From Cyanophora paradoxa CCMP329 (taxonomy: Eukaryota > Plantae > Glaucophyta), in NCBI GenBank assembly GCA_004431415.1, contig QPMI01000642.1, positions 1 to 64,000 on the forward strand: DNA of 64,000 nucleotides, written 5' to 3'. A program made the translations under genes and the position numbers. Below the pieces are notes generated by a model. The model saw only the letters and a list, made by a program, of their open reading frames with translations. It made no database searches and was not told where the DNA came from. This document shows positions 1 to 64,000 of the stretch, piece by piece (position 1 is the stretch's first letter; each line of letters starts with the position of its first letter).

Positions 1-35
1 CAAAGCTGAAGTAGAGAAGGGAGTAGCCCCAACAG

Positions 36-47
36 TATATAAAAGAC
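36..47 (+). promoter_or_regulatory. Putative viral TATA-like promoter TATATAAAAGAC
   Basis: The same 12-mer occurs at 1211-1222; both copies lie within ~70 bp upstream of ORF starts (84, 1281). Confidence 0.5.
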
Positions 48-83
48 GAGTTTGGCTTTAATTTTCTCTTGTTTATTAGAGAA

Positions 84-356
84 ATGGATATAATACGAAA
101 GTTTATTGAGATGTTCAGTCTGCATGTAGTGAGCAATTGCCATAGTGGATGCTGTGACACAACAGTGGAGTTTGAGATGTCAGATACTGAGGATAATGCC
201 TCAGAAGCAAGAGAGAGAAGGAGGTCTACGATTTCTGTGGAGTCAATGCCAGCAGACCCCACAGAGTATACATATGAGCAACAGGAGTATCCAAGGAGAA
301 GTTCTTTGCCAGCAGAAAACGTTTTCTCTGGGAATATAAATGGAGGACACTATTAG
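84..356 (+). CDS. Small acidic hypothetical viral protein
   Basis: ORF (first ATG at 84) downstream of the TATA motif, overlapping the next ORF; CpG-poor like the other viral genes. Confidence 0.5.
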   Translation: MDIIRKFIEMFSLHVVSNCHSGCCDTTVEFEMSDTEDNASEARERRRSTISVESMPADPTEYTYEQQEYPRRSSLPAENVFSGNINGGHY

Positions 357-585
357 TTTAATCGAGTTTACCAGTGATGAACCTGTTACTGAGGGTTCTA
401 TTAGACACATTCTAGCAATGCAGAAACGATATAGAGAGGACCCAGCATATAGAGAGTATAAAAAGCAGCAAGCCCTGGCATCCTATTATCGCAGAAAAGC
501 CCAAAAAGAGGAGCAGAGACCCAGAGGGAGACCGATTAAATATTATTTGCCTACTGATAGTAGCAATGGACCCCCAGGTCTATAA
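340..585 (+). CDS. Small basic protein with AT-hook-like motif (RPRGRP)
   Basis: 81 aa with a basic helix YREYKKQQALASYYRRK followed by PRGRP. Confidence 0.55.
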   Translation: MEDTISLIEFTSDEPVTEGSIRHILAMQKRYREDPAYREYKKQQALASYYRRKAQKEEQRPRGRPIKYYLPTDSSNGPPGL

Positions 586-737
586 GATAATCGAGAAAAA
601 GCGGTCTCAGTATGCCACTGAGGCAGCTATAAAAGTTTACAGACAGGAACTGGTGTTCGCAACAAAAAATGACTTAAAGAAAAAGTAGATAGGTTGTATT
701 GAGGAAAAATTATTTTCGTATCTACTATTAAAGAGCA

Positions 738-1062
738 ATGCCGAATATCCGCAAGATACTCACAGATGATGAAAAAGCAGAGAAGCTGAGACTGAAAAGG
801 GAGCAAGATGCCCAAAGAAAACGCGAAGCCTATCATAAAAAGAAGGAGGAACGATTATCCCAAGGAGCCGCTACAGTTCACACACCAGAAGAACTCAAAA
901 AGATTGCCCTCAGACACCAGAGGAAATACAGGAAAATGAAGAATATCGCGAGCAGAAAAAGGCAAAAGCGCTGGAATATTACCACAAGAAGAAAGATGAA
1001 CAGCCCAAGAAACCAAAGAGCATAAACCGGTTGGAAGACCTCGGAAATATATCGAAGAATAA
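738..1062 (+). CDS. Small basic coiled-coil protein with C-terminal AT-hook (KPVGRPRKY), one frameshift
   Basis: ORF 738-1025; an alternative frame at 1021-1062 reads HKPVGRPRKYIEE*. Confidence 0.5.
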
Positions 1063-1210
1063 ATTCTCGATCGAAACAAATTTTGTAGAAATCGATTTGA
1101 TCGGAGGCAAAAAAATGACAGCTTTCTTCCCTCTTTTTTAAAACTGTACCTATATATCGAGACAGTATCCCGACCCAAAACTACTTAAGGACTTGGCAAA
1201 TAATAGGATA

Positions 1211-1222
1211 TATATAAAAGAC
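1211..1222 (+). promoter_or_regulatory. Putative viral TATA-like promoter TATATAAAAGAC
   Basis: Second copy of the motif, upstream of the primase-helicase ATG. Confidence 0.5.
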
Positions 1223-1280
1223 AATTCCTCCTTCCGAAATTATTTTCTTTGTTAAAGGTAGAAGTCCCCCAAAATCGAAA

Positions 1281-3878
1281 ATGAACAAAATCGAGAAATT
1301 CGCCACCCCTGTTGAAAATGCTACATTCCTTAGTACTCTCATTGGTGATCGCAACAAGGTCACCCATGTATTTGATTCCGCCGAAGATGCCCTTGAAGCC
1401 ATTGATAATAGCAAGGTTAAGACCTGGGCTGAATGCATTCAGCCTGAACAAGTCACCAGAGTTTACCTGGACCTGGATAAATTCGCTGATTTGAAGGAGA
1501 ATATTGCTGATAACTATGCTGAGGCTGAAACTGTTGTAAGAGAGATGAGAGATAAGCTATGGAAGCGATCTGGGACCACTTCGATTAACGATATTGCTGT
1601 TGCAGTTCGCCATAGAAGGGTTTATTTGATCAAGGAGGATGTCACCAAGTTCAAGATCTCAGCCCACTTTATCATTAAATCGCTTGCATGCAAACATGAA
1701 GATATCCCCAAGCTTTTCAAAGCTATGGGATTGGTGAAAAATGAGGATTATGACAGTGGAGTTTACAGCTCCACACAGAACCTTATCTGCCTCAATTGCT
1801 GCAAAGGTGAGACTCTGGATGCTCAAAATAAATCAAAGAAAGATGTTGATAAAAACGTTTGCTTTAAGAAATTCGTTGACTGTGACAAAGTGTTAATGCG
1901 AAATGAGGACTTCTTTGTATCTTTCTTCTCAGCTTCTACTAAACTTGTGGATGAATCGAATATTTCTGCATTCGCAAATTATAGCCCTGAGCCAAAACCA
2001 GTTAAAAAGGAGCCAAAAAGTGATAAAGTGAAGACTGAGAAGGTAGAAGCTGAAAAAGACACTGAACCCGAAAATCCTGTTACTTTCGAACTGCTACAAA
2101 GTGTTATAATGGGTCTGAATGGTGAGAGAGCTAATGAGTATAAAACTTGGATTGATGTAGGACTGGTCATCATCAATGTTGGGGAAGACAACAAGTTCAC
2201 CCCTAAAATGCAAGCTGAACTCTTCACCAATTCTCAGAACAGAGTGACAAGTATGATTATGATGAATGCCAGGAGAAGTTTACACAGCTTCGCAGAAGCA
2301 AGAAGAAGGCTGAGCCTGGCAAAGTGTTGACCTTCAAATCCTTGGTTTATTGGTTGAGCAAAGATAACAATGAGCTTTTCAAGGAACTCTTCCCCAAAAA
2401 GTATGCATTCCTACCAGAGGACACAGATGAAATCGATTACAAGACTGCAAGTATCCCTCCTTTGGCTGAACATTACAATGTGCATAAGAGGTATTTCAAT
2501 GCTCGCATGCATCATGTTGAAAATGTTGGTTGTGTGATGCTCTGGGATGAACAACTACTTTGCTGGATGCCAAAAGATATTGGGAAGCTCTCTACAAAGC
2601 ATTTCCCCCATTTGATGCATAAGGTGATTGTGAATGAGGGAACAGATAATGAGAAAGAGAAATGGGAGCAATCATTTAAAAAGTGGATTGTTGATCCCAC
2701 AGCCACAAGATCAACTTACATGGATTTCCTTCCCCCTCCTGCTACTCTCAGTGCAAAATGCAAGTCTGTATTTAATCTCTATCCAGGAATGAAGGTCGAC
2801 CATCAGCAATTCGAAAATGCCCCAGAGGATGTAACTGCTGAGATGATTAAGCCTTTCCTAGATCACCTGTTCTTAATGTCTGGTGAGGATCAAAATACCT
2901 ATGAATATCTGTTGAAATGGTTTGCCCACATGCTGCAAAAGCCTGGGGAACTCAATGGAGTATCCTTAATCTTCATTGGTGAGCAGGGAACTGGTAAAAA
3001 TGTGTTGGTTGATACTTTCCAAAAGAAGATACTTGGAGATGCCCTAAGTTATGCAACTGGAAAGCCAAAAGAGGATCTGTTTGGTCGATTTGCCCACAAT
3101 AGAGAGGATAAGATCTTGATTGTTGTGAATGAAGCCTCAGGCAAGGACACATTCGAAAATAATGATATGCTCAAAGATCTCATAACTTCTGATAAGATTG
3201 TAATTGAACACAAAGGGATAGATTCATACACAAAAGCAACTTTGCCAGGATTATATTCACCAGCAATAACAACATTCCAGTGAAAATTGAAGCTGGAGAT
3301 AGGCGATTTGTGGTTGTTGAAGTTAGTAAGAAATTCGCAAAGGATAGGTCATACTTCCTTCCACTTGTAAAATGGCTAAATGATCACTGCAATATTCGAA
3401 TATTGCCCACTATTTGAGAACCAAAGTTGACTGTGAGGATGTGAACTGGATTGCTGATAGACCCCTTACAAATAAATACTATTTAGCCCAACAGGTGTGC
3501 GCTCCAATCATCCTTATGTTCACTAAGTGGCTTGTGGATCGAGGCTTAATTTCCGAGAATAAATGCAAGTCTGGTAGCCTTGTGGAAACCTGGAAATGGT
3601 TCCAGGAGTTCATTACCAGCAATAAATATAAAAACGATTATAATAGTCGCAGGTATTATACTGAAATGAGAAGTGTGACATATATCCAAGTGAAAACTAC
3701 AAATGGCAAACAATACTATCATTTCCTATTCCCACAAGTATTTGAGGAATTCAGAAAGATGAAACTTGTAGATGATGAAACTATTGAGGAAGAAGCTAAT
3801 CCAAGGATGAAACAAGACCTACCTGCTGCTGATCCTGATGCATCAGATTATGATTCAGATGTTGAAGTTGAAGTTTAG
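1281..3878 (+). CDS. AEP primase-PriCT-2-SF3 (D5-like) helicase fusion, split by about 3 frameshifts
   Basis: AEP motifs RVYLDLD (DxD) and KISAHFI (SxH); PriCT-like RANEYKTWIDVG; Walker A GEQGTGKN; Walker B IVVNEA; motif C and Arg finger IFTSNN...IEAGDRRFVV in a shifted frame near 3250-3320. Confidence 0.9.
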
Positions 3879-3883
3879 TCAAA

Positions 3884-4063
3884 GGTGGACTCACAGTTGA
3901 TTCAAATTTATCATAAAAGACCCAAACAGTCTTTTATTTACGGTTTATTTATCGATTAGGTTGACTAAGTGGGGGGAGTTGACTCATTTTTTCACAGATT
4001 CTAAAAAAGGACTCTGCCCTAAAAAGAAATAAAAAGTGCCTCAACTCCACCACTAAGTCAACC
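3884..4063. repeat. Internal copy of palindromic GTTGACT/GTGGACT iteron element
   Basis: Arms ggttgactaagtggggggagttgac (3959-3983) and tcaactccaccactaagtcaacc (4041-4063); homologous to the repeats at 9901-10670. Confidence 0.85.
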
Positions 4064-4114
4064 AAAAAATGATTTAAGAGATAGAAAAATATATTTATAT
4101 GTAAGTAGTAAGAA

Positions 4115-4464
4115 ATGGCTGGAACAGATCATGATTCTGGATCGATCTATATGATTGAGAGTGAAGAATTGAATAAAGTTTATATAGGGAGAACTCACAA
4201 AAACTACATATCCGATGGAAACAACACAAATCAGGTCAAATGCCATCAACAGCAGACCTATGCAAGGCTTCTGATGTGAGGTTTTCAGTCCTTTATTCAA
4301 CTAAGAAGGGTGGGCATGAAGACCTTATGAACAGAGAAGCATATTACATGTATTTGTTTGAACCTTGGATAGTCAATCTACAAAAACCGAAATCTCGATT
4401 TAGGATTAATAGGTTTTTGCGATTTCATTCAGAGGAAGCCAATGGATCCATTAAAACATTTTAA
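4115..4464 (+). CDS. GIY-YIG endonuclease (one frameshift near 4200)
   Basis: From ATG 4115: MAGTDHDSGSIYMIESEELNKVYIGRT, then in the shifted frame RWKQH...EDLMNREAYYM...WIVN, giving the GIY/YIG, R, H, E and N motifs. Confidence 0.85.
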
Positions 4465-4524
4465 ATTGCGTTTAGAACATCCTAAAATAAAATATCCCCT
4501 TAGAATAGGAACAAGTTAGGAATA

Positions 4525-7500
4525 ATGCCCGAATTACCAACAAACTCATAAGGGAGAAGAAATGGGAACTCATGGGATTGCTGGGAACACTTTATGCAGC
4601 CCATGAAATTACAGAGGCTGAATATGACCGGGAAATAGATTTAATTGCAAAGGGCAGACCCACTTTAAGCAGATTAACCAGAAAAGCAAATAACCTATAT
4701 GATAAAATTGAAACCTTGGATGAATTGGATAGGCTTAGGCAAATAGAACCAGAGGCAGAAGATGGAACAGCCATGAATGAATTATATCGCTGGCTCACAT
4801 ACAGAGCCAGAAGGGAAGTTGTTGTAGATGTGATTGAATTCCTGGATAGAATTGCTACATCCCTTCCAAATCGATTAAAGCAGGGTTTAGATCAATTCAG
4901 GGCAATCAAGGTTCGCTTGTCTTTTATCTGCAAGTTCGTTAAAGTGAGCAATCCACAGGTTTGGATATCGAAATACATTTACAGTGATTACTTTGTATTA
5001 ACCAGGTCGAGAAATATTCGAACTGAGCTGAATAAAGCAGCCCAAATGTGTCAGGAGCAGATGAATGTGGTTGATAGCTATCGCTTAGAAAGAATTGAAA
5101 TACTCAGAGTGGCTATTATGAGTTATGCTCCAACTGGTGGATGCTTTCTACAAACCCAGAGTGGATTGCTAGGAAGAGAGCCACAGTAAATATTCGAAAT
5201 ATTGATGATTCCTGCTTCGAAAATGCAATTTTGGCATATATTCACAGAAAAGCGATAAACTCCCATAAGAGGAATGAGCTTTCACAATATCGCAAATGGA
5301 AATACTCAGCAATCGCTTATAATCCGCTGGCTCTCAATTTCGATAACATCCCATTCCCTGTTGCCTGTGATGCTGATATTATTGATAAATTCGAGGCTCA
5401 AAATGCAGGCATTAGCATTAATATATTTGGAATCGATGGAGAGGTTATTTATCCCCTGCATCAATCAAGTAACCCAGGCAGAAAGCATAAGGTTAATCTC
5501 ATGCTGATATTTGATGATGAAGGGAATGGTCATTATATTACAATCATGTCCCTTTCAAGATTATTGAAAGTAAATCATGAAACATACAATGATCAGAAGT
5601 TACACTACTGTGACACATGCTTATCTCGATTCAGGTCTGAGGCTAAACTCACTGCTCATGTGGACTCAAATAGATGCATTGACTGGAGACTCTCAAAGGG
5701 AATCACCCTAAACCTGAAACCACCATAGAGTTTGGACTGAAAAACCTCAGGAAAACTGTTTGGCTTCCTGTTGTGGTCTACTGCAAGATTGAACATAGAA
5801 GCATCCCCATTGATGCATCGAAATCCAAGAGGGAAGTTTCAGCAGTCAACCTTAGAGTAGTCACTGGGGAAGATGTTCAAGATTTTCGATTTGAGGGGCA
5901 GGATCCAATGGGAGGTCTGTTTGAATGCTTGGAGTCCAAAGCAAGAGAACTAATCGATTTCCTGTTCACCAATATTCCTATGAATGAACTCACAGATGAG
6001 CAGAAAGCAATTTACAGAGCTACCAAACACTGTTACCTTTGCAGTGAGAGGTTCACTAAGGAGAACTTCAAATGCAGGGATCATGATCACCACACAGGTC
6101 ATTATATTGCTCCTGCATGCAGAAACTGCAATCTCCATAGGAGAATCTCAAAGCAAACCAAAGTTGCAGTAGTTGTTGACCAAATGGATGACTGTGGGAC
6201 ATTCATTTTCAGAAAAATAGCAGGCATGGGTGATAAAAAGCGAATCGAAATCCTTTCGAAAAACTTTGATCAATACCTTTCCTTGCAATGGGGTCTTTAC
6301 AAGTTCATTGATGCAAGTAATTTTATGGACTTTGGGGCTGCTGATGTAGATGAGTTAATGAGCAAATTCCAGGCTTTCAGAAGGCTTTCACACTCAGTAT
6401 ATGGATTGGACCCAGTTCATTATGTATCTGCACCTGGGTTATCTTGGGATGCTATGCTTAGGACCACCAAGGCAAAAATAGAGCTTATAAGTGATGTAGA
6501 GCAATACGAATTTGTTGAGAGGGGAATCAGGGGTGGCTTTGCAACAATGCCTTGTAGGTATGCTGAGGCTGATGGTGAGAACTCCCATATAATGCTGTTT
6601 GATGCTAACAACTTGTATGGCTACTGTTTGAGTCAGCCAATCCCAGTTGGTGATTTAGATGGGAGACCGAATTCAACCCACAAGATAACAGATCCAGTTT
6701 CCTGGAAGTTGATCTGGATTACCCAATTAGGCTATATCTAGACCACAGTGATTTCCCCCTAATTATTAACAAGAAAATAGTAGAATATGCAGAATTATCA
6801 CAATATCAAAGAGCCTATTAGATCTCTCAGGAGAAGAGCTTGATAAGACCCTAAGCTAACTGCAACCTTTGGTTCTGTGACCAACTATGTGATTTCTGAG
6901 CCTCTTCTACAGTATCTGTTGGACAAAGGGGTGAAACTAAAGAAGGTTCACAGGGTCCTATCATTTACTGTGGCTCCTGTAATGAAACCCTACATTGAGC
7001 TGAATACTGAGATGAGAAGGAAAGCAGTGAATAAATTCGAGGCTGATTTCTATAAACTCATGAATAACTCAATCTATGGGAAATGCATTGAATCTTGCAG
7101 AGGTAGATCTGTGGTTAAGATTGCAAACAGTGAGAAACTGTTTATGAAATATGCAGCCTCCCCATTGGTGAAATCAACAAGTCCATAAACGAAAAAGCAG
7201 TTGCCTTTGAGTTTTACACAAAGCATGTGAAGCTAGATAAGCCAGTTGCTATTGGGGCTTATGTTCTGGATGCAGCCAAACTGCATAACTACAAGTTCTT
7301 CTATGATACTGTAAGGTCCCAATGGACAAAAGCAAAGTTACTATTCCATGATACTGACTCCTTTTGTCTATATATCGAATCTAAGACCCTACAAAAAGAT
7401 ATAGAGAATATATCCTATGCATTAGACCTTGGAGGTGATTCCAGAATGACCCCAGGTAAATACAAAAATGAAATGCCTGGCTCTGCTATATTGGAGTATG

Positions 7501-7763
7501 TGGGTCTGAGAGCTAAAGTTTACAGTTTCAGAACTGCTGAGATTGAGAGGAGTAAGCTCTCTGGGACTTCAACTGAGGAACTCCAATTTAATGATTTTAA
7601 ACAGTGTTTATTTGCAGGTATCAGCAAGACTGTGACTGCAAAGCAGAAAAGAAGGGCAGATCACACAATAATAGACACTGTGAGTAGAAGGGTTGCCCTA
7701 AACTGCTTTGATGCAAAGAGATACATCTTACCAGATGGTATTAATTCTGTTCCTTTTAATTAA
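4525..7763 (+). CDS. polB: Protein-primed family B DNA polymerase (Polinton-type) with N-terminal TP-like, vOTU-like and EndoVII-like regions; about 5 frameshifts
   Basis: NIRNIDDSCF...GHY; CDTC Zn finger; RDHDHHTG...CRNCNL; YGLDPVHYVSAPGLSWDAML; GIRGG; motif A DANNLYG; motif B KLMNNSIYGK; motif C HDTDSF; GLRAKVYS; FDAKRY. Confidence 0.93.
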
Positions 7764-7766
7764 GAG

Positions 7767-9152
7767 ATGCCAGCAACTGGAAGAATAGTTAGGAGAACCA
7801 CTGAGCAACTACAAGGTAACCTACTGCCTATCACAGTTCCAAAGGAGGGAAAGGGGGAATCTCGAATTGTTAAAAAGTCTGAAATGAAAGAGCTTGTCCC
7901 AGTAGAGATCCCAGTTGCCATTGCAGTGAAAGAAACCAGCAAGATTGCCAAGAGATTCTATGATGTGAGAACTGGTTACAAAGGGCTTCAAGCTATGAGG
8001 GCTGAGTTACCAGATGAATCCTATAAGCAATTGCAAGAGTTCTATAAAAAGCAAGAGGTAGTTCAGATCAATGCACCTGCTATATCTAGGAAGAGAGATC
8101 CCATGGTCCCAATCAGGCAACCCCTTGATACCTATGTGATTGATTTGCTCTTTTTCCCAGCTTATAAGAAACAAAACAATGGCTATGATACCTTTATGAC
8201 TGCAATGGAATCCACACTAAGAACTGGGTATATTATACCTATAAGGGATAAATCAGCTCTCACTACATTGGCTGCATTTAAACAGCTTGAAATGAGAGTG
8301 GCAAGACCCATAGTAAAAGTTCAATCAGATGCTGGGAGTGAATTCCAAAATCGAATATTCCAGGAGTATTTATCTAGTAAATTCATAGAACACCAAGTGA
8401 GTGGAACTGCTGACCATAGAAGCCAAGGTCGAATTGAAGCCTTTAACAAGCAGATTAAGAGATTGATCACAAACTACTGCATAGCCAATAACACAGCTAG
8501 ATTCTTTGATGTGTTAGGAGATATTGAGTATAATTACAATAATACAGTTCACTCAGCTACTAAGATGAAGCCAGGCGAAACTACAGAGGAGCATTATAGG
8601 TATATAGTGGGATTAGAAGATGAAAGATTCAAGAAATCAATAGCTTATCTTGATACCATGCAGCCTGGCATGTTTGTTAGAGTGAAAGTAGAGAAGAACC
8701 CCTTTGCTAAACAGGGTAACAATTGGTCTAGGATGGTTTACACTGTTGATAGTAGAGAAGGCTTTAAGTTTAAGCTAAAGAGTCCCACTGGAGAGATCAT
8801 AGATAACAGGTTTGCTTTCCATGAGCTGTTGCCTGTGAATGCAGTTGAGTATCTGGAAACCCCTACAGTGGATGCCTTAGAGCAAGCTAAAGAGGAAGCC
8901 AGGGTTGATGCTGCTATAAGGAGAGAGGGCATTGAGGCTGCTAATGAAGTCCCAGATAAGCCTTTGATAGAAGCTAGAAAGGAGAAGACTGGCAAGGTTA
9001 ACAGGGAACTCAAAAAGCTCACTATAGCAGGCACACAGAAACTTTCAGAAGTGAATAGCCAGAGATGGTATAGTGACTTTCAGACTACTAAGGAGTCATA
9101 TACAGCCCCTAAACCTCAAAGAACACTAAGAGAAAGGACCAAAACTAGCTAG
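7767..9152 (+). CDS. Retroviral-like (rve) DDE integrase, Polinton type, intact
   Basis: Catalytic triad in YVIDLL / VQSDAGSEF / QGRIEAFNKQIK; YNNTVHSATKMKP; SH3-like GMFVRV...FAK...NWS...YTV. Confidence 0.95.
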   Translation: MPATGRIVRRTTEQLQGNLLPITVPKEGKGESRIVKKSEMKELVPVEIPVAIAVKETSKIAKRFYDVRTGYKGLQAMRAELPDESYKQLQEFYKKQEVVQINAPAISRKRDPMVPIRQPLDTYVIDLLFFPAYKKQNNGYDTFMTAMESTLRTGYIIPIRDKSALTTLAAFKQLEMRVARPIVKVQSDAGSEFQNRIFQEYLSSKFIEHQVSGTADHRSQGRIEAFNKQIKRLITNYCIANNTARFFDVLGDIEYNYNNTVHSATKMKPGETTEEHYRYIVGLEDERFKKSIAYLDTMQPGMFVRVKVEKNPFAKQGNNWSRMVYTVDSREGFKFKLKSPTGEIIDNRFAFHELLPVNAVEYLETPTVDALEQAKEEARVDAAIRREGIEAANEVPDKPLIEARKEKTGKVNRELKKLTIAGTQKLSEVNSQRWYSDFQTTKESYTAPKPQRTLRERTKTS

Positions 9153-9635
9153 TTTGCTAGGCGAAAACTCGTTTTTTCCAAATATATGTATGACTGATAT
9201 ACATATATGCATATGATATACACATTGTCTTGTAGATCTTTTCAAGCGCTTCACAGCGATATGCAGAACGTTGCGATTTGATAATCTGGTGATGCGATAC
9301 AAGCGTTTGAAGATGCCGATTATCGATTTTTCGAGATTTCGGAATGATGCATCATAATGATGTAATAATGATGTATCATAAACAAATAACATATATATAT
9401 CGCCGTGATCGTCATGATCTCCCGAGTTCGATGGTGTGTCATATATATCATATACATATGCATCGTCATTATGACATCATTTCGTAACATAACACGTCCG
9501 TCATCGTCTTTTTCCGCAGCGAACAGATAAGTGAACAGTTAACGAGACAACTATTGTAATAGTGTACTGCAACAACAATTGAAAACAAGATATGTGGGAA
9601 AGCTATTGAAAGACAATGAAGCAAATTGCGAACAA

Positions 9636-9724
9636 TTAAGTGAACAGTTAAGTGGACACCTGTTGGGAGTAGGCAGTGTCTACTCGTTTATCGTGAAACG
9701 GTGTCCACTTAACTGTTCATTTAA
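9636..9724. repeat. 25-bp inverted repeat (hairpin, ~39-nt loop)
   Basis: ttaagtgaacagttaagtggacacc (9636-9660) pairs with ggtgtccacttaactgttcatttaa (9700-9724), one mismatch. Confidence 0.85.
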
Positions 9725-9900
9725 CTGTTGACGAAAACCCATGCATTATGACATCATATCATTAAACCACATACAAAACACTAAAACGAATGTATCTCTT
9801 CACCAACTCATCATCTGACAAAACCAAAAACAGATTCGAAATCCTCTTAACGAGACCAGCGTGACTATGTAAGTATCATAGGCTCAATAATTCATATGTT

Positions 9901-10670
9901 AATAAGCATCTCCCCTTGATTCCCCCTATTATATAATATTTATATTAAAGTGGACTCAAGGTTGACTCATATTAATCGTAAAAGTAGTAAAAGTATATGG
10001 ATTTTGTTACGAATTCAATGCAAGGGTTGACTAAGTGGGTTGAGTTGACTCAAATTTCACAGGAAATATTTGGGACCTAAAGTTTTCTAAAAAGGATTTG
10101 AAAAAATGTGTCAACTCCCCCCACTTAGTCAACCCTGACCATAAACAGTAAGGATTTGAGCTAACAAGTATCACAAAGTGAACATATTGAGTCCACTTAG
10201 AAGATCCACCTAACAGTTTAGAGTCAAATTTACTTGGGAATTCGATTTGTATAAAAAAGTGAGTCCACCCTGACCATATTCAATAAGCATTCCTCTTAAT
10301 CCCCTTGTTTATATTTACATTGATTAATATTTAATACTAAGTGGACTCATGGTTGATTCATATTAATCGTAAAAGGAGTAAATGTATATAAAAATGTGAC
10401 CATTTCAATGCTAAGGTTGACTAAGTGGGTTGAGTTGACTCAAATTTCAGAGGAAATTTTGAGATCCAAAGAATATTCTATAAAAGATTTTGAAAAATGT
10501 GTCAACTCCCCCCACTTAGTCAACCCTGACCATATACAGTAAGCATTAGAACTTAAATGTATCACAAAGTGAACATTATGAGTCCACTTAGAAGATCCAC
10601 TTTTGAAATATAAGTTGATTTTGCTTGAAATTTCAAAGTTGATCTAAAAGTGAGTCCACCCTGATTGATT
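9901..10670. repeat. Two ~385-bp tandem units, each with a palindromic core
   Basis: Units start with aataagcat at 9901 and 10282. Cores are ggttgactaagtgggttgagttgac...gtcaactccccccacttagtcaacc at 10024-10135 and 10415-10526. Confidence 0.9.
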
Positions 10671-10765
10671 ATGGTAACAAAGTTGACTAAGTTGACTAAG
10701 TTGAGTCATCTTAAGAAATTCAAGGAGACTAAGAGTTCAAATTGTTTATGAAAAGTGAGTCAACT

Positions 10766-12466
10766 TCAGGCGAAGCCTCTTTCTCAAACCCAAAAACCGC
10801 CGAGCGAAATTCCTTTTTTAACCTTTTTTTCCACTCGAGATCCCCCCTGCTAAATAATTTCCGTGTCACACTCCCTCGAGGCAGAATTATTAATTCTGCC
10901 TCGACACGGACGCGATTGATGGACATTACACAGCTGCCCGAACCCCCACAGACCCCTCTAGATCCATTTTTAGCGTCCTGGCTCCCCTAAGACGACCGCT
11001 CCCCCGTGGACGTCGCGCGAACATCGAATTTCCCTCTGGATCAATTCCGGTACTTAACCCCCGACAAACACAGTCCGAGTCAGAAGGTGGGACCCGTTCC
11101 CGCCCGGTCCCGCGACGAAATCGCGCCAGGGACACCCCAGAACGATACAGAATGCCGCGCGAGGGCGAGCGCATCGCCGCAAGCTCGATTTCGGGCGCCG
11201 TCGACGCTCCAGTGCGAAGGGCCGGCCGAACATTTGATCCAGCCGGTTCCGGCCAGTCCCGCGACGCGCGCAATCGATGCGTACTGGCGCGCATAGACAT
11301 AGCAAGGCCTGCGCACCCCCGAAATCCGCTTTTCGGAGCCGGAACAGCGCACGAAGGTACCCGACGGCACAAAATTGGATCTTGCACAGCCCCGGACATC
11401 TTTCCGCGCGCCCGCGCCGCGGCACATGCGCGGAAGAATAGCATAAGCATTTAAGATGTAGAAGAAGCCTTTCACAAGGTCTCTAAATGCGCCGGGCCGC
11501 GAGGACCCAGCCGACCCCGAAAATTCGATCCTCTACAGACCTGAAGACCTTTTCTTGCGCGCTCGCATCCTCGCGCATGCGCATCGCTACAATATTCATT
11601 TGAGATTTTAGCAAAGCCTTCCACAAGCTTCGAAGACGCGAAAGAGCACGAGAACCCAGCCGACGGCAAAAATTCGATCCTGCACGGACCCGGACATCTT
11701 TCCGCGCGCCCACGCCGCGGCGCATGCGCGGAACAATAGCATAAGCATTTGAGATGTAGGCAAAGACTTCCGCACGCTTTGCGTATGCGCCGGGCCGCGA
11801 GGACCCAGCCGACCCCGAAAATTCGATCCTTGACGGACCTGCACAGCTTTCCGCGCGCCCTCGCATCCTCGCGCGTGCGCATTGCTACAATAGTAATTTG
11901 AGATCTTTGTTAAGCTTTTCGCGAGCTCCGAGGACGCGACAGGGCGCGAGAATCCAGCCGACCCCGAAAATTCGATCCTGCATGGACCTGCACGTCTTTC
12001 CGCGCGCCCTCGCCTCCGCAGCCCCGCACATCGATGCTATATGCATTCGATCGCGACATTCTGTTTAAGCGATTCGCAAGCTCTGTGCATGCGCCTGGCC
12101 GCGAGAACCTCGCCCCTCCCGGGCCTCCTTCCCAACAATATTATAATTAATCTCTTCTCAATCTGCTCCACCCTTTAGTTCCCCCCGCAGTGCTGGTGTC
12201 TAGAGACTGTGGCCGGTAATTCACCAAAAAAAAAATTTAGTTCCGAAGTTCCTCAGTAAATTAATATTCCTCTAGCCGGCCAGCGCTAGCTGGACTGGCC
12301 GTCAGCCAGCCAGCTTCCAGCCAGCTGCAGAAAGCTGTTCGCGATCGGCCAGGCCCGGCCGCTGGCCAGTCGCTGAGTGCCCTATATATATAGGCCTACT
12401 GTAACAGCGGCGAGGGCGTCCGCGAGGCTTCGCCGTACTTAGTGCTCCGCAGGAGCACGGATCTTG
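10766..12466 (+). mobile_element. Non-autonomous Helitron2/Helentron-like element, copy 1 (~1.7 kb)
   Basis: 5' TC; asymmetric subterminal IR ggcgaagcctc / gaggcttcgcc; 3' hairpin gtgctcc-gca-ggagcac then ggatCTTG; inserted at T|T with no TSD; internal ~150-bp subrepeats. Confidence 0.85.
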
Positions 12467-13179
12467 TAGACCACTTATGGTAACAAACTTAAATATTTAA
12501 TTGATTTAATCGGAAAAGAACATGATTTAATCGAATTTATTGATATAATTCCGATTAGATTCATTTAGGATTCAATTAAGATTAATCGAAGTTATAGATA
12601 TAATTCCGATTAACTACAATTAAGATACAATATCGATTAATCGAGTTTATCGATATAAAATCGATTAAATTAATTGAAAATGCATTTAAAAATATGAAAA
12701 TTCATGTGAAAATTCAAATAAATTAATCGATTTTATTGATATAACATCGAATCACACATATGAATATTCATATTTTAATCCTGAGGCGGAACGCCGAGGG
12801 ATTAAAATATGAATATTCATATGTGTACTGTATACGCTGTACGTGTAAATATACAGCGCTGTCCGATCCGGATCCGATGATCAAGGAACTAGCTATACGT
12901 ATGAACGTACGTATGCGTACTGTATACGCGTGTACATGTACAGCTAGCGCTGTCCGATTGATGATCAAGGAACTATTTGAAGATCGATTACAAATTTATC
13001 AAGTACGAAAAGGCGAAATCTGGCCTCATTTATCAGAATATCGCGGGTCGATGCAATCATGATCATGATCATGCGAAAAAGTTCGAAAAATTCGAAAGTG
13101 TCCGATCCCGGAGCGGAGCATGCGACGCTGCAGGCAGCAGCGGCCGCTCTCGCTTCGAATCGAGTCGCTATCTAGAAAT

Positions 13180-16100
13180 CTAGATGGAAATGTTGTGGGC
13201 CAACTGGCCCCAGAAGGGCGTGTCCCCGCTCAGCACCTCCACCGACTCGACGCGGCGCCCCGCGAGCGTTGTCTTGCCCGAGCCGGCGCCCGCCGCCCAG
13301 CGCGGCGCCTCCTCGCTCGCGCGGCGGACCTCGCCGGCGCGCTCCGCGTCGTGCACGCGGACCGTCGCCACGCGCCCCTCTGCGGCGCCCTGCGCGACGA
13401 CCGCCACGCGCGGCGCGGAGAGCGACTTGGCGACGGCGGCGGCGAGCGCGTCGCCCGCCGGCGCCGGCTCGCCGAAGGCGACGCGGACGTCGACGTAGGC
13501 CGGCAGGCGGCGCCAGCGGCGGCGGACGGCGCAGTAGAGCGCGCAGCAGGCGACGAGGATGAGGGCGCAGCCGCCGACGACGACGGGGATGATGACGGCG
13601 GGCGCGTAGTCGGGCAGGCCCTGCCAAGAGGGTCAACGGGAAAACGGAAAGTGGGAAACATCAACGGCGGACGTTGAGGGTGATGGACTGCAGCTGGTAC
13701 GGGGCGGCGGACGAGGGGGTGCCCGGATCGAGCCAGGCGAAAGCCTGCGCGGGGCTCGAGCTCGATATCGTGAAAATCGCATTTAAACAAGAGCTAGATC
13801 GAGCCTCTGGACGCACGCTAGGGATGACGAAGGGGCCCTGCTGAGCCGAGACGAGAACGACGTCTGCGAAGCTCTTCTTAGGAAGATTCGCGGCTGTGTC
13901 GCCTAGGCCGGGCGGCGCACCGTAGAGGGTGTTCAGCGCGCGCTGGCGCAGGGCGCGGCGGAGGTTGTTGCGGATGCAGCTCTCGGCGTAGAGCGGCGAC
14001 GCAAAGTCGACCTTCGCGCTGGAGATGACCGACGCGTTGGGCGCCTTCACGCCGCACGTGCCCGCCGGCCCCGTGTAGCCGGGCACCTTCCAGCCAGCGC
14101 TCCCGGGGTCCGGGATCTGGATGTACACCTGCGAATTCAAGCGCCGGTCAACACTCCAGAATCAACAATTCGCGGGGCTTAAGCTTGAGCTTAATTTTTA
14201 TAAGCTTATATATCAAGAATCAAGAATCAACAAGCTAAAGCTGTAAACCATGGCCACGAGCGCGACGCGGCCGGCGCACGATGACGGAGTCGTCGGGCTG
14301 GAAGTTGCACCCGTTGCAGCTGATGGAGACCGCCTCGGACTTGGTCGCCGGCACGATCTTTTGGATGCCGATCACCTGGAACCGGCCGACCTGCGCAGGC
14401 GGAGCTCGTCAAGTGGATCTAGAAACGGGAGGCGCGAATGGATGCTCACCGGGAGGAAGAAGATGTACGACTTGGGGAAAGTCGCATTGCCGCACGACGT
14501 TGCGAGCACGATGTCGTACGGCGTGTCTGGCCATGGGCGGCTCGGGTGAGAAGCGCGGCCGACGCGGATGAGTCGCAATCGCGATAAATCGATCGCGCGC
14601 ACCGACGGCGAGCTGGTTGTTGGGAACCTGGGCGGGCGCGGGCAGGGAGAAGGACAGGAGCGAGCCGTTGGCGGCCGAGGCGAGGTTCGAGACGCGCGTG
14701 CCGCCGATGTAGAGGGCGAGGGCGGGGTCGGCGACGGGGAAGCCGGAGCCGCTGATCGCGCGCGTGACAGTGCCGTTGAGCGAGCTCGAGTTGACCGGCA
14801 GCACGGCGCCGAATGTCACCGCTGCACGGAGCGTGAGACGCCGCGAGCGGGCGCGCGACGAGCACGGATATTTGCACCGAGCTTGCAGCAGCTGTCTACG
14901 CGTTCAAAGCCTCGGAGTCAGATCGTCGCATGTGCCGCAGCCAGATTCAGATCAAAGGGTTACGCGGACCGGGCAGGACGAGGTGGAGGAGCGTGGGGCA
15001 GCCGGCGCCTGAACACGCTGTCGTGCCCTCGAGGAGCGCGCGGCCCGTCGACGCCGGCGAGGCCGGCAGAGCCGATATCGATGTCGCCGGCAGTGGCGAC
15101 TTCCCGGAGGTCTCCGGCGCGCCCTCGTCGCCGGCGCCGCGGAGGCGTCTTTTCCCGCAGCTTGCCCGGCAGTTGCAGGTGCTCCTCATTGTCGAGCCCA
15201 CGATTGACTGGGCCACGAAGCCGTCGGTGTCGCAGGAGTCGCAGGCCACTGTGCCGGCGCCGGCGCTGCATCCGGCCGTGCAAGGACACCGCTGGCAGGT
15301 CTGATTGCACGCCTGCACGGCGGTCGCGCCGGCCGACGTGTTCGCGGGCAAGAGGCCGTTGACGCAGTTGGTGCACGCTCCAGCGCTGGTGTAGGCGAGG
15401 AGGTGGCGTCCGGGAGACACGGCCTCGGCCTCCGCCTCGAGCTCGGGGGCGGTGGCCAAGCTAAAGTCGAGCGCGTGCCGGCGCGCCGGGCTCGTGCAAC
15501 TGGTTGGGCAGGCGCCGCATGTGAGGGTAATGCAGCTCATGCAAGTCTGGCAGACTTGGCCGGCAGGGACGAAACCACCCTGCAGCGGCGCGGTCAGACT
15601 AGGAAGCCCAACTTCTGGGCCGGGTGAGACAAGCACACACCTGGCAGTTCGCGCATTCGGAAGCGGCGAGAAGGTTCCTGCTGTGGCCCCGACGTAAATC
15701 GGCAAGGCAAGGGTTGCAGGGCGTCGGCGGCGGTGTCGGGCTGGGGCTTGGCGAGGGGCTGGGCGACGGGCTGGGGCTAGGCGAGGGGCTGGGGCTGGGC
15801 GACGGGCTCGGCGTCGGCGTCGGTGGAATCGGGACAGGAGGCGCAATGCCGACGAAGACCGACGACGTGTTCAGCCCGCTGCGAACAACCTGCGACGCGT
15901 CGAATATTTAAACGACTGCGAATTTCGCGGTGATATCAAAAGACCTGAGAGACTGATGCCAGGTCCGCGTTCGTTGGGCCGGCGGGGCCGAGCACCACCA
16001 GAGAGGGGTACAGCCGCAGGGACGAGATCGCTAGTCGCGGGGGGCGCGCGGAGGTCAGTTGAAGAGAGAAGCTTGTGGCAGAGTTCGCCGGAGCACACCG

Positions 16101-18624
16101 GCGGCGGTGCCCTCAGCGGACGGAACGATGGCGTACGCCTTGGCGTCGGTCGGTGCGGCGTCGGCGCCGGGAATGACCGTGGCGCAGGGGAAGAACAGGA
16201 AGGGCAGGCTGGCCTTGGACGGAGAGAAGGCCTGGCCAGAGCGAAACCCTCCGTTGGATAGGCGCGAGAGCATCATGGCATCGCGCACTGCAGCTGGCCA
16301 TGCATATGGATAATATGAATTACAATTATAAGCGCACCGGGAGCAAGGCGTTGTATGTTGCGTTTGCCGTAAGGGACACACTGCGCACCAGGCGTCGGCG
16401 AATATTTCGGAAGGGCGAAAAGATATCGATCGAACAGGGCAATCGCACCTGCCGCCGGGCGCGAGGAGGCTGAAGTGGACGAGGGAGACGCGAACCTCGG
16501 TGGTGCTCGGCGCGTCCGCTGCAGCTGTGAGGTGGCGCCCGGGCGGGCCGGCAAGCTTGAGGTCCTCCGACGCAGCCAACGAAGGCTCTGGCTCTGGCTT
16601 TGCTGGTGTGCCTGCGCGCAAAATTCGAATCCGTCGCTCACGGTTGAGGAGGCTGCAGCCGCAAATCGGACGCGGAAACGCACTCTCGCGATCGTCGCTG
16701 AGGAGTCCTCGTCTATAGGCGTCGCAGGAAATGCACGTCGTGCCCGACACGTACCCCAACCCGTCCGCCCGGCAGTTCTCGCACGCTGGTTCCGTCCCGG
16801 GGCCGCCGCACCCGCGGCAGACGCGTACGGCGACCGGCGTCGGCGTCGGAGTCGGGCAGTAGGTGTTGCAGGCCTGGCCTTCGGGGATCACCCCGTCCTC
16901 CCCGCAGTTGGAGCAGGTCGGCGGCCCCGCCGCGAGCTCGAGGAGCCCCCGGCGCCTCGGCGCCGGCACCGGCGCGACGGCGCACGGCTCGCACTTGCGG
17001 GGCGCGGGCAGCGCGAGGAGGTACAGCCGGCCGTCCTGCTCGGCGACGGCGGCGCTGTAGGGCAGCAGGGGCGACGCCGTGGCGCTCATGTTGCGCGGCA
17101 CGTCCGCCGAGGCGGCGATGTCGTCCAGACGGAGCGCCCGCACGCCGAGGCCCTCCGCGGCCACGAAGAGCAGGCCGGCCGTGGGCGCCAGGACCGACGC
17201 GAAGGGGCGCCCGACGGTCTCCGGGAGGTCGACACTCTGGTTCAGCGATAGGACGCCGGTGGCCGCGCGCAGGCCGCGGCGGCCCTCCGCGAGCTCGTCT
17301 ACATCAAGACCTGTCGGCGAGGCGTCGGCGTCAGCGCACGAAATTGCAACCGAAGGGTGGCCCCGGCCCGGGCGCACCATCCTCCGCGGCCGCGAGGCTT
17401 CGGCTCTTGGCGGCGAAAGGCGCCGGCCCAGCGACATTGTTCACTCGGTCGACGACTCCGATCGCGAGGTCGTTTCGAGCTTCCGGGCGGCGCCCCGAGA
17501 CGACGTAGATCTGGATCGGATCGGATCGGCGCATACGCGTCAGACCCCCGGCCGCACACGTGTGAGCGAGACAGACTGCGCATTCGCGCACGTACGTTGT
17601 CCCCGTGCGCGTGGACCCCGACGATGCCGTAGGCGGTCGAGCTCTTGAGCCGGAAGACGGCGGTCAGGGCCAGAGGCGCGGTGCTGATCTGCAAGTTCGA
17701 AGGCGGCGTGAGTGCATGCAGGCGCGATCGCGAGGCATGTGGTTTTATGCGGCCGTGCACGTGCACACCTGGAGGACGCGATCTTTCGAATCAGCAAAGT
17801 ACGCGAAACGACCTGTACATGTGCGCGACATCAGATGGAGATTCCGCGACGCGGCTCCGCCGCGAGCTTAAGCGCACCGGCGGGGTCGATGGTGCAGTTC
17901 TTCGAACCGCGAAGCAGCTTGCTGCTGCCCATGGCGAGGTCCGCCCCTGTCAGCGTCGCAACGACGGTAGTCCATGCCGGCGGCGCGAGCTGCGCATGCG
18001 CATTCGAGCGGACGTCAGATTCTTAAGCTTCCAAAGCTTATAATTAGATGAACTGGAACTTGGGGCGAGCCTTCACGATGTACGGGCTGGACGTTGAGGC
18101 CGGATCCTGGGCTCCGACGGCGGCGATGATCGAACCATCGGCGGGCGACGAGAGGAAACAGAGGACAGCCTCTCCGTTGACGCCACCAGCCGAGTCGAAC
18201 GAGCTCGCCGAGAGCTGGTTCACTGCGCGCGCGCGCGGCGCGGCGTGCGAGCGGGCGCTGATCATCAGCTCAAGCTAGCAATCGCGATCGGCGGGTCGGA
18301 AAACTCTAGATCTCTCCGGCTATAGCACTGCGCATGCATCCAGCAGCAGCCTCCGCTATAGCCAGCCCAGCGGCCGCGGGCGCTATAGCGCTGCGCATGC
18401 GATCGGCGAATTTAAGCAAGCGCACCTCCGAGCGGCCCGGCAACGAGCTGGTCACTGAGAGTGCCCGCCTCCGCGAAGTCGAAGGCGGCGGAGATCGCCG
18501 AGAGCTGGAGAATGAGGACAGCAAGGCCGACGCCAAGAGCGGCGCTGGCCGGCCGGCGCCGCGGCCTCCTGTCGCGCCTGCAGCTGCTAGCGCTAGCGCT
18601 GCGCCTTTCCGCCATGGCCATCAT
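13180..18624 (-). CDS. Multi-exon Cys-rich type I membrane/cell-surface protein (signal peptide, CxxC modules, (SP)n linker, IPT/TIG-like segment, TM helix)
   Basis: Signal-like GVGLAVLILQLSAISA near 18500; PTPSPSPSP at 15720-15830; ISGSGFP IPT-like exon; TM VIIPVVVGGCALILVACCALYCAV at ~13530-13600; stop at 13180. Exon boundaries are approximate. Confidence 0.7.
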
Positions 18625-19511
18625 CGAAGGCTGAGCCGGGCGGGCCGGTACGCGCGACGCGCAGGGCCGCATGCAAATGTAGGCTGGCGGGCCGGTTCGC
18701 GCGACGCCGTACGCGCAGGGCCTGCATGCAGGCAACACGTGCGGCAGCAGCTGATGATCTCTCGTTCGTATTTGTGCGGCCCGGCGCCGGGCCGGCGGTC
18801 ATGATCAACTTTTGAAGTTTGAACGCCGGTCAGACGGTCTAGTACGTACGCGTATACCCCGCAAACATATGGTGGCTACTACTAGCTATGGTACTCTTCC
18901 GAATCGATTGGGCTCCGGTACTCAGTACTAATGCGGCAGATGTACCCCCTCGCCCGCAGCTGCTGGGGTACACGCAATTATCCACGCATCGGAGGATTCG
19001 ATATTCGGAGCTCGAAAGGGTCGCCGTCACAGGAACGGTTGGCGATCCGGCCGCGCCCGGACGGCGGACGGCGGTTAATTAATATTACCGTATATAACAG
19101 ATCGAATATTAATTAATGCACGCATTATATGTGACGCATAATATAGACTTTATATAGTATTATTAATGCATCCCCAATTTAATGCGTTTACAAATTACGA
19201 TTAATGCAATTAATCAGGCGAAGCCTCTTTCTCAAAACCAAAAAGAAACGGACGCAATTCCTTTTTTACTCCTTTTTTTCCACTCGAGACCCCCCCTACT
19301 AAATAATTTCCGTGTCGCGACTCCTCGAGGACGAATTATTAATTCTGCCTCGACACGGACGTGACCTCGTACTAGCCACACAGCTCCCCGAACCCCTACA
19401 AATCAGGCGAAGCCTCTTTCTCAAAACCAAAAAGAAACGGACGCAATTCCTTTTTTACTCCTTTTTTTCCACTCGAGACCCCCCCTACTAAATAATTTCC
19501 GTGTCGCGACT

Positions 19512-19575
19512 TTTTTTTTTGAGAGACTACGGTGGGGCGAACCCCCCGTAGGTAGTGATATTAAAGACAACAAAG
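19512..19575 (-). mobile_element. 64-bp polyA-tailed retro-insertion (truncated SINE/LINE 3' end) with 12-bp TSD
   Basis: TSD cgtgtcgcgact at 19500-19511 and 19576-19587; T tract; hairpin ctacgg-tgggg-cgaa-cccc-ccgtag; absent from the duplicate copy near 19310. Confidence 0.8.
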
Positions 19576-21364
19576 CGTGTCGCGACTCCTCGAGGACGAA
19601 TTATTAATTCTGCCTCGACACGGACGTGACCTCGTACTAGCCACACAGCTCCCCGAACCCCTACAAACCTCTCTAGATCCATTTTTAGCGTCCTGGCGCC
19701 CGTAAGACGACCGCTCTCCCGTGGGCGTCCCGCGAAAATCGAATTTCCCTCCAGGATCAATTCCGGTACCGGTACTTAACCTCCGACAAATGCAGTCCGA
19801 ATCAGAAGGTGGGACCCTGTCCCGCCCGGCCCCGCGACGAAATCGCGCCAGGGACGCCCCAGAACGATACAGAATGACGCGCGAGGGCGAGCGCATCGCC
19901 GCAAACTCGATTTCGGGCGCCCTCGACTCTGCAGTCCGAAGAGTCGGCCGAGAATTTGATCCAGCCGGTCCCGCCCGGTCCCGCGACGCGCGAAATCGAT
20001 GCGTTCTGGCGCGCATAGACATAGCACGGCCTGCGCACCCCAGCGATCCGCTTTTCGGAGCCGGAACAGTGCAGGAAGGCACCCGACAGCAAGAATTCGA
20101 TCCTGCACAGGCCCGGGCATCTTTCCGCGCGCGCACGCCGCGGCGCATGCGCGGACCGATAGCATAAGCATTTCAGATGTAGAAGAAGCCTTCCACACGG
20201 TTTGCACATGCGCCCGGCCGCGAGGACCCAGCCGACCCCGAAAATTCGATCCTCTTCAGACCTGAACAACTTTCCGCGCGCCCTCGCATTCTCGCGCATG
20301 CGCATCGCTGGTATATTCATTTGAGATTTTATCAAAGCCTTCCACAAACTTCGAAGACGCGAAAGAGCACGAGAACCCAGTGTTGCAGTAGGCATATATT
20401 CCCATTATCCTAAGTCCCTGTAGACCTGTACCCCTAGTCTGTACCTGTACCCCAATGATACCAGTCCCCAGCTAAACTATGCTGGCAACATCCCTCGCCT
20501 TGGGACGCTGCGCGCACTCCGTGCTGGAGTAGCTAGCTCAGCTGCTCTGGCCGAGTCCGTGGTCAACGAGGCCGCGCGGTCTACGCGGGGGGGAGTGCGC
20601 CGGGCCTGCGGTCGGCCCATCCTACCAGCTAGCGACTACGGGAGGGATTGGAGCGTCAGCTTGCAGCTTGCAGCCCCGGAGCCGATCGCGTGCAGCCGGG
20701 TCGGCGCACGAGGGGCAACTTCCGGACAGGCGTCGCGCTCGCGCAACCGCCTCGCTGGACGCCGCTGGCAAGCAAGAAGGACACCGTGCACACACGGTGG
20801 GGGCCCGCGCGTCGCTCGCCGCATCGCGGTCGCGACTTCCCCGCGCGAGTCCCGGGCACTACGCTTCAGGGATCCTGCGCGAGGGCTCGCCCGTAGCGTA
20901 CGATTCTTTTGCGTAGAGAGAGCTCCGCGCTCGGGTTCTGCCCAAAGCGCGCAAGCACTCGTGCCTTCCGACCGACGCCAAGAGCCAGGTGGTGTCGGCG
21001 CTGTCGTAGCGACGCGACGCGGCGTGCGCGGCTCCACGAGGAGCTTACCAGTGCATCACGTGCAGTGATCGGAGGCCGACGGCGCGCGCGGAGCTCGCGG
21101 GGCGGAGTACCAGTGGCAACTCTCGGGCGCGCGGCGGTTCACCCTCGATCGAGACTGCCACGACGCCCGCCTCAGCGCAGCGCACTCCACGGCCTGTCGA
21201 AGGGGTAATCTCTGCCGAAATTTTCGGCCCGGCCCGTCGCAGGCTCGCCAGCCCAGCGCCAACCATCGTCCCGTCCTGGCCCGCGGACGGCTCCACGCGC
21301 CGCGCGCCACCGTCGCACCCCCGACCGTCTCTTCTTTCTTCCCTTCATCCTGCATCACTCTACG

Positions 21365-23038
21365 ATGTCGTCGTCGTCGTCACGGCACACGCGGCCGCAT
21401 CTTGCTCGCGTCTGCGACTTCTCTCAGATCGCCGAGGTTGCAACATCGCAGGTGATGCCGCAGCACCAGCAGTACTCCCGGCAGATACAGCCGACGACGG
21501 AGCCGACGCTGGTGAAGATCAACAACTGCACCGTCTACTCTTTCGGTTACCCGATGACGCACGCGAACGTCAAGCGGACGCTGGAACAGCTGGATGGTGT
21601 AGTCAACCGCAAACCCTTCTTCGCTGGCACCGCAACCACGCCTGAAGAACGCACTCGTTGTTCACTGATGCTGCGGGAGCTGGCACAAGTCCTTCCGGCG
21701 GAGGAGCAGGACCAGTACCGGGCGCGCCTCGCGCAGCAGGTGGACTTCGACAAGGCCCTCGCGAAGTACGAAGCGGCGTGCGCGGAGCAGAACAACGTGG
21801 TGGAGGCCCTCAAGAACAACGCCGAGGCGACGGAGGCGCAGAAGAACGCCGCGCAGGCGCAGCTCAACGCGCGCGAGGCGACGCTCATCGGGGTGCGGGA
21901 TTTGATGCCGAAGACGACTCTCCGCTCTTACGATGACTTCTGTGAGTACGCACGATCACGCATCGACGAACGCGACAAACGGAACCTTTCGGCATGGGCG
22001 GACACCATGTACTACGGGATCCCGCCGAAGCTTCAGTTCGACCTGACGGTGGAGGCGCTCCAAGTCTCGGGCACACGGGTGACACCGACGCTCATCATAC
22101 AGAAGCTGGACGCCCAGATCGCCCTACGCGCCCGTGAGCACGACGACACCTGGGAGGTCTACCGGGAGGAGGCTGACCGGAGACGAGCTAACTTTGACTT
22201 GCTGGTCGACAAGGTGATGCCGAAGCTGCGCGAACTTCGACAGAAGACCGAGAGCGCCTTCCCGAACGACCCGGGCCTTGCGACTACGTCCTTCATCCAA
22301 CAGGCCCAGGACTGGCTGGAGGACCCGGAGATCAGGCGCAAGTCGAAGCTCGTCACCCTCCTCGCCGGCGCTACGCCGACAAGCGCTGAGTCGGGAGGCC
22401 CGGCACGTGCAGTCTGCATGACTCGCACAGACGTCGCTGAAGACACCCTCGACCCGTCGCCGTCTAAACGCCCGCGCCACGAGCTCGAGTTGGCCCCGTC
22501 AACGTCGGCCCTGTCACCAACGTCCAGCGCTCCACCTGGCCCGACGCCGAACCTCATCAAGCAGATCGTGGAGACCACCATCGCATGTCTCCGCGACCGG
22601 TTGGTGCAGGATGCTGCTGCGTATGCCACAAACCCGCAGGGGGCGCCCACGCACTTCGCTGGTCAGTTCGACTACGAGTCCGATGGCGAGAGCGAGATCT
22701 ACCCGCCCAGCGGTGCCGGGGTCATGGGCTCGAGCCCGGGTCTTCAGTCGGCTCCGTACTCCCAGCAGGCTCCCCCGTACCCGTTGCCAGCCGGCCCTCC
22801 TCAGCTCCCGTCGCCCTACACCTCGACGCCTGTCGGCCTCCCTCAGCTCCCGGCACCGCCAGTGTCACCGTCCATCTGCATGCGCTGCCTGGCCCTCTTC
22901 CAGCTGTCGTGGCCTCTCGTGCACCGCTTTGATGACTACTCTCAGTGCGTGGCTGCCTGTGCCCTGGCGGGCATCCCGTTGCCTCATGGCGCGCCGGCGC
23001 TCCCGCTCGACTGGCGGGCGCGGCTCGGCCTCCTCTGA
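21365..23038 (+). CDS. Gag-like protein (coiled coil, Pro-rich tail, atypical C-x2-C-x11-H-x7-C knuckle)
   Basis: Only long intronless ORF with protein-like composition inside the LTR element; 557 aa; CMRC...H...C near the C-terminus. Confidence 0.7.
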   Translation: MSSSSSRHTRPHLARVCDFSQIAEVATSQVMPQHQQYSRQIQPTTEPTLVKINNCTVYSFGYPMTHANVKRTLEQLDGVVNRKPFFAGTATTPEERTRCSLMLRELAQVLPAEEQDQYRARLAQQVDFDKALAKYEAACAEQNNVVEALKNNAEATEAQKNAAQAQLNAREATLIGVRDLMPKTTLRSYDDFCEYARSRIDERDKRNLSAWADTMYYGIPPKLQFDLTVEALQVSGTRVTPTLIIQKLDAQIALRAREHDDTWEVYREEADRRRANFDLLVDKVMPKLRELRQKTESAFPNDPGLATTSFIQQAQDWLEDPEIRRKSKLVTLLAGATPTSAESGGPARAVCMTRTDVAEDTLDPSPSKRPRHELELAPSTSALSPTSSAPPGPTPNLIKQIVETTIACLRDRLVQDAAAYATNPQGAPTHFAGQFDYESDGESEIYPPSGAGVMGSSPGLQSAPYSQQAPPYPLPAGPPQLPSPYTSTPVGLPQLPAPPVSPSICMRCLALFQLSWPLVHRFDDYSQCVAACALAGIPLPHGAPALPLDWRARLGLL

Positions 23039-23803
23039 GCACGTTCTCTGGCCGCGGGCGCCTAGCGTCCGCGCCCACGTCGCCCGCGGGGGCGGCGCCC
23101 CTGCCCTCTTTCCCTTCGGCCTCTTTCCCCCTCCCTCTACCCCCCCCTCCTTTTCGTCTCGGCGCTGTACCCCCTGGCCTCAATGCCGTACCCCCCTCGG
23201 AACCGTACCCCCCTCCTTTTCGTCTCGGCACTGTCCCCCCTGGCCTCGCTCCGTACCCCCCGCCTCGGGGAACCGTACCCCCTCTCTACCTCGTCGACCC
23301 CTTCGCGGCTTGCCCTCAATGCTGTACCCCCTCCCGCCCATTGCGCCCCGTACACCCTCTTTCTCCCTCTCGGTTTCTCCTCCCGATTCTGCTCCGGTGG
23401 CCCACGGCCGGTGACGCTTGCCTCTGGCTCGCGGCAATTCTGCTGTGGAAAGGGGAGGGGGAGCCTTCGGCTACGATCAGCTCGCCGCTGCCGGGAAGCC
23501 TCTCTTGATGGCCTCTCTCGTTACTTTGTTCTTGTCTGACCATCCCTTTCCCTGCGAGATGCCGAGCCCACCGCCACTGCCGCTTCTGTGCGAGCCGACA
23601 CCGTCCCGGAGTCCGGAGCCCACCGCGAGGCGCAGGCCAACCGTCTCCCTCTTTCCCGTGCGCCATGACTTGTGTCGAGGGGGCGGCACGCCTCCTAGTG
23701 GGCTCGCAATCGACGCTAAGACTATGTCCCGGGACCGGTTCGAGATGATAAGAGGCGCGCCCCTAGATGGCCCCTCCAGGAAATATTTGATGATGATTTG
23801 GAT

Positions 23804-23876
23804 GCCCTTGGGAACGGCGCGCCTAAGGCCCCTCCAAGATAGCCCTTGGGAACGGCGCGCCTAAGGCCCCTCCAAG
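23804..23876 (+). repeat. 38-bp-period direct repeat within the LTR element
   Basis: gcccttgggaacggcgcgcctaaggcccctccaag occurs twice. Confidence 0.85.
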
Positions 23877-26218
23877 CTTGGGCCGGCTCCCGACCGTGTC
23901 GCGCCACGTGGCCCACGCGCTATCGGACGATACCTGAGAATGGGGGGCCAAAGACCCACGCGGCGGCACTGCCTCCTCGGGGCTCGCCAGCGAGCGTTGC
24001 GATGGCGCCCCGCTAGCTCCGCCACGTTTTTCCCAGGGGGACGCCCCTTTAGCTCTGATGATTTGCCCCGTTGAGCCTCGCTGCGCCAGCGCCGCCCCGC
24101 CCTGCTCAGTGACTGCTCCGCCCCGCCCGCCGGCTGCTCCGCCTCGCAACGCGATATCGATGCTAGCGCTATGCTCTGTGCTGCATTGAGCCCTTCCCTG
24201 TCGCCCGATCGCGAGCCCCTAGAGCCCGGTCCACCCCTCTCACTTGCCGCCCCGTGACAATCCTCTTTTTGATTCAGATGGATTTGTTTGACGGGTTGCC
24301 TTGTCACGGGCGGCATGTGAGATGGCGGTGGTCGGCCTCGAGGCGCGGCTCTCCGATGCGGCGCGGGCGCCCATCCATCCCCTTGGCTCTCCTCGGCTTC
24401 GACTCCTCCTTCCCCCGGCTCCCACCTCTCACTCCTCCGGCTCCGGCGTCTTCGCTTCGCCCTCTCCCCGGCCTCTGGCCCTCGGCGCGGCGACGGCACC
24501 AGTGCGGCGACTGCGACGGCACGGCAGGGTTTTTTTTGCCCGGTTTTTCCCCTGACCGTTATCGACCCTCGAGGGCAAACATCTGGCCCCGGGCGGCCTC
24601 TCCTTGCTCGCCCTCGAGTGGCAGTCCGTACGCCTCCTTCTGGACCTGGCCCGGCTTCATGCAGCCCGGATTTCAGTTGGACTTTTATAGTTGGCTCTGG
24701 ACTCGGTTTTGTTTTTCAGCTAGTGCACGAGGACGCGCACTTGTGCGACAGTGACATGTTGTAGCTGCCAGCTGCAGATAGATTCAGCCTTCGACTTTCC
24801 ATTGCATTGAGTAGCTGTCTCTCGCGCATTTATATTATATACGCATTATATTCATATCCCCGCATTTATATACGTATGCAGCGCACCCTGGCTCGACTCC
24901 TCATGTTTGGACTCGCCATGGCCAGATCAGCTGTTGTTTAGTCGGTTCCCTCTTCTCAGTGGCTCGGACTTGCACACTATAGTTGGTAATCTATAGCTAC
25001 ACTAGGTTTTCGAGGCCGCCCGGTCGGTGAGCGCGTAGGCTAGATAGGCGCTCTGGCTTGAGGTTGGGACCTCTGTTGTTTACTTCATATTTTCACCTTC
25101 ACCAGCCTCTCGTCTTGTGAAGTCGTATCATGGACCCCCGGCTTGCGTCCCGGGAGGTTTCCGGGGCCTACCCCCGCGTCTTGTATATCTGTATTTTTCT
25201 CTCTTACTAGTTAACGCGCACGAGGACGTGCGCTTGTGAAGTCGTATCATGTTGCAGTAGGCATATATTCCCATTATCCTAAGTCCCTGTAGACCTGTAC
25301 CCCTAGTCTGTACCTGTACCCCAATGATACCAGTCCCCAGCTAAACTATGCTGGCAACACCAGCCGACGGCAAAAATTCGATCCTGCACGGACCCGGACA
25401 TCTTTCCGCGCGCCCACGCCGCGGCGCATGCGCGGAACAATAGCATAAGCATCTGAGATGTAGAGCAAGCGTTTCGCACGCTTTACTGATGTGCCGGGCC
25501 GCGAGGGCCCAGCCGACCCCGAAAATTCGATCCTGGACGGACCTGAACATCTTTCCGCGCGCCCTGGCATCCTCGCGCATGCGCATCGCTACAATATTCA
25601 TTTGAGATTTTATTAAAGCTTTTCGCAAGCTCTGCGGACGCGACAAGGCGCGGCAATCCAGCCGACGCAAAAATTCGATCCTGGCCACGCCTGCACATCC
25701 GCGCGCCCTCGCCTCCGCAGCCCTGCACATCGATGCTATATGCGTTCAAGATTCTGTTTAAGCGATGCGCAAGCTCTGTGCATGCGCCTGGCCGCGAGAA
25801 CCTCGCCCCTCCCGGCCGCGGGCCTCCTTCCCAACAATATTATATAATTAATCTCCTCTCAATATGCTCCACCCTTTATTTCCTCAGCACATTAATATTC
25901 CTCTAGCCGGCCAGGGCTAGCTGGACTGGCCGTCAGCTAGCCAGCTTCCAGCCAGAAAGCTGTTCGCTGGCCAGTCGATGAGTGCCCTATAGGCCTACTG
26001 TGACAGCCGCGAGGGCGTCCGCGAGGCTTCGCCGTACTTAGTGCTCCGCAGGAGCACGGATCTTGTTATGCAAAGCGCATTAATTGATTAATTAATATAT
26101 TGCCATTACTCAGTATATATTGGGCGCATTAATATTGTGTTTTACGGTAATTATATAAACGATCGGTGTTACGACGGTGTAAAACCTTGCATGATCATAG
26201 CATGATCATGAATCATGA

Positions 26219-27399
26219 CAAGATCCGTGCTCCTGCGGAGCACTAAGTACGGCGAAGCCTCGCGGACGCCCTCGCGGCTGTCACAGTAGGCCTATAGGGC
26301 ACTGGCCAGCGGCCTGGCCGATCGCGAACAGCTTTCTGGTTGGAAGCTGGCCGGCTGACGGCCAGTCCAGCTACCGCTGGCCGGCTAGAGGAATATAACT
26401 AGAGGAATATTAATGTACTGAGGAAATAAAGGGAGGCCGGAGCAGGTTGAGATTAGAGGAGATGAATTATATATAATATTGTTGAGAGGGAGGCCCGGGA
26501 GGGGCAAGGTTCTCGCGGCCAGGCGCATGCACAGAGCTTGCGAATCGCTTAAACAGAATCTTGAATGCATATAGCTATAGCATCGATGTGCGGGGCTGCG
26601 GAGCTCGAGGCGAGGGCGCGCGGAAAGATGTGCAGGTCCATGCAGGATCGAATTTTCGGGGTCGGCTGGGTCCTCGCGGCCCGTCGCATACGCAAAGCGT
26701 GCGGAAGACTTTGCCTACATCTTAAATGCTTATGCTATCGTTCCGCGCATGCGCCGCGGCGTGGGCGCGCGGAAAGATGTCAGGGCGCGTGCAGGATCGA
26801 ATTTTGGCCGTCGGGTACCTTCCTGCGCTGTTCCGGCTCCGAAAAGCGGATTTCGGGGGTGCGCAGGCCCTGCTATGTCCATGCGCGCCAGTACGCATCG
26901 ATTGCGCGCGTCGCGGGACCGGGCGGGACCGGCTAGCGCTGGATCAAATTTTCGGCCGACTCTTCGCACTGGAGCGTCGACGGCGCTTGAAATCGAGCTT
27001 GCGGCGATGCGCTCGCCCTCGCGCGGCATTCTGTATCGTTCTGGGGCGTCCCTGGCGCGATTTCGTCGCGGGACCGGGCGGGACCGGGTCCCACCTTCTG
27101 ACTCGGACTGCATTTGTCGGAGGTTAAGTACCGGAATTGATCCAGAGGGAAATTCGATTTTCGCGCGACGCCCACGGGCGAGCGGTCGTCTTAGGGGAGC
27201 CACGACGCTAAAAATGGATCTAGAGAGGTCTGTGGGGGTTAGGGTAGCTGAGTCATTAGCGGCAATCGCGTCCGTGTCGAGGCAGAATTAATAATTCGTC
27301 CTCGAGGGAGTGCGACGCGGAAATTATTTAGCAGGGGGGATCTTGAGTGGAAAAAAAGGTTAAAAAAGGAATTTATATCGGCGGTTTTTGGGTTTGAGA
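26219..27399 (-). mobile_element. Helitron2-like copy 3 (lacks ~15 bp of 5' end)
   Basis: Starts caagatccgtgctcctgcggagcac (reverse complement of the 3' end) and ends gggtttgaga, abutting copy 4. Confidence 0.85.
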
Positions 27400-29527
27400 C
27401 AAGATCCGTGCTCCTGCGGAGCACTAAGTACGCCGAAGCCTCGCGGCCGCCCTCGCGCGCGCACGGCTGTCACAGTAGGCGTAGCGCACTGCAGCTGGCC
27501 AGCGGCCCGGCCGAACAGCTGGTTGGCTGGAAGCTGGCGGCCAGAGGCCTGGCTGGCCAGCTAGAGAGGAATGTAATTAATTAGGAGAAGGAATTAATAA
27601 TTAGGGGAAGAGTTGGACTGGCTTGCTTTTAACAGGTAAAGCATATTGAGAGGAGAATAAATATATAATATTTGAGGCCCGGGAGGGGCGAGGTTCTCGC
27701 GATCGCAGCCAGGCGCATGCACAGAGCTTGCGAATCGCTTAAAAAGAAACTCGAATGCATATAGTATCAATGTGCAGGGTTGCGGAGGCGAGGGCGCGAG
27801 GAAAAACCTGCAGGTCCATGCAGGATCGAATTTTCGGGGTCGGCTGGGTTCTCGCGCCCTGTCGCGCCCTTGGAGCTTGCGCTACGCTTTGAAAAGCTCT
27901 CAAATGAATATTGTAGCGATGCCCATGCATGAGGATGCGAGGGCGCGCGGAAAGCTGTGCAGGTCCGTGAAGGATCGAATTTTCGGGGTCGGCTGGGTCC
28001 CCGCGGCCCGGCGCATCGGCAAAGCGTGCGGAATGCTTTGTCTACATCTCAAATGCGTATGCTATTGTTCCGCGCATGCGCCGCGCGTGGGCGCGCGGAA
28101 AGATGTCCGGGGCTGTGCAGGATCGAATTTTTGCCGTCGGGTACCTTCCTGCGCTGTTCGGCATCCGAAAAGCGGATTTCGGGGGTGCGCAGGCCCTGCT
28201 ATGTCTATGCGCGCCAGTGCGCATCGATTGCGCGCGTCGCGGACCGGGCCGGACCGGCTGGATCAAAATTTCGGCGGAGTCTTCGCACTGGAGTGTCGAG
28301 GGCGCCCGAAATCGAGCTTGCGGCGATGCGCTCGCCCTCGCGCGGCATTCTGTATCGTTCTGGGGCGTCCCTGGCGCGATTTCGTCGCGGGACCGGGCGG
28401 GACCGGGTTCCACGTTCTGACTTGGACTGCATTTGTCGGAGGTTAAGTACCGGAATTGATTCAGAGGGAAATTCGATTTTCGCGGGACGCCTACGGGAGA
28501 GCGGTCGTCTTAGGGGTGCCACGACGCTAAAAATGGATGTAGAGAGGTTTGTGGGGGTTCGGGTGGGTGTGTTACCAGCAGCAATCGCGTCCGTGTCGAG
28601 GCAGAATTAATAATTCTGGCTCGAGGGAGTGCGACCAAGAGCTATGCGATACAGGCGCGATGCGGAGGGCGGTCAAGACGTGCCGGAGATTCTCAAGTGC
28701 TGGTACATGCCTGCGGGGCCGCGCTTCTGCGAGGGCGCGCGGAAAGACGTGCAGGTCCGTCCAGGATCGAATTTTCGGGGTCGGCTGGGTCCTCGCGGCC
28801 CGGCACATCCGTAAACTGTGCGGAAGTCTTCTTCTACATCTTAAATGCTTATGCTATCGTTCCGCGCGTGCGCCGCGGCGTGGGCGCGCGGAAAGATGTC
28901 CGGGGCCGTGTGGGATCGAATTTTTGCCGTCGGGTACCTTCCTGCGCTGTTCCGGCTCCGAAAAGCGGATTTCGGGGGTGCGCAGGCCGTGCTATGTCTA
29001 TACGCGCCAGTACGCATCGATTGCGCGCGTCGCGGGACCGGCCGGAACCGGGAGGATCAAATTTCGGCGTACTGTTCGGACTGCAGCGTCGAGGGCGCCC
29101 GAAATCGAGCTTGCGGCGATGCGCTCGCCCTCGCCCGTCATTCTGTATCGTTCTGGGGCGTCCCTGGCGCGATTTCGTCGCGGGACCGGGCGGGACCGGG
29201 TCCCACCTTCTGGCTCGGACTGCATTTGTCGGAGGTTAAGTAACGGAATTGATCCAGAGGGAAATTCGAAATTCGCGCGACGTGCACGGGAGAGCGGTCG
29301 TCTTAGGGGAGCCAGGACGCTAAAAATGGATCTAGAGGGGTCTGTGGGGGTTCGGGCAGCTGTGTAATGTCCATCAATCGCGTCTGTGTCGAGGCAGAAT
29401 TAATAATTCTGTCTCGAGGGAATGTGACACGGAAATTATTTGGCACGGGGGATCTTGAGTGGAAAAAAAGGTTAAAAAAGGAATTTCGGTCGGCGGTTTT
29501 TGGGTTTGAGAAAGAGGCTTCGCCTGA
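27400..29527 (-). mobile_element. Helitron2-like copy 4 (composite, internal ~0.8-kb segment duplicated)
   Basis: 3' end at 27400; 5' end gaggcttcgcctGA at 29527; junction at ~28635-28720. Confidence 0.85.
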
Positions 29528-29714
29528 AGCGACTGTTCTGTCTTCGAATGGTCGGTTCAGATTCGCGTCACAGCGGACGAGTTCGAATTTGGGGCTCCGC
29601 TTACCAAAGCGGCAAGGTTGCAAGTTGCAAAAAAATGGCTAGCGTGGGACTCGGTGAGTCTCGGTCCAAGAGCTCTGGGGGGAGGGGTACGTATTTGGCA
29701 CAGGACGCTAGCGC

Positions 29715-30106
29715 TAGGGTTGCCGTGTCCATGGACATGTCAATCAACCCGGTGGACATGGACATTCGGACACGGACATGTCCGCCGACATGTCCGCCGA
29801 CACTGAATATTAAATTAAATTAAATTAAATTATATTCCAAAAGTGAGGTGGCGGGGCAGCTTGGGCGAGGCCCCCGGCGACTCCCCGCTGCCCCCCGCCG
29901 CTTCCTGAGCACCAGAAACATGCTGCTAACGTTTGCAGTGTTCTGCTAGAGTGTTTGAAACATGATTTGCACGCGTTTTGGCCTGTTTAGAGGGGTATCC
30001 CCCCTAATGTCCACGGACATGTCCACCCGGACCCACGGACATTGACACGACATGTCCGCGGACATGGACATGTCAATGTCCGCGGACATCGGACACGGCA
30101 ACCCTA
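29715..30106. mobile_element. hAT-family MITE (392 bp)
   Basis: 16-bp TIRs tagggttgccgtgtcc / ggacacggcaacccta; 8-bp TSD gctagcgc (29707-29714, 30107-30114); subterminal ggacatgtc repeats. Confidence 0.93.
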
Positions 30107-30120
30107 GCTAGCGCTGGCCA

Positions 30121-30418
30121 TGGCGGAGCCAAGTGTTGCGCTAGCCTCTAGGGTGCGATCATCAGCCTGGCAGCAGGCCTAGCTACCATAGTACTAGTAT
30201 AGGGCGCCGCCGGTTACTAGGGTGTGAAGATCGGTTACACGCTGTCTAGATCTAGGGCTTATCCAGCAGTATAGATCTAGTGGAGCCAAGCCAAGTGTCT
30301 CGCTAGCCTCTAGGGAGCGATCATCAGACCTACTAGGCTAGCTGTAGGGCGCCGCCGCGCGCGGCCGGCCAACGGCTACGGTGTGAAGATCAGATACACG
30401 CTAGCTGTCTTATCCAGT
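30121..30418 (+). repeat. Diverged ~160-bp tandem duplication
   Basis: ggagccaag...gctagcctctaggg.gcgatcatcag...tagggcgccgcc...ggtgtgaagatc...cttatccag occurs twice. Confidence 0.75.
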
Positions 30419-30541
30419 GTCCCCAGCTCGACCGGAGCGATTCGGAGCGCGCGCGCTTCTTTAGCCGACCAGATCGCCAGACCGCTTTGACCAGAAGCGA
30501 CCTCAACCGGTTGGGCGCGGGGCGAGCTCGTAACAGAAGCC

Positions 30542-31992
30542 ATGATGAAGCGCAACTCCGGCGATGAGAGCAGCAGCCCGCGCGCGGCGAGCCCGGCGGC
30601 GCCTGTTCTGAACGGGAAGCGTTTCCTGGAGCCGCCGGGCGACGACCTGGGCGACCTGAGCGAGCGCGCCGGCTCCCTCGCGCTCTCTGGGCGATCGACC
30701 CCCAAGAAGATGTGCACCGAGCCGTCTGCGGCCGCGGCCGCGGCGAGCCCGCAGAAGGTCTGCAATCGGGCGGCGCGGTTATGCGAGCAGCACCACGTGG
30801 CCCCAGCTGACTCGCGCGCGGCGCAGGCGGCAGCCAGCCTCTTTGATCTGCTGCCCGACGACATTCTGATGCTGATCGGCCAGCACTTCGCGCACGTCGG
30901 GTCAGCCGCCGACCTCGTCCACCTCGTCGGCCTGGGCCAGGTCTGTCGCCGCCTTCGCGACGTCTTCCGGGCGCACGGCGGCGGCGCCCTCGCCCTGGCG
31001 ACCTCGGTCCACGTCCCCGCCGGCGACGCCCGCTTCCTCCGCCTCCTCGCCGCCCACGCGCCGGGCATCACCCGCCTCGAATCCTTTGCGGCGGAGGGCC
31101 CGAGCAGCGCCGGCGCCTTCCTGCGGGCCCTGCCCCGCCCGGAGCGCCTCGCCTCGCTCTCGGTCGACGAGCCGTGCACGGCTTCGGACCTGGACGTCGT
31201 CGCCCAGCGCTTCCGCTGCCTCCGCCAGCTCCGCGTCGGCGGCCTCGGCATGCAGTGCGCCGCCGACGACTCGGCCGTCGGCGCCATCCTCGCTGCCAAC
31301 CCCGGCCTCGCCTCCCTGGCCCTCTGCGAGGCCCGCCCCGCCCCGCCCCGCCCGTCCCGCCGCCCGCCCGCCCGCCGCCGGCCGCTGACGCCCGGGCCGA
31401 CGCGCAGGTCGCGATCGACTGGCCGGCGCTGCTGGCGGCGCCGGCGCCGGCGCTCACCGAGCTCCGCCTGGAGCGCTGCTGGAGCCGCCCGGCGATGTCC
31501 CGCCGCATCCTGGACCTCACCGGCATCGACACGTGCCCTGGGGCGGCCTCGCTCGCCCGCCTCGAGCTGGTCTCCTGCCGCCTCGCGCGGGACGGCTCCT
31601 CGCTGGCCGCGGCGTACGCCCTCCCGCACCTCGTCTCGCTCTGCCTCCTCCAGCCGGCCCGCGAGGCCGCCGCCTCGCCCCTGCCCCTCCCGGGCCCCGG
31701 CCAGCTCCCCAAGCTCCGCTCCCTCGAGCGTGCGTCGTACCCCCCTTCCTCCCCCCCCCCTTGACGCGTCGCTCAAGCGGCCGGCCGCGCAGTGTCGCCG
31801 TGCGTGGACGCGGTGTGGGCGTCGCGCCTTGCTGCGCGCTCGCCCTCGGCCCGGGTGGCGCTGCTCCCGCCCACGCCCCCCGGGGGCTCCTCCCCTTCCG
31901 ACGCCGCCCGCCGCTCCGCGTCCGGGCCCCCGTCGCCGGCCCTCGGGCCCCTCGCCGGCTCCCCCGCCCCCGCCCCCGCCGTCGTCGTCTGA
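30542..31992 (+). CDS. F-box/LRR protein (spliced)
   Basis: F-box LFDLLPDDILMLIGQHF...LGQVCRRLR; LRR-like LASLSV, LRQLRV, LTELRLERC, LARLELVSC across short introns. Confidence 0.8.
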
Positions 31993-33275
31993 GGCGCGCC
32001 CCGGCACGCGCCGCGCCACTCCTTCTTTGAGAAGTCATCTGCTAGGGCTTAATAAAACTCGAACTCAGCCTAGTTTCTAATTCTTTTATAACTTGTACTT
32101 TCATCATACTAGCAGCCTACTAGATGAACGGACCGGGGCCTATTTCGGCCCTGCCCCGTGTGCGTTCATAAAATTTGTGGGCCGTCGTCGTCAGTGTGAG
32201 TCATCGATAAACTGTAAAAAACCCTTTTTTTCAATTGCATGTATTTGGCGAGATTCCGGATCCTTACCTGTATATACGTATGGACATGTGCATAGATAAA
32301 TTTAGCTTTTTTTCTCTAGTTTGTATTCATTATCGCGTGTTTATATGGTACTTGTGCACAAAGGCAGGTAGAAGATCTAGAGTACCCAGCTTAAGTTTTG
32401 CTTCGCTTTCAGGATCTTCCGATGATCTTTCCAACTTTAGTTCGGTGTTCCTGGCTCCCTGATCCAGTACTAGTTCTCGGCGCCCCTTCTTGCCCGTTGC
32501 ATACGGGCCTCGTAGGCATTCGTCTGCTGTCCTTGTCCCGATCCGGGGCCGAGGAAATCATCATGATCATGGCCCAGTGGCATGTGTATTGCGATCGCGA
32601 TCGAGCGCCGAATTCAAATATGAGTACTGGATCTTGTCATCACTTTAATTTCGAGTTCGAGCCTGCTGCGGATCCGCATGCAGCTGCAGCTTGCCAGGTT
32701 GCGCTGCCTCATTATAATTTGCAATTGGTGGCTAGCGCTGCGCATCATGATCATGCGCATGCAGCGCATGCAGATGCGCATCATCGATTTCCGCGGCATG
32801 GGCACGCGCAGCCTGGCAGATGTCGCCCCGCGCGCGCGGGACGTCGGAACGTTTTAACGTTAACGGGCGCCGGCGCCGGCCGCGCGGCGCGCGCCGCCCC
32901 CGGCCCGCGGCCGGCCCCGGCCGCGCGCGCCGGCCCGCGGCAACGTGCCGGCACGCGGCCGCGGCCGCGTGCTCTGCCTAGGCCTGCCCCGCGCGCCGTT
33001 GCGCATGCCTTTTCGACCTCCGAGTCTCCGACCGATCCGATCCGTGGCCGGATCCGTCGGGCCCTGCGCATGCCAGCTGCAGGCCTCAGCTGCAGGCCTC
33101 GCAGTCTAGTGAGTCGCAGAGCACAACGTACGTAATACACAAATTTAAAGACGATTTGATCAGGACTCAGTGATCAAGTTTTGATCAGGACATCTGACGC
33201 ACCGGTTCGACTCCCGACAGCAGCGATTAATATTCGGCGAAAGCTCGAGGGCGGCGGCCGTCGGCGGGCACTGGG

Positions 33276-36200
33276 ATGCTCGCGCGCGCGGCCCTGCACG
33301 CCGGAGTCGCGGCCGGACGCGCACATGCGACGCGTTTCGGGTGCGTTTTCGCCGACAAACATGCGCTGCTGCATCTCAGGAACTGACGCTTTCGCCCGCG
33401 CAGCCGCCGGAGCGTATCTGCGTGGCTGCCGCCGCTACTGTGCGCGGCCGGCGCGCTGCCGCTCCGGGGTCTAGCTACTGGTGTCGACGTCACGACCCCC
33501 GGCCCCGCCCCGCGCGAGAGGGCGGCGCGGAGTGCGGAATCATCCGTCGGCCGCAGAGCGCGATACGCCGCCGCGCGGGAGGGCGGAGCGCCCAGCGCGA
33601 CGTCGGCCCCCGCTCAAAAGCGGACCCGCGCGTACTGGCCGGCTTCGAGGGAGGAGCCGCCGAAGCACATCCGAGCGACGAAAGACATCGACGCGCTGCT
33701 CAAGGTACGCCGCACGCCACCGCGCCGCGCCCCGAGCGCCCCCTCCGACCGGGCGCGCGCCAGGGCGGGGACGCGGCCGGCGCGCGGCGGCGGCTGGCTC
33801 AGCTGCGGGAGGATGGCGGCGCGCCCGATCTGACGCTCTACCGCATCCTCCTGCAGGCGCGCGCCGCCCGCCAGCCCGCCCGGCGCCGCGCCTCACGGGA
33901 CCGGCCGGCAGGGCCTCGCGGTGCGGGCGTGCCTGAGCGACGTCCTGGAGGTGCGTGGCTTTCGGTCGCACCCGCTGCTGCGGCTCCTTGTAATCCACCG
34001 CCCCCCTCCCTCCCCCCCTCCCCCGAAGGTCCTGCGCGTCGAAATGGCGCGGGACGGGCTCCGGCCCGACACCACCACCGCCAACCACGTCCTCATGGTA
34101 CCCCCCTGCCCCCGCCTCCCCCCCTCCCCCCGCGCCCCCCGCCGAGGGGGGAACAGGGCCTGGCGGAGGGGGAGGCGCGGCCGCTTGGCGTGCCTGCGGG
34201 GGACCTGGCGCTGCAGTTCCTGGGCTCCCTCGAGCCCGAGTTCGGGCCCGGGGCGGCGCCGGACGCGGCCAGCCACAACCTCGTCCTCGCGGTGCGCCCC
34301 GCGCCGCGCCGCCCCGCGCCCCAGCTCTGGAGCTCGCTCACTCTGCGCCCGCCCCGCCTCCGCCTCCGCCCGGCGCAGGCCTCCTTCAAGGCGGGGGACG
34401 TGGACGCCGCGATGGAGCGCTTCTGGGAGTTCCACCGGGAGGCCCGCAGCGGGCCCTACGCCTACACCTCCGCCGCCTCGGCCCGCCCCGCCCCGCCCCG
34501 CCCCGCCCCGGCCCGCCGCCGCTGACCTCGCCTGGCTGGCAGGCGCTGGGGAGGCGGGGGGAGTGGGGCCGGGCGGCGGCGGTGGCGGCCGCTGGGGCCG
34601 CCCGCTTCGCGGGGGCCGACGACGCCCTCCACCCCTACGTCGCCGCCTTCAAGGTCCGCCCCGCCCCTTTTCCGTCAGCGAGCCCCGCCCTCGCGAGCCC
34701 CCGGCGCCCCCCGCAGGGCCTCAAGCAGTGGGCGGGGGCGGCGCCCGACGCCGCGCCGCCGGCGGCGGCGGAAGCGGTTCGGGGGGTACTCCGATCCCTC
34801 GCGTCGGCGTGCCCGCGGCCCAGCGAAGCGATCGTCGACGCGGCCGTCGACGTGCGGCCCCGTACCCCCCACGCCCGTCGCCCCGCGCCCCTTCCGACGA
34901 TCCTGTACCCGCGCAGGCGATGGCGGCGGTCGCTGCGGACCGCGCGGCGGCGGCCGAGGCCGTCGAGTTTGCGCGGGTGCGTACCCCTGGCGGCGGGCGC
35001 TCCGGCAGCGTCCCCTGACGCCGTACCCCTCCGCAGTCGTCCGGACAGCCGTCTCTCTTCCAGTTCAAGAAGCTCGCGGAGGTGCTTGGGAGTACCTCCC
35101 CCCCCTGTCTCGCCCGCCGGGCTGATCCCCGCAGCACCTGCACCGGTGGGGCGGCGGGGGGTACGAGGACGCCGCGTGGCTCCTCGGCGCGATGCGCGAC
35201 GCCGGCGTGCGGCCTGATCGGCTGACCGCCAGCTACTTCACGGGGGTACCCGCACCCTGCAAATCTATCTCCCCCCCCCCCGTCGACGAGCCGCGCGTAC
35301 CCCCGCAGGCTCTCTGCGTTCAGAAGCGCCCCGACGACGCTGTTCGCATCCTCCGCGAGGCGCGCCCCGTACCCCTCCCGAGAGCGCGTACCCCCTCCGT
35401 CCCTGAACCCCCGGCGCAGCTCCGCGATTGGTGCCCCGACTCGGTCGCGACGCCGCGGGTCTACAATGCGATCGCCGACGTGCGCGCCCCTGTACCCCAC
35501 CCCCCGCCCCCAACTTCCCTGGCGGGGCCCTCACTTCCCCCCCCCCCAGGAATTCACTTCGGCCGGGCGCCTGTCGGAGGCCGCCGCGATCACAGTGGAG
35601 GGGGTACACGCCGGCGGCGTCGTGCCCCGGTACCGCTTCGTAGCCTCCCTCCTCCGGGTGCGCAGTACCCCCGGCTCCCTCTTCCCCCCGCCCTGAGGCG
35701 GCGCCCAGGCGCTGGTGAGCGCGGGGCGGGCGGACGAGGCGGTTGCGCTGGCGGCGGCGGCGGAGCAGAAGGGGCCCCCTGGGGGGGACGAGGAGACCGT
35801 TCGCGAGCACTTCGTCGCGATCCGGAGCGCCCTCGTCGAGGCGCGTACCCCCCCCCCCTGTCCTGTCCCGCTCCTTCCTGTCGATCTGATCCTTCCCGCC
35901 CCGCAGGCGTTGGCAAGAGCCGGGCAGGCCGAGGAGGCCCTCGCGGCCTTCCGGGCGCGGCCCGAGCGCGTCGGCTCCGACGCCGCTGCCCGCCTCCTCC
36001 GCGTGCGTAAGGGGGCGGGGGGCGGGGCGGGCTCTGCAGCTCACGGCGCGGGCGCAGGCGCTGGCGCAGGCCTCGCCGGCCCGCCCGGAGGCGCTTCTGG
36101 AGGTCCTGCGCGTCTCGGAGGCGGCCGGGCAGCCCGCCGCCAGCCGCCGCGCCGTCCGCGTGCGAATTTTACCCCGCCCCGCCCATCCCGTCTCTCGCTT

Positions 36201-39054
36201 CACGAGCACCGCCGCGCAGGAGGTGGTGGAGTCGCTGGTGCGGGCGGGGCGCGAGGCCGACGTGTGGGCGGCGGCGGGCGCGCTGCCGCCGGGCTCGCGC
36301 ACCGGCGGCCTGCTGCTGGCGTCCCTCGCCGAGGCGCTGCGGGAGACGGGGCGGCCCCGCGAGGCCGCCGAGGCGCTGCACGCGGCCCGCGGGGCCGGCA
36401 CCGGCCCCGGCCCCGCTCCCGACCCCGTCGAGGCTGTGCCCCGCGCCGGGCCCTCGGGCGCGGCCGCCGAGGCGGGCGGCGCGGCGCGGGAGAGGCGCGG
36501 GGCGGCGGGAGAGGGGCCCTCGGCCGCCCCGGCAGCCGAACCGTCCTCCGCACAGGCGCGGCCGCGGCCGCGGCCGACTCGGGCGGGGCCGCCGCCGCTC
36601 CCCCCCGAGCGCCCTCCGGCGGAGGGGCCGCCCCCGGAGGCGCCTCGGGCCTGCTTGGAGGGCGAGCGCGATCGCGAGGGGCCGGAGGGGCCGCCCCTTC
36701 CCCCGCTAAGCGCCGCAGAAGAAGAAGCCGTCAAGCTCTTCCAGGTGCTCTCCTTTTAAGAGAGGGCTCGGCCCCCGCGCCGCCGAACGCCCGCGCAGGA
36801 GGCGATGTCTCGCGCCGGAAAGGGCCCCGCGGTGCGCCGCCCCGCTCTCCCCGCCCCCCCTTCCTCCTCGTCCGACCCCCGTTCTCGCCCAGGCGGCGGT
36901 GGCGGCCCTGGCGGGCTCCGGCCTGCCCCTCCCCCGCATCTCCGCCCTCGTCAACTCCACCCTCGAGGTGCCCGTACCCCCCCTTTCCCCCTCCTCCCCC
37001 CTTCCCACCTAACGGGGGCAGGCGTTGCTGCGGGGCCGGCGCTACGTGCACGCGACGGCTCTCTGCCGGCGCCTGCGCGAGGCCGGGCTCCTCCCGGACC
37101 CCGGTACCCCCCTGCCCCCCGCGCCCCCCGGCGAGCCCGGCTGGGACTTCGCGGGTACCCTGGTGGCTCTGGGCGGCGCCCTGGGGCACGCGCACGTGGC
37201 GAAGCACTTCGCCCTCGTCGCGGCGCCCCTCTGCGCCCTCCCCGAGTCCCCTGCTCTCAACCGCGCCCTCCGGGTACGCCGTTTTTCTGTTGGGGGGTAC
37301 GTGCTCTGATCATAAGTTTTCTCTCAGGTACTGCTGTCCCCCCGGGGAGGGGCGGACCCAAACGCGCTGTACGCCGCCCTGCGGCGCGCGGGCGCCGCCC
37401 CCGACTCCCGCGTACTCTCCCTCATCGTCACGGTAGCCCCCCCCCCCCCCCCCCCCCCCCCGGGTCCTCGTCAGCCCCTTACCGGCGGGCAGACTCTGGT
37501 GGAGGCGAGGCGGGCGGGGGAGGCGGCGGGGCTGGCCGTCTCGGCCCTCTCCGACGGCGCTGACCTCCCCAGCGACACCCTGCAGTCCCTCGCCACGGTT
37601 AGGCCCCGAAATAACGCACCCCGCGCCCGACTTCACACGCTGTCCGCGGCAGGCGCTGGGCCCCGCTCGGCCCCCGCTCGCCGCGGGGCCGGCGCCGGCC
37701 CCGTCCGCCTCGGCCGCCTGCGCGCTGCTGGAGGCGGCGGCGGCGGGGCTGGCGCGGCGGGGGCGGGCGGACGAGGCGCGGGCCGCCCTCGCGCGCTCCG
37801 CCGAGGTCGCCGGCCGCCCCGCCGGCCCCGCCGCCTACTCGGCCCTCATGCAGGCCCGCCCCGCCCCGCCCCGCCCCGCCCCGCCCTCGCCCAGGGCCCT
37901 CGGGCTCGTCCTAAGGGGCCGCAGGGCTTCCTGGAGAGCCCGGGCCCCGATGGCCCCGCGCGGGCGCGCGAGGTCCTCGACGAGATGCGCGCGGCGGGGG
38001 TGGCCCCCACCGCCGCCGCCTACTCCCAGCTCGTCACGGTAGCCCTCCCTCCCGTCCTCTCCGCCCCACCGCCCCCCGACGCGCGGCAGGGGTGCGCCCG
38101 GCGGGGCGCGCTGGCGGAGGCGGAGTCGGCGTACGAGAAAATGGTCGCGGCGGGACTCGAGCCCGCGGAGCGGGCGACGGGGGCCCTGGTGGAGGCCCTC
38201 GGCGCCGCGGGGCGCCACGAGGCCGCCCTCGCCGCCTTCCGCCGCGCTCAGGCGCGCCGGCCCCCGCGCGCCCCTCTAACCCTCCGGTGCGATGTTGAGG
38301 GGGCTGCGCGCAGGAGGCCCGGTGGCCGGCGGGCCCCGCCCTCTACCAGTCCGTCGTCTTCGTGCGCCCAGCCTGCCTCTCCGACTCTTTCGGCGCTTCT
38401 TGACCGGGGGAGCGCGCAGGCGCTGGTGCGGGCGCGGCGGGAGGAGGAGGCGCGGGCGGTGGCCGCCGAAATGGGCCCCGCGGGGCTCGAGCCCACGCGC
38501 GCCACCCGCAGGGCCCTCGCCCCCGTGCGCGCCCGAGCACCCCCGCCGTCGCCGCCTCGCCCGCGTCCGCCCCTGCCGACGGAGGTGCAGGCGGGGCGCC
38601 CCGCGGCGGCGGCGGCGACCCTTCTTGAGGCGGCGCGGGCGGCCGGGGCGCGGCCCGGCCCCGCCCTGGTCGGTAACACCGTCGCCAGGGCGCGCCCCGG
38701 CGCCCTTTCTTTTGCCGGCGCCCCCGCAACTTTCTGAGCGGCGCGGGCAGGTCGAGGCCGGCGCCGGCCTGCTGGACGTGGCCCTCGCTGTGGCCGCCTC
38801 CGCCGCCGCGCAGGCACGCCGCCCCGCCCCTGCTCTCCAAAGCCCGCGCACCGATCGCGAGGACCGAGGTTCGAGCGCAGGGCGGGGCCTCGCGACCGGC
38901 CGGCCCCGCGGCGGCGGCGGCGGCGGCGGCGGCAGCAGCGGCGGCGGCGGACGAAGAGGCCGCTCGCGATCGGGAGGCCGAGGGGTACCAGAACCTGCCG
39001 CGGGCCCGTCCCGCCGGCGCCTCCCCCGCGCGCCATGCTGTATATCCCCGGTAA
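33276..39054 (+). CDS. Pentatricopeptide-repeat protein, probably mitochondrial (many short introns)
   Basis: PPR motifs APDLTLYRILL, EMARDGLRPDTTTANHVL, EMRAAGVAPTAAAYSQLV, EKMVAAGLEP; presequence MLARAALHAG...LRGLAT. Confidence 0.85.
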
Positions 39055-39513
39055 TCATGACTCAGCGATCGATCGCGCGATCGCCTCGAAAAAACAATAA
39101 ACTTCTTTGCAAACACCCTTGGCCACGGCGATCTCCAGATGAGAAAAAACAATGTTGTCGATCTTTGCTTTGCTGACCAGTAGCCAGTAGCCGCGTTGAT
39201 ATGAGGAAACTACACCACCGTCAACATCGCCGCCGTCTGCGTCAACACGCGCCTGGAGCCCGGAAGCCCTGGCTTCGCCGCTCTAGCTATAGCCTGAGAA
39301 CGTGGCTTCGAAATTCATGAGCCCAATATTGATGCTTGTCGACTAGTACTGAATTCCTATCAAAGTATCTTAGCTTGCATACGCTTTGATCATGAATGCT
39401 TTGGGATTACTTCGAATTCATATGCTCTTACTTCGGGGGGGGGGGGGGGGGGGGGGGGGGGCCAACTCAATCCTCGGCCCTCGTCAGCGTCGCCATCGGC
39501 CCCGGTCGCGAGC

Positions 39514-42500
39514 CTATAGCGGCGTGGTCGGGAGGCTGGCCCCCGACACGCACGCGTGCGGCCCGAGCCCCGAGCCCGAGCCCTGGGCGCCTGCAGGAGC
39601 TCCGACGTCTCCGGCGCGCAGCCGCTGCCCCGGCTCCCGCTCCCGGCGCTCCCGCAGGCGCTGCGCCGCGGCCGCGAGCGCCGCCTGCAGCTCCCCCGCC
39701 CGCACCGGCTTCTGCGGCCGCATGCGAATAACCGAGCCAGCTGGGTACAAGCTGAAAGCACGAGGCTTCAAGGTCGCACGGCGAGGAAGGCGTCGTAGCC
39801 GGCGTCCGCGCACTCCCGGCGGTCGTGGGCGCCCACGTTGGCGGAGAGGGCGATGGCGTAGGGGACGCGCCCCGCCGGCAGTTCCGCCCGCATCCGCCGC
39901 AGCGACTCCAGCCCGTCCATCTCCGGCACTGAGGGGAGCGAACCCAGGTCAGATCAGATCACATCAGATCAGATCAGGTCGAATCAGGTCGAGCTCGGCG
40001 CACTCATGATGTCGGAGAGGAGTACGTCGAAGGGGCGGCCGGCCGAGCCCGGCCCCTCTTCGTCATCGCGGGCGGCGGCGGCGGCGCGGGCGGCCTCGAG
40101 GGCGCGGCGGCCGTCGGGGGCGTGGGCGACGTCGCCGTAGCCGAGCTTCCGCAGCTGCATCGCCACGATCCTCGCGTTCGTCTGCGCGGCGGCGGGGTTG
40201 GCGTCAGCCGCGGCCGGCAGATCCAGGGCCGACGTCCTGCGCGATAGAAAACTACTAGTACTAAAGAAAGTCGAAAGTCGGTTTCGAAGGGCGGGCCAGG
40301 CTAGGGGCGACGCGCCGGCGTGTCCTCCGCGAAGAGGATCCTCGGCCGGAACTCGGCGGCCGCCCCAGAATCGGGGCCCTCGGTCGGCGCCGCCGGCCGC
40401 GGCCCGTTGGGCGCCCCTCGAGCTCCCTCGACGCCGAATCCGCCGCCGACGCCGCCGCCGACGCCGACGCCGGCCTGCTTCCCCTCCGGCGCCGCCGCTG
40501 GGCGTGGGCTCGAGCTTTCGGTCGACCCCGGCTCCACCGTCGGCGCGGCGGGGGCGGGAGAGCTCGGGGCGGCCCCCGCCGCCGCGCCGGACCCGGGTCC
40601 ACTTTCGCGCTCCCGCACCGCTTCTGCGCACGAATGAGATCGTGAGAAGGCGGTCTGGAGGGGCGGGGGCGCGTGCGCGCCGGCGAGGGTCGCGTGGAGG
40701 ACGGACTCGGCGACGGGCATCCGCAGCGAGCGGACGCGCGCCCGCCCGTGCGCTGCGCCGAGGGCGAGGGGGAGGGTGAGCCTGAGGGTGCAGCTCGATT
40801 AATCCGAGTGGGCCGAAGGACGAACGGGGCTCGATCTGGAGGGAAGCGCGCAGGAGGAGGAGGGCCGGCGGGGCGCAGGCGCCCCCGCCCCCGCCGGGCG
40901 CCTCGGCTGCCGCCCGGGCGAGCTCCGCCAGCGCATCGTCGACGAAGCCGGCGAGCGCCTGCCGCGAAAGGCTCACCGTCAGCGCTGGTCATGAATTCCT
41001 CGGAGAAGATCGTCGAGAGCAGCGGACCTCGGGGGGCAGCGCGGAGGGCATGAAGAGGGCGACGGCGGCGAGGAGGGGGCCCCGCCCCGCCTCCACCTCC
41101 CCCCGCACCGCCTGCGCGAAGAAGCCTCGACGGGCCGGGACGGCCCGAAGCGAGCGGGCGGGCGGACCTCGAGGACGGCCTGGGGCCGGCGAGCGTGCAG
41201 GACGCGCATGCCCCAGCGCTCCGCGTCGCCCGCCAGCGTCCGGCCCCACACCTCTGCCCCGCGCCCGACGCTCGCGTCAGTGGCGGCGGAGCGGAGGCCG
41301 GCGCAGCGGCGGGGGAGGGGGCGGGGCGGGCGCACCCTCGTCGAAGGCGGCGAGGAGGGTCTTCCCGCGGAGGAGCGGGTCCGGCACCAGCGGCCCCTTC
41401 TGCGCCGCCGCTCACCATCAGATATCGATATATTTATTTACGAAGAACCGAATCGAAGGGGCGCACGAGGCCGCGGTCGATGGCGCGCGCGTCGGCTGGT
41501 GAGAGCACCGCCGCCCGGAACGTCACCGCGAAGGTCGAGCCTGCCAGGCGGGTCAGGCGCGTGAATCCGGAGAGGCGGGGGACCCGGAGGCACCGGTGCC
41601 AGGGGTGGAGACGACGGCGATCTCGCCGTCGAGGGCGCGGGCGATGCCCTGCGAGATGTACAGCCCCAGGCCCGTCCCTGCCCCCGCGCGTACGGTCCCG
41701 TGAGACATGCAAGTCGCGCAGAGGCGAGGGGCGGCCCGGCGGAGGCGGACCCGGGTGGCGGCGGGCCTTGGAGGTGTCGAGCTGCCCGAAGAACTCGAAG
41801 AGGCGCCGCTGCTGATCCGCGGGGATCCCGCACCCCGTGTCTGCCCCCGCACGCGTCGACCCAGGCGGCCCTCGAGTACGAACGGTTCGGCGGGGCGGAC
41901 CGGTGACGGCGATGCGGAAGAGGTGGCGGCCGGCGGGGTCGGGGCAGCCGCCCGCCTCCACCTCCACCACGATACGGCCCTCGTCCGCGAACTTCGCCGA
42001 GTCTGCACATTCGCGCGCGCAACTTGAAGCCGAAAGCGCGCGGGGGAGGGCAGCGCGAACTCGAGCTAGACCCGCGGGCCGCGGCCGGTGCGGAGCTATT
42101 TATTTCGAATTTGAATAAAAACATTTGCGCACTGCCGATGAGGTTGACCACCACCTGCGCGGGCGCGCGGAGAGAAAGCGGTGAGGAGGAGAGAAACGAG
42201 AGCGCGAAAATGGTTTAATTTGCGAAATTCAATCGAATTGTAAGCAGCATCTGAACTACTTTTGCTTGGGGGCGCGTCCTGCTTCCGTCGGGGGCGGACC
42301 TGGCGGAGGCGGCCCCTGTCGGAGACAATGAAGCGCGGGAAGTCCCACTCCAGCTGCGCGCGCGAGGCCGCAAACTCGTTCAGTTTGAATTTCTAGTCGA
42401 AGTCCGGCGGGCCCGGGGAGGCGCCGGAGGCGGCGCGAGATCGCACCGCGAGCTGCAGGACGATGCCCTTCTGTGCCGTCACCTGCGCCCTTGCGCTGAG

Positions 42501-45500
42501 CGGGGGCGGGGCGGGGCGGCGGGCGGGGGCGGGGCGCGCCGGCCACATGACGTCGACGACCTCTTCGAGGCAGGCGCGGAGGCACATCGGGGCGGGCGCC
42601 ACGCGCACCGCCCCGCCCCGCTCCAGCACCGACGCGTCCAGCACCTGAGCAGCCGAGCAGAGTCGGAAGAGGGGGCCGGGAGCGGGGCGGGGGCGGGCCG
42701 GGCGGGCGGGGGCGACCTCGCCGACGAGGTCGACGAGGGCCTGGCCCGAGGCCCGCGCCATCATCAGGTACTCCCGCTGCGTATGCGCCCGGTGAGCTGC
42801 GCACAGACGCCGCCCCGTCTGCAGCGGAGACGCGACGGGCCTGGAAGGGGGAGAGGGGCGTGTCGAGGAGGAGGTCCGTGATGCCCACCACCTGCCCCCG
42901 CCTAAGAGACGCGGGGGGCGGCGTCGGCGGCGGCGGGGCGCGCACGGCCTGCATGGGCGTCCGGAGCTCGTGCGTGACCACTGCGCCGGGCTTTAAATGA
43001 AATCTATTCGAAGTCGGAAATTCGGGAAATCGGGCAGGACGGGCGGACCGGAGAGGAAGTCGGACTTGGCGCGGGCGGCCTGCTGCGCCTGCTGCACGAG
43101 CCGCGCCTGCCCCAGCGCGATCCCGACGGCCTGCGCGCCAAGCCGTGCTCGGCTCAGCTGCCGGCGCCGGCGGGTAGGCGGGCGGGGCACCTGGCAGACG
43201 TCCTCGAAGAGGGCGACGTCCTCGGGGCAGAGGCGGCAGGCGCGCCCCGGCTCCTGCCAGTGCACCGAGACCTGTCGCCGGCGCCGGCGCCGGTGAGGGC
43301 CGAGCCGGGGAGCAAGGCCCCCGCGGTGGCGCACGAGGCCGTTGACGCGGCCGCCGGCGGAGGTGGCCTTGAGGAGGCAGGAGCGGAAGCAGAAGCGGCG
43401 GGTGAGCTCCAGCACGCCCTCGTCGGCGAGGCCGCCCGGGCGCGCCGAGGCCTCCCCCGCCCACGCCTGCGCCTCCTCCAGGTCCGCCACCGCGTACGTC
43501 GCCCGGCTCCGCGCCGCCGCCTGCGCGCCCGAATCGCAAGGCCGCGCACGTGCGCGGGCGAGCCAATTGGAAGGGCGGGGGCGAGGGCGGACCCGGACGC
43601 GGTGGAGGACGGCGGCGAGCTTCGGGTCGGGCACGTGGACGGCCTCCTCCTTGTCCGCCTCCACGATCGTCATGCCCCCGACATTCAGGACCTCGATGAT
43701 TGAAGCAAGGGTCGTCGCAGCGTTGTGCGGTTCGGTCAGCGGCTTATGCGCGCTCGAAGAGGCCGGATGGACTTACATCGATGTCCTCGATGGCGCCGTC
43801 GAGGGTGAGGATGCAGGCGGTGTCGGCGCCCAGCGCCTCCCGCAGCCGGTGCGCCGTGCTCTCCACGCTGCACGCGGTCGCAGTACTAGTGTCGGCGAAG
43901 AGGTTTTGTTGGCGTGCGCGACAGCGAGGCCTAGGCGCACATCTTGTCGGGGCTGAGCGTGTTGCGGATCTCGGCCGTCATCGAGCGGAGCAGGTTGGAG
44001 CGCGCGAGCTGCGCGGCGGGCCGGGGTGCAGCTCAGGGGGGCGCATCCGCAAAGCTCGTCGGCAGTTGACAGGGCGCGCCTCGGCCTGCAGCATGCGGTT
44101 CTTCTCGTTGTTGGCCAGCAGCAGCTGCTCCTGCCCCAGCGCGTGCCCGATGCTGTCGCAGAGCGACTGCGAGACGGTCAGCGCGATCGCGGGCTCGGGC
44201 TTTGCTCGAGCTCGGAAGCGCGCGAGTGGCGGGCGCGCCTCGAAGACGGCGAGCTCGTGCTCGGAGGTGGCCCGCCCGTCCGCCCAGCCCGCCGTCACCA
44301 ACCCCGTCACGCTCCCGCCCCACTGCACCGCGCGCGCTCTTCATCACCACGTGCACGCGCACTCCGCGGTGCGGTCGCAGCTTCGAGGTCTAGATCCGAT
44401 CCGATAAAAAGAGGCACCTCGGTGGCGCGGGACATTCCGGACCGCATCTGGAACTCCTGGATCGAGCTCGAGAGGCACTCCTTCGCTTCCTGATCATGAT
44501 CATGAGGCGGCGCGAGCTGCTTCAGAAGCCGCCGCGAGGCCGGCATCGGCAACGGAGCGGGCCGGGGTGCGCACGGGGCCCTCGCCCGGCCCGCCCCCGT
44601 CGAACTCCGGCAGGAACGAGCTCCAGTCCTTAGAGCGAAATTAAAGCGTCAGCCGCGCGATGGAAATGTCGATTCGATTACGTATACAAAATGGACGCAC
44701 GCGGCGGAAGAAGGTCCGCACGGGTCGCCGGCAGATATTCTAATCCGGCACGAGTCACCGCACGAGCTCGAGAGCGAATTAAATCCAGCACGACGCGGGA
44801 TTGAAGGGCGCACGTGGAGGCGGTAGTTGAGCGCGGCCGAGTTCTGCGGCGGCGTCTCCTCCGACGGCAGGCCCCCCCTCAGCACCGTCACCTGCGCGAC
44901 GGCCGTCTGAGGGAACGCTGAATGAGGTGAGGCTTGAGATCCGGCGCGGACCCGGATCTCCCCGGGGCCCCCGAACGCCGGCTCCTGCTCGGGCGGCGAG
45001 AGCGGGAGGGCCCGCACGGAGACCATGTCGCAGTCCAGCAGCCTCTGCGAAGGCGCCGACGCGCGCGCAACACTCGTGATCAGCAAAGAGAGCGCTAGCG
45101 GATCTCCGTCGGCGTCGACATGGGCATCGCGGGCGGGTCGGACCTGGATTCGGGGGGCCGTGTCGCGGAGGATCTCGCGGACTGACTGCTTCGAGCGGAT
45201 CCCCACGGCGATGTCGCGCAGCAGCGCCTGCGAGAAATTCGAAATTCTGGAATTTTGAATTTCCAATCTGCGAGAAAAGCGCACCTCGGACCTCAGGCGC
45301 CGCTCCAGTGACGCCGTGCGCTCGGCGTGCTGCAATAACGCGTCAGCAGTTCTTCGCCGTGACCACTTCGAGATGGCGGATATTAATCGCCACTGCTGCG
45401 AGCGCGCACCTCCGCCTCGAGCTCCGCGTTCTTCGTCTCGAGGTCCTGCAGCATCTTCGTCTGGCCGATGGCGAACCCCACGCAGTCCGTCACCGACTGC

Positions 45501-48500
45501 CAACGCGCACATGTACGTCAGTCGAAGCCGCTTTGGTGTGCCCGGGCCGACGCCGCGCACGCGCGACGGACCTCGAAGAGGGCCCTGTCGTGCTGGGAGA
45601 TCGCGCGCTCCTCGCGCCAGCTGACGCAGAGGACGCCCGTGAGCGCGCCGCAGAAGCCCGTCCCACGGGTCATCCCGAAGCGGATGCCCAGCGCCCGCAG
45701 CCTGTCCCTCAGAAGCGCCATTTGCTCCTGCAGCGATGACGCATACGTATACAATCAGCACAGTGCGCCGACTGATCATGAAGTACAGTTTTGCAAATCA
45801 ATCGTCATGATTGCGAAAAACATGCAATCGGCGACGGGTCGGACCGGGTCTTCGCCAGGGCCCCCGCTGTCGATGCCGGGTAGGAACGCCTCCCAATCCT
45901 GCACGGTTACTGTGTGCACTGGCTGTCCGTAGTGCAGACGCTGGCAGACGCGCTCAGCGAAGCTATACATGTACGCGGATTCGTGTAGCAAAGAGGCCGG
46001 ACCCGTATCCGGTGCGCGTGCGCCGATAGGTCCTGCAGCGGCGACTCCACAAGAGGCTCACTTGGGCCCTCTTTCAAGTGCAAGACCTGCGACGCCGGCA
46101 TCGATATCGCCGAACGCAAAAGCGCATGCAGATGCGCCTTCGTTTTCGCGGGCGAGCGTTGACGGACCCGGAACTCCTGGGGCAGGCCGAAGAGGCAGTG
46201 GATGGCCACGCAGTCGGCGTCGAAGAGCTCGCGGACCCGCGACGCAGTCTCGACGGCGATCTCGCGCAGGCCCCGCTTCGAGCAGATGCCGGCGGAGATG
46301 TCGCGAACAAGGGCCTGCGCGAGTGCCCGCGAGGCTTTGGCACGCACGCTTCGGGCGAATTGAGGCTTGCAAAAGCAGCGCTAGCTGCAGCACCTCGGAG
46401 CGCAGGCGGTGCTCGAGCGCAGTCGTGCGTGCTGCGTACTGCGCATGCGAGGAGTACAAAATTATGCGAGGTCCACGCAGGTGAGAATTGAACGCAGAGC
46501 AAGGAGCGGCGAACCTCGATCTGCAGGAGCTTGTTCTTTTCCTCCAGATCGTTAAGGATAGTGGCCTGGCCGATGGCGCAGCCGACCACATCACAGACGG
46601 ACTGCCGAAGAATGGCCGCGAGTCATGTTAACAAGCAAAGTGCTAATGAGGATATCGATGAAGAAGGCGCTGCGAAATGAAGTCAAGATCAAGATTAATG
46701 AACCGCCTGCTGACCTCGAACAAGGAAACTTCGTGGCTTGAAATATCACGCTGTGTACCCCAGAAGAGGCCGATGGCCCCCGTACAGCGCCCGTCGAATT
46801 CCGTCGCCCGAACCATGCCGACCACGACGCCGCTGGCCCTTAGAGAGCTTAAGTAGGCATCCATTCGCTCCTGTGCACGCGCCGGTGTTCGCCAACGAAC
46901 AATATCGTTAACGGACCAAAAGGGTCTAGACTATATTAGTCGCGAAACGCACCGGGGCATCCCCCGGGCCGCCCCCGTCAAATTCAGGAATGTAAGAGTC
47001 CCAGTCGCTTCGGACGATGGTTCGGACCGGCTGCTGAAGCAGACGCTGCTCCCATGCCCAAATTCAGCAGAGCGGATTGGCCATTTGCATACGCAACACG
47101 AGCTTAAAAACAATAGATATCGTACCGCAAGACGATGTGCATGTACAGGCGTGATCGTCGGGGGCGATATTGATTTCACAAGCACCTCGCGTGGTGCCTT
47201 CCCGCCTACGGCCTGTGCAGGCACATTGGAAGTGTAAGAACACCAAAAGTCGAGATTCATTCTTCGCGGTCATTCTTCGGACCAGAAACTCTTGCGGAAG
47301 ACCGATGAGGTAGTGGATGGCGACGAAGTCAGCGTCGAAGAGCTCGCCAACCCGCGACGCCGTCTCGTTTGCGATGTCCCGCAGGCTCCGCTTCGAGCGG
47401 ATGCCGGCAGAAATGTCGCGGTGGAGGGCCTGCGCGAGGAAAATTGCAGGCGATTGTTCGAACCCCGATCGCGATCGCGAGCAGCACCCGAATCTGATTT
47501 CGAGTATCAATTAGTTCAAATTTCTAACCTCGGAGCGGAGGCGACGCTCGAGCAGCGCGGTCCGATCGGCATACTGAGCGGGCTTCACAAAGCGAGTCGC
47601 GAACAGCCATCAAAGCTCGAGAACCTCTCGTTGCAGCATTCGGTTCTTCTCCTCAAGGTCCTGCAGCGTCTGCGCCTGTCCAATTGCGCCTCCCACCGCA
47701 TCGCACACCGACTGCAAGAATTCGAAGAATTCATGATCAGTTGAATGCATACGTAAAGAAGAAATGGCGATATTGCGCAAGCGAACGTTAACCTCGAAAA
47801 GGGCAATCTCGTGCGGCGAAATTTCGCGCTCCGTCGGCCACATAACCGAGACGGCGCCCGTCGGCGCGCCGGTGAACTCCGTTTTGCGAACCATGCCGAA
47901 GGAAGATCCCGCCAGTCGAATTTCATCTCTCAGCAGCTGCATTTGCTCCTTTAATCGAAAAGGGCAAACATGAGCGAATGCGGCAGCGCCAGCGGAGCAA
48001 CGCCGAGGAGGACTGCACCGGGTCTTCTCCAGGGCCGCCTTCATCGAAGTCCGGAATAAACGCATCCCAGTCGTTGCGTACGATGGTGCAGAGCGGCTGG
48101 TGCAAGAGACGCTGCAAACCATGACCGATCGCGAGGGAATGATCATTTACAAAGTCACACCCATGATAATGAATTGAATGTTGATAGCACGATCTAGGGG
48201 CGAACCTGGATCCGGTAAGCCACCACGGGTGGCCCAAGCGGAGGCGACTCTTCTACAAGCAGCCGCGGCTCGTCGTCGTCAGAGGCGGTTTTCACAACGA
48301 TGACCTACGACTGAGGTATTCAAAGCGGACTCTAACAGGGCTGCAGACGGTCGCGAACCCTGAATTCTTGGGGAAGGCCGACCAGACACTGAACAGCCAC
48401 ACAACACGCATCGAAAAGCTCCCGAACGCGCAGCGCCGTATCCACGGCGATCGCGCGAAGAGAGCGCTTCGATCGGATGTCCTTCGCTATGTCCCGAAGC

Positions 48501-50457
48501 AGAGCCTGTGCGAAAAGGTTAATTTTAAATAACCACGGAAGATTCTAAATCACAAACACGCGAACGAAGAATAAATGGAGAACGCGCGGTTTAATTTGGG
48601 GTAACGAGGAATAAATCGCAAATAGATGCACTTCCGAGCGAAGGCGGCGCTCCAGTAACGCCGTTCGCGTGGCGTGCTGCGCATCGATATCCCGACGCAT
48701 CGTGCACGTGCGTTAGACACGGCGAAACCCTGGGTCGGGAGCTACCACTCGATATTTAGAAGGCGCGCCTCTATCTCCAGGAGCCTGTTCTTCTCCTCGA
48801 GGTCGCTGAGCAGCCGGTCCTGCGCGACCGCGTGCCCGAGCTGGTCGCAGACGGCCCCGAACAGGTCGCCCTCGTGCGGCGCGACCGAGTCGCGCGCCTC
48901 CAGCCAGCCGACGGTGACCTGCCCCGTGACCTGGAAATTTCGAAATCATGATCAGCTGCAGCGGCAGGACGGGAACGAGACTCAAAACTCGAAGCGCGGC
49001 TCACCGAGCCCGCGAAGTCCGTGGAGCGAGCGAGGATGGAGCGGAAGCCGACGAGGGAAATGGCGGCGCGGACCTCCGCCAGCGCCTCGGGCCCCTGCGC
49101 GAGTTCAAATCTTAGGGCCCCTCAGGTTCGGACAAGGAAAGCGCCGCGGTTCGCGCCTGCGGCCCGCCCTCGTCGAGCTCGGGCATCCGCTCGCCGCAGT
49201 CGGGGACGAAGAAGGTCCGGTTCGGCTGCTCCAGAACCCGCTGCACGTGCGTGAGATTGCAGCCGCCCCGGCACCGCCTTCAGAGAAGGCGGTGCGAGGG
49301 TCGATGACCGCGATCGCGATCGCGAGCCGCGGGCGGACCTGGATGCGGTGCCGGACGAGGGGCGGCAGCTGCGCGACCCCGGGGAGCTCGTCGCGCGACG
49401 AGGAGGGCACCTCGAGGTCGCCCCGCCTCCAGCAGAGCTGGAGCTCCTTGATCTTGGACGAGTCGGACCGGATCAGCAGGACCTGAAATTAGAGTTCATT
49501 CATGTCAGCTTATGAAACCAACCTGAGAACGGAGATTAAAGGGGCCGAGCGCCAGAACCTTCACAAAATCCGCTGAAAGCAGATCGCGGAGCCTGCCGAC
49601 GGCGATCCGGAGCACCTCCTGGAGGCCGGAACCCCGCACCCTGCCTCGCAGATTATTCTGAATGACTGAAATCCCATCTGTTCAAGCGCGGAAGGGACGC
49701 ACGTCTGCATGCGCATGCAGCGCGAGATGTCCCGGTACACTGCTTCGGCTTCCACGCGCCGGCGGAGCTCGAGCGACTCGGCTGGCTGCTGCGCTTCGAC
49801 GTTGTCCTGAGCGTTCGGCCTGAGTGCCAAGCTGACGGCCACTGCGAAAGGACCGAGGCCAGATCAGACGCAAGGCGAGCTTGATATAGAAAGAGATTCG
49901 AGACGACTCGCCGCTCTCAGCGGCCACCCGAAGAACGCGATCGCCGTCGCTGGACAGGGCGCGGCCCGTCTGCCCCCAGTGCACGGCAACAAGGGCCCAC
50001 GCCTGCAAACGTTTAATTTGTGACGAAATTAGATCTAGATCAGAAACGCGAAGCAAGAAGCCACGGGAGGTCGCACGGTTTCGAACGCGATGCAGACCCG
50101 CCACGCGCATGTTCCCGCCTGCAACTCCGAGGCGATCTCCCTTGCACGTGACGCCGGGACCCCGCGCGCCCGAAGGGTTGCCGTCGCGTCCGCTTCACGA
50201 ACGGTCGCTTGCGCGTCGGGGCACTTCGAATTTACAAGCTCGAGCAGCTCGGAAGGGTATTCTGCGTCACCGCCCTCGCTGCGACCGATCGAATTCATGA
50301 TCAGCAACTGCACGCGCAATCTGGCGAGCTTACGCTTGAGCTCATGATCAACGTCGACGCACGCGAGACGGAGTGGAGGAATGATGTGCTCGCCCGCATC
50401 TATATGAGGGACGCGCTCCGGGACAAGGTGTAGGACGAACACGCGCTCGGCGCTCAT
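39514..50457 (-). CDS. Hybrid histidine kinase: 6-7 tandem GAF+coiled-coil modules, HisKA, HATPase_c, pseudo-REC and REC
   Basis: KSDFL..VVTHELRTPM H-box; NLIGNSAKF; DTGCGIP; GTGLGLYISQGIA; ILFAED, VLLSDIMMPEMDG, ALSAN, KP; repeated LERRLRSE-ALLRDI..GIRSKRSLREI...FE.VCD.VG.AIGQ..L.DLEEKN. The 5' end is uncertain. Confidence 0.9.
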
Positions 50458-51166
50458 TTTCTCTCGCAGTCTCTCTCCGAGCCTCGCCAGCGAGCAGCTG
50501 TGCCCGCGAGGCGTGCGTCAACGACGAGAACGCCGCGAAAAAACATTCGCGCACCGATCGACGCCAGCAGGAGCGACGTCGACGGCACGGCACCCGCAGG
50601 CGCCCGCTGAAAGGCCGAGCAACGACGCGAACTCGCGCGCGACGCTCGCGTCGAGCTCGGGTGGCGCCGGCTCTTCGTGCGTCATTTGGCGGCGCTGCCG
50701 GTACCGGTGCGCGCGCTGCAGCCAGCGCCCGAGAAGAAGGAACGAGAGAGAATCGGAGAATTTCGAAGGGGGATCTCGGAGGGGAGAAGCAGGAAGAAGT
50801 TCGAGGAGGCCTTAAGGGGGGAGGGAGAATTCGAGAACGAGAAGGGAAAAGGGAGAGATCGAAAGAAGGGAGGGGGGAAAGGGGGGGGGGGGAAAGGGGA
50901 CTCGCGCGCGATAGGAGCTCGAGGGAGAAAATCGAATTCGGGAATTCGAGAATTCGAGGAGAAATTTCGAGAATTCGGGAGGGAAGGGGCGGGAGAAGGG
51001 AGGGGGGGGGGGGGGGGGGGGGGGGGCGGGGCTCTCGAACAGAGGAGCAGCACAAACGTAATCAAAATCAAGACGCCTCGAATAATTTTTGCAATATCAC
51101 AATCTAGCAAGCAGATTTGAATTGTTAAGCGATAATTAAGGGCAGGGTCGATGAGCTGATCTGGGG

Positions 51167-54100
51167 CTAGTCCTCGGGGTCTGGCTGGAACAGCTCGTCG
51201 TTCACCTCCTCCTGCTGCGCCTCCGGATCCTCGGGGGCGTCCTCCGCGCCCTCCGTTGCTTGGGCGGGAGGCGGCGGCGGCGCGAGCGGCGGCGGCGGCG
51301 GAGAGGAGTGCGTGGGGGGCGGCGAGGCGGCCGGCTGCGGGGCCATGCCCCCCGGGGCGGGCGAGTCGTGGGGCGGCTGTGTGCTGCGGGCGCGCCGCTC
51401 GGCGTCCCAGACGGCGAGCGTGGAGGCCCGCCGCTTCTCCCGGCGCCGCTCCCGCTCCGCCCACATCGCGTCCGCCCGCGCCCGCAGCGTGTCCGGCGCC
51501 TTCAGCGCCGGGTCCCCCTGGATCTTCCGCAGCACCCTGCGCCCCGCAAACCCCCGTCCGAGCTCAGCTTGGCCCCGAGAGGCGACCGGGAGAAGGCTGG
51601 GAGCGGCGCACGCGGGGGCCGCCTCGAGGATCTGGCCGTAGAAGGTCCGGATCACGTCGTGCAGCGGCTGCGGGGGCGTGAGGGGGCCGGCGCGGGGCGC
51701 GGGGCGCGGGCCGGGCGCGGGCGGGGCGGGCCTTGGCCGCCGCGTTGGGGATCTTGGCCATGCCGAGCCGGACCACGGCCTCCTCGAAGTCCCTGCCCGG
51801 GCGCGCCCACCGCCGTCAGGCCTAGGGGCCCGCCCCTGGGCTGCCCAGCGGCGCGGGCGGGTGGGCGGGCGCACTCGAACTGGAGCTCGGTGGGGTCGCT
51901 CGCGTCGAGGGCGCCCATCGCCTCCAGCAGCTCCGCGTCCGTCACCTGCCCCCGAGTGAGCGCCCGGCCGGCCGGTGGGCCGGGAGGGCGCCGCGCGCGC
52001 GCGCCTCGCCGTCCGGGGGCGGCTTGCCGAGGTGGACGTAGGGGTCCTTCTGCGCCAGCACGAACGCGTCCTGCAGCTGCGCCCCCGCCCCCGCCCTCAG
52101 CCCCCGCCGCCCGCACCGGCAGCTTGAGGTGGGCGCGCGCGCTCGCGAGCGCGCGCGCCTCCTTGACGGTCAAGACGTCGTCGACCAGCTTGAAGAACTG
52201 CGGGCGGGCGGGCGGGCGGGCGGGCGGGCGTCAGCCGCGGGCCGGGCGGGGGCGGTGGGGCCGGCGGTCCTCGCGCCTCGGCGAAGGCGTTGAACTCGCG
52301 GAAGGACATGGTGACGAGCTTCGGGTGGTCGCGGCTCCCCTGCTGCCAGTCCAGCATCGAGAAGGTCCGGAAGATCTCCACCATCTGCCCCCGGAACTCC
52401 CCCACCACCGCCTGCCCGCAGAGCCCCGTCAGAGGGCGCGGCAAGGGGCGGGCGGGCGGGCGGGCCTGGGTTTCGCGGCGGAGGAACTCGAACTTGAGGG
52501 CCGCCTCGTCGTCCACGCGCGCGTTCGGCACCAGCAGCTCCTCGTACGCCGCACGCACCCGCTCCCCCAGCACGGGCGTCTTCCGGAACTGCGACGGACG
52601 AGGGGCTCGGCCGGCGCGGGGGCGGGGGCGGGGGCGCGCCGCGCCGCCTGCCCTGCTCCCTCGCGCGCGCACCCGCTCGTGGCCCATGCGGACGATCGTG
52701 GCGAGGAACTCGTGCATCATGCTGGGGGCGCGTGAGGCGGGGAGGGCGCGCGGGCGGGCGCGGGCGGGCGCGGGCGGGCGCGGGGGCGGGCCGCACCAGG
52801 AGGCCTTCGAGTTGCCCTCCGTCGACTCGTCCTCGATGGGGACGCCGTTCTGGTCGATCTCCCGATTCGCCGTGATGTACTGGCGGGCGGCGTGTCGGAA
52901 GGGCGGAGCGCGGCAAGCACGCGTGCGGGGCGGGCGGGCGGTCGGGCGGGCGGGCGCGGCGCACGATGATGTCGATGATGGCTGCGGGGCGGGGAAGAAG
53001 GAGCACAGCGCGCGCGGCCGTCAGGCCGGCGAGAGAGGCGCGAGGGCAGCCGCGGCGGCGGCGGCGCGCGGCGGGCGCACCCTTCGTCAGGGTCGAGTTT
53101 TCGAAGCGGCAGTCCTTCACGAAGTTGAGCCACTCGCGCTTCTCTGCGCCCCGGCACCGGCCCCGGCGTCGGCGTCGGCGTCGAGCCGGGGCGGGGAGGG
53201 GCGGGGCGTTGCCCCGGGCGCTCGGCGCGGACCGACGGTGAAGAGGGGGTCGGCGGTGATGTAGGCTGTCCCGATCTTCGCCACCGCCGGCGTCTCTATC
53301 CTCGCGTAGAACTGCAGCCGCGGCGCGGCCGGCGCCGTCGGAAAGGGGCGCGGGGCGCGCGGCGCGCCGGCCTCCCCCCCCCCCCCCCCCCCCCCCCCCG
53401 GCGGACTGACCTTGAAGACGCGGCGGGTGTAGAAGTAGAAGCGCCAGAGGAGCTGCCGGAGCTGCGCCTCCTGCTGCGCCGACTCGTCCTTGCGCCGCGG
53501 CAGCAGGTCCTTCAGGTATATGTTCCTGTACACCTCTGCGCCCCCGCGCGCGCGGCGCCGTCGTCGACTGCGGCGCGGATTCTGCGCCCGGGGGCGGGGG
53601 CGGGGGCCGCACCCTCGAACTCCTCCTTGATCGTCTTGCGGACCTCGGGCGGGGTCTGCGGGGGCGGCTCGGGCGGGAGCTCGACGGCCGGCGGCGGCGG
53701 CGAGGCGGGCCGCCAGTCGAAGTCGAGGGCGTCTCCCCTCCGGGGACCTGCGCGGCGCGTCGGAACGCCGGCCCGCCGGGGAGAAGCGGGGAGCTGCGCC
53801 GGCGCACGGGAGACGTAGTAGAAGCGGTCGCGGCGGAGGCGCGAGACCATGGAGATGAACGTGTTTCCTAGGAGGGCTGCGCGCCGAACGGATCGAGGGG
53901 ACTCAGGATGGGGCGCGGGGCGGGGCGGGGCGGGGGCGAGGCGCGCGTTCGAAGGGGTTGGAGTTGAGAGCGTCCTGGAAGGCGGCGGCGGCGTGCGACC
54001 AGTCCTTCGAGCGCGCGCACTCGCCGCCCTCCTTGATAGCGCTCTGCGGGCGGGTCAAGGGGCGAAGGCGCGCGGCCGCGCCGCTTAGCTGCGGGGCCGC

Positions 54101-54628
54101 GCCGCGCGAGCCGCGCACCTTGACCTGCCGCGGGCTCATGCGGACGGTGCGCTGCGGCTCTGCGTTGGCGGCGCGGATGAATGTAGAGAGCTTGCGGGGG
54201 CGCACGGGAGAGAGGGCATCGAGGGCGAGGCAACTCCTGCTCCCCTGCATGGCGGAGCCGATCTTGAGCTGCACGTCGTCGTAGTCGAAGCCATCGTGCG
54301 CCGTGGCTGCGTTTGAGATGCGTAGCGCGTCATCTAACCGCAGGTGTGCATGCGAGTACTGCGCCAGCGAGTTAAGGATGCGAAGCGACCACGTCAGCAC
54401 TCAACAGGCGGCACGCGCGAAGCTCACCGAGAGGAGGTGCGGCTCGCTTTTGGACGTAGATCGAGGCGGGTCTAGCGGAGTGTTGCGCATGCTCTGCGAC
54501 TGTGAGGCGGGGCTCTTCGAGCCCGCGCGGCTTGGAGCGGTGGCCCCGACATCAATAACTGTAACAGCTGGTGGCGTTGGTGCCACGTTGATGACAACGG
54601 GCCCCTTCACGCTTGAGCTTGATGCCAT
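51167..54628 (-). CDS. Uncharacterised multi-exon protein with TPR-like and degenerate EF-hand-like repeats
   Basis: Exons DWSHAAAAFQDALNSNPF, EWLNFVKDC, MHEFLATIVRMG, MSFREFNAF, FEEAVVRLG; acidic C-terminus. Confidence 0.65.
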
Positions 54629-54781
54629 CAGCGCTACCTTACACTAGGTTGCGCCAAACCCGCTGGCGCCCGCGGGGCTTCTGTCACTTGGGGTTGCGCT
54701 ATCTGGGAGAACCAGGGGTGTTCTGGAGCGCGAAGCAGGCTTCGCTGCAGTGCGGCTGCACTTTCGGAGGGGTACAGTTCG

Positions 54782-55797
54782 ATGGCCGCCTTCGTCGCCG
54801 CGGCCTCTGTGGCCGTGCTGCGCCCCTACGTGGCCCTAGAAAGCTCCGCCGTAGCACACAGAGCCGCCCCGCTCCGTGATCGGGCGGCGCCGATCGGGCG
54901 AGTTGGTTCGATATCTCGCTCCTTCTGCTTCGCGTGCGTCTCGGTGCGTACTCGCTTTGTTCGAGTTACAAGACGCGCGCTGAGAGTATCGCTCAGTCCA
55001 AGGCCTCGAGGAGCTGGGCGGGTCGCGCAGTGAGCTTTGCGGGCCGGTCTGGGGCGGCGCCGTCGCTGCCTTTCATCGTCCGGGCAGCCGAAAAGGGTGC
55101 AGATGATGACGCGGATGGTACGCCCTTTCCTCGATCCGCTGGGCCGCGCTACTGCTGCGCTCGCCGGCCCTGCACGAGGGCCGACGTACGCGGGCGATGC
55201 ATGCGCAGCGGCGATGGTGAAGGAGCTCTGGTCGAGCGTGAAGGCGATCGAGCGGCAGACTGGGGACCCCTTCCACCCCGACCTTTTGCAGCCGCTCTAC
55301 CAGATCGGCCTCGCCGCCAAGCGCGAGAAGAAGTGGGAGAAAGCCGTCGAGTGCTTCGAGCGCGTGCTTGACATCATCAATGAGCAGGTGACCTTCGCTC
55401 CCGCCGGCCACGCCCACTCCGTCGCGCCGCAAGCGCGAAGCCGAGCGCACCGACACCGCCGCAGGAGGGCACTGACGAGGGCGAGTTCCTTGCCGAGATT
55501 CTGGTGCCCCGATCCCTCCGCACGAGCCGCGCCCTTCCCCTCCTTCTCTCGAGCCGCGCCGCAGGAGCATATCGCGGACGTGTGCGAGGCGATGGGCGAC
55601 AACGCGACGGCCAACGAGATGCGCGAGGTGCGCATCTCATCATTCTGAGCGCCCGCTTGGGCCTTGTTGCCTCATTTCCGCACCAGTTTGCGAAGGAAGC
55701 CCGCTCCGCCGACGACGTCGGAACTGCTGCAACCGTGGTGTCCGGTGCGGCCGGGCTCAGCGGCTGGCGTAGCGTCTGCGGCGTATCAATTGGCTGA
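54782..55797 (+). CDS. Plastid-targeted small TPR protein (spliced)
   Basis: MAAFVAAASV Ser/Ala/Arg-rich presequence ending IVRA|A; TPR LYQIGLAAKREKKWEKAVECFERVLDI. Confidence 0.7.
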
Positions 55798-56230
55798 CAT
55801 TCGTCTACGAGCAGAGGGAGAATCAAGCTAGCTCTCAAATCTTAGCCTTAGTAGTCTTGCCTTGATTCCAGCTTTGATATTAATATTTCGCGCCGGCGCC
55901 TCTACCATTTGGTTTTTGCACTTGCTTGCGAACATTGATGAATATGATGCTTCCATTTTGCTAACAGGCTAGTTTGTTTCAAAATTTCACATCAACTGCG
56001 TGCATTGCCACGATGCCACAGTGCATGCCGAAGTGCGCACGTGACTAATCGAGCCCGGCACTGCGCAGCCTCTGCTGAACCGCATAGCCACAGAAGCAAA
56101 CCGCTCGCGCTCGTCGGCAGCGGCGTCTGGTGCAGTGGAAGAGCCCACAATATCCATTAGCGATAATAAAGTACACCGCGGCCCGCCCCGCGGGGGCGCG
56201 GGGAAGGGCGGACACTATTCGGCGCGGACA

Positions 56231-56614
56231 CTACTCGTTGCGCTGGGGGAACCCGGGGAAGGAGGAGAAGGCGGGCGGGGGCACGTTCGGCATGCCGCCC
56301 ATGTTGGGCATCATGCCGGGGCCGCCGCCGAAGAGGCCGGGAGGCCCAAAGGGCGGGAAGGAGCCGAACGCCGGGCCCCCGGGGGGCTGCCAGGGCCCCC
56401 CCGGGCCCGGTAGGCCCATGCTGCGCCCGGGGGGAGGGGGAAGGGGAGCCCGAAGGGGGAGGGGAAGCCGGGGGGCCCGCCGAAGGCGCCCTCGAGGGGG
56501 CCCGGGCCGGGCTCCGGCTGCTGCTTCTGCTTCTTGGGCTTGGGCTTCTTGGGCTTGGGGGCCGGCGGGCCCGCCTCCTCGCCCTCGCCCGCCCCCTCCT
56601 CCAGGCCGCCCGCC

Positions 56615-56652
<38 letters not shown>

Positions 56653-58597
56653 CTCGCCGCCGTCGCCGTCGCCGTCGGCGTCCTTCTTCTTGCGCTTGCC
56701 CGGCTTCTTCTTCTTCTTGGGGGCGTCCCCGTCCCCGGCCAGGGCCCCCGGGCCAGCGTCCGGCGGCACCAGCGACGAGGGGGACGGGCTGGGGCCCGCC
56801 AGGCCCGCCGGCTCCAGCCCCGCGCCCTCCGTCTTCGGCTTCTTCGGGCGCGGCTTCTTCGGCTTCTTCGGCTTGTCGCCCTCCCCGGCCCCCGCCGCCG
56901 CCGCCGCCATCGGGACGGGGCCGCCGAGGGGCACGGGCCCCGGGAGCGCCCCCGGCCCCTCCTTCGCCTCCTTAGGCTCCTTCGGCTTTTTCGGCGCCCG
57001 CGGCTTCTTCGGCTTGGGGGCCGGCGCCCCCGCCCCTTCCGCCCCGTCCTGCCCACCCGCCGATCCGCCCGGCGATCCGTTCGCGGCCGCGGCCGCCGCC
57101 GCTGCTGCCGCTGCTGCCGCCGCCTTGGCGGGGTCCTTGGGGACCTTGGGCTTGCGGGGCTTCTTAAGCTTTCCGCCAGCGGCGGCCGCCGCGTCGCTGC
57201 CCGCGACGGACGCCTCGCCCGCCTCGCTCGGCTGCGCCGACCCTTCCCCTCCCGCCGCCGCCGCCCCCGCCGCCGCCGCCGCCGCCAGCTCCTTCGGCAC
57301 CTTCGGCTTCTGCGCGAGCGGCGGCTCAGCTCTCGAGCGGCGAGACACGAGCGATGAAATAATAATAATAAGCCGGACCCTCGGCTTGGGGGTTTCTTGG
57401 GCTTCTTGGTGCCCAGGCCGCCGAAGAGGGCGCCGGGGCTGGACGTCGGGAGCGCGCGGTCGCTGGGCGTGGAGGCCCCGCCGTACCCCGACGGCCCCGC
57501 CGCCCCGCCGCCGCCGCGGCGCTCGGCTGCCCCGAGGGCCCCGCCGCCTCCGACCCGCTCCCCGCCTCCTCGGACAGCACCGTCGTCCCGCGCCCGCGGC
57601 CCCGCCGCCCGCCGACGCCGCCGCCGGCCTGCTGCTGCTGGACTGCGCGGGGGTCAGGGCGGGGCGGGGACGGCGGAACCGCCGCGGGTTCGAGTCCGCG
57701 CACGGCGCTTCTCGAGGTCGGCGTCGTCGAGCAGCAGCGAGGCCACCTCCTGCGGCTTGAGCGAGTCCGCGTCCTGCGGGGGTACAGTGGGGATGGGCCC
57801 GGCTGGGGTACAGGGCACGCGCGGGGGCGGACCTGCTTGAACTCGCCGCCCGCGATGACGACTTGCTGGATCTGCGGGGAGGGTGAGGGGCGAGTTGCGG
57901 TGCGAGGGGGTACAGGCGACGGGCGCACGTTGTGCTTTTGGCGGGCGCGGTTCAGGATCCGCTCCTCGACGGTCCCGTTCGAGACCAGGCGGTACACGGT
58001 CACCTGCGGGGCGCAATCGGCGCGAATTTCACGAGGGGGAAAGAGGCGATGGGGGCACCTGCTTCGTCTGCCCCAGGCGGTGGGCCCGGTCCATCGCCTG
58101 CGCGTCGATGGTGGGGTTCCAGTCCGAGTCTGCGGGGCACGGTGAGGGCGGTGCGGGGGGGAGGAGAGGCGTGGAGGGTACGGCGCCGCACCGTAGAAGA
58201 TGACGGTGTCGGCGGCGGTGAGGTTGATGCCGAGGCCGCCGGCGCGCGTGGAGAGGAGGAAGCAGAAGATCTCTTGCCTGCTCGCCGCGGCGCGTCACAA
58301 GAGCCGCGCGGAGAGGGCGGCGGGCCACGGACTTGGTCTGGAAGTCGGCGACCATGTCGCGCCGGTCGGCGATGTTCGAGGAGCCGTCCAGCCGCAGGTA
58401 CCTGCCCCGCCGCGCACGCCGTCAGCCCTCTGCCCCGCCCCGGCGGGGCGGCGCCGGGGCGGGGCGCGCCTGTGCTTGCAGAAGACCATGAACTCCTCGA
58501 GGATGTCGATCATCTTCGTCATCTGGGAGAAGATGAGGCACCGGTGGCCCTCCGCCTTGAGTCGCCCCAGCAGCCTGCCGGCGCGTGAGCGGCGGCT

Positions 58598-58632
<35 letters not shown>

Positions 58633-61600
58633 CTCGAGGCCGGCCGCACGAGTGGAGGACGACGAGCTTGCCCGAGTCGGAGACCATCTTCTCGAAGGAG
58701 GGGACCGAGATGTGCGTCGAGCCGTGCGTCCGCAGCGTCCACTCCAGCAGCCCGCGCCTGCGCGCCCGCTCAGGGAGGGAGGGCCGGAGGCGGGGCAGAG
58801 GAGGGCCGCCGCGGACCCGGGCTCGAGGCCGGACTCTTCGGGGGATGCGAGGGAGAAGGGGTCGGGGGGGTGGAGGAGGCCCCCGCGGCGGGCCTGGTAG
58901 CTCGTGAGCGCCGGCGGCCGCGACCAGTGCGCCACCGTCGTCACGTCGGCCGGCGTCCAGCGGCGGCAGTCCATGCCCAGCAGGAGCGAGCGGGCGGTGG
59001 CGCGCAGCGAGTGCGCCCCGTGCTCGCTCGCGAAGCGCCGGCTCGAGCAGAGGGGCTCCGGGGGCGGCGCGAGGACCGCCGGCATGTAGACGCGCGCGGC
59101 GCGGACGACGCCGCGGCCCTCGACGAAGAGGTCGCGCAGCTCGTCCGCCTCGAACCGCGTCAGCCGCCCCGCGTCCGGCTCCGCCGCCCGCTGCCGCCCC
59201 CGCTCCGCCTCCCGCTCCGCCGCCGCCTCGCGCCGCGTCGCCTCGCGCTCCCGCGGGGCGGCCCGGAATGACGTGTACGAGGCGAGGCGGTCCCGCGGCT
59301 CCCGCACGAGGCCGCGCCACGCCGGCGACGAGTCGCCGTACAGGCCGCGCAGCGCCAGGCCCCTGCGCGTCGCCAGCGCCACCGGCCCGCCCAGGAGCCG
59401 CGCGGCGCCGCCGCGGTGGCCCTCGCTCGAGCTGGGGCCGTAGACCTCCAGCACGCGCTTGGCGCGCTCGAGGAGGCGGGCGGCGTGGGCGACGCGCTCG
59501 TAGACGGCCAAGGCCGGCGAGGCGCGCTCGAGCTCGCCGGGGGAAAGCCCCGCCAGCCGCGCGAAGCCGAAGCCCGTGTCGAAGGATGGCTCGCCGGCGC
59601 CGCACCAGACCCGCGGGCGCCCGCCGGAGGGGGCGGGGGCGGGGGCGCTGTGGATGCGGGAGTGGACGTGGGCGGCGCAGAGGATGCGGACGAGGTAGAG
59701 GGCGAACTCGGCGCGGTCGGCGCGCGGCTCGTACAGCGAGCCGGCGCACGCCGGCGCCTCCTCGCCGAGGCGCCGCACCCAGCCAATCCCGGCGTACTCC
59801 TCCGCCAGCGCCGCCGCCACGCGCTCCTCCTCCTCGTCGGCCGCGCGGCGCGCCTGCTCCTCGGCCGCCTCCGCCGCCTGCACCGCGGCCGCGCCGGCCC
59901 CCTGCGCGGCGGCCAGACGGCGCGCCCGCGCCGCGGCCGCGAGCCTCGCGCGCGCCCCTGCCAAGGCCTGCAGGTGCTTCGCGCGGAGGCGCTCCCTCTG
60001 CTCGTCCAGCTGGCGGGGGTCCTGTAGGAGGAAGCCGGCGCGCCTGGCCGGGCGCTCGCCGACGGCGGCGCCGGGCTGGTCGAGGAGGAGCAGGCGGGGC
60101 AGGGCGAGGGCGACGGGGCTCGCGTTGACGAAGGGGACCTCCTGCATGCCCCCGAAGGGCGCCGGCGGGGCGACGGGCGGCGGCCGCTGGAACTGGTACG
60201 GCGAGCGCACGGAGCGCCGCTCGAAGAGCTCCGGGTGGTTGCAGACCTGCCCCGGCCGGCGTCACAGGCGCCCCAGGGAACGCAGACATGGAAGAGATAG
60301 AGAAGGGGGCTCGCCTTGCGGAGCTGCATCACGAGGTTCATGAGGCTGTCCATCTTCGCCCGCTTCTCCGTCGTCGTCACCTGCGGAGGCGGGGGAAGGC
60401 ACGTCAGGTCGGCTCCAGAAGGAGGGAGGGGGGGCGGGCTGAGGGCGGGCCTCGATGATGTCGGCGATGGAGATCTTGGACTTGACGGCGGCGTAGAGGG
60501 CGCGCTGGCGGGCGGAGAGGGGGCACGGCAGCTCCACCTCGACCTTCTCCGCCATCTCGTTCTCCACGTCCTTCTTCACGCGCCGGAGCATGAACGGCTT
60601 GAGGATGAGGTGGAGGCGCGAGAGCTGGTCTGCGGGGCCCCGGCTAAGCGGGGCCCCGGCTCGCTGCAGGGGGGCGAGCTGGAGGGCGCACGCTCGTTGA
60701 GGGAGCCGCCGGAGGCGGCGTTGCTCTCGATGTCCTTGGAGAACCACTCGTTGAACTCCTCGTGGGAGTCGAAGAAGGTCGGCATAATGAAGTGCAGCAG
60801 CGCCCACAGCTGCCCGCCCCGTTAGCGGGGGAGGGGGGGGGGGGAGGGGAGGGGGGGGAGGGGAGGGGGGGGGGGCACGGCGCGCCTCGGTCATGGAGTT
60901 CTGGATGGGGGTACCGGTGAGGAGCAGGCGGTTGCGGCAGTTGAAGGAGAGGAGGGACTTCCATCGGAGGGAGGAGGAGGACTTCAGGGCCTGCGGGGGG
61001 TACTCAGAAAAGCGTTGTAGAGGGGGTACGGGATCTTTAAGCAAAGGAAGCGCGCCTGGGCCTCATCGAGGACCATGTACTGCCACTTGACGCGGTGGAA
61101 GTACTTCTCGTCCTGTACGAGCAGCTGCGGGAGGGGGTACGGCGTTAGGAGGACGGAGGGGGTACGGAGATGTGTCGGACGGTCGGGGGTGTACCTGGTA
61201 GGAGGTGACGAGCACGTGGAAATCGGAGTCTCGCGTGTAGAGGGACTTGGCGGAGAAGTGCTTGCGCAGGACCTGCGGGGGAGGGGGTACGACGATCAGA
61301 ACGCGTCCGGGGGTATGGCGTCGCGGGGGGCGGGCTCGCCTTGCGGTCCTTGATGCCGCCCCAGTAGGGGAGGACCTTGAAGTGGGGGCAGAACTTGACG
61401 ATCTCGTTGCGCCAGTTGTGGAGGGTCGAGGCCGGGGCGACGACCAGGAAGGGGCCCCAGATCTCCTTCTCAGACAGGTAGCACAGCAGCGAGAGGCTCT
61501 GCACCGTCTTGCCCAGCCCTGCGCGGGGGGAGGTCAGGCCGCCGGCCTCCCGCCGACACGCCCGAGAAACAGCGTACCCATCTCGTCGGCGAGGATGCCG

Positions 61601-64000
61601 TTGATGCCCTGCTCGTAGAGGTTGACGAGCCAGTTGAGGCCCTTGAGCTGGTACTCCTTCAGCGTCGCCGCCAGCGTCGACGGCTGCTTCACGACCACGT
61701 CCCCGGGCCGCGTCGACGGCTCGTTGAACATCCCCTGCGCGCCCCGTGGTCAGGGGCGGGGCGGGGCGGGGCCGAGAAGCTGGGGGAGGCGGGTCGGGCG
61801 CGCCTCCTCGTCCATCTTGGCGGCCATGTCGGCCACGGTGCGCTGCGGGCCGCCGGCGCCCTCCTCCGAGGCCCCGCCCGCCTTCTCCTCCGCCTCGCTC
61901 TCGGAGCCGGCCAGCGCCGCCCGGTGCTTCGCGTGCGCCTCCTGCTGCCCCGTCAGCGCACGCGGCGGCAGCGGCGGGCGGGGCAGGCGCGCCTCGTTGG
62001 CCTTGCGGCGGGCGACGTAGTCCGCGTCGTTGGCCCGGACCTTCTCCCGGTGCGCCTGCAGCGCCGCCATCGTCTTCTCCATCGCCTGCCGCAGCCGTCA
62101 GGCGCGAAAGGCGGCGCCGGGAGGGCCGGGCGGGCTGGGCGCGCCTTGGCGTGCGCCTCGCGCTCCGCGTCGTCCATCTCCTCGAGGTCCGCCGCGGAGA
62201 GCTGGGGCACCGGGGGCGCGTCCTCTTCCGGCGCCGGCTCCTCGGGCGCCGCGGCGGCGGCGGGCGGCGGCGGGGAGGCCTCGGGCCCGGCGTCGCCCTC
62301 CTTGGCCTTCTTGTCGAAGTGCTCCTTGAAGCCGCTCATCTTCTTGGCCATGAAGTGGCTGAAGAGCTCCGTCTGCTGGAGCAGGAAGTTTAGCTTCCGG
62401 TGCTGCCGCCGCGCCTCCCGCTGCTCCTCCTCCCGCTTCCGCTGCTCCGCCTGCTCCTTCTCTGCCCGCTTCGCCCGGTCCGCGATCTCCTTCTCGTGCT
62501 TGCGCCAGAAGACCTGCGGCCGGCCGGTCAGGGAGGCGCCCGCATTCGAGAAGCGGGCGGGCGGGCGCACCTGCATCTCGCGGGCGCAGCGCTTGGCGCG
62601 GTTGGTGGCCTCCTTCGTGCCCTTCTGCCAGCGGACGGCGCGGCGGCGGAACTCGCGCTGGGCCTGGAGGGCGATGGACTTGCAGAACTTGAGGTGCGAG
62701 GCGTGGCCCTGCGCCACGAGGCGCTGGATCTTGGGGACCTCCTTCGCGACGCGCGTCGTCCAGTGCTTGCGCCGCCGCTCCACCGCCTCCTTCTCTGTCC
62801 GCTTCCGCTTCTTCGCCTCGAGCTTGGCGCGCTTCGCCTCGTCCACCTCCGCCACCACGAGCTGCCGCAGCTCCGCCTCCTCCTCGGCGTCCGGCGCCAG
62901 CGCCGGCACCGTCGAGAGCAGCGCCGCCGAGGCCCCGCCGGGCGTCACGCCGGGCGGCGCCGCCGGCAACGAGCCGCGCGTCGCGTGGCCCGAGGGCGAC
63001 GGGCCGGCGGAGAAGGGCGAGGGGCTCGCGAAGAGGCTGGGGAGGCCGTCCGGCGTGCCGGGCGTGGCGGGGTCGGTCAGGCGCGACTTGCGCTTGCCCA
63101 CCGTCTTGCGGGCCGCCGGCGTGCCCGTCTCCTCGCCGGTGCACTGCCGCGTGTGGATGATGAACCCGCGCGGATCGAACGCCCGGCTGCACTTCGGGCA
63201 CTGCACGCGCCCGTCCGCCGTCCGCGCCGTGTCGATCCCGTCGTACCTGCGCAGGGCGGCTCGGGCGGAGCGGCGGACGCGGGCGGAGCGGGGGCGGGCG
63301 GCGGGGCGCACGTGGTCCGCTGAAGGGCCTTGCGCTTCCGCTTCTCGTTCGGCTGCCCGTCCGCGCCCAGCGCCCTGTTCGACGCCGGCTCCTGCGGGGG
63401 CCCCTCAGGGGCCGGCGGCGGGGGCGCCCGGGGCACCACCGCGGCGCACGAAAGAGGGGTCCTTGTCGTCCTCGGGGTCGGCCCGGGGCGCCGGCTCCTC
63501 CCCCGCTTCCTCCGGCCCCACCGAGAGCTCCGCGGGCGGCCCGTCGCCGTCGGCCGGGAACCCGAGCGAGGGCTGGCGCCCCCGCTTCCCCACCGACTTG
63601 CGGGCGGCGCGGGGCGCGGCGGTGCTCCAGCGGCCGACGCTGTGCAGGTGCCGCCGGGTGCGCCGCAGCCGCCCGAGCTCCTCCTCGTACTCGGGGCCCA
63701 TCGACAGGACCTCGGAGACAGCCGCCGGGTCGTCCAGCTCCTCGTCCGGCGGCAGGAAGGACGGCGAGAACGGGTCCAGCACCATCGCCTCCCCCTCGTC
63801 CGCCGCCGGCTCCCGCTTCAGGTGCGCCGGGCCGCCCTTTGCCGGGCGCCGCCGCTCCTGGGGCAGCGCCTGCTCTAGCAGCACCTGCCGCCCGCCGTAC
63901 GCGGCCGGGTGCGTGTGGAGACCCTCTGCGAAGAAGCGCGGGTCCTTGGCCCGCAGCTTCGCCGCCTTGCGCTCCGTGGCGCGGCTGCGGCGCCGGCGTC
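56231..64000 (-). CDS. INO80: INO80 chromatin-remodelling ATPase (5' end beyond window)
   Basis: DBINO domain [24 protein letters not shown]; [33 protein letters not shown]; DEAQ; [10 protein letters not shown]; [12 protein letters not shown]; [21 protein letters not shown]. Confidence 0.96.
58601..58628. repeat. (GA)n microsatellite in an INO80 intron
   Basis: gagaga run. Confidence 0.9.

What the first reader, a model, noticed from the sequence alone, without database searches (positions are those of the whole stretch)
1281..9152. Endogenous virus with two priming systems: catalytically intact AEP primase-helicase plus protein-primed PolB, GIY-YIG and integrase
Seen: four co-oriented replication and integration genes in an AT-rich island. 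Known: Polintons carry pPolB and rve integrase, and mavirus has SF3 helicase, integrase, pPolB and GIY-YIG; protein-primed replicons do not need a primase. Here the helicase is fused to an AEP retaining DxD and SxH plus PriCT. Inference: an uncharacterised Polinton-like or virophage-like lineage in a glaucophyte-like host that may initiate both at the termini and at internal origins.
Basis: partly seen in the sequence, partly recalled or inferred. Interest (0 to 1): 0.85.

Follow-up and report, generated by a model that had tools for sequence, protein, structure and literature searches.

The report
Polinton-like element with two DNA starters
A virus-like element repeated many times in a GC-rich eukaryotic genome carries both a protein-primed DNA polymerase that has lost its proofreading residues and a primase-helicase, which likely work together to copy it; such double kits are rare but have been reported before.

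Summary
Window 1281-9152 encodes, on one strand, an AEP-PriCT2-SF3 primase-helicase, a GIY-YIG nuclease, a Polinton-type pPolB and an rve integrase. The AEP fold and acidic/His motifs are confirmed. The 11 frame breaks match one-letter gaps that deep short-read contigs lack, so they are probably assembly errors. Flat depth and bridging contigs show the helicase-to-pPolB link is family-wide, not a one-off nesting. New here: the pPolB keeps its terminal-protein region, vOTU and palm motifs but has lost two exonuclease aspartates and about 100 residues, intact in 14 of 14 relatives. This repeats the mavirus pattern (exonuclease lost, helicase gained) in a separate polymerase lineage. A 180-bp iteron-hairpin repeat lies between the two blocks and twice at the right end. 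Relatives keep the two replicases apart (0 of 17 and 0 of 33 loci). However, pPolB plus primase-helicase is already reported in Halocafeteria virophages and in a 2026 preprint, including a repeat-bracketed glaucophyte contig. Capsid genes, TIR pair and TSD lie outside the window, so virus status is untested. Verdict: new variant of a known kind; dual priming is plausible but unshown.

The parts
27..1141 (+). Three short ORFs at the cut left edge (27-356, 340-585, 738-1141 with one break near 930); two are basic and helical, no family assigned
   Evidence: deep contigs lack the one-letter gap near 930
1281..3878 (+). AEP-PriCT2-SF3 primase-helicase, about 865 codons, broken near 2224, 3231 and 3400; AEP D64/D66/H129/D158, Walker A near 2990, Walker B near 3130
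3882..4063 (.). Internal copy of the iteron-hairpin repeat (GTKGACTMA motifs; hairpin 3959-4063), about 70% identical to the right-end units, same orientation
   Evidence: DNA fold z -5.8, 0 of 200 shuffles
4115..4464 (+). GIY-YIG endonuclease, one break near 4193; absent from a minor variant
   Evidence: X4 contig skips 4051-4482 at depth 199
4525..7763 (+). Polinton-type pPolB: terminal-protein-like region, vOTU (Cys, His kept), Zn finger, degenerate exonuclease with endonuclease VII insert, palm motifs A/B/C, TPR1/TPR2 regions; seven breaks
   Evidence: start codon inferred
7767..9152 (+). rve (DDE) integrase, unbroken, D127/D189/E225 (numbered from 7764)
   Evidence: (P0024, 76% identical)
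9153..10765 (.). AT-rich non-coding arm: hairpin 9631-9729 and two about 340-bp iteron-hairpin units (9934-10273, 10325-10664)
10766..12466 (+). Unrelated Helitron-like insertion (5' TC, 3' hairpin then CTTG, inserted before T) in this copy
   Evidence: empty site seen as loose ends at 10766 in X2, X4, X15
12467..13080 (.). AT-rich continuation of the arm: 55-bp repeat array and hairpin 12754-12826; likely the element's right end (boundary approximate)
   Evidence: z -12.7

Best explanation
This is the replication-integration arm of a multi-copy endogenous Polinton-like element in which a protein-primed polymerase that has lost its proofreading residues is stably linked to an AEP-SF3 primase-helicase and likely relies on it to unwind the template. 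Shown: gene content, motif status, family-wide linkage, repeat layout. Inferred: rve integrates the element; after excision the vOTU frees the terminal protein, pPolB starts at the ends, the SF3 hexamer unwinds ahead of it (as argued for mavirus), and the AEP reprimes the displaced strand or fires at the iteron-hairpin repeats. The arm most likely arose by joining an AEP-SF3 module to a standard pPolB-rve module, the internal repeat marking the seam.
For: Exo I Asp is Lys and Exo II Asp is Gly, while 14 of 14 full-length relatives keep both; the spacer before Exo III is 32 aa against 126-142 aa in 12 of 14 relatives where it could be measured. vOTU Cys/His, palm motifs and a TP-like region (profile E 3e-5) are kept. 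Contig depth is flat from 641 to 4766 in X9 (621-936), and contigs bridge helicase to repeat (X2, 3819-4051, depth 1658) and GIY-YIG to pPolB (X9, 4034-4622, depth 636); the only joint listed in 450-4900 skips GIY-YIG alone. Loose ends at 634 and 2912 read as diverged in-register homologues, hinting that the second subfamily also has a helicase (read by eye). Krupovic et al. link exonuclease loss to helicase gain (PMC11161782, passages).
Against: No activity data. A second, deeper pPolB type (20 differences in 155 nt; depth 1216 against 742 in X9, 2034 in X2, 2594 in X4) has an upstream region that does not lay on this helicase at 85% identity, so exonuclease loss may not depend on this gene. 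The repeat at 3882-4063 brackets GIY-pPolB-rve with the right-end units, as expected of separately mobile modules. In 6 of 7 nearest AEP relatives motif II His is Arg and none has the PrimPol-type Arg after motif III (PrimPol motif recalled), so the chemistry of this AEP subfamily is uncharacterised. No single contig spans the region.
Confidence: 0.5

Rival explanations
1. Two separately mobile units sit in tandem and were amplified together: a free AEP-SF3 cassette and a capsid-less, transpoviron-like GIY-pPolB-rve unit bounded by the direct hairpin repeats. Each would replicate by its own enzyme.
For: The 3882-4063 repeat is a direct copy of the right-end units. Summed depth is higher left of about 640 and right of about 4480 than over the helicase. 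Relatives never pair the two (0 of 17, 0 of 33). The preprint reads a Cyanophora contig this way.
Against: Depth shows most helicase copies continue into the pPolB block, and no contig joins the left ORFs to pPolB. Summed depth is inflated by overlapping variant contigs. An exonuclease-dead pPolB alone would be unusual. The internal repeat is a half-length, 70% copy.
Confidence: 0.3
2. Replicase replacement in progress: the AEP-SF3 is now the working primase-polymerase, starting at the hairpin repeats, and the pPolB is decaying or kept only for its terminal protein.
For: The pPolB has the longest branch among 15 sequences (1.55) and a dead exonuclease. Halocafeteria authors read double replicases as transient states; group 2 Polintons often swap pPolB for AEP-helicases.
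Against: Palm motifs A, B, C, vOTU and the TP-like region are intact, frames are open in deep contigs, and the clean loss of one domain looks selected, not random.
Confidence: 0.15

Closest known systems
Mavirus and low-GC EMALEs (PMC8547959, PMC11161782, PMC3671162; passages)
   Same: pPolB lacking a working exonuclease, separate SF3 helicase, rve integrase, GIY-YIG, AT-rich and CpG-poor island in a GC-rich host
   Different: Mavirus S3H has no other recognisable domain; here an AEP and PriCT2 are fused. This pPolB is of the endonuclease-VII-bearing Polinton type and keeps a partial exonuclease, so the loss is inferred to be independent.
Multi-replicase polisuviruses, incl. contig EVE_QPMI01_83 (bioRxiv 10.64898/2026.10.13.758929, sections 11 and 13 read, figures not seen); QPMI01 is Cyanophora paradoxa in PMC10120064 supplement
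   Same: pPolB paired with a DDE integrase, a separate AEP gene, nearby endonuclease, internal repeats bracketing one replication module
   Different: They read that contig as three tandem elements; exonuclease status is not mentioned (0 hits). Whether it is this family was not established.
Halocafeteria seosinensis virophages with pPolB plus D5 primase-helicase (bioRxiv 10.64898/2026.07.28.741278, section 7)
   Same: Both replicase types and an rve integrase in one endogenous element; palindromes near ends
   Different: Virophage capsid known there; read as transient. Here the pairing runs through a deep multi-copy family.
PLV/Polinton pPolB-rve modules in IMG/VR (L004-L008, L010-L020)
   Same: TP-vOTU-ZnF-Exo(EnVII)-palm layout, 28-35% identity; rve found in 12 of 17 loci, directly downstream on the same strand in 6
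   Different: Exonuclease intact in 14 of 14; no primase-helicase in any of 17 fetched loci.

Membership tests
Polinton/Maverick (Polintoviricetes) | protein-primed PolB with TP, vOTU, TPR1, TPR2 | tested here: met
   (by alignment; TP region E 3e-5)
Polinton/Maverick (Polintoviricetes) | rve integrase with DDE triad | tested here: met
Polinton/Maverick (Polintoviricetes) | intact proofreading exonuclease in pPolB | tested here: not met
   Exo I and Exo II Asp lost, about 100 aa deleted
Polinton/PLV/virophage | double jelly-roll MCP, penton, A32 ATPase, protease | not testable with these tools
   Element runs off the left edge; no genome held; 267 ORFs from loci L001-L020 (L009 left out) hit nothing else in the window
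Polinton/PLV/virophage | terminal inverted repeats and 5-6 bp TSD | not testable with these tools
   Only the right arm is in the window; its end near 13080 is approximate
Mavirus-type virophage (EMALE) | TP-vOTU-palm pPolB with only a remnant exonuclease, and helicase without primase | tested here: not met
   pPolB keeps part of Exo plus EnVII; helicase carries AEP
AEP-SF3 primase-helicase of PLVs (PrimPol/D5 clade) | AEP fold with motifs I, II, III, PriCT2 and SF3 Walker A/B/C | tested here: met
AEP-SF3 primase-helicase of PLVs (PrimPol/D5 clade) | primase or polymerase activity | not testable with these tools
   needs an assay
Transpoviron | pPolB-S1H fusion replicase, no capsid | tested here: not met
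   No SF1 helicase on the pPolB, which ends at 7763; capsid absence untested

The most novel reading that the evidence does not exclude
A stable eukaryotic replicon that starts DNA in two ways: protein-primed at its ends and AEP-primed at internal iteron-hairpin origins, with a third, independent loss of pPolB proofreading made possible by capture of a primase-helicase; a fixed intermediate on the road from Polintons to AEP-SF3 viruses.
Probability: 0.2. Interest if true: 0.75.

Novelty: new variant of a known kind. Interest (0 to 1): 0.5.

Why it matters
Replicase swapping is central to current models of Polinton, PLV and virophage evolution, but intermediates are seen mostly as single contigs. 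This family holds both replicases in many copies in an organism with many public DNA runs, so the swap can be studied copy by copy. It also offers an independent test of the proposed trade between exonuclease loss and helicase gain, and a concrete candidate origin (the iteron-hairpin repeat) for AEP-SF3 proteins, whose origins are unknown.

Tried and rejected
AEP inactive because motif III lacks Arg: rejected, none of the 7 nearest relatives has it. Degraded pseudogene cluster: rejected as the family state; all 11 breaks in the three broken genes coincide with one-letter gaps absent from deep contigs, though near 5705 only a minority of summed depth shows it and near 2224 only X2 covers it. 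No Pfam, PHROG, PDB-sequence or word-index hit for the AEP piece; the single-sequence fold failed, pLDDT 37. No close relatives of the integrase in viral contigs; one distant locus in metagenomes. L009 dropped as a false pPolB hit; the POL hit in L003/L048 is a stand-alone endonuclease VII. Only one of the 33 helicase contigs carries this AEP subfamily, so that count speaks for the helicase domain only, and fetched loci are partial contigs. The repeat was not found in 20 loci or viral contigs. Sigma-70 scan uninformative. No RNA holder listed; the few contigs from runs guessed to be RNA (X15, X19) are not evidence of expression. No single-copy control was laid, so copy number (roughly 30-50 from the ratio to rare-variant contigs at depth 31-66) is only an inference; episomal DNA cannot be told apart. 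The pPolB tree has no reference Polintons or mavirus and does not place the lineage. Earlier-findings look-ups by place and sequence were empty. Supplements of PMC11161782 and PMC12220804 gave no gene tables for these elements; bioRxiv supplements were not seen and may show whether EVE_QPMI01_83 is this family. Literature searches found no report of an exonuclease-dead EnVII-type pPolB with a separate AEP-SF3 ('inactivated exonuclease' 0 hits in the 15 of 23 papers listed); this is a weak negative.

Full report
Observation. The first 10.7 kb of the window is 36-41% GC against 51-81% in the host DNA beyond 13 kb, where Pfam finds an INO80-like remodeller and a PPR gene. Four co-oriented genes lie at 1281-9152. 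The primase-helicase is in four frame pieces that match single 750-800 aa proteins in order. A profile search of 1.84 billion proteins found 7 relatives of the N-terminal piece (best E 5e-10), all with PriCT_2 and a D5- or DUF5906-type helicase. With these, AlphaFold gave a usable core (mean pLDDT 62; residues 61-160 at 78-94) whose best matches are poxvirus D5/E5 AEP domains and human PrimPol. D64, D66, H129 and D158 are present. The integrase has a full DDE triad.

Breaks. The three broken genes have 11 frame breaks. All 11 coincide with one-letter gaps that deep Logan contigs from DNA runs of organism A do not have; the share of depth is full at several, about half at 6807, 6848 and 7182, and a minority near 5705. 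I infer long-read assembly errors and an intact family. Single contigs over the helicase have depths of 1,400-2,300 in X1, X2 and X4, against 31-66 for rare-variant contigs, which suggests some tens of copies; no single-copy control was laid and the tool warns that depth is not copy number.

One element or two? In X9, contig depth stays between 621 and 936 from 641 to 4766; an X2 contig bridges helicase end and repeat at depth 1658, and an X9 contig bridges GIY-YIG and pPolB at 636. The only joint listed in 450-4900 skips GIY-YIG (X4, depth 199), so that gene is optional. The link is thus family-wide. Against a simple picture: a second pPolB type, 87% alike at 4611-4765, is deeper, and its upstream part does not lay here; loose ends at 634 and 2912 look like diverged homologues in register, which hints, without proof, that it has its own helicase. 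A 180-bp repeat at 3882-4063 is a 70% direct copy of two units in the right arm. The motif GTKGACTMA occurs 20 times in the window (0.71 expected; 0 of 100 shuffles), 19 of them in these repeats and the arm, and the internal copy folds into a long hairpin (z -5.8). It may be an origin, a transcription signal or the relic end of a module; none of these was tested.

The polymerase. Against 14 full-length relatives from IMG/VR and metagenomes it keeps a TP-like region (E 3e-5), vOTU Cys and His, Zn finger, endonuclease VII insert, motifs A, B, C and the TPR1 and TPR2 regions. Its exonuclease is degenerate: Exo I Asp to Lys, Exo II Asp to Gly, and a 32-aa spacer where 12 measurable relatives have 126-142 aa. 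An X15 contig spans the deletion without a gap (6261-6597), so it is not an assembly slip. All 14 relatives keep the motifs, and none of 17 pPolB loci has this helicase; none of 33 helicase contigs has pPolB or rve in the DNA fetched. Krupovic et al. (PMC11161782, passages) note that exonuclease loss goes with helicase gain in mavirus and in pPolB-S1H fusions. This element fits that rule with a different pPolB type, which argues that the helicase and polymerase cooperate.

Mechanism. I favour (0.5) terminal protein priming by pPolB with SF3 unwinding, the AEP serving to reprime or to fire at the repeats; all enzymatic steps are inferred. Rivals: two separately mobile units amplified in tandem (0.3), or replacement of pPolB by AEP-SF3 in progress (0.15).

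What is known. Yutin et al. (PMC3671162, passages) call pPolB plus primase-helicase uncommon and find no primase on mavirus S3H; Hackl et al. (PMC8547959, passages) annotate primase/helicase, pPolB and rve in low-GC EMALEs. Halocafeteria virophages carry pPolB with a D5 primase-helicase (bioRxiv 2026.07.28.741278, section 7). A 2026 preprint (2026.10.13.758929; sections 10 part 1, 11 and 13 read, figures unseen) shows genomes with two replicase classes and internal repeats, among them EVE_QPMI01_83 with pPolB-DDE units and an AEP gene; QPMI01 is Cyanophora paradoxa, with 366 capsid hits (PMC10120064 supplement rows). AEP-SF3 fusions are common in PLVs (PMC12220804 section 11; bioRxiv 2026.06.19.733378 passages), and inverted repeats have been proposed as their origins (PMC11296320, passages).

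Limits. The element runs off the left edge and no genome was held; capsid genes, TIR pair and TSD are untested. The right arm is split by a Helitron-like insertion (10766-12466) and goes on to about 13080.

Verdict. Real, unusual, partly anticipated: a new variant of a known kind, interest 0.5.

Noticed in passing
window 10766-12466; copies at about 19214-20380, 25360-26066, 26218-27404, 27399-29529: Non-coding Helitron-like family (5' TC, internal 149-bp tandem units, 3' hairpin then CTTG, inserted before T), nested in itself near 27399; very deep in DNA runs. Helitron hallmarks are recalled.
   Followed up: partly
window 7767-9152 and 6850-7760: CpG observed/expected falls to 0.07-0.09 in the integrase and polymerase palm, against 0.4-0.5 in the AEP, TP and vOTU pieces and above 1.1 in host DNA; may reflect avoidance of host methylation.
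   Followed up: partly
P0027-P0033: An AEP subfamily with a conserved His-Arg before motif II, Arg for His in motif II in 6 of 7, and two different helicase types behind it; no Pfam model covers it.
   Followed up: partly
window 57300-63400, minus strand: Host INO80-like remodeller (DBINO, SNF2, Helicase_C).
   Followed up: no
window 21209-23038: 609-aa ORF without Pfam hit, between Helitron-like copies; possibly a retroelement gag-like gene (guess).
   Followed up: no
L003:3662-8283: Three capsid-like ORFs in a row beside a primase-helicase and tyrosine-recombinase-like gene, resembling the Trimcap PLV layout (read by eye).
   Followed up: no
X19 (organism B label) on window 2890-3140 and 4050-4194; P0024: Close relatives of the element exist under another organism label and in an ENA assembly (integrase 76% identical).
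   Followed up: no
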